DNA of 62,000 nucleotides from the NCBI GenBank assembly GCA_951406725.2, contig OX597824.1:32260001-32322000 (forward strand), written 5' to 3'. Below the pieces are notes generated by a model. That model saw nothing but the letters and a program-made list of their open reading frames with translations. It did not search any database and was not told the DNA's origin. Source of the stretch: Octopus vulgaris (lineage: Eukaryota). Position numbers and translations under genes: made by a program. Shown in pieces: positions 1 to 62,000 of this stretch. Numbering within the stretch: position 1 is the stretch's first letter; each line of letters opens with the position of its first letter.

Positions 1-245
1 AAGGTGTGACATAGCAGGGCCGAATCTGAAACCATGTAGTTAGGAAGCAGGCTCCTTAACCTAACAGCCATGCAGGCACCTAATTGAAACAAAGACATTA
101 GGAATTTGACTCTTTAAGGAGGAAGGGAAAATCTCTTATGCTTTTTTTACCTTAGAAAACAGAAAAATTTGAAAAACAAAAATCCAATGAAAAAAATTAT
201 GGAGTTTTCAATTAAAAAATGTGATAATTAGCATTATAAACTTAC

Positions 246-382
246 TTTTTAATTGATTCAATTTTTAGATTTCCCCAGTTGATGAATGTTGCAATTTCTC
301 CTTCTTTTAAGGACTCAGCATCTTCTTTCTCAATAATAATATTAGGTCCATAACATACAAGCTTTGTTCCAACAGAATCATT
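246..382 (-). CDS. EPRS1: EPRS exon 15 (137 nt, [12 protein letters not shown]...[20 protein letters not shown])
   Basis: Conserved TFINWGN motif; tag acceptor, gtaagt donor. Confidence 0.96.
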
Positions 383-3300
383 CTAAAACATAGAAAAGTA
401 ACAAATTCATATAAAATCCCTGTGAATACCATTGTCACTGCTAGCACCATATTCTATAATCGATGTAATTTATCATGATGATAATGATCATTTAATATCC
501 ACTTTCCATGCTGGCATGGGTTGGATGGTTTGATATGGAGCTAGCCACCTGCAATGTCCAGACCCTAATTGTCTGTTGTGACATGGTTTCTATGGCTGGA
601 TGCCCTTCCTAATGCCAACTATTTTACAGAGTGCATTTTATGTGCCAGTGGCATAGGTGCATTTACACAGCTCTGGCACATGAAGGGACAAGCATGTATG
701 TGTGGAAGACAGCAATATTTCTAAGCTTGACACAGCTTATCAAGTACAGCTAATTGCCACATCTCCCAGTCCCTTGTCATTTCCTCAGTGAGGTCCAAAG
801 TCCAATTATAAATGCTTTATATATGATGGACTTCTTTTAGTTTCTATTATACATGTATCTGAAAGAAGGAATGCACTGCTATAGGATTACCATATATTAT
901 GGAAATGAGGGTTGCAGTTAACAAAAAAAACTCATCTATTATCAGCTAAAGGATGGTTTTAATGAAAAAAAATGTTAAAAATGATCAAACCTTGGGATGC
1001 TTTGCTACTTCTTTTGATGAAGGGGTTGCATCTTTAACAGTAACAGAAACAGCTCCGTCTTTAGTCAGAGCAGTATATCTTGGGACAATTGGATCAATAA
1101 CCTGAAATGAATTATAATATACTTAGTATTACCAATACATAAATACATTAAAACTTTGGTTTTGTCAAGTATATGTGATTATTAAGCTCCTCCAACCGAC
1201 TAACTTTGATATAGATATACAACATAATTATATTTTTATAACCTGTTAGACAAAGTATACCGAGTTTTAGTTAGGTTTAGCACCATTCTTTACAGTCCTT
1301 GAAACACTGAACCAATGATGGATGTTTTACATAGTTGTTCAACCTTCTAGAACCCTGGTTCACAGCTGAGGTAAAATTATCAAAGTTGAGCAATTAGATA
1401 GAATTAACTGTGGTTATCATTGGAAAGACACTAAGCAACACTCTTAATCACATAAAAAAAAATAATAATAACTAGCTGATGATACTTTGCCAGTTTGGAA
1501 AAAGGAATGTAAGTGAATGGGTGGTTGTAAGCTAAAATAAATGATGCATTAGAATAATTCAGTCGCAGAGGTTAATATTTATAAAAGAAATTAAATATTC
1601 AATAATTTATCATAAATTGCTACTAAAATACTTTCCATTGCTCAAAGAAGTAGAATAACAAGAACTATTTTTTTTGGAATGAAAAATTACCTTTTTGTTG
1701 ATTGCCCATATTTTATCCCATTCCATCATGACTATTGATTTTGAAGAACCCTAGAAATAAGTGGAAAATAAATACAAATAAATAGAAAATAAATGAATAT
1801 TCATTTTGGTTGTTTAGGTTTTCCAACAATTTCTCAATTCTTTTTTTATTCTAATCAACAACAAAAAAAAAAATCTATGACTGTAATAAGTTTTCTGTCA
1901 AGGACCAGAGAGGAAATATAATCAATTAAAAAGTTTAAAAAAAAAAATATTATATATAGGTTGATTGAAAAGTAACTCCCTACAGTACCTCACTATGTTG
2001 CAAGATGAGATCTGGCCAGTTATCAGTGCTTGGAAGAATACTGATATTAAAGATTTGATTTTCATGCAAGATGGTGCCACTCTACATTTTGCTCTTGTTG
2101 TTTGTGAATGGCTGAATGTCCACTTTGCTGGGAGATGGATGGGTCATTATGGTCCACGTGAGTGGCCAGCCAGGAGTCCCAATTTAACACCCTGTGATTT
2201 CTTTCTTTTGGGGGTGGTTATAGGAACAAGTCTACTATGCCAAACCAAAGACTTTGGAAGAACTTGAAGGGAGAATACAAGAAGTTATGTCTTCCATCCC
2301 ACAAGAGTTCCTGGTGAAATCAGTTGATGTAATTCCTAGGCGACTCAAGATGCTGGTGGTGACATTAGGAGCCCATACTGAATTTTTAATAAAACCTCAT
2401 ATCAAAAGCTTTCCTCTCATATCCATTCTTCTGTAAAAATTACAATTAATAAATAATTTATAAGTATTTTAAAATAGGGAGTTACTTTTCAATCATTCTG
2501 CATATATAAGTTTGTCATCGTTTGAATTTTTTTGTTCTGTAAACTAGCCGAGTCAGAAATATTATAAAGAAAAAAAAAACCCCAAAAGTAATACAATTTC
2601 TCTGTTCATAAAACTGCATCTTCTGATGGATTCTTTTATTTGTTTCAGTCATTTGACTGTGGCCATGCTGGAGCACCGCCTTTATTCGAGCAAATCGACA
2701 TTCTTTATTTTTCACAATGATTAAACGTGAATTAACAAAGTAATGGTGAAGTTCTTAAGCAGATCAGGCCGAAAATGTCACTAGAAGCTAGGATCACCAA
2801 GCATAGATGGGCATATTTTGGTCATATTATGCGGAGAAAATCCCTGGAGAACGACATCATGCTCGGAATGGTCAGTGGCAAGAGAGGAAGAAGCCGACCA
2901 AGAACCCGCTGGCTTGACACCATCAAGAGTGATACTAGAATGGACACAGCCAATCTGAAAGAAGTGACCCAGGATAGAACTGACTGGAGGTCACTGATCC
3001 ATGGAGTAACCGAGAGTTGACTTCGACTGAGCAGATAGATAGATAAATAGCCTTTGTTTTAATATCAAGGATCAAGTTTTTTTTTACGATAGTATTTCTC
3101 TCCTCCCACTATCTCTCTCTTTCTGTTTATGTATTTCAGTATTTGTTATCTTCTATCTTTTACTTGTTTCAGTCATTAGACTGTGGTCATGCTGGGGCAC
3201 CGCCTAGAAGGATTTTAGTCAAACTAATTGATCCCAGGACTTATTCTATTGGTCTCTTTTGCATAACTGCTAAGTCATGGGAATGTAAACACAACACCGG

Positions 3301-6300
3301 TTGTCAAGAGGTGGGGGGGGGGGATACAAAGACACACACCATGGGCTTATTTCAGTTTTTGTTCATCAAATCCACTCAAGAATTTGGTCATCCTGAAGCT
3401 ATAATAGAAGACACTTGCCGAAGGTGCCTTGCAGTGGGACTGAACTAGGAACCACGTGGTTAGGAAGCAAGCTTCTTACCACACATCCAAAAATATAACA
3501 TTCATCATCATTTTACGTCTGTTGTCCATGCTGGCATGGGTTAGATGATTTGATCAGGGTTGGTAAGTTGGAAGGCTGCACCAGACTCTGGTCTAATTTG
3601 GCATGGTTTTCTATGGCTGAATGCCCTCAGAGTGTAATGGGTGCTTTTTTTACATGCCACTGGCATGGGTGCCATTTGCATGACACCAGTATCTGCCACA
3701 ACGTAATACCAAAGGTCTCGGTCATTGCCTCTTTGAGGCCTAACACTTGAAAGGAACTCAGCCACTTTGCCTCCATGAGGCCTAATGCTCGAAAGGAACT
3801 CAGCCACTTTGCCTCCATGAGGCCTAATGCTCGAAAGGAACTCAGCCACTTTTTGCAACAAAATGTTTAACAAATAAATACAGCAACCATGACGTTCTTT
3901 GTACAAGACTTACTACAAATAAAATTTTGCAATTTCTATTTAATCCAAGCACAACTTACTTGAGCGATTATAAACTGTTTTAAGCCTTCAATAGTCATTC
4001 CTCTTCTTAATATACCACGGACAGTAGGGAAACGAGGATCATCCCTAGAAAAAAAAGATTTATATTGTAGAAGTTTCTCAGACTTTATAAGGAATCTAAC
4101 TCAAGATGTTACTTTTACTAAAGTAGTTTGTGTCAGAGTAATGGGTCAAGTAGAATGAAAGTACAGGGTGGACCAAAATGATCTGACACATTTGGAGGTT
4201 TAATAAAAGCACAAAATAAGAAAAAATGAAAAGAAAAATTTTATTTTCTGAATTCACCATTCCAGAAGAAATGATCCATAGAGTTATCAATAACTTTCAT
4301 GAACGTCTCCAACTGATTTAAGTTTTAAAACTTAATGAAATAAAATGGCATTATATGTACATTCAGAAAATAAAATGTTTCTTTTCATTATTTTATTTTG
4401 TGCTTTTATTAAGCCTCCAAATGTGTCAGATCATCATCATTTTAAGTGTCTACTTTTCCATGCTTGCATGGACCAGACAGAGTTTATTGAGGCAGATTTT
4501 ATATGGTCGAATGCCTTTCCTATTGTCAACCCTCACGATATTTCCTCATGGTCAGGCATGTTTTTGCAGAGTATTGGAAATAAACGAGACTGTTTATATG
4601 AAAGACATTCATTTACAGCTATTGCATGATGTTAAGACAAGGAGACAAAAACACACACATATATGTAGAGATGTGGGTGAGTAAGTATACAACAAGCTTC
4701 TTTCAGTTTCTGTCAATCAAATCCACTCATAAAGCTTTGGTTGGCATGGAGCAACAGTAGAAAACACTTGTCCAAGGTGCCATGCACTGAGGCTGAATCT
4801 GAAACTAGATGGTTGGGAAGCAAACTTCTTAATCACACAGCCCCACCTATGCCAATCAATATCTATAAAGTTGAAATGCGAAAAAGTTGTTTGATTTCTT
4901 GGTTATTTGTCTCATTTTGGTATGGAAACGGTTTAAGGGGCGGTAGATGGGGTCGGATTGGTGCCAAAATTTACACTGGGGGGTAAAATGGGGTGGGCAA
5001 TGGTGTGAGGAAGGTTGCAAAGTTGCTCAGGGCTACTGTTTGGTTGCCATGGTGAGGAATATGGGAAAAATTGAGTTTTAAAGAAGATAAAGATGAAGAA
5101 AAAATTTGAAAAATAAGAAAAAGAAGAGGGCAATAAAAAGAACCAGGCAAAGAAGACGAACAAAAGAAGGAAGGGAAAAGGAGACAACACGCACAAAAGG
5201 AACACCACCACCAAAACCCGAGCGAGGCACGGGTCAAAATAGTTAGTCTGTAAGAAACAGCAGTCAAATCACAGACTACTGATTTAAAAAAAAAAAAAAA
5301 AAGGAACAGCATATTGGATACTATAGCCTGAAAACAGGATGAGGAAGGGCAAGATATTATAAATACTGAACTGATGATAAAGGTGAGGCAAAGACAGGGA
5401 AACAAACAATACTTACCAACCATCAACATGTTTTTCGTTCACAAACCAAGTGAGTTTTCGCTTGGACAAAACAGTGTTTTGTAGATTCAATCGGCTGTAC
5501 TCATAGAGATAAGGTTCACGTAAACCTAGAAGAAAAACATTTCAACTTTTTATCTCAAGCTAAAAAGAAATTTTGGAACATTTATAATTATAGTGTGTTA
5601 TTTTGTGTTAAAAACCTCTTCAATGGAAAAAGTCAAAGGCTGCCCATGCGACTTATCTTTTACTTTATTAGACTGCGTCCATGTTAGGGCACTGCCTTGA
5701 AGAATATTTAGCTGAACAAATCAACCCCAGTATTTATTTTTAAAAACTTGGTACTTATTCTAGCTGTCTTTTTTGCTGAACTGCTAAGTTATGGGGATGT
5801 AAACACACCAACACTGGTTGTCAAGCGCAGTGGTGGGAGACAAACAGACACAAAGATATATACGATAGGTTTCTTTCAGTTTCTGTCCCCCAAATCCACT
5901 CGCAAGGCTTTGGTCTGCCTGAAGCTACAGTAGAAGATACTTGGCCAAGATACCACGCAGTGGGACTGAACCTGGAACCATGTAGTTGAGAAGTAAGCTT
6001 CTTACCACAGAGCCATGCCTAAGTAAAACTTTCTAAGATTCTCCATTTTGAATTTAGCAAAAACATCAAAGAATCAAAGGTTTGGCTCAGGACTAAACTG
6101 AATCAAAAGAGGTTTACCCACAGGGAACATCTAAAAATGCTTTATCACAGATTGATTAATTTGTATTTTGAAACTGATTCAATACCTTAAGTTCTTCACT
6201 TATGATGTAACTATATTTTGGAGAAAATATGGAAAATGCTCTCTCTCTTTCATATGCACCTTGTACCTTGAGAATACATCCTCACCAACTCTCTCTCTTT

Positions 6301-9300
6301 TCCAGACGCAGAAACCATGTATTCACCTCTTCAACAAGACACTTGTTCCTATCCTGTTATCGTACTTTCACCTCCTCCAATGTTATGTTCCACTCAGTTG
6401 AGGAATCTTGTCTCGCAAGTACTTAGTGACATCATTTGTGCCAATGCCACATAAAAAAGCATCACCCAGTATACTCTATTAATGTGGCTGGTGTTAGGAA
6501 GTGTATCCAGCCATAGAAACCATGCCAAGGCAGATGCTGGAGCTTGATGCAGTCCTCTGGCCCTTGTTAAACTGTCCAACCCATGCCAGCATGGAATAAA
6601 GGAGATTAAATAATGATGATGATGAGGATGGTTAATCATGTTCTTAATGAATAAATTAAGAAAGAAATTGCAAAACATAGGATCAGAAAGAAGAACAGGA
6701 TAGATAATATTTGAAGTGTAAATCTACAGATTTATAACTTTTGTGAAAAGTATTGTGTTGTTATTTTTTAGAAAATATTATTTCTACAATGTAACTCCTA
6801 CCTGCATTATGCTTAATGTTAGAAAAAGTAATTAACACATTGGCTCCAATAACTAATACAAAAAAAAAAAAAAAAAAAGAAAAACCCTGAAAATTTAAAA
6901 CCATCAAACCCCTAATCATCATCATCCTTTAATGTTCATTTTCAATGCTGGAATGGGTTGGACGGTTTGACCATAGCTGGCAAGTGAGAGAGCTGCACCA
7001 GTTTGATATGGCTGGGTGCCCTTGCTAATGCCAACCACTTTACAGTGTGTGCTGGGTACTTTTAATGTGGCACCAGCACAGGACTCTTGCAGGCCAATCC
7101 TCTTCATTAGGGGATGTGGCCTTAACACTTCTGCTGAGGAGGACGGATCTTCTTGAGTACAGCAAAGCATCAGGTATACCAGTCCTTTGTCATCTCATCC
7201 AAAAGGTTCAGCATTCAGAGATCATCCTAAGAATATATTAACTCTGATGTACACTGAATTATTGGGAAATCTTACCAAGTTTATTTAACTTATTGGTTAA
7301 ACAGTCAGTCTTTTGCTTTGTTTTTCAGCTGCCTAAAAATCAAGATAACCATGTGACAGCCCCACTTCATTAAAGCGGTGGTGGACTAAGAAAGATGTCA
7401 CTGAAAAGGTTGTCAATGGCAACGAAAGGAAAAATAAAGACAAATAAATAACTGACTGTTTAGCACCAAGTTAAACAATTGATCGATTAGTTAGTTGTAT
7501 CTTACCAAGCTTTTTCAGAATCCAGAAATACTGCTCATCTCTGTCGTGATATTCAGTTGTACGAAGAGCATGGGTCACACCCTCTATACTGTCCACAATA
7601 GGACAAGCAAAGTCATAAGTTGGGTACACTCTGAAAATATAATGGATAAATGATTGAAAGAAGAAATCTATCTTTAGATTTACTAAACAGAATCAGCAAT
7701 GCAATGAATAAAAAAGAAGTACATAAAATAAAAATATTGATAGAAATATACTTAATAAGCACAAGGTGAGGTACATGACCTAGCGGTTAAACAGTGGCAC
7801 TCGTGATCATGGTTTCAATTCCCTGACCAGGCAGTGTGTTCTGGGTCTTGAGTCAAACACTTCACTTTTATGTTGCTGCTGTCCACTCAGTTATGAATAA
7901 GTAACCCTGTAATAGACTGGCATCCTGTTGAAGGGAAATATGATCTCAGCAACCTATACACCATGGAAACTGGGTAAGTGACTCTGAGTCCTAGGGCTTC
8001 AAATAGTAATGTTTAATGAGCACACTAGTCCAAGTAGGAAGGCCAATGACTGTCTGGTTATACTTTGCTGTTAGGGAGATAAAGGTACATGGCTCAGTGG
8101 TTAGAGCATTGGGCTTATAATCACAAAATTATGAGTTCGATTCCTGGACCAGGCTACGTGTTAGGTTCTTGAGCAAGACACTTTATTTTTCATGTTATTC
8201 CAGTTCACTAAGCTGTAGAAATGAGTTGTGACATCACTGGTGCCAAGCAGTATCAGCCTTTGCCTTTCCCTTAGATAACATTGGTGACGTGGCGAGGAGA
8301 GGCTAGTGTGCATGGGTGACTGCTGGTCTTCCATAAACAACCTTGTCCAGACTTGTACCTCGGAAGGTGTCTTTGTAAGTGCAATCCCATGGTCATTTAT
8401 GACAGAAGAGGGTCTTTTAGGGAGATTAATGTGAAATTTTTATAGGTTTGCAGTAGGACAGAAGATATGAAGAGAAAGGAAGTTGCAGAGGTATTCAGTT
8501 ATGAGCAAGAAAACGTTAACTGGTTGGTATGAAGCCTTTGAGATGAAAGGGAATGGGAAGAAACATGTGTAACAACTGAGTTTAAGAAGAAATAACAGAA
8601 TTTCCACACAGCTAAGTGCAGGTATTGGCTGAAAAAGTTTGCTTCCCAACCATGTGATTTCAAGTTCAGTCCCACTGCATGACTTCTTGGGCAAGTGTCT
8701 TCTACGGCCAGGAGTTGACCAATGCCTTGTGAGTAGATTCAGTAGACAAGAAATGAAAGGAGATTGTTGTGTGTGTGTGTGTGCATGAATGCACCTGTGT
8801 GAGTACACGTGTCTAAACATTACATGATAGTTGTAAATGAGCATCACTGTCATACAAGCGAGGTTGTTTGGTTCCAGTCTTTTGTGAAAAAAAAAAAAAT
8901 CTTGCCATAGGGAAATATCATTATGTTTGAAAAAAAGAGGGGAAGTTGATGACAGGAAGGGCATCTGACCATAGAAAATCTACCTCAACAAATTTTGTCT
9001 GCCCCAGGTAAGCATAGAAAAGTGGACATTAGAATGATGATAAAATAATAATCCTTTCTACTAAAGGCATAAAGGCCTGAAATTTTTAGGAGGGGTATGC
9101 TGATTTCATCAACCCCAGTGTTTCGCTGGTACTTAATTTACCAACCCATAAAAGATGAAAAGCAAAGACGACCCAGGTGAAATATGAACTCAGAATGTGA
9201 AGATGGAAGAAAAACTGCTAAGCATTTTGCCTGGTGTGGTAACAATTCTGCCAGCTTGCAGCTTTATGATGAAATAATAATCATCATCATTTAATGTCCA

Positions 9301-12300
9301 TTTCCATCTGGTATGGGTTGTATGGCTTGACAGGAGCTGGTAAAGCCAGAAGCTGCATCAGGCTCCACTGTCTACTTTGGCATGGTTTCTACAATTAGAT
9401 GTGCTTCCAAGGTGACATCTCAGAGTGGTGAGAATAAGTGGGGCAAATGATAGAGTAAAATGATGGAGTGAAATATAGGTAGGTATGTGGGTATTAAGGG
9501 TAATAGTAGTTAAGCAAGGTGTTAATGATAGAGGACATTATAGGGGAGAGAAGACATAGAAAGGAGGTGATTGGTGGGAATGGGAAATGGTTTAGGGTGG
9601 TGAAAGAGATAACTGAAGAAGCAGGTGGATGTAATATGCACCTATTCTGTTCTCAAGTGATGGGTGTTAGGGGATAAAAGGTGAGGGGAAAATGGTTGAC
9701 GAGGGAGAGCCCTAATAAGTATTGGCAGACATTTCACTAGTGAGCTTGTAAACTGATCAAGAAATTAGACTATTGGAAAGTGTATTTCTTGATACACTAC
9801 GCCAGAAAAACTAAATGATTATACTCTGATCATAGTTCTGCCCTGTCAGGGTTATCTTGGAGTTAAATGATAAATAGTAGAAGTAATGTATGATGTAGAC
9901 TATTTATTGTTATAAACCCAAACTTGAATATCAAAGTTTTAAAAGGTTTCACGTACAGTCTCTCCAGAGTTTGAATTGCTTCTGAGTAATTCTCACATTC
10001 ACTTATGAGTTCGTAAACATCTTTATCTATGTGTGCTATTAAACACCTAAGTTTGCTTTCATCCGTTGTTAGGTGGTTCAGCAGGAAATGATTCTAAAAA
10101 ATTTTTTAAAGTTCTGAACCAATATTTCCATTCTTTCAAAGCTTGACTTGAACTTGGATCAGCAGTGAACAAACTTGGATCAGCAGTGAACAAATTTGGT
10201 TTTATAAATTTGCTGTCCATTCTCTCTCTCTCTAGCTATAATTTAGTTGATTAAATTGTCATAAACCCAAACTCGAATATCAAAGTTTTAAAAGGTTTCA
10301 CGTACAAGAAAAATATACTTTTAATAATTGTCTTACTTGTATTTGTCACCTGTTCTGATGTGAATCTCTGGTTTACAACGGTAAAGTGTTGGATCACGCA
10401 TACAACCGTTAGCAGAATTCATGTCAATCTTAGCACGAACACAACATTTTGTTCCAAATTCTGTACCTGATTTCATTTCTTCCCACATTTTCAAGTTTTC
10501 AGCTGTGCCTGGTTAGTATAAAATAAACAGAAAATTAAGGATTCTCATTATAATCTCTTGACCTGCTAGAAATAGAAGCCAAAGCCCTTCAAATTACACC
10601 TAGCTTTTTACAAAAGACAGACACATTGAATAATGTAGTCTACTGTTTAGAAAAAAAAAAAGAATAGTTATGGTTGGAATACCTTCAATATAGAGCTGCT
10701 CAATCAGGTTTCATACAAAACTAAACAACAAATTTTTGTGTTGATAAAGTATATTTGTCCAGTTGACTATGATTAATGATCAATCAAAGCCTAGCTTGCA
10801 TTCCAGTAGTAAGTAATAAACCACTGGTCTGCCCCCATGTGAGCTTTTCTACAGCTACAGTGTTGCTGCACCAATAAATCCAAGCACAGTCAGAGCATTG
10901 CACAATGAAGGCCCAATTTAGTGTTTATCTCATTTGTTAAAGTCTAATATTTTGAAATTTGATCTCCACTTCTTACAACAGACATCGTACATGGCTGCTT
11001 GACCTGCCAGAAACAACAACCAAATCTCTCTCAAACTATAACCAACCATCTTAACCTTTAGCATTCAGATTTCTCAGTCAAATGTAATACTTATTTATTC
11101 ACATTGTTTTGAATTAACCAGGAATTATTTTGTAGCTTTGAGATTTTGATGAGGTAATTCTTAATTTTTAGAAAGAAATTGTAGGGTTGGTGTGAGAGGC
11201 CAGATCTGGCCAGTTTGGACATAAAACAGGTAGAATATTTTGGTTGGATACGGCCAGTTTAAATTTCCTGACCACATTAGTTAATGTGGTCAAAGGTGCA
11301 CTATGTTTGATGAGCTGATCGAAGGTGGCAAGCTGGCAGAAACGTTAGCACGCCGGGCGAAATGCTTTGAGGTATTTCGTCTGCCGCTACGTTCCGAGTT
11401 CAAATTCCGCCGAGGTCGACTTTGCCTTTCATCCTTTCGGGGTCGATAAATTAAGTACCAGTTACGCACTGGGGTCAATGTAATCGACTTAATACCTATG
11501 TCTGTCCTTGTTTGTCCCCTCTGTGTTTAGCCCCTTGTGGGTAATAAAGAAATAGGTATTTTGTCTGTCGCTACGTTCTGAGTTCAAATTCCGTCGAGGT
11601 CGACTTTGCCTTTCATCCTTTCGGGGTCGATTAAACAAGTACCAGTTACGCACTGGGGTTGATATAATCGACTTGATTCGCTTGTTTGTCCTTTTTTTGT
11701 TTAGCCCCTTGTGGGTAGTAAAAAAATAGGTTAAAATGTTGTTGATTACAGTTCTGTTCAATCAGAGCCAATTTAGGATTAAGCAACAATAGTATTTTAA
11801 TTGCTATGTTGCAAAGCATCAGAACAAACAGCATAGCAATACCATGGATCAAGGCATGAAAAGGACAGAAGTCATGTAATGCAAGTGAATTTACTAACAC
11901 AAACTATAGAAGGTCAGTCAACACGCTACAGAGAACTACATATACTTGGCATTACACACAACAAGCAAACTCCTTCAGGAACTTACTTTGATTTCTTCGT
12001 GCTGATTCTTTCTTTTCTTCTCTTTCTTGTTTCATAACGTCAGGATTGGTATCGTCAACATAGGCATGACCTTCTTTGATTAGTTTCAAACAAAGATCAA
12101 GCAGGACATCAAAATGGTCAGATGTATAGCTTAGAACATCATACTTAATGCCAAGTAGTTCGACATCTTTGAGAATTACCTGTTTAAAATATTGTATCAA
12201 TAAACATGTAAGATATTGTTTTCAATGTTTAACAAATTATATATAAAGGCTTTTTTTTCTTTTTTTGCATGCGCCCTCAAAAAGTCTGGCTTGGTGTCCA

Positions 12301-15300
12301 GTAAGACCACTAGGCGTGAGGCACCCCTTATATACACACAGGTGGCATGTAAAAAACACCATTTCGAGCGTGGTCGTTGCCAGTACTGCCAGACTGGCCC
12401 TCGTGCCGGTGGCACGTAAAAGCACCCACTACACTCTCGGAGTGGTTGGCGTTAGGAAGGGCATCCAGCTATAGAAACTCTGCCAGATCAGATTGGAACC
12501 TGGCGCAGCCATCTGGTTCTCCAGTCCTCAGTCAAATCGTCCAACCGATGCTAGCATGGAAAGCGGACGTTAAATGATGATGATGTCTCTAGAACCCACT
12601 TCAAACCCAGGCTACATCTGATAATTGGAAGTGACTTGGTTGGTGAATCCTCTGCAATGCTTGACAATCAACAGCAAGATGAGCTACTACAGATCACAGT
12701 ATCCCAAAAGGTGTATGTGTGTGAACTTGTATCTCCATTGAAACTCTAAACATTTGGTCAGAGCTGGCTCAACTCACCACAGGGGAATGCCACTGCAAGT
12801 ACAAGTAGCAAAAAAAAAAAAGGGGGTTTCGAGCTCTTTGTTTTAAAAATACTTGAAATTCATTCATCATAGGTGGAACTTATGTACCACACCCATCTAA
12901 CCAAGTGGCCAATGATTATAAAACTCTTGTTCCAACAATTCAATGCTGACCTCACTAAATGCTGAAGAATCAACCAAGCACAAAGACATTGTATTTTACC
13001 ATTCACTAAGTTTATTACATAAACATCTTTCTATAATATATAATTTTCTAGATGGTGTAATTTAATTTTTCATTATTGAATTGATAAAAGGTGGTTTTTC
13101 TAATTTATATATATATATATATATATACATATATACACTTACACATATATACACACACAAATATATATACATATGCACACATACATACATCTATCTATGA
13201 GTGCGTCATTGTGTCTGTGTTTGTCCCCGTCAACTACTGGATAACCGATGTTGGTGTATTTACATCCCTGTAACTTAGCAGTTAAGAGACTAACAAAACA
13301 AGTGCCAGGTTTAAAGACAAAAACAAATAATGACTAAAAGTTCTTCAAGGTTGAACTGGCAAATATCATAATTTCATTCTGAAATCTAAAATCAGCAGAA
13401 TGCAGTTACATGGGAAATTACAATAATGACTACAGAAAAGGGTTAATAAATTTTGTTACCTGCTCAAATACATCACTTTCCTTGGCAGGGTTTGTGTCAT
13501 CAAATCTCAAAATCAAACGTCCTTCAAACAATTTTTGATAATATTGATTTAACAAAGCAGCTTTTGCATGGCCAACATGAAGATAACTGAAAAATATATT
13601 AAAAATAATAATGAAGAAAATATTATATGCAAAAAAATAATGCTCCAATTTTTTTTCTCTTAGGTAAAGGTGTGGTTGTGTAGGAAGAAGCTTACTTCCC
13701 GACGTGTTTCCAGGTTCAGTCGCACTCTGTGAAACCTTGGACAAGAGTCTTCAACTATAGCCTTGAGCTGACCAAAGCCTTGTGAATGGATGTGGTAGAC
13801 AGAAACTGAAAGAAGTCCACTGTATATCATCATCATCATCATCATCGTTTAGCGTCCGCTTTCCATGCTAGCATGGGTTGGACGATTTGACTGAGGTCTG
13901 GCGAACCAGACTCCAATCTGATCTGGCAGAGTTTCAACAGCTGGATGCCCTTCCTAATGCCAACCACTCCGAGAGTGTAGTGGGTGCTTTTACGTGCCAG
14001 TTAGGTGGTACTGGTAACGGCCACACTCAAATGGTGCATTTTATGTGCCACCTGCACAGGAGCCAGTCCAGCAGCACTGGCAACGACCTCGCTCTAATGT
14101 TGTTGTATTTGGGGATGGTTATGTTACCAGTTTAGCCAATAAAAACACACGCACTATATATTTGGGGTTCACTTGCTTCAGCTTTATTTTATAGTAATCG
14201 TATTTCAGTCAGAGTTCTTTCGTCACACTTCTGTGACCTCATCAGTGGTCCTTTGCTTTCTTCTTTCTTTTTTGTGTGTCTTTCCTACCGAAATACGATT
14301 ACTATAAAATAAAGTTGAAGCAAGTGAACACCAAATATATAGTGCATGTGTTTTTATTGGCTAAACTGGCAACGTGACCATCCCCAAATACAACAGTATC
14401 TGTTTAAACACACGAATTCACATCAAGAATCTTGCAAAACGAATATATGAACGTATATATGTGTGTATGTGTGTATATATACTTATATCTATGTGTGTGT
14501 ATTTATCACCCACCACCGCCTGACAACTGGTGTTGGTGTGTGTATGTCCCTGTAGCTTAGCAGTTCAGCAAAAAGATAGAATAAACATGAGGCTTAAAAG
14601 CAAATAAGTACAGGGGTTGATGCATTTAACTAAAAATTCTTCAAGGTGGTGCCCCAGCATGGCCATCGTTTAATGACTGAAACAAGTTAAAGAGTAAAGA
14701 TACAGAAAAAGGCCCCAAAATGCTAAAATGCATCTGATGCTCTTGATTGACACTGCTGGGACAAATTTTTGCCTTGCTCCTCTGATATTGTGATTTTAAC
14801 ATAGCAAGTTCATAAGCGATGTTATTTCAGGACAAATGCTGCAGTAACTGGCCTATCAAACTGTGTATACATTAAGTATGATACACAGATGGCTATTTTA
14901 ATCCAACACTGACTCAGTTGCATACACTAGATTTATAATCACATATATATTTTTTTGTCAATGAAAAACAATATATAGCAAAAAAATATTCAAAGCTAAA
15001 ACCCAAAGGTCAAAAGATGTTTGTTTCAATCCATCCTCTCCCAGAAAATCTCCAATTTGATACCAACTGATTTCTGACTATGATGCCTTACCCACTTGCT
15101 TCTGGAGGGAATCTTACTACTACTTCTCCTTTTTTAGCATTTGGCAAGTCAACAAATTTGCCTTCTTCTTTTCGGCCCTGAAACAAAGAACACAAACAAA
15201 AAATGTATAAGAATGAAACTTAGAAAAATTAAATAGAGATCGTATGTGAGAAGTGTTATTATAATACAACCATTACATATAAAACATATAAGAATAAAAT

Positions 15301-18300
15301 ATATTACAAAGTATTCACTATGTGCAACAGAAGCAGTGTTACTTTAGAACAGTAAGCTGTATGTCTGCAATATTTCTCGTGATATTACTATCTCACGACA
15401 AATACCACAGTTAATTAGGTTTTCCAACATATATCTGCATTAATATATGATACAGTTTGCTACTATATCATAATATTAACATTATACTTTTCAGGACCTG
15501 ACTTCACTTTATTATTCCTACCCTATTTAATAGCTACTAGCACTATGACCCGGCAACACCGTGTCATAGTGCTTAGTGCATGCATATACAGCTGCATGCG
15601 TGCGCACATACATGCGAGTACTGTCCAAATCTCCGAACAATCACATACAGCTAGCTGGCATTCAATTGACGTATCAAGTTTCAGGCATTTTGATTGGGTT
15701 TTGGATAGAAAATTCACAAAAAAGTCACTTCTAGTGAATTTTTTAATGGCTTTGTGGGGTGACTGGGGAAATGTAAAGATGTGCATGACCACCCTTGGAT
15801 GGTTTTGAATGACCATAGAAAGTGCAAGCCCTCTAACTGAAAAGTTGTGGATTTGTATAAAGGACACACACACAGACATTTTGCCGTTTATATATATAGA
15901 GATTTTCCCAAACTAGCACGTGAAGGAAGGCTTTTGTAGAATCATTTGAATTTTTTGACTGGATATTCTTTCTACAGCTAACCAGTTAAACTGTAATGGA
16001 GGTCAGCTAAAATGGAATAAGTTTGGTAGCTTTTCAGTAGTTAGTAGAAGGCGCGTGGCTCAGTGGTTAGAGCGTCGAGCTTACGATCGTGAGGTTGTGA
16101 GCTTGAATCCCGGACCGGGCTGCGTGTTGTGTTCTTGAGCAAGACACTTTATTTCACGTTGCTCCAGTTCACTCAGCTGTAGAAATGAGTTGTGACGTCA
16201 CTGGTGCCAAGCTGTATCGGCCCTTGCCTTTCCCTTGGATAACACTGGTGGCGTGGAGAGGGGAGGCCGGTATGCATGGACGACTGCTGGTCTTCCATAA
16301 AAAAAAAAAACAACCTTGCCCAGACTTGTGCCTCAGAAGGTAACTCTCTAGGTGCAAACCCATGGTCAGTGTCTGACCGAAGGGGGTCACAAGTAGTAGT
16401 AGTAGTAGCAAGATTTGAACATATGACTATACGGTCAATTATTCCAACACCAGGACCTCACAGCTCTTGTGCTTTAATGGAACAAACTCAGTTTATTTTT
16501 ATGCCAACATTTAAACAATGCATCTCTATCACACAATACATTGTCATCATTATCATTATTGTTCTAATGTCCATTTTTCCATGCTTGCATGGCTTGGATG
16601 GAATTTATCCAGGCAGATTTTCTATGTCTGGATGCCCTTCCTGTTGCCTATCCCAGGCAAGGGGGCAGTAACAAAGACACACGAACACAACAGGTTTCCA
16701 CACTTTCTCTCTACCGAATCCATTTACAAGGCTTTCACTGGTGAAGGGCTATAGTATAAGACATTTGTCCAATGTGCAACACAGGCAGACTGAACCCAAA
16801 ACCATATGGTTGGAAAGCAAACTTCTAATCATGTAGCGATAGTTTTCCAGCTTACCAGCTCCTGTCAAACCATCCAACATGGAAAATGGATGTTAAATCC
16901 AGCATGAAAGATGGATGTTAAATGATGAATATAATAATGTGTATTAAAGCATGTAATATAGGCCCAACTGCACATATAGGACTTAGGTTGATTTTTGAGA
17001 CATTTTTTTGGAAAACAAATGTGTCATATAAGCCATCAAATATACTCTTTACTTTTACTTGTTTCAGCCATTTGACTGTGGTCATGCTAGAGCATCGCCT
17101 TTAGTCGAGCAAATCGACCCCAGGACTTATTCTTTGTAAGCCTTGTACTTATTCTATGGTACCTACAAGGCCTGAAATTTCTTAATTCCAAGTTTTTTCA
17201 ATTCCATCATAGAACATAAAACACTACCTTTTGTTGGTTTATTATTTGGTAACAAAAACCTGGCCCCTGTTCCCTGCTCACATTCTCTAATCCCCCATCT
17301 CCTAGCATAAAGCCAACCCTCACCTTGCCTTGAGTATCACAGTCTCACAAGCAGCATGGTGACCTCACTAGTGCCGGTGCCATGTAAAAAGTACCAAGTA
17401 CATGCTGTAAAGTGGCTGGCATTAGGGAAGGCATCCAGCTGCAGCAACTGTTTCAAAGCAGACATAATGCAGTCTTTGGACCCAACAGATTCTGTTGCCG
17501 ATCAACCTATGCCTGCATGGATATTAAATGATAATGATGAGGATAAATAATAAATTAAAGGAAAGGGTGAATTGAGTAAACTTACTTCTTTTAGAGTGTC
17601 GAGTTTAAGAGAAGGATTACTGAGAACTGATTGAAAAGCTTCTTGTGAAGTTAAGAAGTTATAGAAACGCAGAGTATTTTGGGGTACATTTGCTTTCTGG
17701 GTCATTTGCTGCCATCTTTTACTGACTGGAAAACATTAAAACAAACAATGAAAAACAATTAGGATATTATTTAATTTCCATGAGAGTAAAAAATAAGTTT
17801 GGTTTAAGATGCTAGACAACAAATACAAAGAATTGCAATTTCAAATCCTGGTAGCTTTGTATAATATTTAATCCCTGATGAACCCAGAGCAAACAGACTT
17901 CTAGTCAAGGCATTTCAGTGTGATTATCGTAACTTATTTTCAGAGACAGCATATCTAGGACTACATAATCCAAAGTGCACATCCATTTTATTAGAGATTT
18001 TAGGAAGATTTGGCTGCTATTTCTAGCAATTTGAATTACCAAATAGCAGCTCTCTCATTGGCTTGACTAGTACTGTGTCTAATTGCTTCAGAGGCTCATT
18101 TTTACACCAGTATGTTTAAAGTAAAGTAAAACTTTCAGTTACAACAATCCAGACACAAAACTGAATTAAGAACAAACAACATTGATAAAAAAAAGTACAC
18201 TGACATAGTGCTGAAAGTTTAGTGTTACATGGTTAAACATTAAAATATTTGAGAAATGTCAATAACCTGCTGTAAATGGTGTACAACTGGCATAGGCACG

Positions 18301-21300
18301 CATCCTCTATAATGCCTTCTATTTCTGTAACTCAATAACGGCATGGTTAATTGCTGCCTTTTGATCTTTCAAGAAATTATAAATAGAAAATAGACAATAC
18401 TTACAGTGGAGTTGTTTCCATATAAAAATATCTGCCAAAGTCAGCTGGTGTCCAACTAAATATGTAATTGGTCCCAGAACTTTATCTAGGTGATAAACAT
18501 CTTTATCAAATGAAGCATCAGAGAACTGGGTCTGAGCAAAATCAATCCAAAAATCAATCTATTTGAATAAAAAGAAAAAAAAAAAGCCAATATATATCAA
18601 TACTATAGATATATGGAAACAATTGTGCTAATAAGGTAAGCTTGACCCTTTAGCATTCAGATTACTCTGTCAAATGTAATGCTTATTTATTCTTATTGCT
18701 TTTAATTAATCATGCATTATCTCACAGCTTTGAGATTTCAATGATGTGACTGTACATTTTTAGAATTACATTTTAGGGTAGATGAGAAAGGCTGGATCTA
18801 GTCAGTTTGAACATAAAGCAGGTAGAATATTTTGGCTGGATTTGTCCAGTTTAAATGCTAAAGGGTTGAACAACATCTTAAAAAATAAACAGCGGTGGTG
18901 CCCCACCATGGCCGCGACCTTCGGGCTAAAACATTTTAAAGGATTTATATCTTTAAATGACAGTTGTGTTTATATGTGATGGCATATGGCCTCGTGGTTA
19001 AGGTGTTGCACTCACAATCACAAGATTGTGGTTTCAATTCCTGGACCGGGTGGAGTGACGCGCTCTTGAGCAAAACACTTAATTTCATGTTGCTCCAGTT
19101 TACTCAACCATAGAATGTTAACTCTACAACAGATTGACAACCTGATCAAGGGAAAAGTTGTGACCTAAGTCACAAATACACCATACTTTGAGTAACCAGC
19201 CTAATGAGTTCTAGGAATTGGTCACTATACACCATGGGAACTAAGTAACCAGTGCTATGAGTTCTAGGGCTCAAAATAGTGCTAAATGTATGCTTATAGA
19301 TGGCAGAGAAAAGCGGACTACTCATACATAGAGAATAGCAGACACATCTTGAATAACTGATGTTCAGAAAATATTTTGAGTTGAGAATTTTTATAGAATG
19401 TATGTCACAGATTATCATCATCTCTGTAAATAATGCAATAAAATGTTCCTCTGATGACCTATTGTGGTTATGCATCTAGTTGCACTTGAAACATCCAATG
19501 CTGACATTGCAAACAACCACAATGGTGAAACATACACAGGGAACTAATGATTTTTTTGAACTTGTGTTTATTGTAATTTCTTATATATATATTCTTTAAT
19601 TTGTTTTGGTCATATGACTGTGGCCATGTAGGAGAAGCACCTTTATGGGTTTTAGTTGAAGAAATCGACCCCCAGGGCTTATTCTTTGTAAGCCTAGTAC
19701 TTATTCTATTAGTCTCTTTTGCCGAACTGCTAAGTTACAGAGACATAAACACACCAGCATTGGTTGCCAAGTGATGGTGGGGGCGGGGGAGACAGACACA
19801 CACACACACATGTGATAGGCTTCTTCCAGTTTCCGTCTACCAAATCCACTCACAAAGTTTTGGTTGGCCCAGGGCTATAGCAGAAGACACTTGCCCAAGG
19901 TGCCACACAGTGGAACTGAACCTAGAACCATGTGGTTGGGAAACACACTTCTTACCACAGAGCCAAGCCAAGAAACAAAGAATTGGTTGTAACTTATTAA
20001 AACATTGTTAATATTCATCTCAATATTGAGTACAAGGTGGCAAGCTGGTAGAATCGTTAGCATACAGGGCAATATGTTTAGCGACAGTTCAGAGTTCAAA
20101 TTCCACCAAGGACGACTTTACCTTTCAGGATTGATAAATAAGTACCAGTTGAACACTGGGGTTGATGTATGTGACTTACCCCCAACCCCTGAAATTGTTG
20201 GCCTTGTGCCAAAATTTGAAATTAATATCAAGTATAAATTTTACCTCAGTTGCTTCAAGCAAAGAAGAGCCATATAAAGGACTTGAATTTGAACGAACCA
20301 AATACCGACACATTGATGCATCTCCTTCAAGAGTTGTATTACTGTGAAAATAAATTATAACTGGTCTTAGAATAAAATTACAACATGATTACTCTTTTCT
20401 TTCAATGAAGCTGTAAATAAGTAAAAAGGAATAATTCATGAAAAGGCTTCCAGTCAACTAACTGATGTAAATCAAGTCTTAACTTCAAGGTCAACAACTA
20501 CTAAAGACTGAGACATAAAGCTCAAAGAAAATCCTATGAAGGCTTGGGGTGCATAGTGCTTTGGCTACTGAGTCCATGATTGTTACATAAGGCACTACAT
20601 TTCATGTGGTTTCAGTTTGCTCAGCTGAAAATGTGTACTAGTAATACCTGGGGGAATTTAACCCTGCATTGTCAAGCTGGTGTTCCATTCAGGAGGGGCA
20701 AGTCTAATACTATCAATGGCTTAAATGCTACTGAAACCAAAATAAACTCTTGCTTAAAGGGCCAGTAATTTAGAGACAAACTTTAAAATTCTACTGGGTC
20801 TCTACATTGCTGCAAGTGTCTGCCTGGGGAAATTCACTGAACCAGTAATATACATAGCATCAGAACTAAGCTCAAAAGTAAGAGCACATGTATCAGATTC
20901 CTCATCAAAGTCAATCATACCTAACAGTGGCTTGGAAATAACTGTACCTAAGTTGAGGTGGTCTTGTCTTGTGAGTTGCTTCATGACCTCACTAGTACCA
21001 GTGCCATGTAAAAAGTACTCAGTATACTTTACAAAGTGATTGGAAGGGTGTCCAGACATAGAAACCTTGCCAAAGTAGTAATATTGGAAAGGAATGATAC
21101 TGCTTATGAGACAGTGAAAGCCGTTTTCAACTATCCTATAATGTCCTGTGCGAGGTCACTGGAGATGGCGAGCCATTCGCGGTTCCATCTGCGAAGACCG
21201 ACCACCTGCGGACCTGAGAGTTTGGAGAGGTCTTCCTTTATCGTAGAGCGTGGGCTGCCATGGTTTGTGATGCTGTTAGGACCAGAGAAGAAGCCAGCTC

Positions 21301-24300
21301 AACCCGCCCTGGGTGAATGCCGTCACAAGTACAAGTAGGTAAGTATCCTATAATGTCAAAACAAGGGGACACAAACTCACAAAGACATATACATACACAC
21401 ACACAGAGGCTGCTTTCAGTTTCTGTCCAACCCATGCCAGCATGGAAAGTGGATGTTAAATGATGATAAAATCCACTCACAAGGACTTGGTCAGCCCAGG
21501 GCCATAGCAGAAGACACTTGTTCACAGTGTCAAGCAGTGGGACTGAACTTGAAACCATAAGGTTAGGAAGTAATCACACAGCTAAACCTGCACCTATATA
21601 AATATATATACACACAGACAGACAGAAAAGGTTCCCATAAAACATTGTTTTATGTTTATTTTAACTTGAAAAGGTTTATATTTTTTATTAATTGACATTT
21701 TTATTTTAAGTTCTATACGTAACTGTTTAATCACACCATGCACAAAGGAAGCCTTGGAACATATTCAAATAAATATATGTCTATATTGCAGAAAGGACTC
21801 CTTCCAATCTTCAGTAGTGAAATAAAAAAAAAAACTCTTTATTTATGGAAGATGGGGCTCCTTGTCACACAGCTAAAAGCTTCCATAGCCACGCCTGTAA
21901 CCAGATACGAACTCTACTGAACACCTCTGGGGCATAATGGACAAGACACTTATGCAAATGGAATGTCTACTAAATATTAGATATTGACATTATAATAATT
22001 AATAAATAATTTGAATGTATAATTTCAGAATGAAATAAATTTTAATGATTATAAGGGTGTCTATTTACTTGTCATGTCCTTGTGTGTGTGTCTGTGTGGA
22101 TATATATATATACGCACACACACATATATTCTCATTATTTTGCAATTATTAGCATCAAGCTAAACTAGAGAAGAGCAAATAGCTGGCATTTCAAACAAAC
22201 GTAACCAACACGGGAACTTTTAAGGGGAAACAATTATATAATGTATCATCTTATGTAAAGTTAGTAATCTGCTACAGTTGACGTTTGGTGCATTTGGTAC
22301 TATGCTGAATGCATATTCCTTGTTTGCTGATGGCCAATTTATCCATCACTGTGCTGTCAAGTTCACTCATTATTATAGTCATTCTCATGGTTCCTGATAT
22401 GCTCCAAAAAATGTCAGCTACAATAGTTACAATAAGACATCCTGCATAAAGTTCAATGAACTGTTATTAGTCAAAATAAAGTTCAATGAACTGCTATAGT
22501 TGGCATAAAGTTCAAGTAAATTTTGGGTCAATCTGTCTGAATATCCTCAGGAGAGTAACTAAGAATTAATTCTGTCTCATGGTGGAGAGGCAGACGTGGA
22601 AAAACAACATCCAACCAGAAAACATGCACATCAAAAAATTTTAGCTGACCCTTGACATAAGAAAATGTTACCCTACCAAAAAAAAAAACACTACAAAACC
22701 CTGCAATTATTTCATCCAGTCAGTATTAAAATTATTTAGTTGTAAAAAATATGTGGGGTTATTTTCAACAAAAAATCTATCTAAAGTATGATAACAGTAG
22801 TTCAGTGAATAATTAACTCTTAGCATTCAGATTACTCTGTCAAATGCAATGTTTATTTATTCTCATTATTTTTAATTAATCACGTGTAATTTTGGTACTT
22901 TGGGATTTTTTTCTGTAATTGTTTATTTTCAAAATGACATTGTAGGGTGGGTGTGAGAGGCTGACTACTTTGAACATAAAACAGGTAGAATATTTGGCCT
23001 GGACATAGCCAGTTTAAATGCAAAAGGGTTACTTTGAAGGAAAATATGCAGAGAAGAAAAACAACTTAATATAGACTATAACCATACCTGTCTATTTCAA
23101 TGGAATTGACATTTTTGTATTTAATATCACAAGAGAATTTGGATGCTGACTTGAAGTTTTCAAGAACCAACAGACTGGCTGTAAAAAAAACAAAAATGAA
23201 GAAGTATGTATATATATTCCTGACCAAAATATTATTTTCTGATTTCATACATAATTCTTGTAGATTTAGAAAAATGAGCAAATTGGAAAGACTTTTATGT
23301 GATCAGATCAAATGCAGAAGAAGAGAAATAGTTCCAAGGAATAGTGAACAAATTCTAAATGTGGAAGCAAAGCTTAAAATTGGAAGAGCTCAACGTAAAT
23401 TAAGCAAAATTGAAAATTTTAGTGAACAAGGAAGAAGTCAGGACTCTACTGCCATCTATGTTAAGCTAACATAAGAAATAAAATAAGAGTATGCAGGAAT
23501 TCCATTCAGGTACACAAGCTGTTTCAGCGAGATCCTCGGACTTTGTGTGAAGACACACAAGAATATGGAACGAGACAGTTGACAGCTGTTATTTGGATGC
23601 CAATGATTTGGCACAACTGACTGGACATTCAGCCAGTTTTGGTGCACAGAAATATACACAAAGACACAAAGAGAAAGAGAGATGGAGAGAGAACAACAGA
23701 AACATTAAAATGTATTCAAGAGTCGAGTAACTTGTAAGATTTGTAATATAAATGATATTAGGCATTCAAGCATAAATTTGAGTCAGAACAAACACTGCAG
23801 GTTCACTACTAGGGTTTAAACCATGTAGCTATCACTTATTGGGTTTCTGTATGACTTGTAACACAAAGAGTGCTTTTTCCTTGCACACTTTCATGAATTT
23901 ACCAACCCTGTCCAATCTTCTGTACTGCTTCTGTTATATTTACCTTTCTATACCTTATGGTTGTGAAAGGGAGGCGAGCTGACAGAAACATTAGCACATC
24001 GGGTGAAATGTGTAGCCGTATTTCGTCTGCCGTTACGTTCTGAGTTCAAATTCCGCCAAGGTCGACTTTGCCTTTCATCCTTTCGGGGTCGATAAATTAA
24101 GTACCAGTTACGCACTGGGGTCAATGTAATCAAGTTAATCCGTTTGTCTGTCCTTGTTTGTCCCCTTGTGGGTAGTAAAGAAATATATACCATATGGTTG
24201 TGAAAGCTGGACTCTTACAGCTGACATGCAGGTATGTCAGAATTCAGGTATTTGAGCACAAGTGCTTTCAGAGACAATTACACATGCTGTACACAGAACA

Positions 24301-27300
24301 AAATGAATAGCTTTGTCAGGCAGCCAATCAACAAATACACTGGCAAACAGGAATCACTCCTTGTGCAGATAAGACGAAAGCTTGTCTGGTACGGGCATGT
24401 ATCCTGTCATAATTCTCTGTCCAAAATCATTCTTCAGGGCACATTTGAGGGAGAGAAAAGAGAGGCAGGCAGAGAAAATCCTGGTTTGACAGCACCAAAG
24501 ACTGAATGGGTCACAACGCAGCAAATTTGCTATGCATGACAGAGAACAGTGACTAATGCTGACAATTGACTATAAAAGCGTCTAGAGTGACACCCCAGTA
24601 ACTGCCTGAATCAGTTAAGACAAAACAAAGTTTATAGTCATATAATTCTTTCTTTGCCATGGTGTCAGGTAAGATTAAAACCATTACGACCAATTATATT
24701 TTTTATCAAATAAGGCAATTAGTCTCCATCCTTCTTCAAACATCACAAGCACCTTGTCCTATCTCCTCTGGGAAACACCGTACAAGATGATATAGGGTTA
24801 GAGGGGATCTACAACACTTCTTTTTCATATATAAAGAAATATATAAGGTGCATTCCAGAAGTTTTGAGACTTTTTTTAGGAGAGTTATAACATCCTAGAT
24901 TACTGAAATTTTAGTATAACATTACTATACATATAAAGCTGACCTGCAACTTTTGTTAATCTAGATTAAAGGAGATAACATAATAGCACTTTGAATACAC
25001 CATAACTAAACACTGCTTGTCACAGCTGACTGGCTTGCAGATTGCAGTCGAGATATGAAAACAATTTGGAAGCTTGCAGCCATGCAATAAAGTTTTGTGT
25101 TAAACCAAGCAGAAACACTACAGGAACTTATGAAGTGCTCCAGATTGGTTTTAGATTAACTTATATGAGCTGAGCATGTGTTTTTCGCTAGCACAAGAGG
25201 CCAAAAAAGGCAAGTCCTCCAGAAAGCTCATGATGACCCTATTTTTCCACAGCAAGGGTACCATCTACATCTGGGTTCCCTTTGGCCAGATGGTCACCAA
25301 AAATTACTTTGTGGGGGGTTTGAAGAGATTTTGTTGCAAAACGCCAGAGCACCTGCACCAGATTACAATTCCAACTACTTTACAAAGATGAGCATCAAAA
25401 CTGCTTCTCACCTACCCTACAGTCTAGACCTTGCTCCCGGTGACTTTTGGTTGTTCTTCAAGCTGAAGGAGAATAAGGAGGAGGCTGTGACATGGGTCCC
25501 GGTCACCTTCACTTTGGAGTACTTCCACAGGGCCTTCACAAAGTTGCTGGAGTGCTAACAACAAGGGCATTGAACTCAGAGATCTTACTTTGACTCTTTA
25601 ACATTCAGATGCCTTTGCTGTCACAAAATAGGGTCATTGTGAGCTTTCTGGAGGACTTGCTTTGTTTGACCTCTTGTGCTAGTGAAAAACAGATGTCCAG
25701 CTTATACATGTTAATCTATAAGCAGTTTGGAGTATTTTGTAAGTTTCTTATTTCTTCATTACCCACAAGGGGCTAAACATAGAGGGGACAAACAAGGACA
25801 GACAAAGGGATTAAGTTGATTACATCGACCCCAGTGCTTAACTGGTACTTAATTTATCGATCATGAAAGGGTGAAAGGCAAAGTCGACCTCGGCGGAATT
25901 TGAACTCAGAACATAAAGACAGACGAAATACCATTAAGCATTTCGCCTGGCGTGCTAACGTTTCTGCCAGCTTCCCACCTTTTGTAAGTTTCTGTAGAGA
26001 TTCTGTCCCGCTTAACACAAAATTTTATTGTATCGCGAGCTTCCAAATTGTCTTCATGTCCCAAATGCATTCTGCAAACCAGTCACCTGTGACAAGCAGT
26101 GTTTAGTAAGTAATGCTTATTTATTCACACTATTTTGAGTTAATCATGTATTATCTTGTAGCTTTGAGATTTCAATGGTGTAACAGTATACTTTTACAAT
26201 GACATTGTCAGGTAAACATAGAGGGGACAAACAAGGACAGACAAAGGGATTAAGTCGATTACACACACACATTTGGATGTGTATGCTTGTTGTAATACCT
26301 CAAAAAAATAATACAGCTTTCATATAACTATGGCTATCCAATACGGGGTTGTTTAACTAAGTCAGCACTGATCCAGCAGTCCTAGTGTCAAGGGCGTTCC
26401 AGTCATGGCCATCGCATTTTAAGGTATAATTTATCAAGAATTAAACTTCTGAATATCCTGTTATTTTAAGGCGTTGTGAAATGAGATAAGCTTTTATTCC
26501 TAGCTGGTCGGGCGACCGCGTAGAAATCAAACCCAGTTAGTTTGATTTCGTTTTTAGCTAAAATTACCTTTGTTAATGAGCACAGGCGTTCTATCCATGA
26601 TCCTCACATTCTTTTTATTTATATCAAGAAATAAACAGTCGAATGTATTCTTAATTCTAGAATATAACAACTTTTTCGAACAAACCGAATGACCTAATTG
26701 ATTCGCGAGCTTCAAGTATTGATATTATTGCGTCAATATTTTGAAATTGCATCATACAAATTGCATCATACAAATTGACAATCAGAATCGATCAGTGTGA
26801 CAGTTAAATACTAACAAGAAAACCTATCGATTGACTAGTTAAAATCTATTTTAGCTCTCACAGATTTAGTTAATGCCAAATGAATAAGTTACTTCACCTT
26901 CAACGAGGGTGGATTCTAGCTTTCACGTATTCGCCAGACGGGCTAAAAAATAGACAGTCTGTCACTCCCAAAATTCACACCTTAATGTTTGCAAAAAGGT
27001 CACATTGGATACTGTAGTCACAGACAGGGCCCTCTCAACAACAGAAAGGACCCCCTACATACATAACCATTGGGCCCTTAAACTTACAGAGATCTCGGGT
27101 AAGTGTGCTGTGTACCTATGCCTCCTGAAAATCTAGGTGTGATGGCTATGATCGGAATGTCTCAATCAATGCCTACTTGAGTCTAAAATGCAACAATTAA
27201 TACTTTAGGAATTTAACTATATATTGATATAATTCAGCGACACATTAAGGTACGAAATGTAGTTAACCATAGAAATCGGAAAAAAAAAAAATTTGGAATA

Positions 27301-28393
27301 AAATAAAGTAACGAGGAATGAGGGTTTATTTTGAAATTGAACCCAGGAATAACATAAGAATTAGAAAGAGTGGGGAAAAAATTACTTGTGCAGTAAACTG
27401 TTATAACAAGTAAATACTGAAGAAAATAATTTAAAATATTGATATATTACGTTAGAAATACATATATCTAAATATTGCAAATATTTCCCTGGTTTACGCT
27501 AACATCAAGGCTGGTACTATCAGAAACTCGGCGACGACTTGCACACGTGTTTTATGTGTACGCAAGCATATTTATAGCTCAAAAGAGAATTTCCTGATGA
27601 AAGTATGAGAACATTTCACAAGTTTATGATTGCATCATCATCATGGAAAGAGAAGCGGAAGATAAAAAAAAAAGTAACTTCATAAGAAATAAGAACAAAA
27701 CAAAATTGAAAAAAAAAAAAAAACACCCGATGTATTCTATATTTAAAATTAACACGTATATAATAGAAACAGACATATATAGCTGTGTGTACAAATGTTC
27801 TACACTGACATATCCGAAAGAATTAAAAATCATCGCATTACAATAAGCATACACATCCAAACGTGTGTGTGTGTACGTATATGTGTATTATAACTTCTGC
27901 ATTTACATTATTTTGAAATAAAGAAACTGAAAAATAAATATTCTGGTTATATCGTCTATTCCTTAAAATAGTTATAGGAGAGACTTAAAAGGCTGAGATG
28001 ATGCAGAATAACTGGCGACTTTAATTGTTTAAATCATGACTAACTTTATATAATTATACCAGTAACGCACTGGGGTCGATGTAATCGATTTAATCCCTTT
28101 GTCTGTCCTTGTTTGTCCCCTCTATGTTTAGCCCCTTGTGGGTAATAAAGAAATATATTATTATTATTATTAAATATTAGGAAATACTTTAAGGTAAGAT
28201 CAGAAAGACTATTTTCTGATGTTAAATTATAAATAAACTACATGATTCATTTCAAACTCTAGGTAGTTTCGGTGATTGGTGGGGGGTCATAGGGAAGTGA
28301 GAAAGAGTATATTATTGTTGGAAATAGTAATGATAAAGTATGCTTACCGACAGCAGCATTTTGTGAGTCGATATTGAGTTTGAGAGGAGCCAT
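246..28393 (-). CDS. EPRS1: Bifunctional glutamyl-prolyl-tRNA synthetase, 5' part (15 coding exons, about 577 codons; gene runs off the left edge)
   Basis: Hand-spliced exons give a continuous frame: [22 protein letters not shown]...[37 protein letters not shown]...RFDDTNP...TSDHF...MRDPTLYRC...[27 protein letters not shown]...[10 protein letters not shown]...[16 protein letters not shown]...TFINWGN. All introns GT-AG. The ProRS half is outside the window, so the EPRS fusion is inferred from the metazoan norm. Confidence 0.97.
991..1101 (-). CDS. EPRS1: EPRS exon 14 (111 nt, [12 protein letters not shown]...EVAKHPK)
   Basis: Conserved VIDP..PRY and HPK motifs; cag acceptor, AAG|gt donor. Confidence 0.96.
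1691..1750 (-). CDS. EPRS1: EPRS exon 13 (60 nt, [20 protein letters not shown])
   Basis: Conserved MEWDKIWA motif; tag acceptor, AAG|gtaat donor. Confidence 0.97.
1955..2504 (+). mobile_element. Internally deleted Tc1/mariner DNA transposon
   Basis: About 27-bp TIRs (ttgattgaaaagtaactcccta / tagggagttacttttcaatca) in TA context; transposase remnant [10 protein letters not shown]...[15 protein letters not shown]. Confidence 0.9.
2735..3045 (+). mobile_element. RTE-clade LINE 3' fragment
   Basis: [41 protein letters not shown]...[15 protein letters not shown] is typical of the RTE/BovB C-terminus. Confidence 0.88.
3505..3855 (+). mobile_element. SINE-like repeat family D (catcatcat...ccatgctggcatggg...gatgcccttcctaa), with 42-bp tandem repeat x about 2.8 at 3725-3852
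   Basis: Homologous copies at about 480-800, 4435-4640, 6420-6630, 6920-7230, 9280-9420, 12245-12590, 13825-14095, 16550-16925, 17340-17545. Confidence 0.8.
3960..4044 (-). CDS. EPRS1: EPRS exon 12 (85 nt, [29 protein letters not shown])
   Basis: Conserved motif; tag acceptor, gtaagt donor. Confidence 0.98.
4162..4434 (+). mobile_element. Tc1-type MITE with long TIRs, right end interrupted by a SINE
   Basis: TA-CAGGGTG start; 4178-4253 is the reverse complement of 4361-4434; internal [17 protein letters not shown] resembles a Tc1 transposase C-terminus. Confidence 0.85.
4862..5246 (+). mobile_element. Non-autonomous Helitron (old)
   Basis: A|TCTATAAAG start; hairpin cccgagcgaggcacggg at 5217-5233 followed by TTAG|T (CTAG variant). 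Confidence 0.6.
5417..5525 (-). CDS. EPRS1: EPRS exon 11 (109 nt, [37 protein letters not shown])
   Basis: KMSKS-equivalent LSKRK loop; tag acceptor, gtaagt donor. Confidence 0.98.
7281..7478. repeat. Degenerate inverted repeat (old MITE-like element)
   Basis: ttatttaacttattggttaaacagtcagt pairs with actgactgtttagcaccaagttaaacaa. Confidence 0.55.
7506..7630 (-). CDS. EPRS1: EPRS exon 10 (125 nt, [42 protein letters not shown])
   Basis: Near-invariant GluRS/GlnRS block; cag acceptor, gtaag donor. Confidence 0.98.
9911..10305 (-). mobile_element. Gypsy-type gag N-terminal fragment flanked by 47-bp direct repeats
   Basis: ATG at 10220: [15 protein letters not shown](SLFTADP)[22 protein letters not shown]...frameshift...[40 protein letters not shown]. 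Confidence 0.75.
10337..10508 (-). CDS. EPRS1: EPRS exon 9 (172 nt, [12 protein letters not shown]...CCVRAKIDM...MRDPTLYRC...TGDKYK)
   Basis: Conserved motifs; a second in-frame acceptor lies at 10502. Confidence 0.96.
11051..11265. mobile_element. TTAA-flanked piggyBac-like MITE (right end truncated)
   Basis: ttaacctttagcattcag start; same family as 18642, 22813 and 60915. Confidence 0.75.
11322..11728 (+). mobile_element. tRNA-derived SINE family B (Meta-like central domain), tandem dimer
   Basis: Head ggcaagctggcagaaacgttagc...gttcaaattcc, then gactttgcctttcatcctttcggggtcgataaa; about 188-bp body repeated. Confidence 0.88.
11987..12179 (-). CDS. EPRS1: EPRS exon 8 (193 nt, [10 protein letters not shown]...TSDHF...AYVDDT...RRNQ)
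   Basis: Conserved GluRS motifs; cag acceptor, gtaagt donor. Confidence 0.98.
12245..12590 (+). mobile_element. SINE family D copy, inverted relative to 13825-14095
   Basis: 12410-12586 is the reverse complement of about 13828-13999. Confidence 0.85.
13460..13586 (-). CDS. EPRS1: EPRS exon 7 (127 nt, [13 protein letters not shown]...RFDDTNP...FEQ; HIGH motif as HVGH)
   Basis: Class I HIGH signature and RFDDTNP; cag acceptor, CAG|gtaac donor. Confidence 0.98.
13825..14095 (-). mobile_element. SINE family D copy
   Basis: catcatcatcgtttagcgtccgctttccatgctagcatgggttggacg... Confidence 0.85.
14100..14396. repeat. Palindromic element, about 108-bp arms (about 93% complementary) around an 80-bp spacer
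   Basis: tgttgtatttggggatgg...cgtatttc (14100-14207) versus gaaatacg...ccatccccaaatacaaca (14289-14396). Confidence 0.9.
14207..14250 (-). ncRNA. Minimal type I hammerhead-ribozyme-like motif (degenerate)
   Basis: Minus strand: gacca-CTGATGA-g-GTCACA-gaag-TGTGAC-GAAA-g-aa-cTC-tgact. Core and stem II are clear; stems I and III are weak. Confidence 0.45.
15092..15177 (-). CDS. EPRS1: EPRS exon 6 (86 nt, [29 protein letters not shown])
   Basis: Conserved Glu[10 protein letters not shown] motif; cag acceptor, gtaagg donor. Confidence 0.97.
15537..15900 (-). mobile_element. Non-autonomous Helitron
   Basis: Minus strand begins TCTATATATATAAACGG and ends with hairpin gcactatgac...gtcatagtgc and CTAG|T. 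Confidence 0.85.
16050..16390 (+). mobile_element. tRNA-derived SINE family C (ggcgcgtggctcagtggttag...cttgagcaagacact)
   Basis: A/B-box tRNA-like head running into a shared body; further copies at about 7770-8010, 8080-8420, 18980-19260, 39555-39860, 44870-45100, 46430-46730, 50610-50870, 54040-54340. Confidence 0.85.
17586..17725 (-). CDS. EPRS1: EPRS exon 5 (140 nt, [11 protein letters not shown]...[17 protein letters not shown]...LKE)
   Basis: Open frame, phases 1 to 0 fit neighbours, gtaagt donor. Confidence 0.92.
18405..18558 (-). CDS. EPRS1: EPRS exon 4 (154 nt, IDFWIDFAQ...[20 protein letters not shown])
   Basis: GST-C-like YLVG..LTLAD motif; tag acceptor, gtaagt donor. Confidence 0.95.
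18642..18868. mobile_element. TTAA-type piggyBac-like MITE
   Basis: TIRs accctttagcatt / aatgctaaagggt, about 225 bp. Confidence 0.8.
19600..19965 (-). mobile_element. tRNA-derived SINE family A (ggagtggctgtgtggtaag...gggcaagtgtcttct...microsatellite...cagtcaaatgactgaaac)
   Basis: Further copies at about 3155-3487, 5655-6020, 8625-9020, 38848-39345, 45520-45905, 47485-47870, 50003-50470. Confidence 0.85.
20245..20341 (-). CDS. EPRS1: EPRS exon 3 (97 nt, [32 protein letters not shown])
   Basis: GST-like domain RYL..LYG motif; cag acceptor, GAG|gtaaaa donor. Confidence 0.93.
21760..22090 (+). mobile_element. Tc1-like transposase remnant
   Basis: [12 protein letters not shown]...[13 protein letters not shown] resembles the DDE motifs QDNAP.H and SPDLNPIEHLW. 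Confidence 0.7.
22813..23031. mobile_element. TTAA-type piggyBac-like MITE
   Basis: ttaactcttagcatt...aatgcaaaagggtta. Confidence 0.8.
23088..23178 (-). CDS. EPRS1: EPRS exon 2 (91 nt, [31 protein letters not shown])
   Basis: ttttttttacag acceptor, AG|gtatgg donor, phase 1 to 2. Confidence 0.9.
23270..23680 (+). mobile_element. Highly decayed R4/Dong-like LINE C-terminal remnant
   Basis: With a frameshift it reads ETVD~QLLFGCQ*FGTTDWT, resembling the CCHC knuckle ETIxHLLSGCxxLAxTEY of RLE LINEs. Confidence 0.4.
23945..24560 (+). mobile_element. RTE LINE fragment interrupted by SINE B (23970-24185)
   Basis: [13 protein letters not shown]...[24 protein letters not shown]; 21-bp TSD tatacc(t/a)tatggttgtgaaag at 23949 and 24186. 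Confidence 0.85.
24843..25600 (+). mobile_element. Decayed mariner element
   Basis: [11 protein letters not shown] start, [23 protein letters not shown], and [21 protein letters not shown] (YSPDLAP motif). Confidence 0.85.
26727..26768 (-). promoter_or_regulatory. Cluster of three C/EBP-ATF (CARE/AARE, ATF4-type) elements in EPRS intron 1
   Basis: ATTGCGTCA 26727-26735, ATTGCATCA 26746-26754 and 26760-26768 (TGATGCAAT on the minus strand). Confidence 0.55.
27629..27637 (-). promoter_or_regulatory. Single CARE consensus (TGATGCAAT) in EPRS intron 1
   Basis: ATTGCATCA about 720 bp downstream of exon 1. Confidence 0.4.
28348..28393 (-). CDS. EPRS1: EPRS exon 1 coding part (46 nt, [15 protein letters not shown]+G)
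   Basis: accATGG start context, G|GTAAGC donor, phase 1 matches exon 2, resembles EPRS N-termini. Confidence 0.88.
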
Positions 28394-28541
28394 GGTCAAA
28401 GACGACACTAAGCAACAGTCCGCTACAAAGGGTGAAAGGAATAATGCTGGCAGAAAAGGGAGGTAAATCTTGAGTAAGGGAAGACAACTACGGCAGTGCG
28501 ATTCAGTAATATTCTGCGTGATGGTGGTGGTGGGGTTCTGT

Positions 28542-28868
28542 GTGAGGGCGCGTGGCTTAGTGGTTAGGGCATTCGGCTCATGATCGTAAGGTTGTGAGTT
28601 CGATTCCCGGCGACGCTTTGTGTCCTTGAGCAAGACACTTTATTTCACGTTGCTCCAGTCCACTCAGCTGGCAAAAATGAGTTGTACTTGTATTTCAAAG
28701 GGTCAGCCTTGTCACTCTCTGTGTCACGCTGATTATCCCCGAGAATTACGTTAAGGGTACACGTGTCTGTGGAATGCTCAGCCATTTGCACGTTAATTTC
28801 ACGAGCAAGCTGTTCCGTTGATCGTATCAGCTGGGACCCTCGTCGTCGTAACCGGCGGAGTCTTTAAA
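28542..28868 (+). mobile_element. SINE family C, full length, in the EPRS proximal promoter
   Basis: Perfect 13-bp TSD ggtggggttctgt at 28529-28541 and 28869-28881. Confidence 0.9.
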
Positions 28869-29620
28869 GGTGGGGTTCTGTTGTAATTACACTTATAGTT
28901 AGGTTAACTGGCATATTGAATAAGAATAAGTTTAATATAGCTGCTGTTTACTCAATACGAGTAGAATAAATGTAGGAAGAGTATGGGATGGATTAACTGT
29001 ACAAAGTTGTCATCATTTAACCCCAGGCCAACTCTATTTGAGCAGACCTATGATCAAAGGTATTCCAGCTTGTCATTTTAGGGATGTGTAGGACAACACT
29101 ATATAATGTGTCCACACAGTATGGTGTAATTTGAGGGACATTTAGTTGCTATTTTTAGCTGGTGGAACAACCACAAAGATACCCTCATTGGCTTGGGAAG
29201 TTCAAAGTATTTGAAAACTAAAAGCCCTAAATTGTTTATGATTATATACAATTTTTAATAATAATATAATAATGAAATTATTGTATAGTGCTCAGGTGCA
29301 CCACAACGAAAAGTTGTGTTCCCCAGTCCCCATTTTGTTGTCTCCTGACTTCCAGAAAAAAAAAAAAATGGATATTTTTTTTTTAATGACATTTTCTACA
29401 AATGCGCTTCAGATGGTGCAGGTTCCGATCATCGTTAGGAAAGACTTCCTCCCGCCCCTCCCCATTTTCTCGCAAATTATTGTTTAAAAAAAAATTTCTT
29501 TTTGCCAAAACCCCACCTTTTCGGATACGGAGATTGCGGAAAATTGTCAAAAATCGGAATTTTGAACTATTTTGTACCCCCACTCCTTCCCCCAATTTCT
29601 TCTTTTTCACTTTTTCCGTA

Positions 29621-29692
29621 ACCTAACCCTAAAACCCTCACCCTAAAACCCTAAAACCCTCACCCTAAAACCCTAAAACCCCAACCCTAACC
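29621..29692 (+). repeat. Telomere-like (CCCTAA / CCCTAAAA / CCCTCA) short array
   Basis: acctaaccctaaaaccctcaccctaaaaccctaaaaccctcaccctaaaaccctaaaaccccaaccctaacc. Confidence 0.8.
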
Positions 29693-30224
29693 ATAAGTAG
29701 AAAAATCTTTTGAAATTTTTTCAGAATCATAATCTCCGTATATTTCCAGATATTTTGATGTTTTGGAAAAAAAGTTAAAATAAAGAATTAGTGGTGGTGG
29801 TGGTGTGTGTGTGTGTGTGTGTGTGGGGGGGGGGGGGGTAATTTAAAAATGCCGATTTTTGCCAATTTTTTGCAGATTCGTATTCTCCGTAACTGAAAAC
29901 AGGGGTTGTGTAGAAAAAAAAATTAAATAAATAAAAAAGGAGTATTTTTTGTTGGGTACAAAACGAAGTCTTGCCTCATAACTTTCAGAAAAATGAGTAC
30001 TTTCAGTGAAATTTTCAGCAAATTCCTTTCCGAGTGTGTGAATTACGATTATATCAGAATTTGATGTGAACAAAAAAATGGCGAACACGCACACATACAT
30101 ACTGATACACATCACGATTTTTTTTTTTGAAATTTCAAGTTTCATTTTGTAGATATATGTGATACCGTTTTCAGTATGAGCCCACCAATTTTTTTTTCTT
30201 TTTTTCATATTAAATTCCGATATA

Positions 30225-30639
30225 TATTTCTTTACTGCCCACAGGGGGCTAAACATAGAGGGGACAAACAAGGAGAGACAAACGGATTAAGTCGATCACA
30301 TCGACCCCAGAGCGAAACTGCTACTTTATTTATCGACCCCGAAAGGATGAAAGGCAAAGTCGACCTCGGCGGAATTTGAACTCAGAACGTAACGACAGAC
30401 GAAATACATATTTCTTTACTACTCACAAGGGGCTAAACACAGAGAGGACAAACAAGGACAGACAAACAGATTAAGTCGATTACATCGACCCCAGTGCGTA
30501 ACTGGTACCTATTTAATCGACCCCGAAAGGATGAAAGGTAAAGTCGACCTCGGCGGAATTTGAAATCAGAACGTAGCGACAGACGAAATACGGCTACGCA
30601 TTTCGCCCGGCGTGCTAACGTTTCTGCCAGCTCGCCGCC
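30225..30639 (-). mobile_element. SINE B tandem dimer
   Basis: Two body units, one head, single TSD ttccgatata (30215-30224 and 30640-30649). Confidence 0.88.
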
Positions 30640-31604
30640 TTCCGATATAATTGTAATCTACATACTCTGAAAGATATTTGTCGGAAATTTCATTAGAAAA
30701 AAAAAAAAAGAAAAAGAAAATAATAATTTTTTTGAAAGTTATGAGGAAACAAAGGTGACTCGTTTGATTTTTCTGAAACTCTTCTCCCTACCCACGGAGA
30801 AATTTTTTCTTCACAAATTTAGATATAATCGGAATTCACACTATCTGAAGCGTGTTTGTAGAAAATGTTATTAAAAAATATCAGTTTTTATGGCTGTTAT
30901 GAGGAAACAAAGTCGTGGTAGGGGGACACTCTTGCGTAGGTATGCCAGTTAACTTGAGGGTAGCGAGGTGATTGAATCGCGTGAAAGTTTCAAAGAGAAT
31001 AATGAGATCAGAAAGTTCCCTTGTTTAATTAATGTCTAATTATGACAGTGTAATTCAACGAATAAGAGTTTGCGTTGGAGTTTCTATTGTAATTCCATTC
31101 ATAGCCTGGTTTCTTAACTAGAAAGATGGTCGAGTCGACTGTATCGTGAGAACTTCGGCCTTTGTTCTCTATCTCAGTGCTTGGAGGTCAAATCCCGCCG
31201 AAATTGAGGCTGATTAATAAACTAACTGATCAGTACTGGAGTTAATTCCCCTCTCTCTGTCATAATCTTTTCTAAGTTTGGCACAAGGCCAGCAATTTTG
31301 AGGGGAAGAGAAGGTCAATTGCATCGACTCCAGCGCTTAACTGGTACTCATTTTATCGACGTCCCAAAATGTGGAAGGCAAAGTCGACTTCGGCGTAGTT
31401 TGAACTCAGAGCATGAAGAGCCGGAAGACAAGCCGCTAAGTATTTGGTCCGATGCGGTAACGATTCTGCCAGCCCACCACCTCTGTTTATCTATCAAAAT
31501 AATTCCATTAATTGTCTGGTCTCGCCTCGTTACCTTAGTACACGGTCCAGCTCATAGGTATTATTGCGCTTATCTCAATTCTTTCAAATAACTATCAAAT
31601 ACCT

Positions 31605-32005
31605 CTTCTTATTTCTTTGTTGCCCACATGGGGCTAAACACAGAGAGAACAGACAAACGGATTAAGTCGATTATATCGACTCCAGTGCGTAACTGGTACT
31701 TATTTAATCGATCTCGAAAGGATGAAAGGCAAAGTCGACCTCGGCGGAATTTGAACTCAACGTAACGGCAGACGAAATACCTATTTCTTTACTACCCACA
31801 AAGGGCTAAACACAGAGGGGACAAACAAAGACAGACAAACGGATCAAGTCGATTACATCGATCCCAGTGCGTAACTGGTACTTATTTAATCGACCCCGAA
31901 AGGATGAAAGGCAAAGTCGACCTCGGCGGAATTTGAACTCAGAACGCAGCAGCAGACGAAATACGGCTAAGCATTTCGCCCGGCGTGCTAACGTTTCTGC
32001 CAACT
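31605..32005 (-). mobile_element. SINE B tandem dimer
   Basis: Two about 188-bp units plus one head. Confidence 0.85.
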
Positions 32006-32069
32006 CTTCTGACGTACCATTCATCAGCTTCAGTTTTTTTCGTGGCGTCAGATCAAAAGGATTCAGTCA

Positions 32070-32824
32070 TCTATATATATAAAAGTGAAGTTGTGTGAGT
32101 GTCTGTCTCCTACGATTTAGATTCCTAATTACTCCCACATTTTGCGGTGCAGTTTAACCAAATTCGGGTATCTTATAGTCGTGATTCATATCGAGCCCTT
32201 CTGGGTATTAGCGCGCGTCTACGATGAGTCTACGATTTTAAAAATAATTTACCATAATTTTTTTCCATTTTAACGCATATTTTTTCAGTGTCGATGGCGA
32301 CGGAGTTGGCGTCCATGCTCACACCTGCACCTGTGTTACTTCTCCCCCTTCTTACCTCCCTCGTGAAGCTGTGGGGAAGGGAGTGTAAGGAAATCAACGT
32401 CGTAAAGCGTTGTCAAGGAGACCAGCGTTCTTTTAGAACAACGACTTCATGGCTTGAAGACACCAAAACAGAAACGGCTAAGAAAGCCCGAAAGCAAATT
32501 CTACAAAATCGGGAAACACGCCACACAGAGAAGGTTTCCCGTGCAAATAATTTGCACAACCGAATGTTATAGTTGTTGCACAACTTTTACTTAAAAAATA
32601 TTATCCAAACACAAACTTTTGAAGGCAATATTGTATGGCGATGGTACTTGTAAAATATGGTAATGGATTTAGTAGCCAAAAGGAGAGAGCAGAGGCATAG
32701 TATGGTGGTGGTGGAGGCGGTGGTAGTGGCAGCGGTGGTGGCGGTGGTGCTGGTAGTGGTGATGGTGGTCGTGGTCGTGGTGGTCGTCGTGTTTGTGGTG
32801 GTGGTGGTGGTGGTGGTGGTGTTG

Positions 32825-32856
<32 letters not shown>

Positions 32857-33756
32857 GGTGGTGGTGGGAGTAGTGATGATGGTGGTGGTGGTGGTCGTGG
32901 TGATGATGGTGGTGGTGGTGGTGGTTGTGGTGGTCTTCGTGATGGTGGTGGTGATGGTCATGGGCGTAGTGGTGGTGGTGGTCATGGTGGTAGTGGTGAT
33001 GGTGTTGGTCGTGGTGGTGGTGGTGGTGGTGGCTGAAGCTGTCGTCTGGGTTCTTCCAATTTTTTCGTGTGTCGGTGGCGGCGTTGGCGTTCATGCTCGC
33101 ACCTGCACCTGTGTAGCTCCTCCCCTTCTTCCCTCCCTCGTGAAGCTGTGGGGAAGGCAGGGTAGGGAAATCAACGTCGTAAAGCGTTGTCAAGGAGACC
33201 AGCGTTCTTTTAGAACAACGACTTCATGGCTTGAAGTCGCCAAAACAGAAATCGCTAAAAAAGCTGAAACAGATCCACAAAAACGGCAAAAACCGCCACA
33301 CAGGGCAGGTTTCCTGTGCAAACAATTTGCACAACCGAATGTTTTAGTTGTTGCACAAATCTTTATATATAAAAGTGAAGTTGTGTGTCTGTCTCCTACG
33401 ATTTAGATTCCTAACTACTCCTACATTTTGCGGTGCAGTTTAACCAAAACCGGGTATCTTATAGTCGTGATTCATATCGAGCCCTTCTGGGTATTAGCAC
33501 GCGTCTACGATGAGTCTACGATTTAAAAAAAAATTTACCATCATTTTTTCCATTTTAATGCATTTTTTCGCTATTATATAAGGGAAGTAACTCTCTAAAA
33601 ATGTCTACGATGAGTCAACGATTAAAAAAAAAATTACCATAATTTTTTATTCCATTTTTAATGCATTTTTTTGCTATTTTTTTGCTATAACTCTCTAAAA
33701 ATGCTTATATTGTTATTTCCCTTACAAACACGAGCAACGCCAGGCGATACTGCTAG
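32070..33756 (+). mobile_element. Composite non-autonomous Helitron (two TC starts, internal duplication, GTG-type microsatellite)
   Basis: A|TCTATATATATAAAAGTGAAG at 32070 and again at about 33360; hairpin cgagcaacgccaggcg and CTAG at 33753-33756. Confidence 0.85.
32700..33035. repeat. Imperfect (GTG/GTT/ATG)n trinucleotide microsatellite
   Basis: Source of the poly-Val, poly-Thr and poly-His pseudo-ORFs. Confidence 0.95.
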
Positions 33757-33914
33757 CTACATATAACAGAACGTGTCTCGTCGGTTACGCTAGTAAAAGG
33801 AGACTACAACAACATGAGTGAGTGACAATAAGAGACGCTAAATGCAGGCGAACTGCAGTAAGTTCTGAAGTCACTTGTATTTTAATGAAAATGAAACAAA
33901 ATTTTTATCGTAAA

Positions 33915-34250
33915 CTAGCAGTATCGCCCGGCGTTGTTCGGATTTGTAAGGGAAATAACTATATAAGCATTTTTAGAGATGTAAAGTATAATAGCCATCT
34001 CAATATGGCTAACCACAAAGGGTGTGTGTGTGTGTTACTGTAGCTTTTTACGTTCTGAGATTTAATAATAAATTTTTAGAGAGTTACTTCCCTTATATAT
34101 GCCAAAAATGCATTAGAAATGGGAAAAATTGATGGTAAATTGTTTTTTAAATCGTAGACTCATCGTAGACGCGCGGTAATACCCAGAAGGGCTCGATATG
34201 AATCATGACTATAAGATACCCGGTTTTGGTTAAACTCTCTTTTATATATC
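33915..34250 (-). mobile_element. Non-autonomous Helitron, same family, inverted
   Basis: ctagcagtatcgcccggcgttgttcgg 3' end at 33915. Confidence 0.85.
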
Positions 34251-34534
34251 GTAAATTATATCAATTTCAAACACACAAAATCACATATCGAATCTTTTCC
34301 TTTTGAACGGCACATTGTAACATAATTTCTAGGTAACTAAAAGGTTTTAAACTTCGTATACTGGTATACTGCATCTAGGGCAGTCAACTGTGTTGGGAAT
34401 GATATTAAGGACAACTTGAATAGAACTTGGTACCAACAATCGTCTTGTAAACAACTGTTCTTAGACAAAAGACTGACCTTTCATTGACCAGTGTTTACTC
34501 ATCCATTCTTCTGGTGTAGAGGATTTCCCGCTCC

Positions 34535-35408
34535 TTGGTACAGAACAAGTTCTTATTCATTTCAGTCGTAGATGACTGCCCAAGATGCAATTTACCATGT
34601 ACATTGCGCGAAAATACAAACATCTTCCGATGTGGAAGGACTGTTCGCCGTCGAAGGCAAAGGCCAACGCAATGTGGATATTCAATATCCCTATACAGCA
34701 ACACATTTTTGGAGCGGAGTCAGCTACCACCCTGTAAAATCTTGTTATTTGTGAATTACTTCCTTACAGACTGTTGGTCGCACGCATTAGACGTGGAAAA
34801 TTTGAACATTTCGTATCCGACCTCAATTGATTGGCGATCCTTCTGCTCCGAGGTTTGTCAGCATTGGGTAGAGAATTACCAGGACCAAATCGGTGGACCA
34901 GGAGTTGAAGTGGAGATCGATGAAACAGTTACTGTAAGGAGAAAATACAATCGCGGAAGACTCACAAAAACTATCTGGCTTTTCGGTGGGATAGAGCGAA
35001 TAGGCAAAAAAAAAGTTTTGATACCTCTTTCATCTGAGTGTGGTGAAGAGGAAAGGCGAGATGCCGCCACGCTGATCCCCTTAATTACCCGATATATACG
35101 CCAAGGGTCGGTAGTATATAGCGATTCTTGGGCTGCATATAACTCTCTTGGAAATCTCGGGTATACCCACTTCCGCATCAACCACAGTGAAAACATTTGT
35201 GGATCCGACAAACGCGTCGGTGCACACACAGACGATAGAGAGATTGTGGGGGTCAGTGAAGAGATCGGTTGTTCGCCCAGACATTCGTGCCTGTTACTTA
35301 AAACAATACCTCGCGAAGTTCCTTTTTATGGACAGCATTAAACCTGCTGCCAAGAGAATACACGTATTCTTATTGGCAGCAGCAAGTCTTTATCCTGGCC
35401 CGAGATAA
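34535..35408 (+). mobile_element. Merlin (IS1016/ISXO2-like) transposase with one frameshift
   Basis: CPRC..C zinc knuckle, GGPGVEVEIDET, RKYNRGR, WLFGGIER, VYSDSWAAY; after an extra A at about 35195 the frame continues FVDP..VHTQTIERLWGSVK...YLKQYLAKFLF. Confidence 0.92.
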
Positions 35409-35669
35409 TTTTTTCCTCCAAACGCAACCCATCTCATTTCTTTATCAACACTGTCGATGGACCACTCAAAGAGGTATGTATACATTATCATTTTCGTAAC
35501 ATAATTTCTGTAGTATTTCAAGATGTTTCTGACACGTATTTTGATTCACATGGCGGAGATCCAACATTTCTTCACTTTTTCCAGAATTTCTTCTCTTTAT
35601 TTTTTTTTTTTTGCGAAATATGTACAAAAATACGGAGTTTATGATTCATGTGTGAGTGTGTGTTCTTGA

Positions 35670-36150
35670 TACTCGTTTAGAACAAGTAGTTTTACACCAA
35701 TTACACTATTTTTTCTTAGTTTAAAGGTCGTGGACTGAAGATGGGAAATTTCCGAAGCCTCTCTCCCACCCCCTTTCGCGAGCGCGCATTTTTTTTTATC
35801 ATATTCGTTTAGAGCGAGTTGTTTTACACCTATTACGCTGTTTTTGTTTTTGTTTTTGTGCCCGGTTCAGACGCTTTCGGAAATTCCCGATATAAATATT
35901 CCGAGGCCTCTCCCCCACCCCTCTTTCGCGAGTGCGCATTTTTTTGTCATATTCGTTTAGAGCAAGTTGTTTTACACATATTACACTATTTCTTTTTTGT
36001 TTTGGTGCCCGGGTCAGCCCCTCAGACGCTTTCGGAAATACCCGATGTGAATTTTCCGAGGCCTCTCCCCCCCCCCCTTTCGCGTGCGGGCATTTTTTTT
36101 TCATATTCGTTCATAGGAAGTTGTTTTACACCTATTACACACATTTTTTT
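35670..36150. repeat. About 150-bp tandem repeat x about 3.2 downstream of Merlin
   Basis: ttccgaggcctctcccc...tttcgcg...catattcgttt...gttgttttacac recurs at about 35750, 35899, 36054. Confidence 0.85.
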
Positions 36151-36184
36151 TTTATTTTCTGAAAGGCGTAACGCTTTATATTAA

Positions 36185-36246
36185 CCATATATATATATAT
36201 ATATATATACCGCGAGTCCACTGCCCTAACTACTAGGCTATTGCGC

Positions 36247-36333
<87 letters not shown>

Positions 36334-36584
36334 TGATGTTTCGTTTGTCGTAGCACACGTTTCCGTCGATTTCCTCCGTCGATTTCCGTAAAAAATGTAA
36401 ACACTGAATCGGCCATACATACATACATACATACATACATACATACATACACACATACATACATACACACATACATACACACACATACATACACACACAT
36501 ACATACATAGATACATACACACACACACATACATGCAGACATACATATACACATACACCGAGTAAAAAATTACACTGAATCGGC

Positions 36585-36618
<34 letters not shown>

Positions 36619-36880
36619 TACTTACACACACACACACACACACACACATACATACACACACACATACATAGATACATACACACACACACATACATATACA
36701 CATACACCGAGTAAAAATTTCAGTTATCTCTCTCTTTCACACATTACTTTCTCTGTCTCTTCGCACGCACTAACAGAAGCACTTCACTTACACAGCATAC
36801 TGTCTGTCTCCCACACCCCATCAAACACACACACGGGGACTTCAAAAAGAAATTCACTCGTCATAAAATTGCTCGTCATA

Positions 36881-36915
<35 letters not shown>

Positions 36916-36953
36916 CCGTGAGTCCGCTGCCCTAACCACTAGGCCATTGCGCT

Positions 36954-36995
<42 letters not shown>
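36185..36995. repeat. Compound microsatellite block (TA)n, (TACA)n, (CA)n
   Basis: Direct reading; similar blocks at 37505-37615, 37880-37935, 38990-39135, 39355-39550, 40175-40232, 41557-41625, 45110-45240, 50165-50250. Confidence 0.95.
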
Positions 36996-36996
<1 letters not shown>

Positions 36997-37506
36997 ATAT
37001 ATATAAAACTGTAGTTGTGTGAGTGTCTGTCCCCTTCGATTTAGATTCCTAACTACTCCCACATTTTGCGGTGCAGTTTAACCAAATTCGGGTATCTTAT
37101 AGTCGTGATTCATATCGAGCCCGTCTGAGTATTAGCGCGCGTCTACGATGAGTCTACGATTTTAAAAATAATTTAACATAATTTTTTATTCCATTTTAAT
37201 GCATAATTTTTCGTGTGTCGATGGCGGCGGAGTTGGCGTCCATGGTCACACCTGCACCCGTTTGCTTCTCCCCCTTCTTCCCTCCCTCGAGAAGCTGTGG
37301 GGAAGGGAGTGTAAGGAAATCAACGTCGTAAAGCGTTGTCAAGGAGACCAGCGTTCTTTTAGAACAACGACTTCATGGCTTGAAGACACCAAAACAGAAA
37401 TGGCTAAGAAAGCCCGAATTGGCATCTATAAGGGAAGTAACTCTCTAAAAATGCTTATATAGTTATTTCCCTTACAAACCCGAGCAACGCCGGGCGATAC
37501 TGCTAG
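36994..37506 (+). mobile_element. Non-autonomous Helitron (same family as 32070)
   Basis: A|TCTATATATATAAAAC start; cccgagcaacgccggg hairpin, CTAG|T end. Confidence 0.9.
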
Positions 37507-37549
37507 TATATATATATATATACATACATATATATATATACATATATAT

Positions 37550-37614
<65 letters not shown>

Positions 37615-37618
<4 letters not shown>

Positions 37619-37877
37619 GCGCAATGGCCTAGTGGTTAGGGCAGCGGACTCGCGGTCGCAGGATCGCGGTTTCGATTCCCAGACCGGGTGTTGTGAGTGT
37701 TTATTGAGCGAAATCACCTAAAAGCTCCACGAGGCTCCGGCAGGGGGTGGTGATCCCCGCTGTACTCTTTCACCACTCTTTCTCGCATAGCCAGCAGGGT
37801 GGCGTCATTTGAAGGCTAAAAAACAATGCGAACGCATTGTGACCAGCGATGTGTAACAACATCTGATGGTGTGGTCT

Positions 37878-37938
<61 letters not shown>

Positions 37939-37955
37939 TGATGGTCTGGTCGTGA
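37615..37955 (+). mobile_element. tRNA-derived SINE (family E) in (TA)n
   Basis: gaggcgcaatggcctagtggttagggcagcggactc...gtttcgattccc head; tail acatctgatggt duplicated around (TA)n. Confidence 0.8.
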
Positions 37956-37969
37956 TATATATATATATA

Positions 37970-38602
37970 AGATTGAGAAATTGACAAGCGAGAGGAAGTA
38001 AGGAGGATGACAGCGAAGAAGCTGGACTACTTATAGTAGGGTTTTGTGATGTTCAGGAAGTGTTGCCGGTATTGTTGTTTATGTTTCGATTTGTGTTTGG
38101 ACTTTAATGTTGAATTATGATGTTTGAAAAAGAGACTCTGTAAAAAGAACGTGTAATCTGTTTAAGAAAAAAAGAACTGTAAGATGTGTTTCTAAAAGGA
38201 AAAGAACATTGTGTAAGAAAGAAAAGAGAAAGACTTTGTTTTGATTGTTTTCCAAATTCTGTAATGTGCATGTCAACTGATTGTTGTCGGACGTTGTATT
38301 TTGCTGAATGCCATTGATTGTTTTTTTAAAACTCTGTGTACGATCTGTTAAATGTATTTGAAACGTATTACCTTTAATTGATGTTGTAAAAATTATATAA
38401 ATTGTTGTTAAATGTAAGAAACTGCCTCCGCTGTCTCTCTTCCTTTGTTGTTGTCTCCGGTCACTAGTTTGCGTTCGCTGTCAATTTCCGCTTTCAGTGG
38501 TGGACCTCCGATCTGACTGAGCGTAGTCGTCGTCGCTCGACTTAGGGTCCTGAGCCGAGTTGAGCGACGGCACGTCGTAACAACTGGTGTCAAAAGTGGG
38601 AT
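37970..38602 (+). mobile_element. LTR (3' end ...cgtaaCA at 38582) plus tRNA-Leu-type primer binding site
   Basis: TGGTGTCAAAAGTGGGAT at 38585-38602 is one mismatch from TGGTGTCAGAAGTGGGAT, the complement of the tRNA-Leu 3' end; 5' TG terminus not seen. Confidence 0.7.
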
Positions 38603-38666
38603 ATTTTGATTGCTGCAGTTAATCGGTTGTTTGCCATGGAAGCACACTCTAAGTTGTATAGTATAG

Positions 38667-38837
38667 TATAAAAGATAGGTAAGGCCGGTCTATGGAGTTT
38701 ACCCTGGGTTTCACGTCCATAAAGCGCTTAGCTTTACAGCGTATCATCAGACAGGTTTTGAGGTCTGATGATAAAGCAATGCTTTATGGAAGTGAAACCC
38801 AGGGTAATCCCATAGACCGGCCTTATCTATCTTTATA
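38667..38837. repeat. About 170-bp near-perfect palindrome, TA-flanked, with hammerhead-like cores on both strands
   Basis: aaagataggtaaggccggtctatgg...tcatcagac / gtctgatga...ccatagaccggccttatctatcttt. Confidence 0.88.
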
Positions 38838-39035
38838 ATATATAAAGGAGTGGCTGTAGGTAAGTAGCTTGCTTACCTACCACTTGTTCGCGTTCAGTCC
38901 CACTGTGTGACTCCTCGGGCAAGTGTCTTCTTCTATAGCCGCGGGCCGACCAAAGCCTTGTGAGTGGATTTGGTAGAAACTGAAAGAAGCCTATGTGTGT
39001 GTATATATATGTATCTATATCTATATCTATATCTA

Positions 39036-39135
<100 letters not shown>

Positions 39136-39351
39136 GTATGTATGTATGCATATGTTAGTGTGTCCTGTGTTTGTCCCCCCACCATCACTTGACAACCGAT
39201 GTTGGTGTGTTTACCGCGACTTAGCGGTTCGGCAAAAGAGTCTGATAGAATAAGTACTAGGCTTACAAACAATAAGTTCTGGAGTGGATTTGTTCGACTA
39301 AACGCGGTGCTCCAGCATGGCCGTAATAAAATGATTGAAACAATTAAAAGA

Positions 39352-39382
<31 letters not shown>

Positions 39383-39400
39383 TGTATGTATGTGCGTATG

Positions 39401-39446
<46 letters not shown>

Positions 39447-39488
39447 CATGCATACATACATACATGCATTATACACACACACACACAC

Positions 39489-39550
<62 letters not shown>

Positions 39551-40186
39551 TATGAAGGCGCATTCGGCTCACGATTGTAAGGTCGTGAGTTCAATTCCCG
39601 GCGACGCGTTGTGTCCTTGAGCAAGACATTTTATTTTTCCTGTTGCTCCAGTCCATTCAACTGGCAAAAATGAGTTGTACCTGTATTTCAAAGTGCCGGC
39701 CTTGTCACACTCTGTGTCACGCTGAATCTCCCTGAGAACTACGTTAGGGGTACACGTGTCTGTGGAGTGCTCAACCACTCACACGTTAATTTCACGAACA
39801 AGCTGTTCCGTTGATCGTATCAGCTGGGACCTTCATCGTCATAACCGACGGAGTGCTCCTACTAGTGCTCCTATGTATCTATATTTATATATATGTGTAC
39901 ATATAAACTAAAAGTGATGAGGTAAAAGTGGTGAATATATGGTTATTTAACCACCTGACATCCTTAGAGTTACGGGTGTTTCGCAACCTTTTTCATGTAG
40001 TATGAATTTCAGTGTGAAAGAAATTAAGCTTTCATGGTTGTATTAAAATGCTCGGTATTAAACAATACAGTTGTATATACACAAACCAATGGAAGCAAAG
40101 AAAGCTAGCTCCTGGGATCACTAGAACATCATGGTTATATTAACGACCAACTCGATGTGTGTATGTATATGTCTGTGTGTATGTGT

Positions 40187-40235
<49 letters not shown>

Positions 40236-41107
40236 TGTTTTACTAGCTCCTTGCTTTGACATTATGCAAGTGTCACTGTTATGCAAGAGATATCCCTTCC
40301 ACGTAATCAAGTGAGGGCTGGCGATGAGAATGATATCTGTCTATACAAACTCTGTGTAACCCATGCGAGTATGGAAAAGCAGATCTTTCGCACCCCCCCC
40401 CACACACATTACATGGCTGATGATATTTCTAACCGAGGCGTTGCAACTGTATCTGATTGTTCAAGTGATTCAATTCGCCTTTACCTTCGGAACGCGGAGT
40501 AGACGAAACGGAGGCGGCTGAAGAAGGGGAATTTTCCTTGTGTCGTATGTCATTTTTCGTTGTTTTCCACGGTTCTGTTTTTATGTTTTCGTTTCTCATT
40601 GTGTTCGACGTTTTTTTTTTTTTGGTGTCCTGTACCTATATATGCATGTATATATACATATAGATGTAGGTACGTACATATATGCATGTATATATGCATA
40701 TGTTTTATTTATTATTTTATTACATATATTTACTAGATTGCTGACATCTATCAATGATTTCGCCCATTGCTTTCGATGTGCAATGTTCTATCATTAATAA
40801 AACAGTCGGCATTTTTGATAATAGTTATATGCTAGTAACACAATAAAGTATATGAGATTGAGCGTGACATAATTCAGACAATGGTTCACAAAAAATGATC
40901 AAATGTATATGGATACAACCGCATTCTGTTATAAGAATATTAATCATCGGATAATATTTGAGCAGTATCTTTGCCCTTCTATCTGTTACTATTTTTCTTG
41001 AGTTTCTTCTACCTGTACTTTGAAATGCAGTTATATACCTTGTTTCAAAAAGTTCTAACAGGTAGTTGAATACTTGTGATCCAATATAATCACTTCTCTA
41101 GTTATTA

Positions 41108-41415
41108 CTAGCAGTATCGCCCGGCGTTGCTCGGGTTTGTAAGGGAAATATCTATATAAGCATTTTAGAGAGTTACTTCCCTTATATAAACCGAGAAAAA
41201 AAATGCATTAAAAATGCGAAAAAATGATGGTAAATTTTTTTATCATCGTAGACTCATCGTAGACGCGCGTTAATACCCAGAAGGGCTCGATATGAATCAC
41301 GACTATAAGATACCCACTTTTGGTTAAACTGCACCGCAAAATGTGGGAGTAGTTAGGAATCTAAATCGGAGGAGACAGACTTTCACACACACAACTTCAG
41401 TTTTATACATAAAGA
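41108..41415 (-). mobile_element. Non-autonomous Helitron
   Basis: ctagcagtatcgcccggcgttgctcggg end; TC start at 41415. Confidence 0.88.
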
Positions 41416-41553
41416 TATGGCAATCCTTCGGTATTGGTAGGCGACGTCATTCACCCATACAGCCTTCCCTCATGACAGAGAGGCAAGGATGAAAAAGAGA
41501 GTGAATAACGTCGTCTCCTCATATTGATGCTCTAGAGGCCAATACCGAAGGAT

Positions 41554-41621
<68 letters not shown>

Positions 41622-41627
41622 CACAGA

Positions 41628-41846
41628 GGAGGGTGTTCTGAAAAGTTCCTGGCTTTAAGTGTACCGCGAAAGGTCTGGCTGGAGGCCCAACCTTCCAAGT
41701 TCTTTTGCAGGGCTTAGAAAAACGGAAGGACAGCTGCAATGAGTGTGTGAATCTGAGAATGAATTATGTTAGGTAACATCATAATTAACTGATCCTCCTG
41801 TATTTTCTCTTATCCAAAGCCAGGAACTTTTCAGCAACCTCTCGTA
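41628..41846. mobile_element. Mariner-type MITE
   Basis: TIRs gagggtgttctgaaaagttcctggctt / aagccaggaacttttcagcaacctctcgta. Confidence 0.85.
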
Positions 41847-42345
41847 GTTCCAATTCCGCCGAGGTCGACTTTGCCTTTCATCCTTTCGGGGTCGATAAAA
41901 ATAAGTTCCAGTTACGCACTGGGGTCGATGTAATCGACTTAATCCGTTTGTCTGTCCTTGTTTGTCCTCTCTGTGTTTAGCCCCTTGCGGGTAGTAAAAA
42001 AAGAAGTATTTCATCTGTCTTTACGTTGAGTTCAAATTCTGCCGAGGTCAACTTTGTCTTTCATCTCTTCGGAGTCGATAAACTAAGTACCAGTTACGCA
42101 CTGGGGTCGATGTAATCGACTTAATCCATTTGTCCTTGTTTGTCCCCTCTGTGTTTAGCCCCTTGTGGGTAGTAAAGAAATAGGTATTTCGTCTGTCTCT
42201 ACGTTCTGAGTTCAAATTCCGCCAAGGTCGACTTTGCCTTTCATTCTTTTAGGGTTGATAAATTAAGGACCAAGTTGCGTACTAGGGTTGATCTAATCGA
42301 CTGGCCCTTCCCCCAAATTTCCGGCCTTGTGCTTAAAGTAGAAAA
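41845..42345 (+). mobile_element. SINE B tandem array (about 3 units, headless)
   Basis: Repeated gtcgactttgcctttcatcc...ccccttgtgggtagtaaagaaata units. Confidence 0.85.
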
Positions 42346-44108
42346 GAAGTTTCAAAAAAGTTTATATTGATGCAAACACAACCAACACAACCACAAACAA
42401 CATAAAATTCGCCTATATGTACATGCACAGACACCCGCAGCATAAAAAGCTATTGTCCTTGAAAAAAAAAAGAATGAGAAAAGCATTACGGCACATCGTC
42501 TGCCAACTACAAACACATATGTATGATATTATTTTCTGTGTTGTGACCATGTATTTGGTCTATATTGTGATCCTTTGTGACGCTTTGTGACCATTTTGAA
42601 CCGTTTCTCTTATGGTTGTGAAAATTTTGCCCTTATGGTTTCAATAATGTTTATAAACTGTAATTGTCTTTGTTGTTTCAACTGCTAATTTTTTACTGCA
42701 TATTTTCGTTTCGTTTGCGGTATGACAAACTCACTGCAACGAGACTACTGTAACGAGATCCCGACTGAGATTTGAACCATGGCTCTCAGATTTTCCTAGT
42801 CTAGAATCACGAACTAATGTATCTCCATAAAAGGAAAAGTATCGCCATAAAAACGTTTTAACACTTACGTGAATATGGCTCGGCTAATCGTCTCTGGCTG
42901 ACTCATTATGGTTGAGGCAGCGATCTTCATAAGAAATACGTGTTTTACCCGCCTAACAGTTGGTATAACTATGAATTTTTGAAAATATTTAAATGTAATT
43001 TTTACCATGCTATTTCTTGGAGAACATCCAAAAATAAACATTTTGATACCTCATTTATGAAATTTGGACAAATATTTTAGGAAATATGACCACATGAATG
43101 GTAAACAAATTGGTTGAAGTTTTGGTTAATTTGCCTAAATGATTAAGTTGCTATATTTGAAACTAAGGTGATAATCATCTTAAAATCACACAAATTAATA
43201 GTGACCAGGGTATAGTAGTTGCCTATTTTTGTTTTTTCTGACTCTTGGAGAGAAAACTTCTTTTGGCAATATTTTAGATATGTTTACGTAAAGCCTATTT
43301 TGTTACGTGTAACAAATGGTCGATTTTGCAGTGTTTTCAGACCTAGCTAAATCCAAAATAATTATAAGTCACAAGAACTTGAATTTTGGCACGTTTGTAA
43401 CAGGTACGAACACTAGCGTAGCGGGGTGGAGGCTAACGTTTCTTATTTCTTTATTGCCCACAAGGGGCTAAACATAGAGGGGACAAACAAGGACAGACAA
43501 AGGTATTAAGTCGATTACATCGACCCCAGTGCGTAACTGGTACTTAATTTATCGACCCCGAAAGGATGAAAGGCAAAGTCGACCTCGGTGGAATTTGAAC
43601 TCAGAACGTAACGGCAGACGAAATACAACTAAGCATTTCGTCCGGCGTGCTAACGTTTCCGCTATCTCGCCGCCTTTAACGACCCACTTAATGTCACTTC
43701 TAACAACTCACACCTCTACGCATATACTACTACTCTTCAATCTTTGACCTGCTATCTCTTGACACTGAGCTTTCATGAGTCATGAAACCGGCTTTTGAAA
43801 ATGTTGTGTGACCACAGAGAGAACAAGTAAGAGTATATCTAGACCTTCTGTTATACAGTTGTCCAACGACCTGCAGTTTTCGGAAGTTACCTTTTACTTT
43901 TGGAAAAGCAATTTGATTTTTCCCAAACTGCTAGCTATTCTTTCTTTTTACAGCCACCATTCACTTTTCTTCATATAAACTACATGGATTAAAGTACTGA
44001 GAAATCAAACTTTAGTACAGTCTCGTCTTCACACGCAACCTACAATATGCATAGCCCAAGAAGACTATATAACTAGCCATCACATTAAACGCCAATGAGT
44101 TTTCTAAA

Positions 44109-44461
44109 TCTATAAAACAGTCCTTGGACGAAAATTGTATGCACATTTTACTTTGACGGTTAATTGCGTGATGAGGATGAGACCCGCGATGGTTAAAATT
44201 CGCAAGCTAGAAAGATGTGGTTGTTATGGCAAAAAGAGTGATTTTTTTATCGATTGAAGGGGGCCCAGAGCCCCTCTAGGTTTGTGCAATTGACTTTTAA
44301 TGCCCAACGGCATGCACTGCAGGCTGTTGTGCTTAATAAACATACATTTTGTTGCGACATTCCGGCTGCTAGGAAACGACGATTTTAATAAAATTTTCGT
44401 TTTTTTTTTTTAATTCTTCATTTTTAAAATGTGGCCCGAGTAGACCGGGTTATAATACTAG
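44109..44461 (+). mobile_element. Non-autonomous Helitron, different family
   Basis: A|TCTATAAAAC start, hairpin cccgagtagaccggg, CTAG|T end; a 130-bp internal segment recurs inverted at about 61600-61725. Confidence 0.75.
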
Positions 44462-45715
44462 TCAGCTATATTTTTATATCGTTGTGTGAGTAGTTTTATG
44501 GGTGTGGTTTATGTGCAATCTGTGGCAATACTAATTACTGGGTCTTCAGCTATACTTCTATTTCCTTGTGCGACTGGTTTTATGGGTGCGGTTTGTGTAC
44601 AATTTGTGGCAGTGCGAATTACTCTTTCGAGAAAATTACATTTTATTAATGTTTATGGTATATTTCCGAATGACTGCGGCTATGTTAAGGCACCGCCAGT
44701 GAAACCTAGTCTGGTACTTATTCCATCAGTCTCTTGTGTCGAACCGCTAAGTTACGGGGAAGTAAATGCATCAACACCAGTTGTCAAACGGTGGTGCGGG
44801 ACAACACACACACCATATTATATATATATGTATATATATATGTATAATAATAATAAATGCGCCCTTTTAAAGCCTAGCCAGGCTCATGGGCCCGGTTTCC
44901 CGGTTTCCATGGTGTATGTGTTCCCCAGCTGGATGGGACGCCAGTCCATCGCAACGTTACTCATTTTTGCCAGCTGAGTGGACTGGAGCAACGTGAAATG
45001 AAGTGTTTTGCTCAAGAACACAACGCATCGCCCGGTCCAGGAATCGAAACCACAATCTTACGATCATGATGCTGACACCCTAACCACTAAGCCACGCGCC
45101 TCCACATATATATGTATGCATGTATGTATGTATGTATGTATGTATGTATGTATGTATGTATATATGTATGTGCGCACACGTACGTACGCATACACGCACA
45201 CACGCACACACACACACACAGACGCATACACACACACACACGACGGGTTTCAGTTTCTATCGACCAAATCTACTCACAAAGCTTTGGTCAACTCGAAGCT
45301 ATGGTGAAAGACACTTGCCCAAGGTGTAACGCAGTGAGACTGATTCCAGAACCATGTTGTTGGGAAGAAAACTTCTAAGCTCACAGTCACGCCTGCGTCT
45401 CACCAGTTCAGTTAAATGTCGTCTAAGTGGAATTGACGAAGCTTTAAGTTAATACTATGCAGAATAGACACAATAATAAGAAAATTATATACCCTACAAA
45501 AGTCTCCAGAACAACTGTCTAGGAGTGGCTGTGTGGTAAGTTGATTGCTTACCAACCACATGGTTCCGGGTTCAGTCCTACTGCGTGACACCATGGTCAA
45601 GTATCTTCTACTATAGCCACGGGCCGACCAGAGCCTTGTGAGTGGATTTGGTAGACGGAAACTGGAAGAAGCCCGCTGTAATATATATATATCTATATAT
45701 ATATATATATATATG

Positions 45716-45755
<40 letters not shown>

Positions 45756-48716
45756 TTGTCTCACCAACATTGCTTGACAACCGATGCTGGTGTGTTTACG
45801 TTAGAACAAGTACTAGGCTTACAAAGAATAAGTCCTGGGGTCGATTTGTTCGACTAAAGGCGGTGCTCCAGCATGGCCACAGTCAAATGACTGAAACAAG
45901 TAAAAAAAAAAAAAAAAGAAGAGTAAAGCCGTTTCAGTGCAGTTGCTTCTCTCTCTGCTTTCTTTTGTTTTTAATCGGGGAATTAACTCGAAGTGATGCC
46001 ATGTAGACAATTTGTTGTAAGTTATCAAATTTGATCGAATTCATTGAAACAGGCTTTCAAGGTTCCATGAGATTTAAACGTTTACTGATCGTTAGTAACG
46101 ATTTCATTTATTGAAAAAATACATTATTTACTTTGTTGACATACTTCGGTTTTTACTCAACACAATATTTATATAAACGGTTCGATTATGTTTTGACCAT
46201 CATTCATTCTGTGTAATAAAGCCCTACTTCTTGTCACTTCCAACAACTCCCCTCTACATATATTCTTTTCTACTCTAGGCACAAAACCCGAAATTTTTGT
46301 GGAGGGGTCAGTCGATTAGATCGATCCCAGTACGGAACTGGTACTTAATTTATCGACCTCGAAAGGATGAAAGGCAAAGTCGACCTCCCACAACGCATAT
46401 ATTACCGCTCTTCAAGCTCTCAGTGAAGATGCATGCTCAGTGGTCAGAGAATCGGGCTTACAATCATGTGGTTGTAAGTTCGATTCCCGGACCGGGCTGT
46501 GTGTTGTGTTCTTGAGCAAGGTACTTTATTTCACGTTGCTCCAGTTCACTCAACTGTAGAAATGAGTTGCGATGTCACTGGTGCTTTGGATAATATTAAT
46601 GGCGTGGAGATAGGATACTGGCATGAATGGGCGACTGCTGGTCTTCCACAAACAAGCTTCCCCGGACTCGGAGGGGAACTTTCTAGGTGCAATCCCATGG
46701 TCATTCGTGACCGAAGCGGAGTCTTTACCCGTACCTTTACCCTCAATCTCTTGGCGTATGAACTTTCATGGATGAAACCGGCTTTTGAAAATGCAGTGCG
46801 ACCACATCTCTAGACTTCATACCATACAGTTGTTCAACGACCTGCAGTTCAATTTTTTTCCACACTGCTGGCTATTCTTCCTTGCTATAACAGCTATTCA
46901 CTTTTGTTCGGTGAGAGATGTTCCAAACAATCTTAGCGGCATTTCGTCCGTCTTTACGCTCTGGGTTCTTATTTCGCCGAGGTCGATTTTACCTTTCATC
47001 CTTTCGGAATTGATAAAATAAATATCAGTTGAGCACTGGGTCAATTGACTATTCCCCCACCCCAAAATTTCAGGCCTTGTGCCTATAATAGAAAGGATTA
47101 TTATCATTCAATTTCATCGAAATCAAATATATTTCCTTTTTTGCTCTGTGATTCAATGTTTTTTTTTTTGTGTTTTTATTTTGCAAGCTTTACAAAATGA
47201 AAATTTGTTCTATGGAGTTCTCGCCAAGAAGGATTTTATTTATCTGTGGATGTCTGCTCTTGACGGCAGGAAGTTAACGAGTAAAGGTTTAGTTTGTTTT
47301 TACAATATTACAGGATATTCATAAATTATCTTTACAACTTCCACAGTTTATTGTATCTATTAAAGTTGAAAACTATCTCCCAATTTCTAGGCAGCCAGTG
47401 GAACCCACTAAGAAGTGTTCTGATGCTTCTAATAAAACTTAATTTGTCCTTCTGTATTTTCCAATGAACTCTGACTCTCTTTTACTCTTTTACTTGTTTC
47501 AGTCATTTGACTGCGGCCATGCTGGAGCACCGCCTTTAGTCGAGCAAATCGATCCCGGGACTTATTCTTTGTAAGCCCAGTCTCTTTTGCCGAACCGCTA
47601 AGTGACGGGGACGTAAACACACCAGCATCGGTTGTCAAGCAATGCTAGGGGCACAAACACAGACACACAAACATATACACACACATACATATATATACAT
47701 ATGTACGACAGGCTTCTTTCATTTCCGTCTACCAAATCCACTCACAAGGCATTGGTCGGCCCGGGGCTATAGCAGAAGACAATTGCCCAAGATGCCACGC
47801 AGTGGGACTGAACCCGGAACCATGTGGTTGGTAAGCAAGCTACGTACCACACAGCCACTGCTGCGCCTATGAGTTATTATTTTCCCTTCTTTTTCTCTTC
47901 TGAATTTCTCAAATTGAAGAGGTAATTTATGGACATTCTGTAAACTTTCTTTCATATTTTGATGACAATTTCTACGTCAAAATACCAACTGAATAAGCTG
48001 CACGATGTACGTGGATACTCTGTTAAAAGGCAGAAAAATGCAGTATTCGTCTAGGGAAAGCCTTTTTGTGTTAAAAACCACAAAATAATATCGCTATCAG
48101 ATAAAAAGCGTCTAGTAATAGCAGCAGAGTTGTTAAACTAAGATACCTGCTTCTTTGAGTACCACCAGTAGCAAGTATCTACTTGCAGCTGTATGCTTAG
48201 ACAAATTTAGCCTCTATTAATATAGAAAAACAATAATTAACAAATCATTGGTGTCGCAAATAACCGGCCAGCAGGCTAAAAATTCGTTATTAGCGACGGA
48301 AGCAAAATTAGTTCAGAATAACATTCTGTTTATTTTACTTAATATAGCTACACTGTAGAAAGTTATAGAACGTCGATATTCGCCTCGCGAAAGAATCTCC
48401 TATGGACGTATAGTGCTAAAAACCCACAGAAAGTCCATTCTTTTGTTAAAGACTAAATATCATACCATACGGACATACGCGCAATCATTATTATAATAAG
48501 GATCATTGTTAAATCCTTATTATTACGCGCGCGTGCGAGCGCATGTGTTTGTGTGTAATGTATTTATAAAATTTAGTTACTATTCGGTTTGAAGCTTTCA
48601 TTTTCTTTTGAAGCCTAGACGACGCAACAAGAAAATTGGACCTCGAACTTCTTAAAATCGTATCCTATTATAAAATGAATGACATGAAAATAACGGTTAT
48701 AATTTTATATACATAA

Positions 48717-49108
48717 CTAGCAGTATCGCCCGGCGTTGCTCGGGTTTGTTTCGACCCTTTAGAATTAGAATTTTTGAAAAGTAAAAATTTTGCCTTATGT
48801 AGCTTGTTATTCTCTTTAAGTGAACATTTTCCTGGTTGAAATACACCGAAAAATGGCGACACAGCAGTAAAAAAATCGTAAAAAATAGGGATTTTCATAA
48901 AAAAAAGCACGTTTTTGATGTAGATAATTTTTGGTGTTAACATGGTCCAATTTTAATTTTTTTCTTCTGCAGAAGGAAGAGCAAGCCTTCTTCTATCATA
49001 CTCTCAATTTTGGTCAACTTGCGCCGCAGGGTCTCGGAGGAGATAGTGTTAGTTGAAGGTTACCAAACCTGCCACACACAGACAACTTCAGCTTTATATA
49101 TGTATAGA
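48717..49108 (-). mobile_element. Non-autonomous Helitron with the shared 3' hairpin but different interior
   Basis: ctagcagtatcgcccggcgttgctcggg at 48717; TCTATACATATATAAAGC start. Confidence 0.85.
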
Positions 49109-49262
49109 GAGATAAACGCATCATATATAATTATGACGTTTTATAATGTAAATCTAACAAGTTTAAAACTTCGCTTTTTATACATTTGAAGTTAAAAAAA
49201 AATATGAGTGAATAGGAGGAATTAATTTGTTGGAATATATTTCCTCATTTCCTACAAGAACT

Positions 49263-50165
49263 ATGTCTGCCACTGAAAACGTTGACTCTTCCTCTGGATT
49301 TGAGACTAAAGGTCATAGACTGGAGGTAGATCTCACTGATGTTTTCGGAATTCGTGTCGGAAATAAAAATCAGTTATTCACATTCTATCCTGGATCAATT
49401 TCTGACGGAAAACTATCAAGAGATTCTAGTGACATCACCATCAATAGTGACTCCACTTCGCTTGATATAAGAAATATTGTAGATGAAATAAAAGAAATTA
49501 AAGCAAACATGGTTACAAGGTCCTGCTATTGTAAGCTGAAAGAAGAAAACGAATGCTTGCATCGAATGATTCACGCTTTGAAAGATTCAAACGAGCAAAT
49601 ATTTCGTAAAATTGCTAAAGAATTATTTGAACTCAAACAACGAGGTACAATGTAATCAAAGACAACTATTTAACTCAGTACAACAGAGAATAATAATTTC
49701 TCTAAGTCCAGTCGAATATTTAAACATTTTATTTGGTTAATATGTCATCTTCCTGTTTCGATTTCAAGATGACACCGTTTCACTTTACATTCTTTATTTA
49801 GAAAAGATATGAATACCACAGCATCTTATTTTCTTCTCTCCTAAATTAAGAGACAATAAATACAAGTTTTAAGATTTAAAATATGCTAATGATTTCTTTA
49901 CTTAAGGGATATTCCAATTCTGATACAAATTTTGATTAACTAACACAAGGGCAAAGAAACCTTCATTTCGTGTGTTCCTTTATTCTTTTATATGTCCATA
50001 TAGGCGCAGGAGTGGCTGTGTGGTAAGTAGCTTGCTTACCAACCACATGGTTTCGGATTCAGTCCCACTGCGTGGTACCTTGGGCAAGTGTCTTCTACTA
50101 TAGCCTCGGGCCGACCAAAGCCTTTTGAGTGGATTTGGTAAACGGAAACTGAAAGAAGCGTGTCG

Positions 50166-50255
<90 letters not shown>

Positions 50256-52504
50256 GTGTGTACATGTTTGTGTAGCTGTGTATGTCACACACCCCAACAT
50301 CACTTGACAACCGATGCTGGTGTGTTTGCGTCCTCGTAACTTAGCGGTTCGGCAAAAGAGATCGATAGAATAAGTACTAGGCTTACAAAGAATAAGTCCT
50401 GGGGTCGATTTGTTCAACTAAAGGCGTTGCTCCAGCATGGCCGCAGTCAAATGACTGAAACAAGTAAAAGAGTAAAAGAGTATATATTTTTCACACGAGC
50501 ATAAATACTTTAGCTCGAAATTCCAGATCTATTGGGAGAAATAAATAAATTTGAGGTGTTCATATATTTTCCAAATACAGTAAAAGCAAAAAATAAAGTA
50601 AGTCTTCTGGCCATTACTGTCTCAAGTCTTAGGACTCATGGGGGACAGCTACTCAGTTCCCATGGTGAATGAGTGGAGTCACAACATTCACTCTGAACGG
50701 AATACAAGTTCATGACAGGGTTACTCACTTATAGCAGAGTGGATTGGAGCAATGTGAAATGAAGCGTTTTGTTCAAGAACACAAAGCATCGCCTAGTCCT
50801 GGAATCGAAGCCAAAATCTTACGATCATATGAGCAACAGCCTAATCATTAGGTCACTTGCTTTCACACCGAATAGAGTATCCGCACAACAAAGCACTTTC
50901 AACTGGTTTTCGAAACGGAATTCGGAATGATGTGGTCGAGAACCTTGTACCGCTTGACGGCGCTCCCTGCTACAAATTTTTACATGAAGAGTAATGTTGA
51001 TGATGATGATTATCACTTGCCATAAACATTAATACTGGGAAATTGAATCCCGTCTATTCATTTACATCCGTGGTTTCCAAACAGCTTCGTGCTACCGCCC
51101 TCTTGACACCAAAGCCACATTCCTAGTCCCCTCCTCCACTCACCACCACAAATGTAGGCTACTTTCTGCAGCAAATTCAAAACAATTGTATTTCATAAAT
51201 AAAATCTGACCTAAACGACCCATTAATTTGTTGTATTTACATTCATCGGCCCCTTTTAGTTAACCCATTACTGCCCCACTTTTCTTCAACGTCCCCACGC
51301 TGAATCTTTCCAATGCCCCCTGGGAGGCAGTACCGCTCATCGGCGAAAGTGATCGATAGAATAAATACCAAGCTTAAACAGAAAGTACTGGGATCCATTC
51401 GTTGGACTAAAATTCTTCAAGACGGCAACCTAGCATGGCCGCAGCCCAATGACTGAAACAAGTAAAAAGAATAAAAGAAATAACCGTTTACAGAAACACA
51501 GAATGAACTAAACAGAATAAGAGACACATGGGATGGAGAGTCGTTGAAGAGGTCACAAGCTGAGGGGGTTTTCAATCAAAAGACACTAAACTAAGAATAA
51601 TAATCATTTCTACTAAAGGTGCAAGGCCTGAAATTTGCGGGGACGGAGCTAGTCGATTAGATCAACCCCAGTACGTAACCGGTACTTAATTTATCGACCC
51701 CGATGAAAGGCAAAGTCGATCTCGGCGGAATTTGAACTCAGAACGTAGCGACGGGCGAAATACCTATTTCTTTACAACCCACAAGGGGCTAAACACAGAG
51801 AGGACAAACAATGACAGACAAACAGATTAAGTCGATTATATCAACCCCAGTGCGCAACTGGTACTTATTTAATCGATCCCGAAAGGATGAAAGGTAAAGT
51901 CGACCTCGGCGGAGTTTGAACTCAAAACGTAGTGGCAGACGAAATACCTATTTTTTTACTACCCATAAGGGGCTAAACACAGAGAGGACAAACAAGGACA
52001 GACAAACGGATTAAGTCGATTCCATCGACCCCAGTGCATAACTGGTACTTATTTAATTGACCCCGAAAGGATGAAAGGCAAAGTCGACCTCGGCGGAATT
52101 TGAACTCAGAACGTAACGGCAGACGAAATACCGCTAAGCATTTCGTCCAGCTTGCCAGCTCACCGCTTTTAAAGTAAGAATAACAACAGCACACAGAGAG
52201 CGCAAACCTCCGCCAACGCAACACCAACATCCTCTCACTGATTAACCGGAGATGATTTTTAAGATGAGAATATCTGAAATAAAATCGACTGCTCTCACAA
52301 ACGAGAATACTAAAAAATTACTCGATCGCTTTCAAACGGAAAAACAATTCAAATATATATATATATATTGAGTGAGATGTGAAGGGAGAGAATATGAAAT
52401 ACCAATACAGAGATTGTCACGCATTTACTATCATAAGATTCACGGCAGAGTGAGCCATAATTATCACTGTGCAAAAGTTGCCAGATTTTAATTTTGTATT
52501 CTCA

Positions 52505-52561
<57 letters not shown>

Positions 52562-55500
52562 TAATAATGATAATACCAAAAACATGTAATGAAAAGAAAT
52601 ATTACAAGTAACTGCAGAATATGTGGAGATGGACAAGAAACAATAAATCATATTATCTCTAGCTGCCCAGTCCTGGCTAAGAAGGAATATATTCACAGAC
52701 ATGACAGAGTTGGAACCTACATACATTGGAAGCTATGCCAACATTATGGAATAACAACAGAAAAAAGATGGTATAGGCACACACCAGAAAAGGTCACAGA
52801 AAACGAGAAAGCAACCATACTCTGGGATATGCCGATACACACAGACAGAGAAATTAAGGCCAACAGACCAGATATAGTTGTCAGAGACCATGGAGGAAAA
52901 AAATGCTTTCTAATTGATGTATCAATACCGGCTGATGACAACGTGTCTCTAAAAGAAATGGAGAAACTCTCAAAATACAAAGACCTGGAAATAGAGGTAA
53001 CTAGAATGTGGAATCTGAAAACAGAAACAATTCCTATCATAGTAGGTGCATTAGGCATGATAAAAAAATATTCAGACAAATACATAACAAAAACACCAGG
53101 ACTTACAAACACATATAACATACAGAAAATTGCACTACTAGGCACTGCACACATCCTACGCAGAACACTTTCCACACAATAACCATCAGAGCATCACAAC
53201 AAATCACAGCACATACCCAAGGCACACAGAGCTGCGCTCTGTAGTGAAGTGAAAGCACGCTATAAAAATAAAACTACTGAATAATGATAATAATAATGAT
53301 AATAATAATAATAATATTGGTGCCAACATACACCGGAAAAGGTAATGGACAAAAATGGGAAGGCAAAAATCCTCTGGGACTTTGATTTCCAGACAAAGTG
53401 TTCAAATTCCTTAAACAACCCATATTCAGGGACCTTTTGAACAGGATGGGTTACTCGACCAGAAGAAAATTCTAACTGGGCCCCACCTGTAAGGTCATAC
53501 GCTGTTTATCTTGATATGAGATCACCATGTCGCGCACATATGGTTGTGATGCATGTACCTAGTGTACCCTTATCAGACGGGTAATCATGATAGGTATACT
53601 GGGCTTCGTATATTTTACCCCAGTGTCACTTTGATGGCATGCACTGCTCTCTCATGATAACAACAACAACAACAATAATAATCATTCCTACTACATGTAC
53701 AATGCCTGAAATTTGGGGAAGGGAGATAATCGATTACATTGACCCCAATACTCAAGTGGTACTTATTTTATCGACGCCGAAAGGAATTTATGGGGCCATG
53801 GTTCAAATCATTCCCTTCAGCCATAGTTCTTCGCCTTTATTGAACCAGTTCTTTTCAGTTCATTCGTCAACAGATATTCCCATATATTCTATTTGCTCCA
53901 AACGTATTTTTCTTCAGAGATCCCTTCAATCATCCACTGACCCTTTATCTGATGTTCCCCATATGAAAACTTTTTTTACTCTTCTTTACTACTGCCCACT
54001 TATCTATGACCTATTTATTGATCTCTTTTTAACGTCAAGGCTCATGGCTCAGTGGTTAGAGCGTCGGGCTCACAGTCATGAGGTAGTGAGTTCGATTCCC
54101 GGACAGGGCTGTGCGTTGTGTTCTCAAGCAAGACATTTTACCTCACGTTGCTCCAGTTCACTCAGCTGTAGAAATGAATTGCGACGTCACTGGTGCCAAG
54201 CTGTATCGGCCTTTGCCTTTTTCTTGGATAGCATCAGTGACGTGGAGAGGGGAGACTGGTATTGTTCAGACTTGTGCCTCGGAGGGTAAACTCCAAGGTG
54301 CAATTCTATGGCCATTCATGACCTAAGGAGTTTTTACCCTATTTATTGATATCTTTTAATAATGGTTGATAATGCGAGTTCATCAAACAGTTATTTAAAA
54401 ATGCCCCTACGACACTCATTTTCGAATATATTCAACATTTGTTTTATTGGTTTGGTAACTTACCAGCTTTTATCAGCCAAAAACAAAAAAAAATTGATGA
54501 TCGTATAACGAAGGCGTTACTCACTTTTGTTACTATTAGGCAGATTATATATTTCCTATTTCAATTGAAAGTCTATATCACCTTATCATCTTTAGATACG
54601 GAAATATCTAACGGTCCCACAACGGTATTTGAATGAATTTTTATCCATTCCACATAGGTCAGCTCCTCAAGATGATATGTGGATAATTCCTTAAAAACGT
54701 TAGATTTGATACCCTTAAAGTAATATTAGTATACACGTACAGAAGTAGTGAGGAGATGATAGCAAGCTGTGTCCAAACATTGCTAGTTTGCAAAATAAAA
54801 AATTTCTTAACATCAAGAGGAACGTTATTACCATCATCAAATGTTGATGGATAAGTCTGCTGTTAGCTTCATTTAATTGAATTATTTTTAATTTCAACTT
54901 ATATGATATTAATGCAATGGTTAATTTCTTTTGCAACAAATTATTTCGGATATACTTCCTCATGTTTCGAAGCAATTCAAAAAAATTTTCACCAAAATTA
55001 TTAAAGTACGAAACATAGTCGATGTTCTTTCCATTTCAAACGTGAAATCTTCGAGACCAAGCAATTTAGTATTGTTACTACAATAACTTTTACTTTGTAA
55101 TGCGTATACGACACAATGGCTAGGGAGCATTTAAAAAATGGGAGATAGCTCAATTGGAAATCCCATAAGATTCATAATAAAGTAACACGGAAGTTCATTC
55201 GATAACAACTAGTTTGGTGCCACGGGAGGAATTTCATTTATCAAAACCTCTTTAAAAAAGAAACCGATTGGAAACATTGAAATACTGGTTGGTAGTATTT
55301 TAAAACATGAATTTTGTTTTTAGAATTGATCTTTGAATAACATTTCTGTCTGCGGAAGCTGTTACTTCGTTTTGTAAAACAATAAAACGCCGAATGTGCA
55401 AAACTAAAACTTTCTCGTTGGAATTTCAGCGTCGAATTATTTGTCAAATGATACGTCAGATGTAACAAAAAAAAAAAAAAAAAAAAGAAACCTGCCGTAC

Positions 55501-55607
55501 TTTTCGGAATAGTTGTTCTACATAAGTCGGAATTTCTGCTTCTTTTTTTCTTTTAATAGCACATTTCAAAACAATGGAGATACGAGAAGCTGTTAAAACA
55601 AATTTAA
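49263..55607 (+). CDS. Candidate unrecognised spliced gene, about 166 aa with a predicted coiled coil (exons 49259-49644, 50527-50597, 55560-55607)
   Basis: A 382-nt non-repetitive open exon after a pyrimidine-rich acceptor, with GAG|gtac donor (phase 1). Exon 50527-50597 is open in that phase and ends AAA|gtaagt. A strong acceptor at 55559 gives HISKQWRYEKLLKQI-stop in phase 0. The unspliced alternative is a 130-aa ORF ending at 49655 with AATAAA at 49855. Confidence 0.5.
51600..52170 (-). mobile_element. SINE B tandem trimer
   Basis: Three body units plus one partial head. Confidence 0.85.
52560..53315 (+). mobile_element. R4/Dong-clade LINE 3' end (CCHC knuckle plus restriction-like endonuclease) within (TAA)n
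   Basis: ORF 52589-53182: CRICGDGQETINHIISSCPVLAKKEYIHRHD, RPDIVV, LIDVSIP, EKLSKYKDL, PIIVGALG; (TAA)n on both sides; a second small fragment at 53320-53395 (WCQHTPEKV...KILWDF). Confidence 0.93.
54360..55135 (-). pseudogene. Possible decayed coding sequence with LRR-like segments
   Basis: Interrupted frames: MLPSHCVVYALQSKSYCSNNTKLLGLEDF..., YYFKGIKSNVFKELSTYHLEELTYVEWIKIHSNTVVGPLDISVSKDDKVI*; many stops and frameshifts. Confidence 0.25.
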
Positions 55608-55676
55608 ATCCATGTTTTTCAAACGTTTCCTTGTTGCATTAGTTATGTCAAAAACCTGGTGTCAGTTTATATACAA

Positions 55677-58600
55677 CTAGCTGAGGTACCCGGCATTGCT
55701 CGGGGTGTGAACGCTTTGAATACTTATTTTCTTGTCTAACGACCAGCGTCGCGAAGTGCTTTTGAAAAACGTACAGAATTCCATGCCAAAACGTACCAAA
55801 ATTCACAAAAAATGTACAAAATATTTTTGAAACATGTCACAACCGCGAAAAATAGAGAAAAATACGGTTTTTCTTAGAAAATCTGAAATATATGGGTGTA
55901 TAATGACTTGAAATTGATGAAAATACATTTTTTTTTTCTAGTTTCAGCTCAGAGCTGCGGCCATGCTGATGCACCGCCGTTAAAAAGAAAGAATATTGAA
56001 ATCTAACATTTCTAAAACGTACAATACAGTCAATTTTTCAGTAAAAGCATACAGAACTGTACAAACTTGCCAACTTCGGCAGCGCTGCTAACGAACCCTC
56101 CAGGTGAAGTCCTGCCACAGAGAGTGTTTGCCCTTGCGATTTGTTGCTCGACATCGCAAAACTCACACGAACAGAATGACCGCCTCAATAACACGTGGCA
56201 CCATCTTCTTCACCACCAGTCGTGCCGCGTTGAACAGTCTCAGAGGATCCAAATTCTTCAGCAGCATTATTGGAATGCCCACTTTCAGTCCCAATCTGTG
56301 GGAAGGGAGACCCGGAGGTTCCAATGAATTGAAGAATTCTGTGCGGGATTTGGTGTTGTATCAACTGACTTGAAGACTTGCGGAATTCCAGGCATGAACT
56401 GCAGCAGCTGCTCATTGATATTATTGACATGGATATTATTGACAATTGATATATATATTGACATTGTCAATATTATTGACACTGATATTATTGATATTAT
56501 TAGTGGGTTTTTTTTGAGCAAGTATTGCCTTTTCGCATAGCCAACTGAGATTCTTGTAATTTTCCCTCAGATTGGGAAACACAACAGATTTGAGATCATT
56601 AACGGTACTAATGATGGTGCAAACTGGTCTGAGTGGAATTTCTTGCCTTCACCAGGAGTCAAAATATCTTCAGCAAATTTTGCCGACAGTTGGTCACCGT
56701 ACAGTTGAGCTCTCATGTTAGTGTTAAGACGCAATATTGTGACCTGGTGTCATAATGGAGAGGACTTAAGACACACTCGGACTTCATCCGCCCTGGTTCC
56801 TTTGGGAATTACTGTAAGAGTTTGCCTGAAATCCCCAGGTAATAAAAGTGTGACACCTCCTCCCACCATGGGATCCTGACAGTCCCTGATGTCTAAAGCT
56901 TCATGAGCTCCTTTGTGTGTCATGGTGCATTCATCCAACACAACGAGCTGACACCTTCTCAGCACTTTTCCATTATCTGAGCTCTTACTGATGTGACAAG
57001 TAGGAATGTCAAATCTTGTCATATAGAGAGGAAGCTTAAATGTAGAATGTGCTGTCCTGCCACCAGGCAGTAAAATCTCCGCAACCCCATCTCCGCAATA
57101 TCTAATGCGATGCCCTTGTGCTGTCTAACTTTGGCTAGGAGAAGCTTTGTTACGTATGTTTTTCCTGTCCCCCCCCCCTGGAGCATCCAGGAAAAATATG
57201 CCTCCTCTTCGGTAGAGCACACAGTCAACAATAATGCGGTAAGAGCGTTGCTGGTCAGGAAGCAATTTAGGCTCAGTTTGGATGACATATCTCGTGAGAG
57301 CCTCAATGTCGTAGGACGTTTCTTGAAGAATGTATGTGGGAAGAGAATTCGAAGTTTCCCGTAGTGTTTGGGGCAAACCATATGTAGGAAGAGCATTTCC
57401 ACCCATTGAAACAATCTTGTCCTCTATATCGATCAACACAAGCTTGTAGACTCCATCACTGAAGCCTACTTCTATGCCGGGCAACTGCATTTGTGCCTCT
57501 TTTTTGCCATTCCACAGTGTACATGTCACATTTCACATGTCCAAGTACCTGACTTTTTATGATGAAGTCCAACAGTTTAATCAACTTTAACCGAAAGACT
57601 CTGGCCATGAGGACATGCTTGTCTTTGGGTTTTTGACCCGCAAAGAGTTCACTACTGCCACTAAGGATTGCATATGAAGGCGATAAATAGATCAGGTCTC
57701 CCATAATGCCGCACATATGTCATTGTACTCTGGGTCCTCTCATGCATATAGCGGGGACCTCCTGTAAAAGTAGATAGAAGAATGCAAACTTGTCCAATGT
57801 TTCTGGGAGCTGCATCATTGTCGATACTACTTCGAAGATGGATGTAGCTGTCACAACGCAGCCTTTTCTGATTTTTTTTTATGAACCCCAATCTCTCAGA
57901 CTCCATTTTTGCATTCATATCAACTGCAAATTGGTGGTAGAGTTCCTGCGACCTGTGTAGGTGGTTGAAGCAGTTGTTGCATGTCAAAGCGGTCCGTGCA
58001 TGAAACTGTTTTGTTGATTTGCTCTCCAGCATTGTTAGTGCTACGCTTTGGAATGCCAAAATGGTAACCGTTCTCACCATGTACAAAGAGAAGGGGATAC
58101 TGAAGTGCATCGTAGGATCTCTGTGTTTCAGTGGTCCTTTGTATTGTATTCTCTCAACGATTGAGAACAATGTCTCTGCTCTTGTATTGGTCACCATGGA
58201 AGACAACAGCAATCCCATTGCATGTGGGTGCATTATAGCAGCCTGCATGTTCCCCAGATTGTCTTTGCTCAGCGTTTATTACAACGGTAAAATTTGGTGT
58301 AGTTTCTGTTTCCAAAGCATACCTGAGGCTTTGGACATAGCTGTTTCTAAAATGCATCATCTTCTAAAGTGGCAGAATGAGCTCCAGGTGAAATGGAGTT
58401 TCGCCTGCTTGCTTGCTGATGGTAGTTCCCAACAAAGTACAGCTGAAGAAATCGAGGTTCTTCATTTTTCAGAGGCTGGAATGATCCAATCCTGTGATAC
58501 GCCTGTCCTTGCACTTTAAAAGTGGGTATAAATCCATCCTCTCTGACAATATTTGCCCCAAAAGAGGTCATTTGAAAAGCGCAATTGTACTTTCGAATGT

Positions 58601-59830
58601 TATCCAAGAAGTACTTCGACTCTGCTGTTGTACCTGCAAGTAGAAGCTTCAACGGCTGTGGTGGATCTTCAAGGAGGCGGGCAATTGGACCTTCTCGTTG
58701 GAGCAGCACATTCCGAAATTTTCTCCTGACCATCTTTTGGCGTTTCAGAACTGGCAAGTAAATGACATATCACCGATCTGAATATCTGGATAGATGGCAT
58801 AGTTGACATTGGGATCATAGTGGAATGCTTTTAAGAGCCACTGTGAATTGCAGGGTTTAGAAATGCCCCGGGCATTACCTCTTCTCTGAACATTATTCCC
58901 AAGCCTACTACTTCGATCTTCTACAGTCTCTGCAGTTCGCGCAGCAGCAGTTGCTGTAGCATCTCTATTCTGGCGAATGGCACTGTTCTCCGTCCTCTGA
59001 ACCTCGTGCAGCTGCAGCATTCCTAGTATGGCGAATGGCGCGCTGTTTTTCGTTGTCTGCAGCTCGCGCAGCTGCAGTTGCTGTAGCATCCCTTGTACGA
59101 CGAATAATGTGCTGTGACTGACTCAGGTTAGCATGTACTGAAGCTGTTAATGAAGCATTTCCGATCTGGCGACTGCTAAGCAGCTCCTCACTTTCCATAG
59201 CTCTTGCGGTGGTTGTGCAAGCAGCATTTTGTGAATGTCTTCGTGCAGTCTCATGCGAGGATTCATTTGCTCTCCTTCTCTTCGATGCTTCTGCTGGGGT
59301 GGTTTTGCGACCAATACGGGGTCTTTTCTTAGGTAGCATTATCTCAGAGTTTAGAAGCTTCAATTACAAAATGCAGATGTGGAAAAAGTAAATTTAAATA
59401 CACGGAGTGCAAAAACTTTAGAGACAGAAAACGGAGAATATCGGTTGAAAACTGCAAAAGTTTTTTTTAGAGAAAAAAAACCCCGTGCGAAACATTTTTT
59501 CTACAGTTTCTCGCTTTAAGCAAGAGCTCTGGGGAAAACGTTATAATGCATGACCATGCTTGGCACATAAGTAATGTGCGTGTAAAGTTTGGCGAAAATC
59601 GGTTGAAACTGTGCAGTGTTGCTGGTGCTATGTATGTAAAGATGTTGTTGATGAAGTCGGTGAGAGACATAATGGTCGCGGTGAAGATGGAGGTCGCTGT
59701 AATGCTGTTGGATGGGTGTTGTCTGGCGGAGTCACTGGAACTGGCTGTGTCATGTGGTCGGTGGCTAAACCTTAGAAGGTCTGGAACCAAAGACCTCGAG
59801 ACAAGGAGAAGCTGAATATTTATAAGTAAC
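55677..59830 (-). mobile_element. Decayed autonomous-type Helitron (Rep HUH plus PIF1 helicase fragments)
   Basis: NIRKYNCAFQMTSFG, FKVQGQAYHRIGS, STFTGGPRYM...YGRPDLFIAFICNP, LDAPGGGTGKT, VLDECTM, GDFRQTL, PTEFFNSLEPPGLPSHRL.LKVG; 3' hairpin cccggcattgctcggg and CTAG at 55677. Confidence 0.95.
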
Positions 59831-59834
59831 AGTA

Positions 59835-60871
59835 GGCTCAAAATTGGATTGTGAACAGACTGTCGCACGTGATCTTATTTAGGGACTTCGATTGATTAGG
59901 TAGCATATTGGCGTGATAGAGTAAGAGACAAATTGCGCCAATACCAATCAGTCAGAGTCCAAACAGCCGCCAAAGGATCTGCTACGTTCGGATGTATATA
60001 TATATATAATAAAGGAGAGAGGAAGTCCACTAGAATTAGCTACAAACAGCCCCTCTTCCACGAGTCATTTTGTGGGAGACAAAATAGACGATAAAAAGAA
60101 GATATTTTTGTAGCGAAGAGGTGAACAAAGTTGCGTAGCCAGCAAAACTTGATGTGCAAATGTGATGAACCTACGTCCAGCTAAGTGGAAATCACGAGAA
60201 TGCAAAAAAATCAAGGTATCAAGGTACATGAGAGAAGAATATTGGCTGCAATGAGAATGAGCAGTGCCAAGAATTTGCCTGCAAAACAGCGAGTTGTTTG
60301 CAGAGGCAAAGGCTGTAGGTGCTAGAAAAGCGACAGTGACTAACGAAGCTAGTCAAGCCATAAAGATGGTGGCAAAAGAAAGCAGTTCCAACATACAAGA
60401 AACTTGGTGTTGATCAGGCACCAAAGGAAGAAAAAAATGGAACGCCGCGTGATGCAAAGAAAAATGCGTTTATAAGAGGTGGTTTGTGCGTCCTACAAAC
60501 CAGCAAAGAAACGCATGACAAAAACACGTAAGGAGCTTTTATTCTTATTGCCAGATGAAAAAAGGCTGGAGAAAAACATTCTGCTAGAATAAACTTAGAA
60601 ATGCATCGTGTTATTTTGAGTGAATGCGTATGTAGTTTACGCTTAGTGAAATTCGCTCTCTCTCTGTTATATATACATGAATACGGACGTAGTAGATAAC
60701 AGCTAGCCTTCGGCCGCCCTTTTGCACCCTGTTGTGTCCACTACTCTGATTGGTTGGTATTGGTGCACTTTTGTCTCTTGCTCTGTTACGCACCAGTGCG
60801 CAACCCAACCAATCACAGCCTTCTGATTAGGTCACGAGAGACAGTGTCTTCCAAACATTCCGGTGAGCCGA
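59835..60871. mobile_element. About 1-kb element with long imperfect TIRs (about 170-200 bp) and a decayed basic ORF
   Basis: 59866-60020 pairs with 60655-60838 (gagtaagagacaaattgcgccaataccaatc / gattggttggtattggtgcacttttgtctcttgctc); termini ggctca / tgagcc. Confidence 0.6.
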
Positions 60872-60914
60872 TAGTACACTATAAAATACAAGCTTCAACA
60901 CCGTCTTTCATCTT

Positions 60915-61092
60915 TGGCTGTATCCAACCCAAATATTCTAGCTGTTTTATGTTAAAATTCCCTACAATGTCATTCTAAAAATATACAAACACACTATTGG
61001 AATCTTGAAGCTACAAAATGCATGATTAATTCAAAACAGTGAATAAATAAGCATTGCATTTGACTGAATTATTTGAAATGCCAAAGGTCTAA
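60915..61092. mobile_element. TTAA-type MITE copy (reverse, degraded)
   Basis: Reverse complement of the 18642 and 22813 family. Confidence 0.7.
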
Positions 61093-61094
61093 AG

Positions 61095-61312
61095 GAGAAA
61101 TTGCTCTTGTCAATGATGTCATCACTGTAAACATCCTGTAGCTTTCTGTGGATGTCAGACAGCCAGCACCTCTATTTTGTCTGTCAATGATGACATGTTG
61201 CTTCTGCTTGGAACTTGTTTTTTGCCTACAATTAAGGAGAACAGAATGAAGAGTTACTGCAGAGGATGAGCATCTGTATCTCTACCAACATGTACAATTT
61301 GAAAGGCCTGTG
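61095..61312 (-). mobile_element. Mariner 5' remnant
   Basis: KQKQHVII...DIHRKLQDVYSDDIIDKSNF resembles the mariner HTH N-terminus. Confidence 0.65.
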
Positions 61313-62000
61313 TGAGTTAATAAACGGTTATGCCTACTTTTGGATTGCTTTCATTTCAAACATCATACATGTGTGTTTGTGTGTGTGTGTGTGTGTAGAC
61401 ACATAAGATGAAATAACTTGCCAAAGTTTAATGCAGTTTCAATTTCTAGATTAAGATAGTTTGGTATTGGATATTCTTCACGTATAGTTTTCCTAGTCAA
61501 GTGAATCACCATCGTAAGTGGACATTAGAAATAAATAGACGAAATCCATTCACTTTTATAAAAAGATTAAAAAGAAAATGATGGCAAAATACTCGTTTTT
61601 TCACAATGAAAAATCGTTTCCTAATAACAGGAATTTCGCGACAAAAAGTATGTTTATTAAGCACAACAGCCTGCAGTGCATGCCGTTGGGCATTAAAAGC
61701 CAATCGCACAATCCAGGCCCATACTTTTGCCATCCTGTACAATCTTTTCTTCTTTTCTATACGACACCAAAAGTAAAGAAATCAATTAACCACATGTTTG
61801 TCAATTTTTTTTCACCAAAAACTTAGATTTTTTTCCCCACTTTTGTCATTCTGTAAAAATTCTTTTCTTTACGACATAGAAATTAAGAGAAAAATAGGTT
61901 TTTTCGTTACAACATAACGATTAAATTAATAAAGAGAAAAATATTCTTTTCTAAAGATCTTGCCTGGAACGATCATATCAGATCTTGGAGTAAATTAACA

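What the first reader, a model, noticed from the sequence alone, without database searches (positions are those of the whole stretch)
26727..27637. ATF4-type amino-acid-response elements clustered in EPRS intron 1
Seen: three exact TGATGCAAT (two as a 14-bp tandem duplication, one at 27629) plus a TGACGCAAT variant, next to TCGCGA in a CpG-retaining, repeat-poor patch. My rough hand estimate is about 0.07 exact 9-mers expected in this 5.2-kb intron. Established: mammalian aminoacyl-tRNA synthetase genes are ATF4 targets through CARE sites, some located downstream of the TSS. Inference: the integrated-stress-response wiring of tRNA synthetases may be conserved, or convergently amplified, in cephalopods.
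Basis: partly seen in the sequence, partly recalled or inferred. Interest (0 to 1): 0.7.

Follow-up and report, generated by a model that had tools for sequence, protein, structure and literature searches.

The report
Conserved CARE-like site, octopus EPRS intron
The first intron of the octopus Glu/Pro-tRNA synthetase gene carries several copies of the DNA motif that the stress factor ATF4 uses in mammals; one copy is conserved in a distant octopod next to a 28-nt invariant block, so it is probably a real regulatory element of a known kind, but nothing here shows that ATF4 binds it or that it works.

Summary
The window is Octopus vulgaris chromosome OX597824.1, and EPRS runs on the minus strand. 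Intron 1 is 5,169 bp. All three TGATGCAAT and the one TGACGCAAT in the 62 kb lie within 911 bp of it, on the sense strand.

They are not three independent events. The 14-bp tandem copy is O. vulgaris-specific slippage: O. sinensis has one 9-mer plus the variant, and O. bimaculoides has one 9-mer.

The informative result is the comparison with Argonauta hians (a different family), where the intron is otherwise unalignable. The proximal site survives as an invariant 12-mer, GATGATGCAATC, inside a 30-nt alignment (2 of 500 shuffles do as well). It is collinear with a 28-29-nt perfectly conserved, single-copy block that contains a CACGTG E-box.

No RNA-gene signal was found. Chiton, limpet and Aplysia EPRS loci lack the strict motif near the start. 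Squid, cuttlefish and other octopus aaRS genes could not be fetched.

The "CpG-retaining patch" is the tail of a CpG-undepleted 5' domain that also covers the promoter and all the upstream DNA in the window, not an island.

Verdict: a plausible promoter-proximal intronic CARE-type enhancer. It closely parallels the mammalian SARS intron-1 CARE and is a new member of a known kind. ATF4 binding and stress response are untested.

The parts
28394..28533 (-). Core promoter / 5'UTR of EPRS
   Evidence: 85-95% identical to O. bimaculoides, with identity collapsing upstream of about 28533. The stretch 28492-28339 aligns to Argonauta at 65% identity.
28348..28393 (-). EPRS coding exon 1 ([15 protein letters not shown] + 1 nt), followed by a GTAAGC donor
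   Evidence: Sequence reading. It matches the N-terminus of the annotated O. vulgaris protein P0001.
23179..28347 (-). EPRS intron 1 (5,169 bp)
   Evidence: Donor at 28347 and acceptor AG at 23180-23179. Exon 2 maps to the annotated models.
27629..27637 (-). Proximal CARE-type 9-mer TGATGCAAT, 756 nt downstream of the ATG
   Evidence: It is present at the orthologous place in O. sinensis, O. bimaculoides and Argonauta.
27610..27639 (-). Block A: 30-nt element GATGATGCAATCATAAACTTGTGAAATGTT around the proximal site. The 12-mer GATGATGCAATC is invariant in four octopods.
   Evidence: Local alignment to the collinear Argonauta interval: 2 of 500 shuffles score as well. Four-species alignment. Single copy in each Octopus locus; Argonauta has a second copy of the 11-mer core at L002:16912.
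27541..27569 (-). Block B: ATGCTTGCGTACACATAAAACACGTGTGC. 29 nt are identical between Octopus and Argonauta, and 28 nt are invariant in four species. It contains a CACGTG E-box.
   Evidence: It is single-copy in every octopod locus and absent from chiton, limpet and Aplysia. It is the only shared exact block of 14 nt or more between the two introns.
26746..26773 (-). Distal pair of TGATGCAAT sites, made by a 14-bp tandem duplication (+ strand ATTGCATCATACAA, twice)
   Evidence: The duplication is absent from O. sinensis and O. bimaculoides.
26727..26735 (-). TGACGCAAT variant site
   Evidence: It is present in O. sinensis. In O. bimaculoides a 19-bp indel merges it with the neighbouring site into a single TGATGCAAT.
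26703..26708 (.). TCGCGA palindrome next to the distal cluster
   Evidence: It is invariant in the three Octopus species. There are 8 copies in the window, and no evidence that it is special.
27088..27165 (-). Segment homologous to the alternative first coding exon ('exon 1b') of O. bimaculoides isoform X1. The GTAAGT donor is conserved; the ATG and reading frame are not.
   Evidence: P0122 maps to L003:11212-11289, inside intron 1. Alignment.
26300..28540 (.). CpG-undepleted 5' domain of the gene (o/e about 0.75-0.9). It ends near 26300, where the CpG-depleted gene body (0.32-0.35) begins.
   Evidence: The same layout is seen in O. bimaculoides and Argonauta.

Best explanation
The 5' 2 kb of EPRS intron 1 is a promoter-proximal cis-regulatory region.

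Its core is a module conserved across octopods. It consists of a composite bZIP site of the C/EBP-ATF (CARE) type, GATGATGCAATC at 27628-27639, and about 60 nt downstream a 28-nt invariant block containing a CACGTG E-box (27541-27568). A second site about 870 nt further into the intron is shared by the three Octopus species. It has been multiplied by replication slippage, from 1 copy to 2 to 3, with O. vulgaris carrying the most.

Proposed mechanism (inferred, not shown). When uncharged tRNA or other stress activates an eIF2-alpha kinase, ATF4 translation rises. ATF4 paired with a C/EBP-family partner then binds the CARE(s) in this unmethylated 5' domain and raises EPRS transcription from the canonical promoter. 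This is what happens at the mammalian SARS intron-1 CARE. The E-box block would add input from a bHLH-ZIP factor.

Shown here: motif identity, position, single-copy orthology, conservation against an otherwise unalignable intron, and the slippage history.

Inferred: which protein binds, and any stress response.
For: 1. All strict motifs in 62 kb (81 kb in L001) lie 756-1,666 nt downstream of the EPRS ATG.
2. Proximal-site conservation in Argonauta. Only the promoter with exon 1, block A and block B align between the two species, and they are collinear. Block A aligns with 2 of 500 shuffles scoring as well, and its 12-mer is invariant in four species. Block B is 28 nt invariant and single-copy.
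3. Four of the 9 shared non-low-complexity 12-mer blocks between the two introns contain the CARE core.
4. All sites carry the extended ATGATGCAAT.
5. The precedent matches in sequence, gene class and position. The functional human/mouse SARS CARE is TGATGCAAT in intron 1, about 1 kb from the TSS; 16 of 20 cytosolic aaRS genes use CAREs; Eprs is responsive (PMC5175342).
6. An invertebrate precedent exists: clustered, functional ATF4 sites in the first intron of Drosophila 4E-BP (PMC5223598).
7. Chop and Atf4 motifs are reported enriched in Euprymna ATAC-seq peaks (PMC9023564). ApCREB2 is the Aplysia ATF4 homologue and belongs to a bZIP network with ApC/EBP (PMC2546398).
8. The sites lie in the CpG-undepleted, repeat-free 5' domain.
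9. No RNA-gene alternative is supported.
Against: 1. There is no binding, accessibility or expression data.
2. With the 9-mer masked, the block A flanks alone do not align significantly. The conservation signal is therefore short, about 12 + 6 + a few nt.
3. The O. vulgaris cluster on its own is only marginal once slippage and look-elsewhere effects are allowed for.
4. The distal cluster is an indel hotspot, is not alignable to Argonauta, and within-genus identity is uninformative.
5. The strict motif is absent near the EPRS start in chiton, limpet and Aplysia. The relaxed motif is only weakly enriched, and the limpet count is inflated by a repeat.
6. Decapods and other octopus aaRS genes are untested.
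7. The proximal 9-mer abuts an (ATG)n run, which raises its chance probability.
8. The octopus ATF4 and C/EBP DNA-binding specificities were not examined.
Confidence: 0.42

Rival explanations
1. Chance plus slippage. The 9-mers have no function as CAREs. The distal copies are neutral products of replication slippage in an AT-rich intron. The proximal copy arose beside an (ATG)n microsatellite. Its survival in Argonauta reflects either luck or constraint on a larger element (with block B) that has nothing to do with bZIP binding.
For: - 9 of 100 shuffles reach 3 or more copies in the window.
- There are two independent places, not four.
- The distal region is an indel hotspot and does not align to Argonauta.
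- The block A flanks alone are not significant.
- Post-hoc motif choice brings the estimate to about 0.02-0.06.
- Outgroups lack the strict motif.
Against: - The exact 12-mer sits at the collinear place in a different family whose intron is otherwise saturated.
- Argonauta has a second sense-strand copy in the same intron, sharing GTATGATGCAAT and ATGATGCAATCAT with the Octopus sites.
- Every Octopus species keeps at least one perfect distal 9-mer despite two indels.
- Gene class and position match the known mammalian arrangement.
Confidence: 0.28
2. A real bZIP site, but not an integrated-stress-response element. It would be bound by C/EBP homodimers, a PAR/ApAF-like factor, or another ATF/CREB-family dimer. 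It would serve constitutive, growth-related or neuronal-activity-related expression of a housekeeping translation gene, together with the E-box block (for example Myc/Max-, USF- or TFE-type input).
For: - TGATGCAAT is a composite of a C/EBP half-site and an ATF half-site, so several dimers could use it.
- Molluscan C/EBP, ApAF and ApCREB2 form several alternative dimers (PMC2546398).
- The adjacent invariant CACGTG suggests growth-type input.
- Euprymna Chop/Atf4 motif enrichment was reported in a module associated with nervous tissue, not in a stress context (PMC9023564).
Against: The exact 10-mer ATGATGCAAT is the preferred ATF4/CHOP-type sequence in vertebrates, and aaRS genes are a canonical ATF4 class. 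Nothing here discriminates between possible partners.
Confidence: 0.15
3. Internal alternative promoter. The patch drives transcripts that start inside intron 1 (exon 1b) and skip the canonical start codon. Blocks A and B would be upstream promoter elements of that start site, and the distal sites would lie just downstream of it.
For: - O. bimaculoides RefSeq isoform X1 begins with a first coding exon inside intron 1, at +1,211 to +1,288. That is about 390-460 nt downstream of blocks A and B and about 350 nt upstream of the distal site.
- Its GTAAGT donor is conserved in all three Octopus species.
- The region is CpG-undepleted and repeat-free.
- In mammals the transcription machinery assembles at the intronic SARS CARE.
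Against: - The exon 1b ATG lies in a 15-nt insertion unique to O. bimaculoides, and a 7-nt indel breaks the frame in O. vulgaris and O. sinensis.
- No exon 1b homologue was detected in Argonauta.
- This is a single computational gene model.
- For mammalian SARS, 5' RACE was used to ask whether the intronic CARE is an alternative promoter, and the authors conclude that mRNA-producing transcription starts at the canonical TSS.
- This reading is not exclusive of the best explanation.
Confidence: 0.1
4. An intron-encoded small RNA (C/D-box snoRNA or miRNA). ATGATGA would be a C box, and block B would be a guide or mature arm.
For: The octopus sense strand reads ccATGATGATGATGCAAT ... GTTTCTGATAG, with C-box-like and D-box-like motifs about 125 nt apart. 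Block B is perfectly conserved with sharp edges.
Against: - No Rfam match in the intron, even at E up to 10.
- Fold stability is ordinary in both species (z = -0.80 and -0.77), and the predicted folds differ.
- The spacing between blocks A and B is about 60 nt in Octopus but about 300 nt in Argonauta.
- Argonauta has ATGATGC, not ATGATGA, and has no CTGA after block B.
- There is no terminal stem.
Confidence: 0.03

Closest known systems
Intronic CARE of the mammalian seryl-tRNA synthetase gene (SARS/Sars), Shan et al. 2016, PMC5175342
   Same: Identical 9-mer (TGATGCAAT). Same gene class (cytosolic aaRS). Same place: intron 1, about 0.8-1.7 kb from the start here versus about 1 kb from the TSS there. 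Mammalian Eprs is itself Atf4/Chop-responsive.
   Different: For the mammalian element, Atf4 and Chop occupancy was shown and its enhancer activity was tested with site-mutated reporters. None of this has been tested here. The octopus gene has several sites plus an adjacent conserved E-box block. Homology between the octopus and mammalian elements is not claimed: outgroup molluscs lack the strict motif, so independent origin is at least as likely as descent.
Clustered ATF4 sites in the first intron of Drosophila 4E-BP (Thor), Kang et al. 2017, PMC5223598
   Same: An invertebrate case with several predicted ATF4 sites clustered in a first intron, acting as a stress-responsive enhancer.
   Different: A different target gene. 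The Drosophila sites were validated by mutation and atf4 knock-down, and the octopus sites were not.
Classical amino-acid response elements (CHOP/DDIT3 AARE, ASNS NSRE-1, SNAT2 intronic AARE) - recalled from general knowledge, not checked here
   Same: The same composite C/EBP-ATF half-site architecture. Some of these elements are intronic.
   Different: Those are single elements in vertebrate genes, with a defined second element in ASNS. No such second element was looked for here.
Cephalopod conserved non-coding elements and Atf4/Chop motif enrichment in Euprymna ATAC-seq peaks (Schmidbaur et al. 2022, PMC9023564)
   Same: The vertebrate-type Atf4/Chop motif appears enriched in cephalopod accessible chromatin. 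Short conserved non-coding blocks exist between cephalopod genomes.
   Different: That study's elements were at least 100 bp long at 95% identity and were tied to microsynteny and neural expression. The blocks here are 12-30 nt and sit in a housekeeping gene.

Membership tests
[quoted passage not shown] | Sequence matches 5'-TGATGxAAx-3' (the definition used by Shan et al. 2016) | tested here: met
   Three exact TGATGCAAT sites, identical to the human SARS CARE. The TGACGCAAT variant does not fit the strict pattern. One further relaxed site, TGATGAAAG, lies at 27595.
[quoted passage not shown] | Lies within about 3 kb of the start of a gene belonging to the ATF4-target class | tested here: met
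   The sites are 756-1,666 nt downstream of the EPRS ATG, in intron 1. Cytosolic aaRS genes, Eprs included, are Atf4 targets in mammals. The octopus TSS itself is not mapped.
[quoted passage not shown] | The site is under purifying selection (conserved where neutral sequence is not) | tested here: inconclusive
   Proximal site: conserved between Octopus and Argonauta, with 2 of 500 shuffles scoring as well and an invariant 12-mer. Distal sites: conserved only within the genus, which is uninformative, and not alignable to Argonauta. The strict motif is absent in chiton, limpet and Aplysia. Decapods could not be obtained.
[quoted passage not shown] | Occupied by ATF4 with a C/EBP-family partner | not testable with these tools
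   Needs ChIP, CUT&Tag, DAP-seq or EMSA with octopus proteins.
[quoted passage not shown] | Confers induction by amino-acid limitation or eIF2-alpha kinase activation, and this is lost when the site is mutated | not testable with these tools
   Needs reporter or expression experiments.
[quoted passage not shown] | The organism has ATF4 and C/EBP orthologues with conserved DNA-contact regions | not tested
   Literature only: ApCREB2 is the Aplysia ATF4 homologue and ApC/EBP exists (PMC2546398). The octopus proteins were not retrieved.
[quoted passage not shown] | Family-wide pattern: the other cytosolic aaRS genes of the same genome also carry such sites near their starts | not testable with these tools
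   No route to the other octopus aaRS loci. The look-up needs the exact protein sequence, and searches with non-cephalopod queries would not have ranked octopus proteins among the listed hits.
Intronic C/D-box snoRNA | Conserved C box (RUGAUGA) and D box (CUGA) 60-150 nt apart with a terminal stem, or a match to a known family | tested here: not met
   No Rfam match. The D box and the exact C box are not kept in Argonauta, and the spacing is 60 versus 300 nt. Fold z-scores are about -0.8.
Alternative promoter / alternative first exon | Transcripts with capped 5' ends starting in the region, and a first exon with a conserved donor | tested here: inconclusive
   One O. bimaculoides RefSeq isoform has a first coding exon here. 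The donor is conserved in Octopus, but the ORF is not. No transcript data were available.

The most novel reading that the evidence does not exclude
The octopod-conserved pair (CARE-type 12-mer plus the 28-nt invariant E-box block) is the control region of a stress-inducible internal promoter in EPRS intron 1. Under amino-acid stress it would produce transcripts that start at exon 1b and encode an EPRS lacking, or replacing, the extreme N-terminus of its GST-like domain. In this reading the ISR would change which EPRS isoform is made, not only how much, and the slippage-driven growth of sites in the O. vulgaris lineage would be tuning that switch.
Probability: 0.07. Interest if true: 0.6.

Novelty: new member of a known kind. 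Interest (0 to 1): 0.36.

Why it matters
If the proximal site is a working CARE, it would extend the ATF4-to-aaRS feedback loop to a lophotrochozoan. That loop is documented in mammals, and intronic ATF4 enhancers are known in Drosophila. The octopus arrangement (same 9-mer, same intron, similar distance) is strikingly like mammalian SARS. Because outgroup molluscs lack the strict motif, it would more likely show convergent re-use of the same solution than deep conservation.

It also gives cephalopod biologists a concrete, short candidate ISR reporter element that can be tested by mutation, in animals where few regulatory elements have been characterised.

The 28-nt invariant block beside it is a separate, unexplained conserved non-coding element that deserves its own look.

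If the site turns out not to work, the case becomes a useful caution. It would show how slippage and post-hoc motif recognition can mimic a transcription-factor site cluster.

Tried and rejected
1. snoRNA or miRNA reading of the conserved island. Rejected: no Rfam match, ordinary fold energies with different predicted folds, boxes not conserved, and 60 versus 300 nt spacing.

2. Dispersed-repeat origin of blocks A and B. Rejected: block B is single-copy per locus. Block A's 11-mer core is single-copy in the Octopus loci, with a second copy in Argonauta. Both are absent from the outgroups. There are no in-window repeat hits in 26297-27836.

3. Within-Octopus conservation as evidence of constraint. 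Rejected as uninformative. I first read the A-B island as about 95% versus about 82% identity, but the profile shows 90-97% in most ungapped windows. The lower average comes from indels.

4. Homology of the distal cluster with the second Argonauta 9-mer. Not demonstrable, although they share GTATGATGCAAT and both lie near the CpG transition.

5. Decapod or nautilus comparison. A second protein search with the N-terminal 575 residues found no further cephalopod models.

6. More lophotrochozoan loci. Look-ups for Ostrea, Mytilus and Lingula returned nothing, and Owenia's gene range was too long for DNA.

7. Limpet relaxed-motif excess. Discounted, because four of the hits are copies of one repeated element.

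8. Block B in JGI metagenome contigs. No match.

9. EGLN/PHD-like neighbour upstream of EPRS, as in chiton and limpet. Not found in the window; only low-complexity tblastx hits.

10. Shan et al. Supplementary Table S2 (the mouse Eprs CARE position). Not held in the library.

11. Method caveat. A human EPRS1 sequence recalled from memory served only to locate exons and to pad the query length. Scoring used the window-encoded part, and identity was verified with Pfam and the database names. My exon-3 acceptor was placed too far upstream compared with the annotated model. This does not affect intron 1.

12. The Argonauta coordinates printed carry an offset bug of +10,046. Corrected, they are 10923, 16910 and 16912, which agrees.
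Full report
**1. What is there**

The window is identical over 7.6 kb to Octopus vulgaris chromosome OX597824.1. A rough tblastn probe (human EPRS1 recalled from memory, used as a lead only) placed 13 exons on the minus strand, from about 20,358 down to 245. Reading the sense strand gave the first two exons:
- The ATG is at 28,393.
- Exon 1 ends at 28,348, followed by GTAAGC.
- Exon 2 starts at 23,178, after a polypyrimidine tract and AG.

The spliced N-terminal 586 residues hit Pfam tRNA-synt_1c at E 1e-116. They are 98% identical to the annotated O. vulgaris Glu/Pro-tRNA ligase. The shortfall comes from my exon-3 acceptor.

**2. The observation**

TGATGCAAT occurs at 26,746, 26,760 and 27,629, and TGACGCAAT at 26,727. 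All are on the minus (sense) strand, and these are the only copies in 62 kb.

However, 9 of 100 shuffles reach three copies window-wide, so the count alone is not remarkable. The clustering is what stands out.

A look-elsewhere control found about seven non-tandem loci where a 9-mer has all of its three or more copies within 911 nt, out of 38,410 distinct 9-mers.

The two neighbouring copies are one 14-bp tandem duplication, and the third copy abuts an (ATG)n run. There are thus two independent places.

The patch has no in-window repeat copies between 26,297 and 27,836. Its CpG o/e is 0.91, against 0.32-0.35 in the rest of the gene. But the promoter (0.75) and all 33 kb upstream (0.86-0.98) are equally undepleted. 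So the patch is the tail of a CpG-undepleted 5' domain that ends near 26,300, not an island. My reading, from general knowledge of invertebrate gene-body methylation, is that this domain is germline-unmethylated.

**3. Related sequences**

The protein search returned octopod orthologues, and their genomic loci were fetched:
- O. vulgaris (L001, the same locus as the window)
- Argonauta hians (L002)
- O. bimaculoides (L003)
- O. sinensis (L004)

Octopus and Argonauta are incirrate octopods of different families.

*3a. Within Octopus, the distal cluster has a clear history.*
- O. bimaculoides has one TGATGCAAT.
- O. sinensis has TGATGCAAT plus TGACGCAAT. It differs from O. bimaculoides by a 19-bp indel flanked by GCAAT.
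- O. vulgaris adds the 14-bp duplication.

Copy number therefore goes from 1 to 2 to 3 by slippage-type events, and every species keeps at least one perfect 9-mer. The polarity of the 19-bp event cannot be set without an outgroup.

Within-genus identity is about 90-97% in most ungapped 40-nt windows of this intron. Conservation among the three Octopus species is therefore not evidence of constraint. I withdrew an earlier impression that the island stood out.

*3b. Against Argonauta, the intron is essentially unalignable.* Only three things align, and they are collinear:
- the promoter with exon 1 (65% identity over 156 nt)
- block A
- block B

Block A is GATGATGCAATC[AT/CC]AAACTT[G/A]T.AA..GTT. 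Restricted to the collinear interval, 2 of 500 dinucleotide-context-preserving shuffles score as well. The 12-mer GATGATGCAATC is invariant in all four species. With the 9-mer masked, the flanks alone are not significant. The signal is real but short.

Block B, ATGCTTGCGTACACATAAAACACGTGTGC, is 29 nt identical between Octopus and Argonauta, with 28 nt invariant in four species. It is the only shared exact block of 14 nt or more. It is single-copy per locus and absent from the outgroups. It contains a CACGTG E-box.

The gap between blocks A and B is about 60 nt in Octopus and about 300 nt in Argonauta, where low-complexity sequence is inserted.

Argonauta has a second sense-strand TGATGCAAT deeper in intron 1, at +6,912. 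It shares GTATGATGCAAT with the Octopus distal sites and ATGATGCAATCAT with the Octopus proximal site. No alignment beyond that is significant.

Curiously, both this site and the Octopus distal cluster lie close to the point where CpG depletion sets in. That point is about +6.5-7 kb in Argonauta and about +2.1 kb in O. vulgaris. With two lineages, this is only a lead.

*3c. Outgroups.* The chiton (L005), limpet (L006) and Aplysia (L007) EPRS loci have no strict 9-mer between -1.5 and +3 kb. The relaxed TGATGNAAN form is nominally enriched there in Octopus, chiton and limpet (p about 0.02-0.04, uncorrected). It is not enriched in Argonauta or Aplysia. Four of the limpet hits are copies of one repeat.

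No squid, cuttlefish or nautilus gene model exists in the searchable collection, and several other look-ups failed. The claim therefore stands for octopods, not for cephalopods or molluscs.

**4. Rival readings tested**

*Small RNA.* The octopus sense strand has C-box-like and D-box-like motifs around the island. But Rfam finds nothing in the intron at E up to 10. The only hit in the searched stretch is a tRNA-like SINE upstream of the promoter. Fold energies are ordinary (z = -0.80 and -0.77) and the folds differ. The boxes and the spacing are not conserved in Argonauta. Rejected.

*Alternative promoter.* O. bimaculoides RefSeq isoform X1 starts with a first coding exon inside intron 1 (L003:11212-11289, +1,211 to +1,288), between the proximal module and the distal site. 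Its GTAAGT donor is conserved in all three Octopus species. But its ATG sits in a 15-nt insertion unique to O. bimaculoides, and a 7-nt indel breaks the frame elsewhere. So it is not a conserved coding exon. It does hint that transcription can initiate in this patch. That fits the mammalian observation that the transcription machinery assembles at the intronic SARS CARE, although there the mRNA still starts at the canonical TSS.

**5. Comparison with what is known**

Shan et al. 2016 (PMC5175342) report the following:
- 16 of 20 cytosolic aaRS genes are Atf4-induced through CAREs, defined as 5'-TGATGxAAx-3' within 3 kb of the TSS.
- Eprs is among the responsive genes.
- The functional SARS CARE is exactly TGATGCAAT, in intron 1 about 1 kb from the TSS.

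Kang et al. 2017 (PMC5223598) show four clustered, functional ATF4 sites in the first intron of Drosophila 4E-BP. Schmidbaur et al. 2022 (PMC9023564) report Chop and Atf4 motif enrichment in Euprymna ATAC-seq peaks. ApCREB2 is the Aplysia ATF4 homologue, within a bZIP network that includes ApC/EBP (PMC2546398).

A literature search for ATF4 together with octopus or cephalopod returned no paper describing a CARE in a cephalopod aaRS gene among the listed titles.

**6. Verdict**

The best-supported reading is a promoter-proximal intronic regulatory module of EPRS. Its octopod-conserved core is a CARE-type bZIP site plus an E-box-containing invariant block. A second, lineage-specific site has been multiplied by slippage in the O. 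vulgaris lineage.

That ATF4 is the factor, and that the element responds to amino-acid stress, is inference from motif identity, gene class and position. My confidence is about 0.4. The main rival is chance plus slippage, at about 0.3.

It is a new member of a known kind. Independent origin relative to the mammalian elements is at least as likely as deep conservation, given the outgroups.

Noticed in passing
window 27541-27569 (minus strand); L002:10923-10951; L003:10821-10840 and L004:10834-10853 hold its 20-nt core: A 29-nt stretch (ATGCTTGCGTACACATAAAACACGTGTGC) is perfectly identical between Octopus and Argonauta in an otherwise unalignable intron, and 28 nt are invariant in four species. 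It has sharp edges, is single-copy and contains CACGTG. It also begins a tiny ORF (ATG CTT GCG TAC ACA TAA). Its function is unknown, and it is more strongly conserved than the CARE itself.
   Followed up: partly
window ~26300 (boundary); L003 ~12750; L002 ~16500-17250: There is a sharp switch from CpG-undepleted sequence (o/e about 0.8-1.0: all the upstream DNA in the window, the promoter and the first ~2 kb of intron 1) to a strongly CpG-depleted gene body (0.32-0.35). The same layout occurs in O. bimaculoides and Argonauta. The distal 9-mers of Octopus and the second 9-mer of Argonauta both sit close to this boundary.
   Followed up: partly
L003:11212-11289 (O. bimaculoides); homologous window segment ~27088-27165, minus strand: RefSeq isoform X1 of O. 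bimaculoides EPRS (XP_052827810.1) uses an alternative first coding exon inside intron 1 (MIKDIPAIAITSRFSGGMSTLTRDLS). The donor is conserved in O. vulgaris and O. sinensis, but the ATG and reading frame are not.
   Followed up: partly
window 28536-28861 (tRNA-like core 28547-28618): A tRNA-derived SINE copy (Rfam tRNA, 28.3 bits, just under the gathering score) lies immediately upstream of the conserved EPRS promoter. It has 8 or more related copies in the window. It is shared with O. sinensis but not at this place in O. bimaculoides, so the insertion post-dates that split and marks the upstream limit of the conserved promoter.
   Followed up: partly
window 23959-26296 (3' half of intron 1): In contrast to the patch, this half of the intron is packed with dispersed repeats, with up to 20-22 in-window copies. 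I did not identify their families; the two ORFs scanned there had no Pfam hit.
   Followed up: partly
window 34535-35341, plus strand: A 268-aa ORF carries a DDE_Tnp_IS1595 (ISXO2-like transposase) domain (Pfam E 7.5e-10). It is probably a remnant of a eukaryotic IS1595-type DNA transposon in the DNA upstream of EPRS.
   Followed up: partly
window 32587-33406: A long low-complexity tract produces mirror-image 130-250-aa ORFs that are rich in Thr, Val or His depending on the frame. It coincides with the strongest GC-skew excursion in the window. Almost certainly non-coding.
   Followed up: no
window 3734-3860 and 35673-36123: Two tandem arrays turned up in the 9-mer clustering control: a ~42-bp unit repeated three times inside an EPRS intron, and a ~132-154-bp unit repeated three to four times upstream of the gene.
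   Followed up: no
L005:1-2364 and L006:1-4264 (upstream of EPRS, opposite strand): In both chiton and limpet, EPRS has a divergently oriented neighbour with zf-MYND + 2OG-FeII_Oxy domains (EGLN/PHD-like). This microsynteny is conserved between the two classes. No such gene was detectable in the 33 kb upstream of octopus EPRS in the window.
   Followed up: partly
window 28440-28492, minus strand; L002:9902-9960: The 5'UTR/promoter stretch conserved between Octopus and Argonauta includes CGYAGTTGTCTKCCCTTA and a pyrimidine-rich run (CTCCCTTTTCTGCC in Octopus, CTCCCCTTTCTGTC in Argonauta). This is reminiscent of a TOP-like start region. The TSS is not mapped.
   Followed up: no
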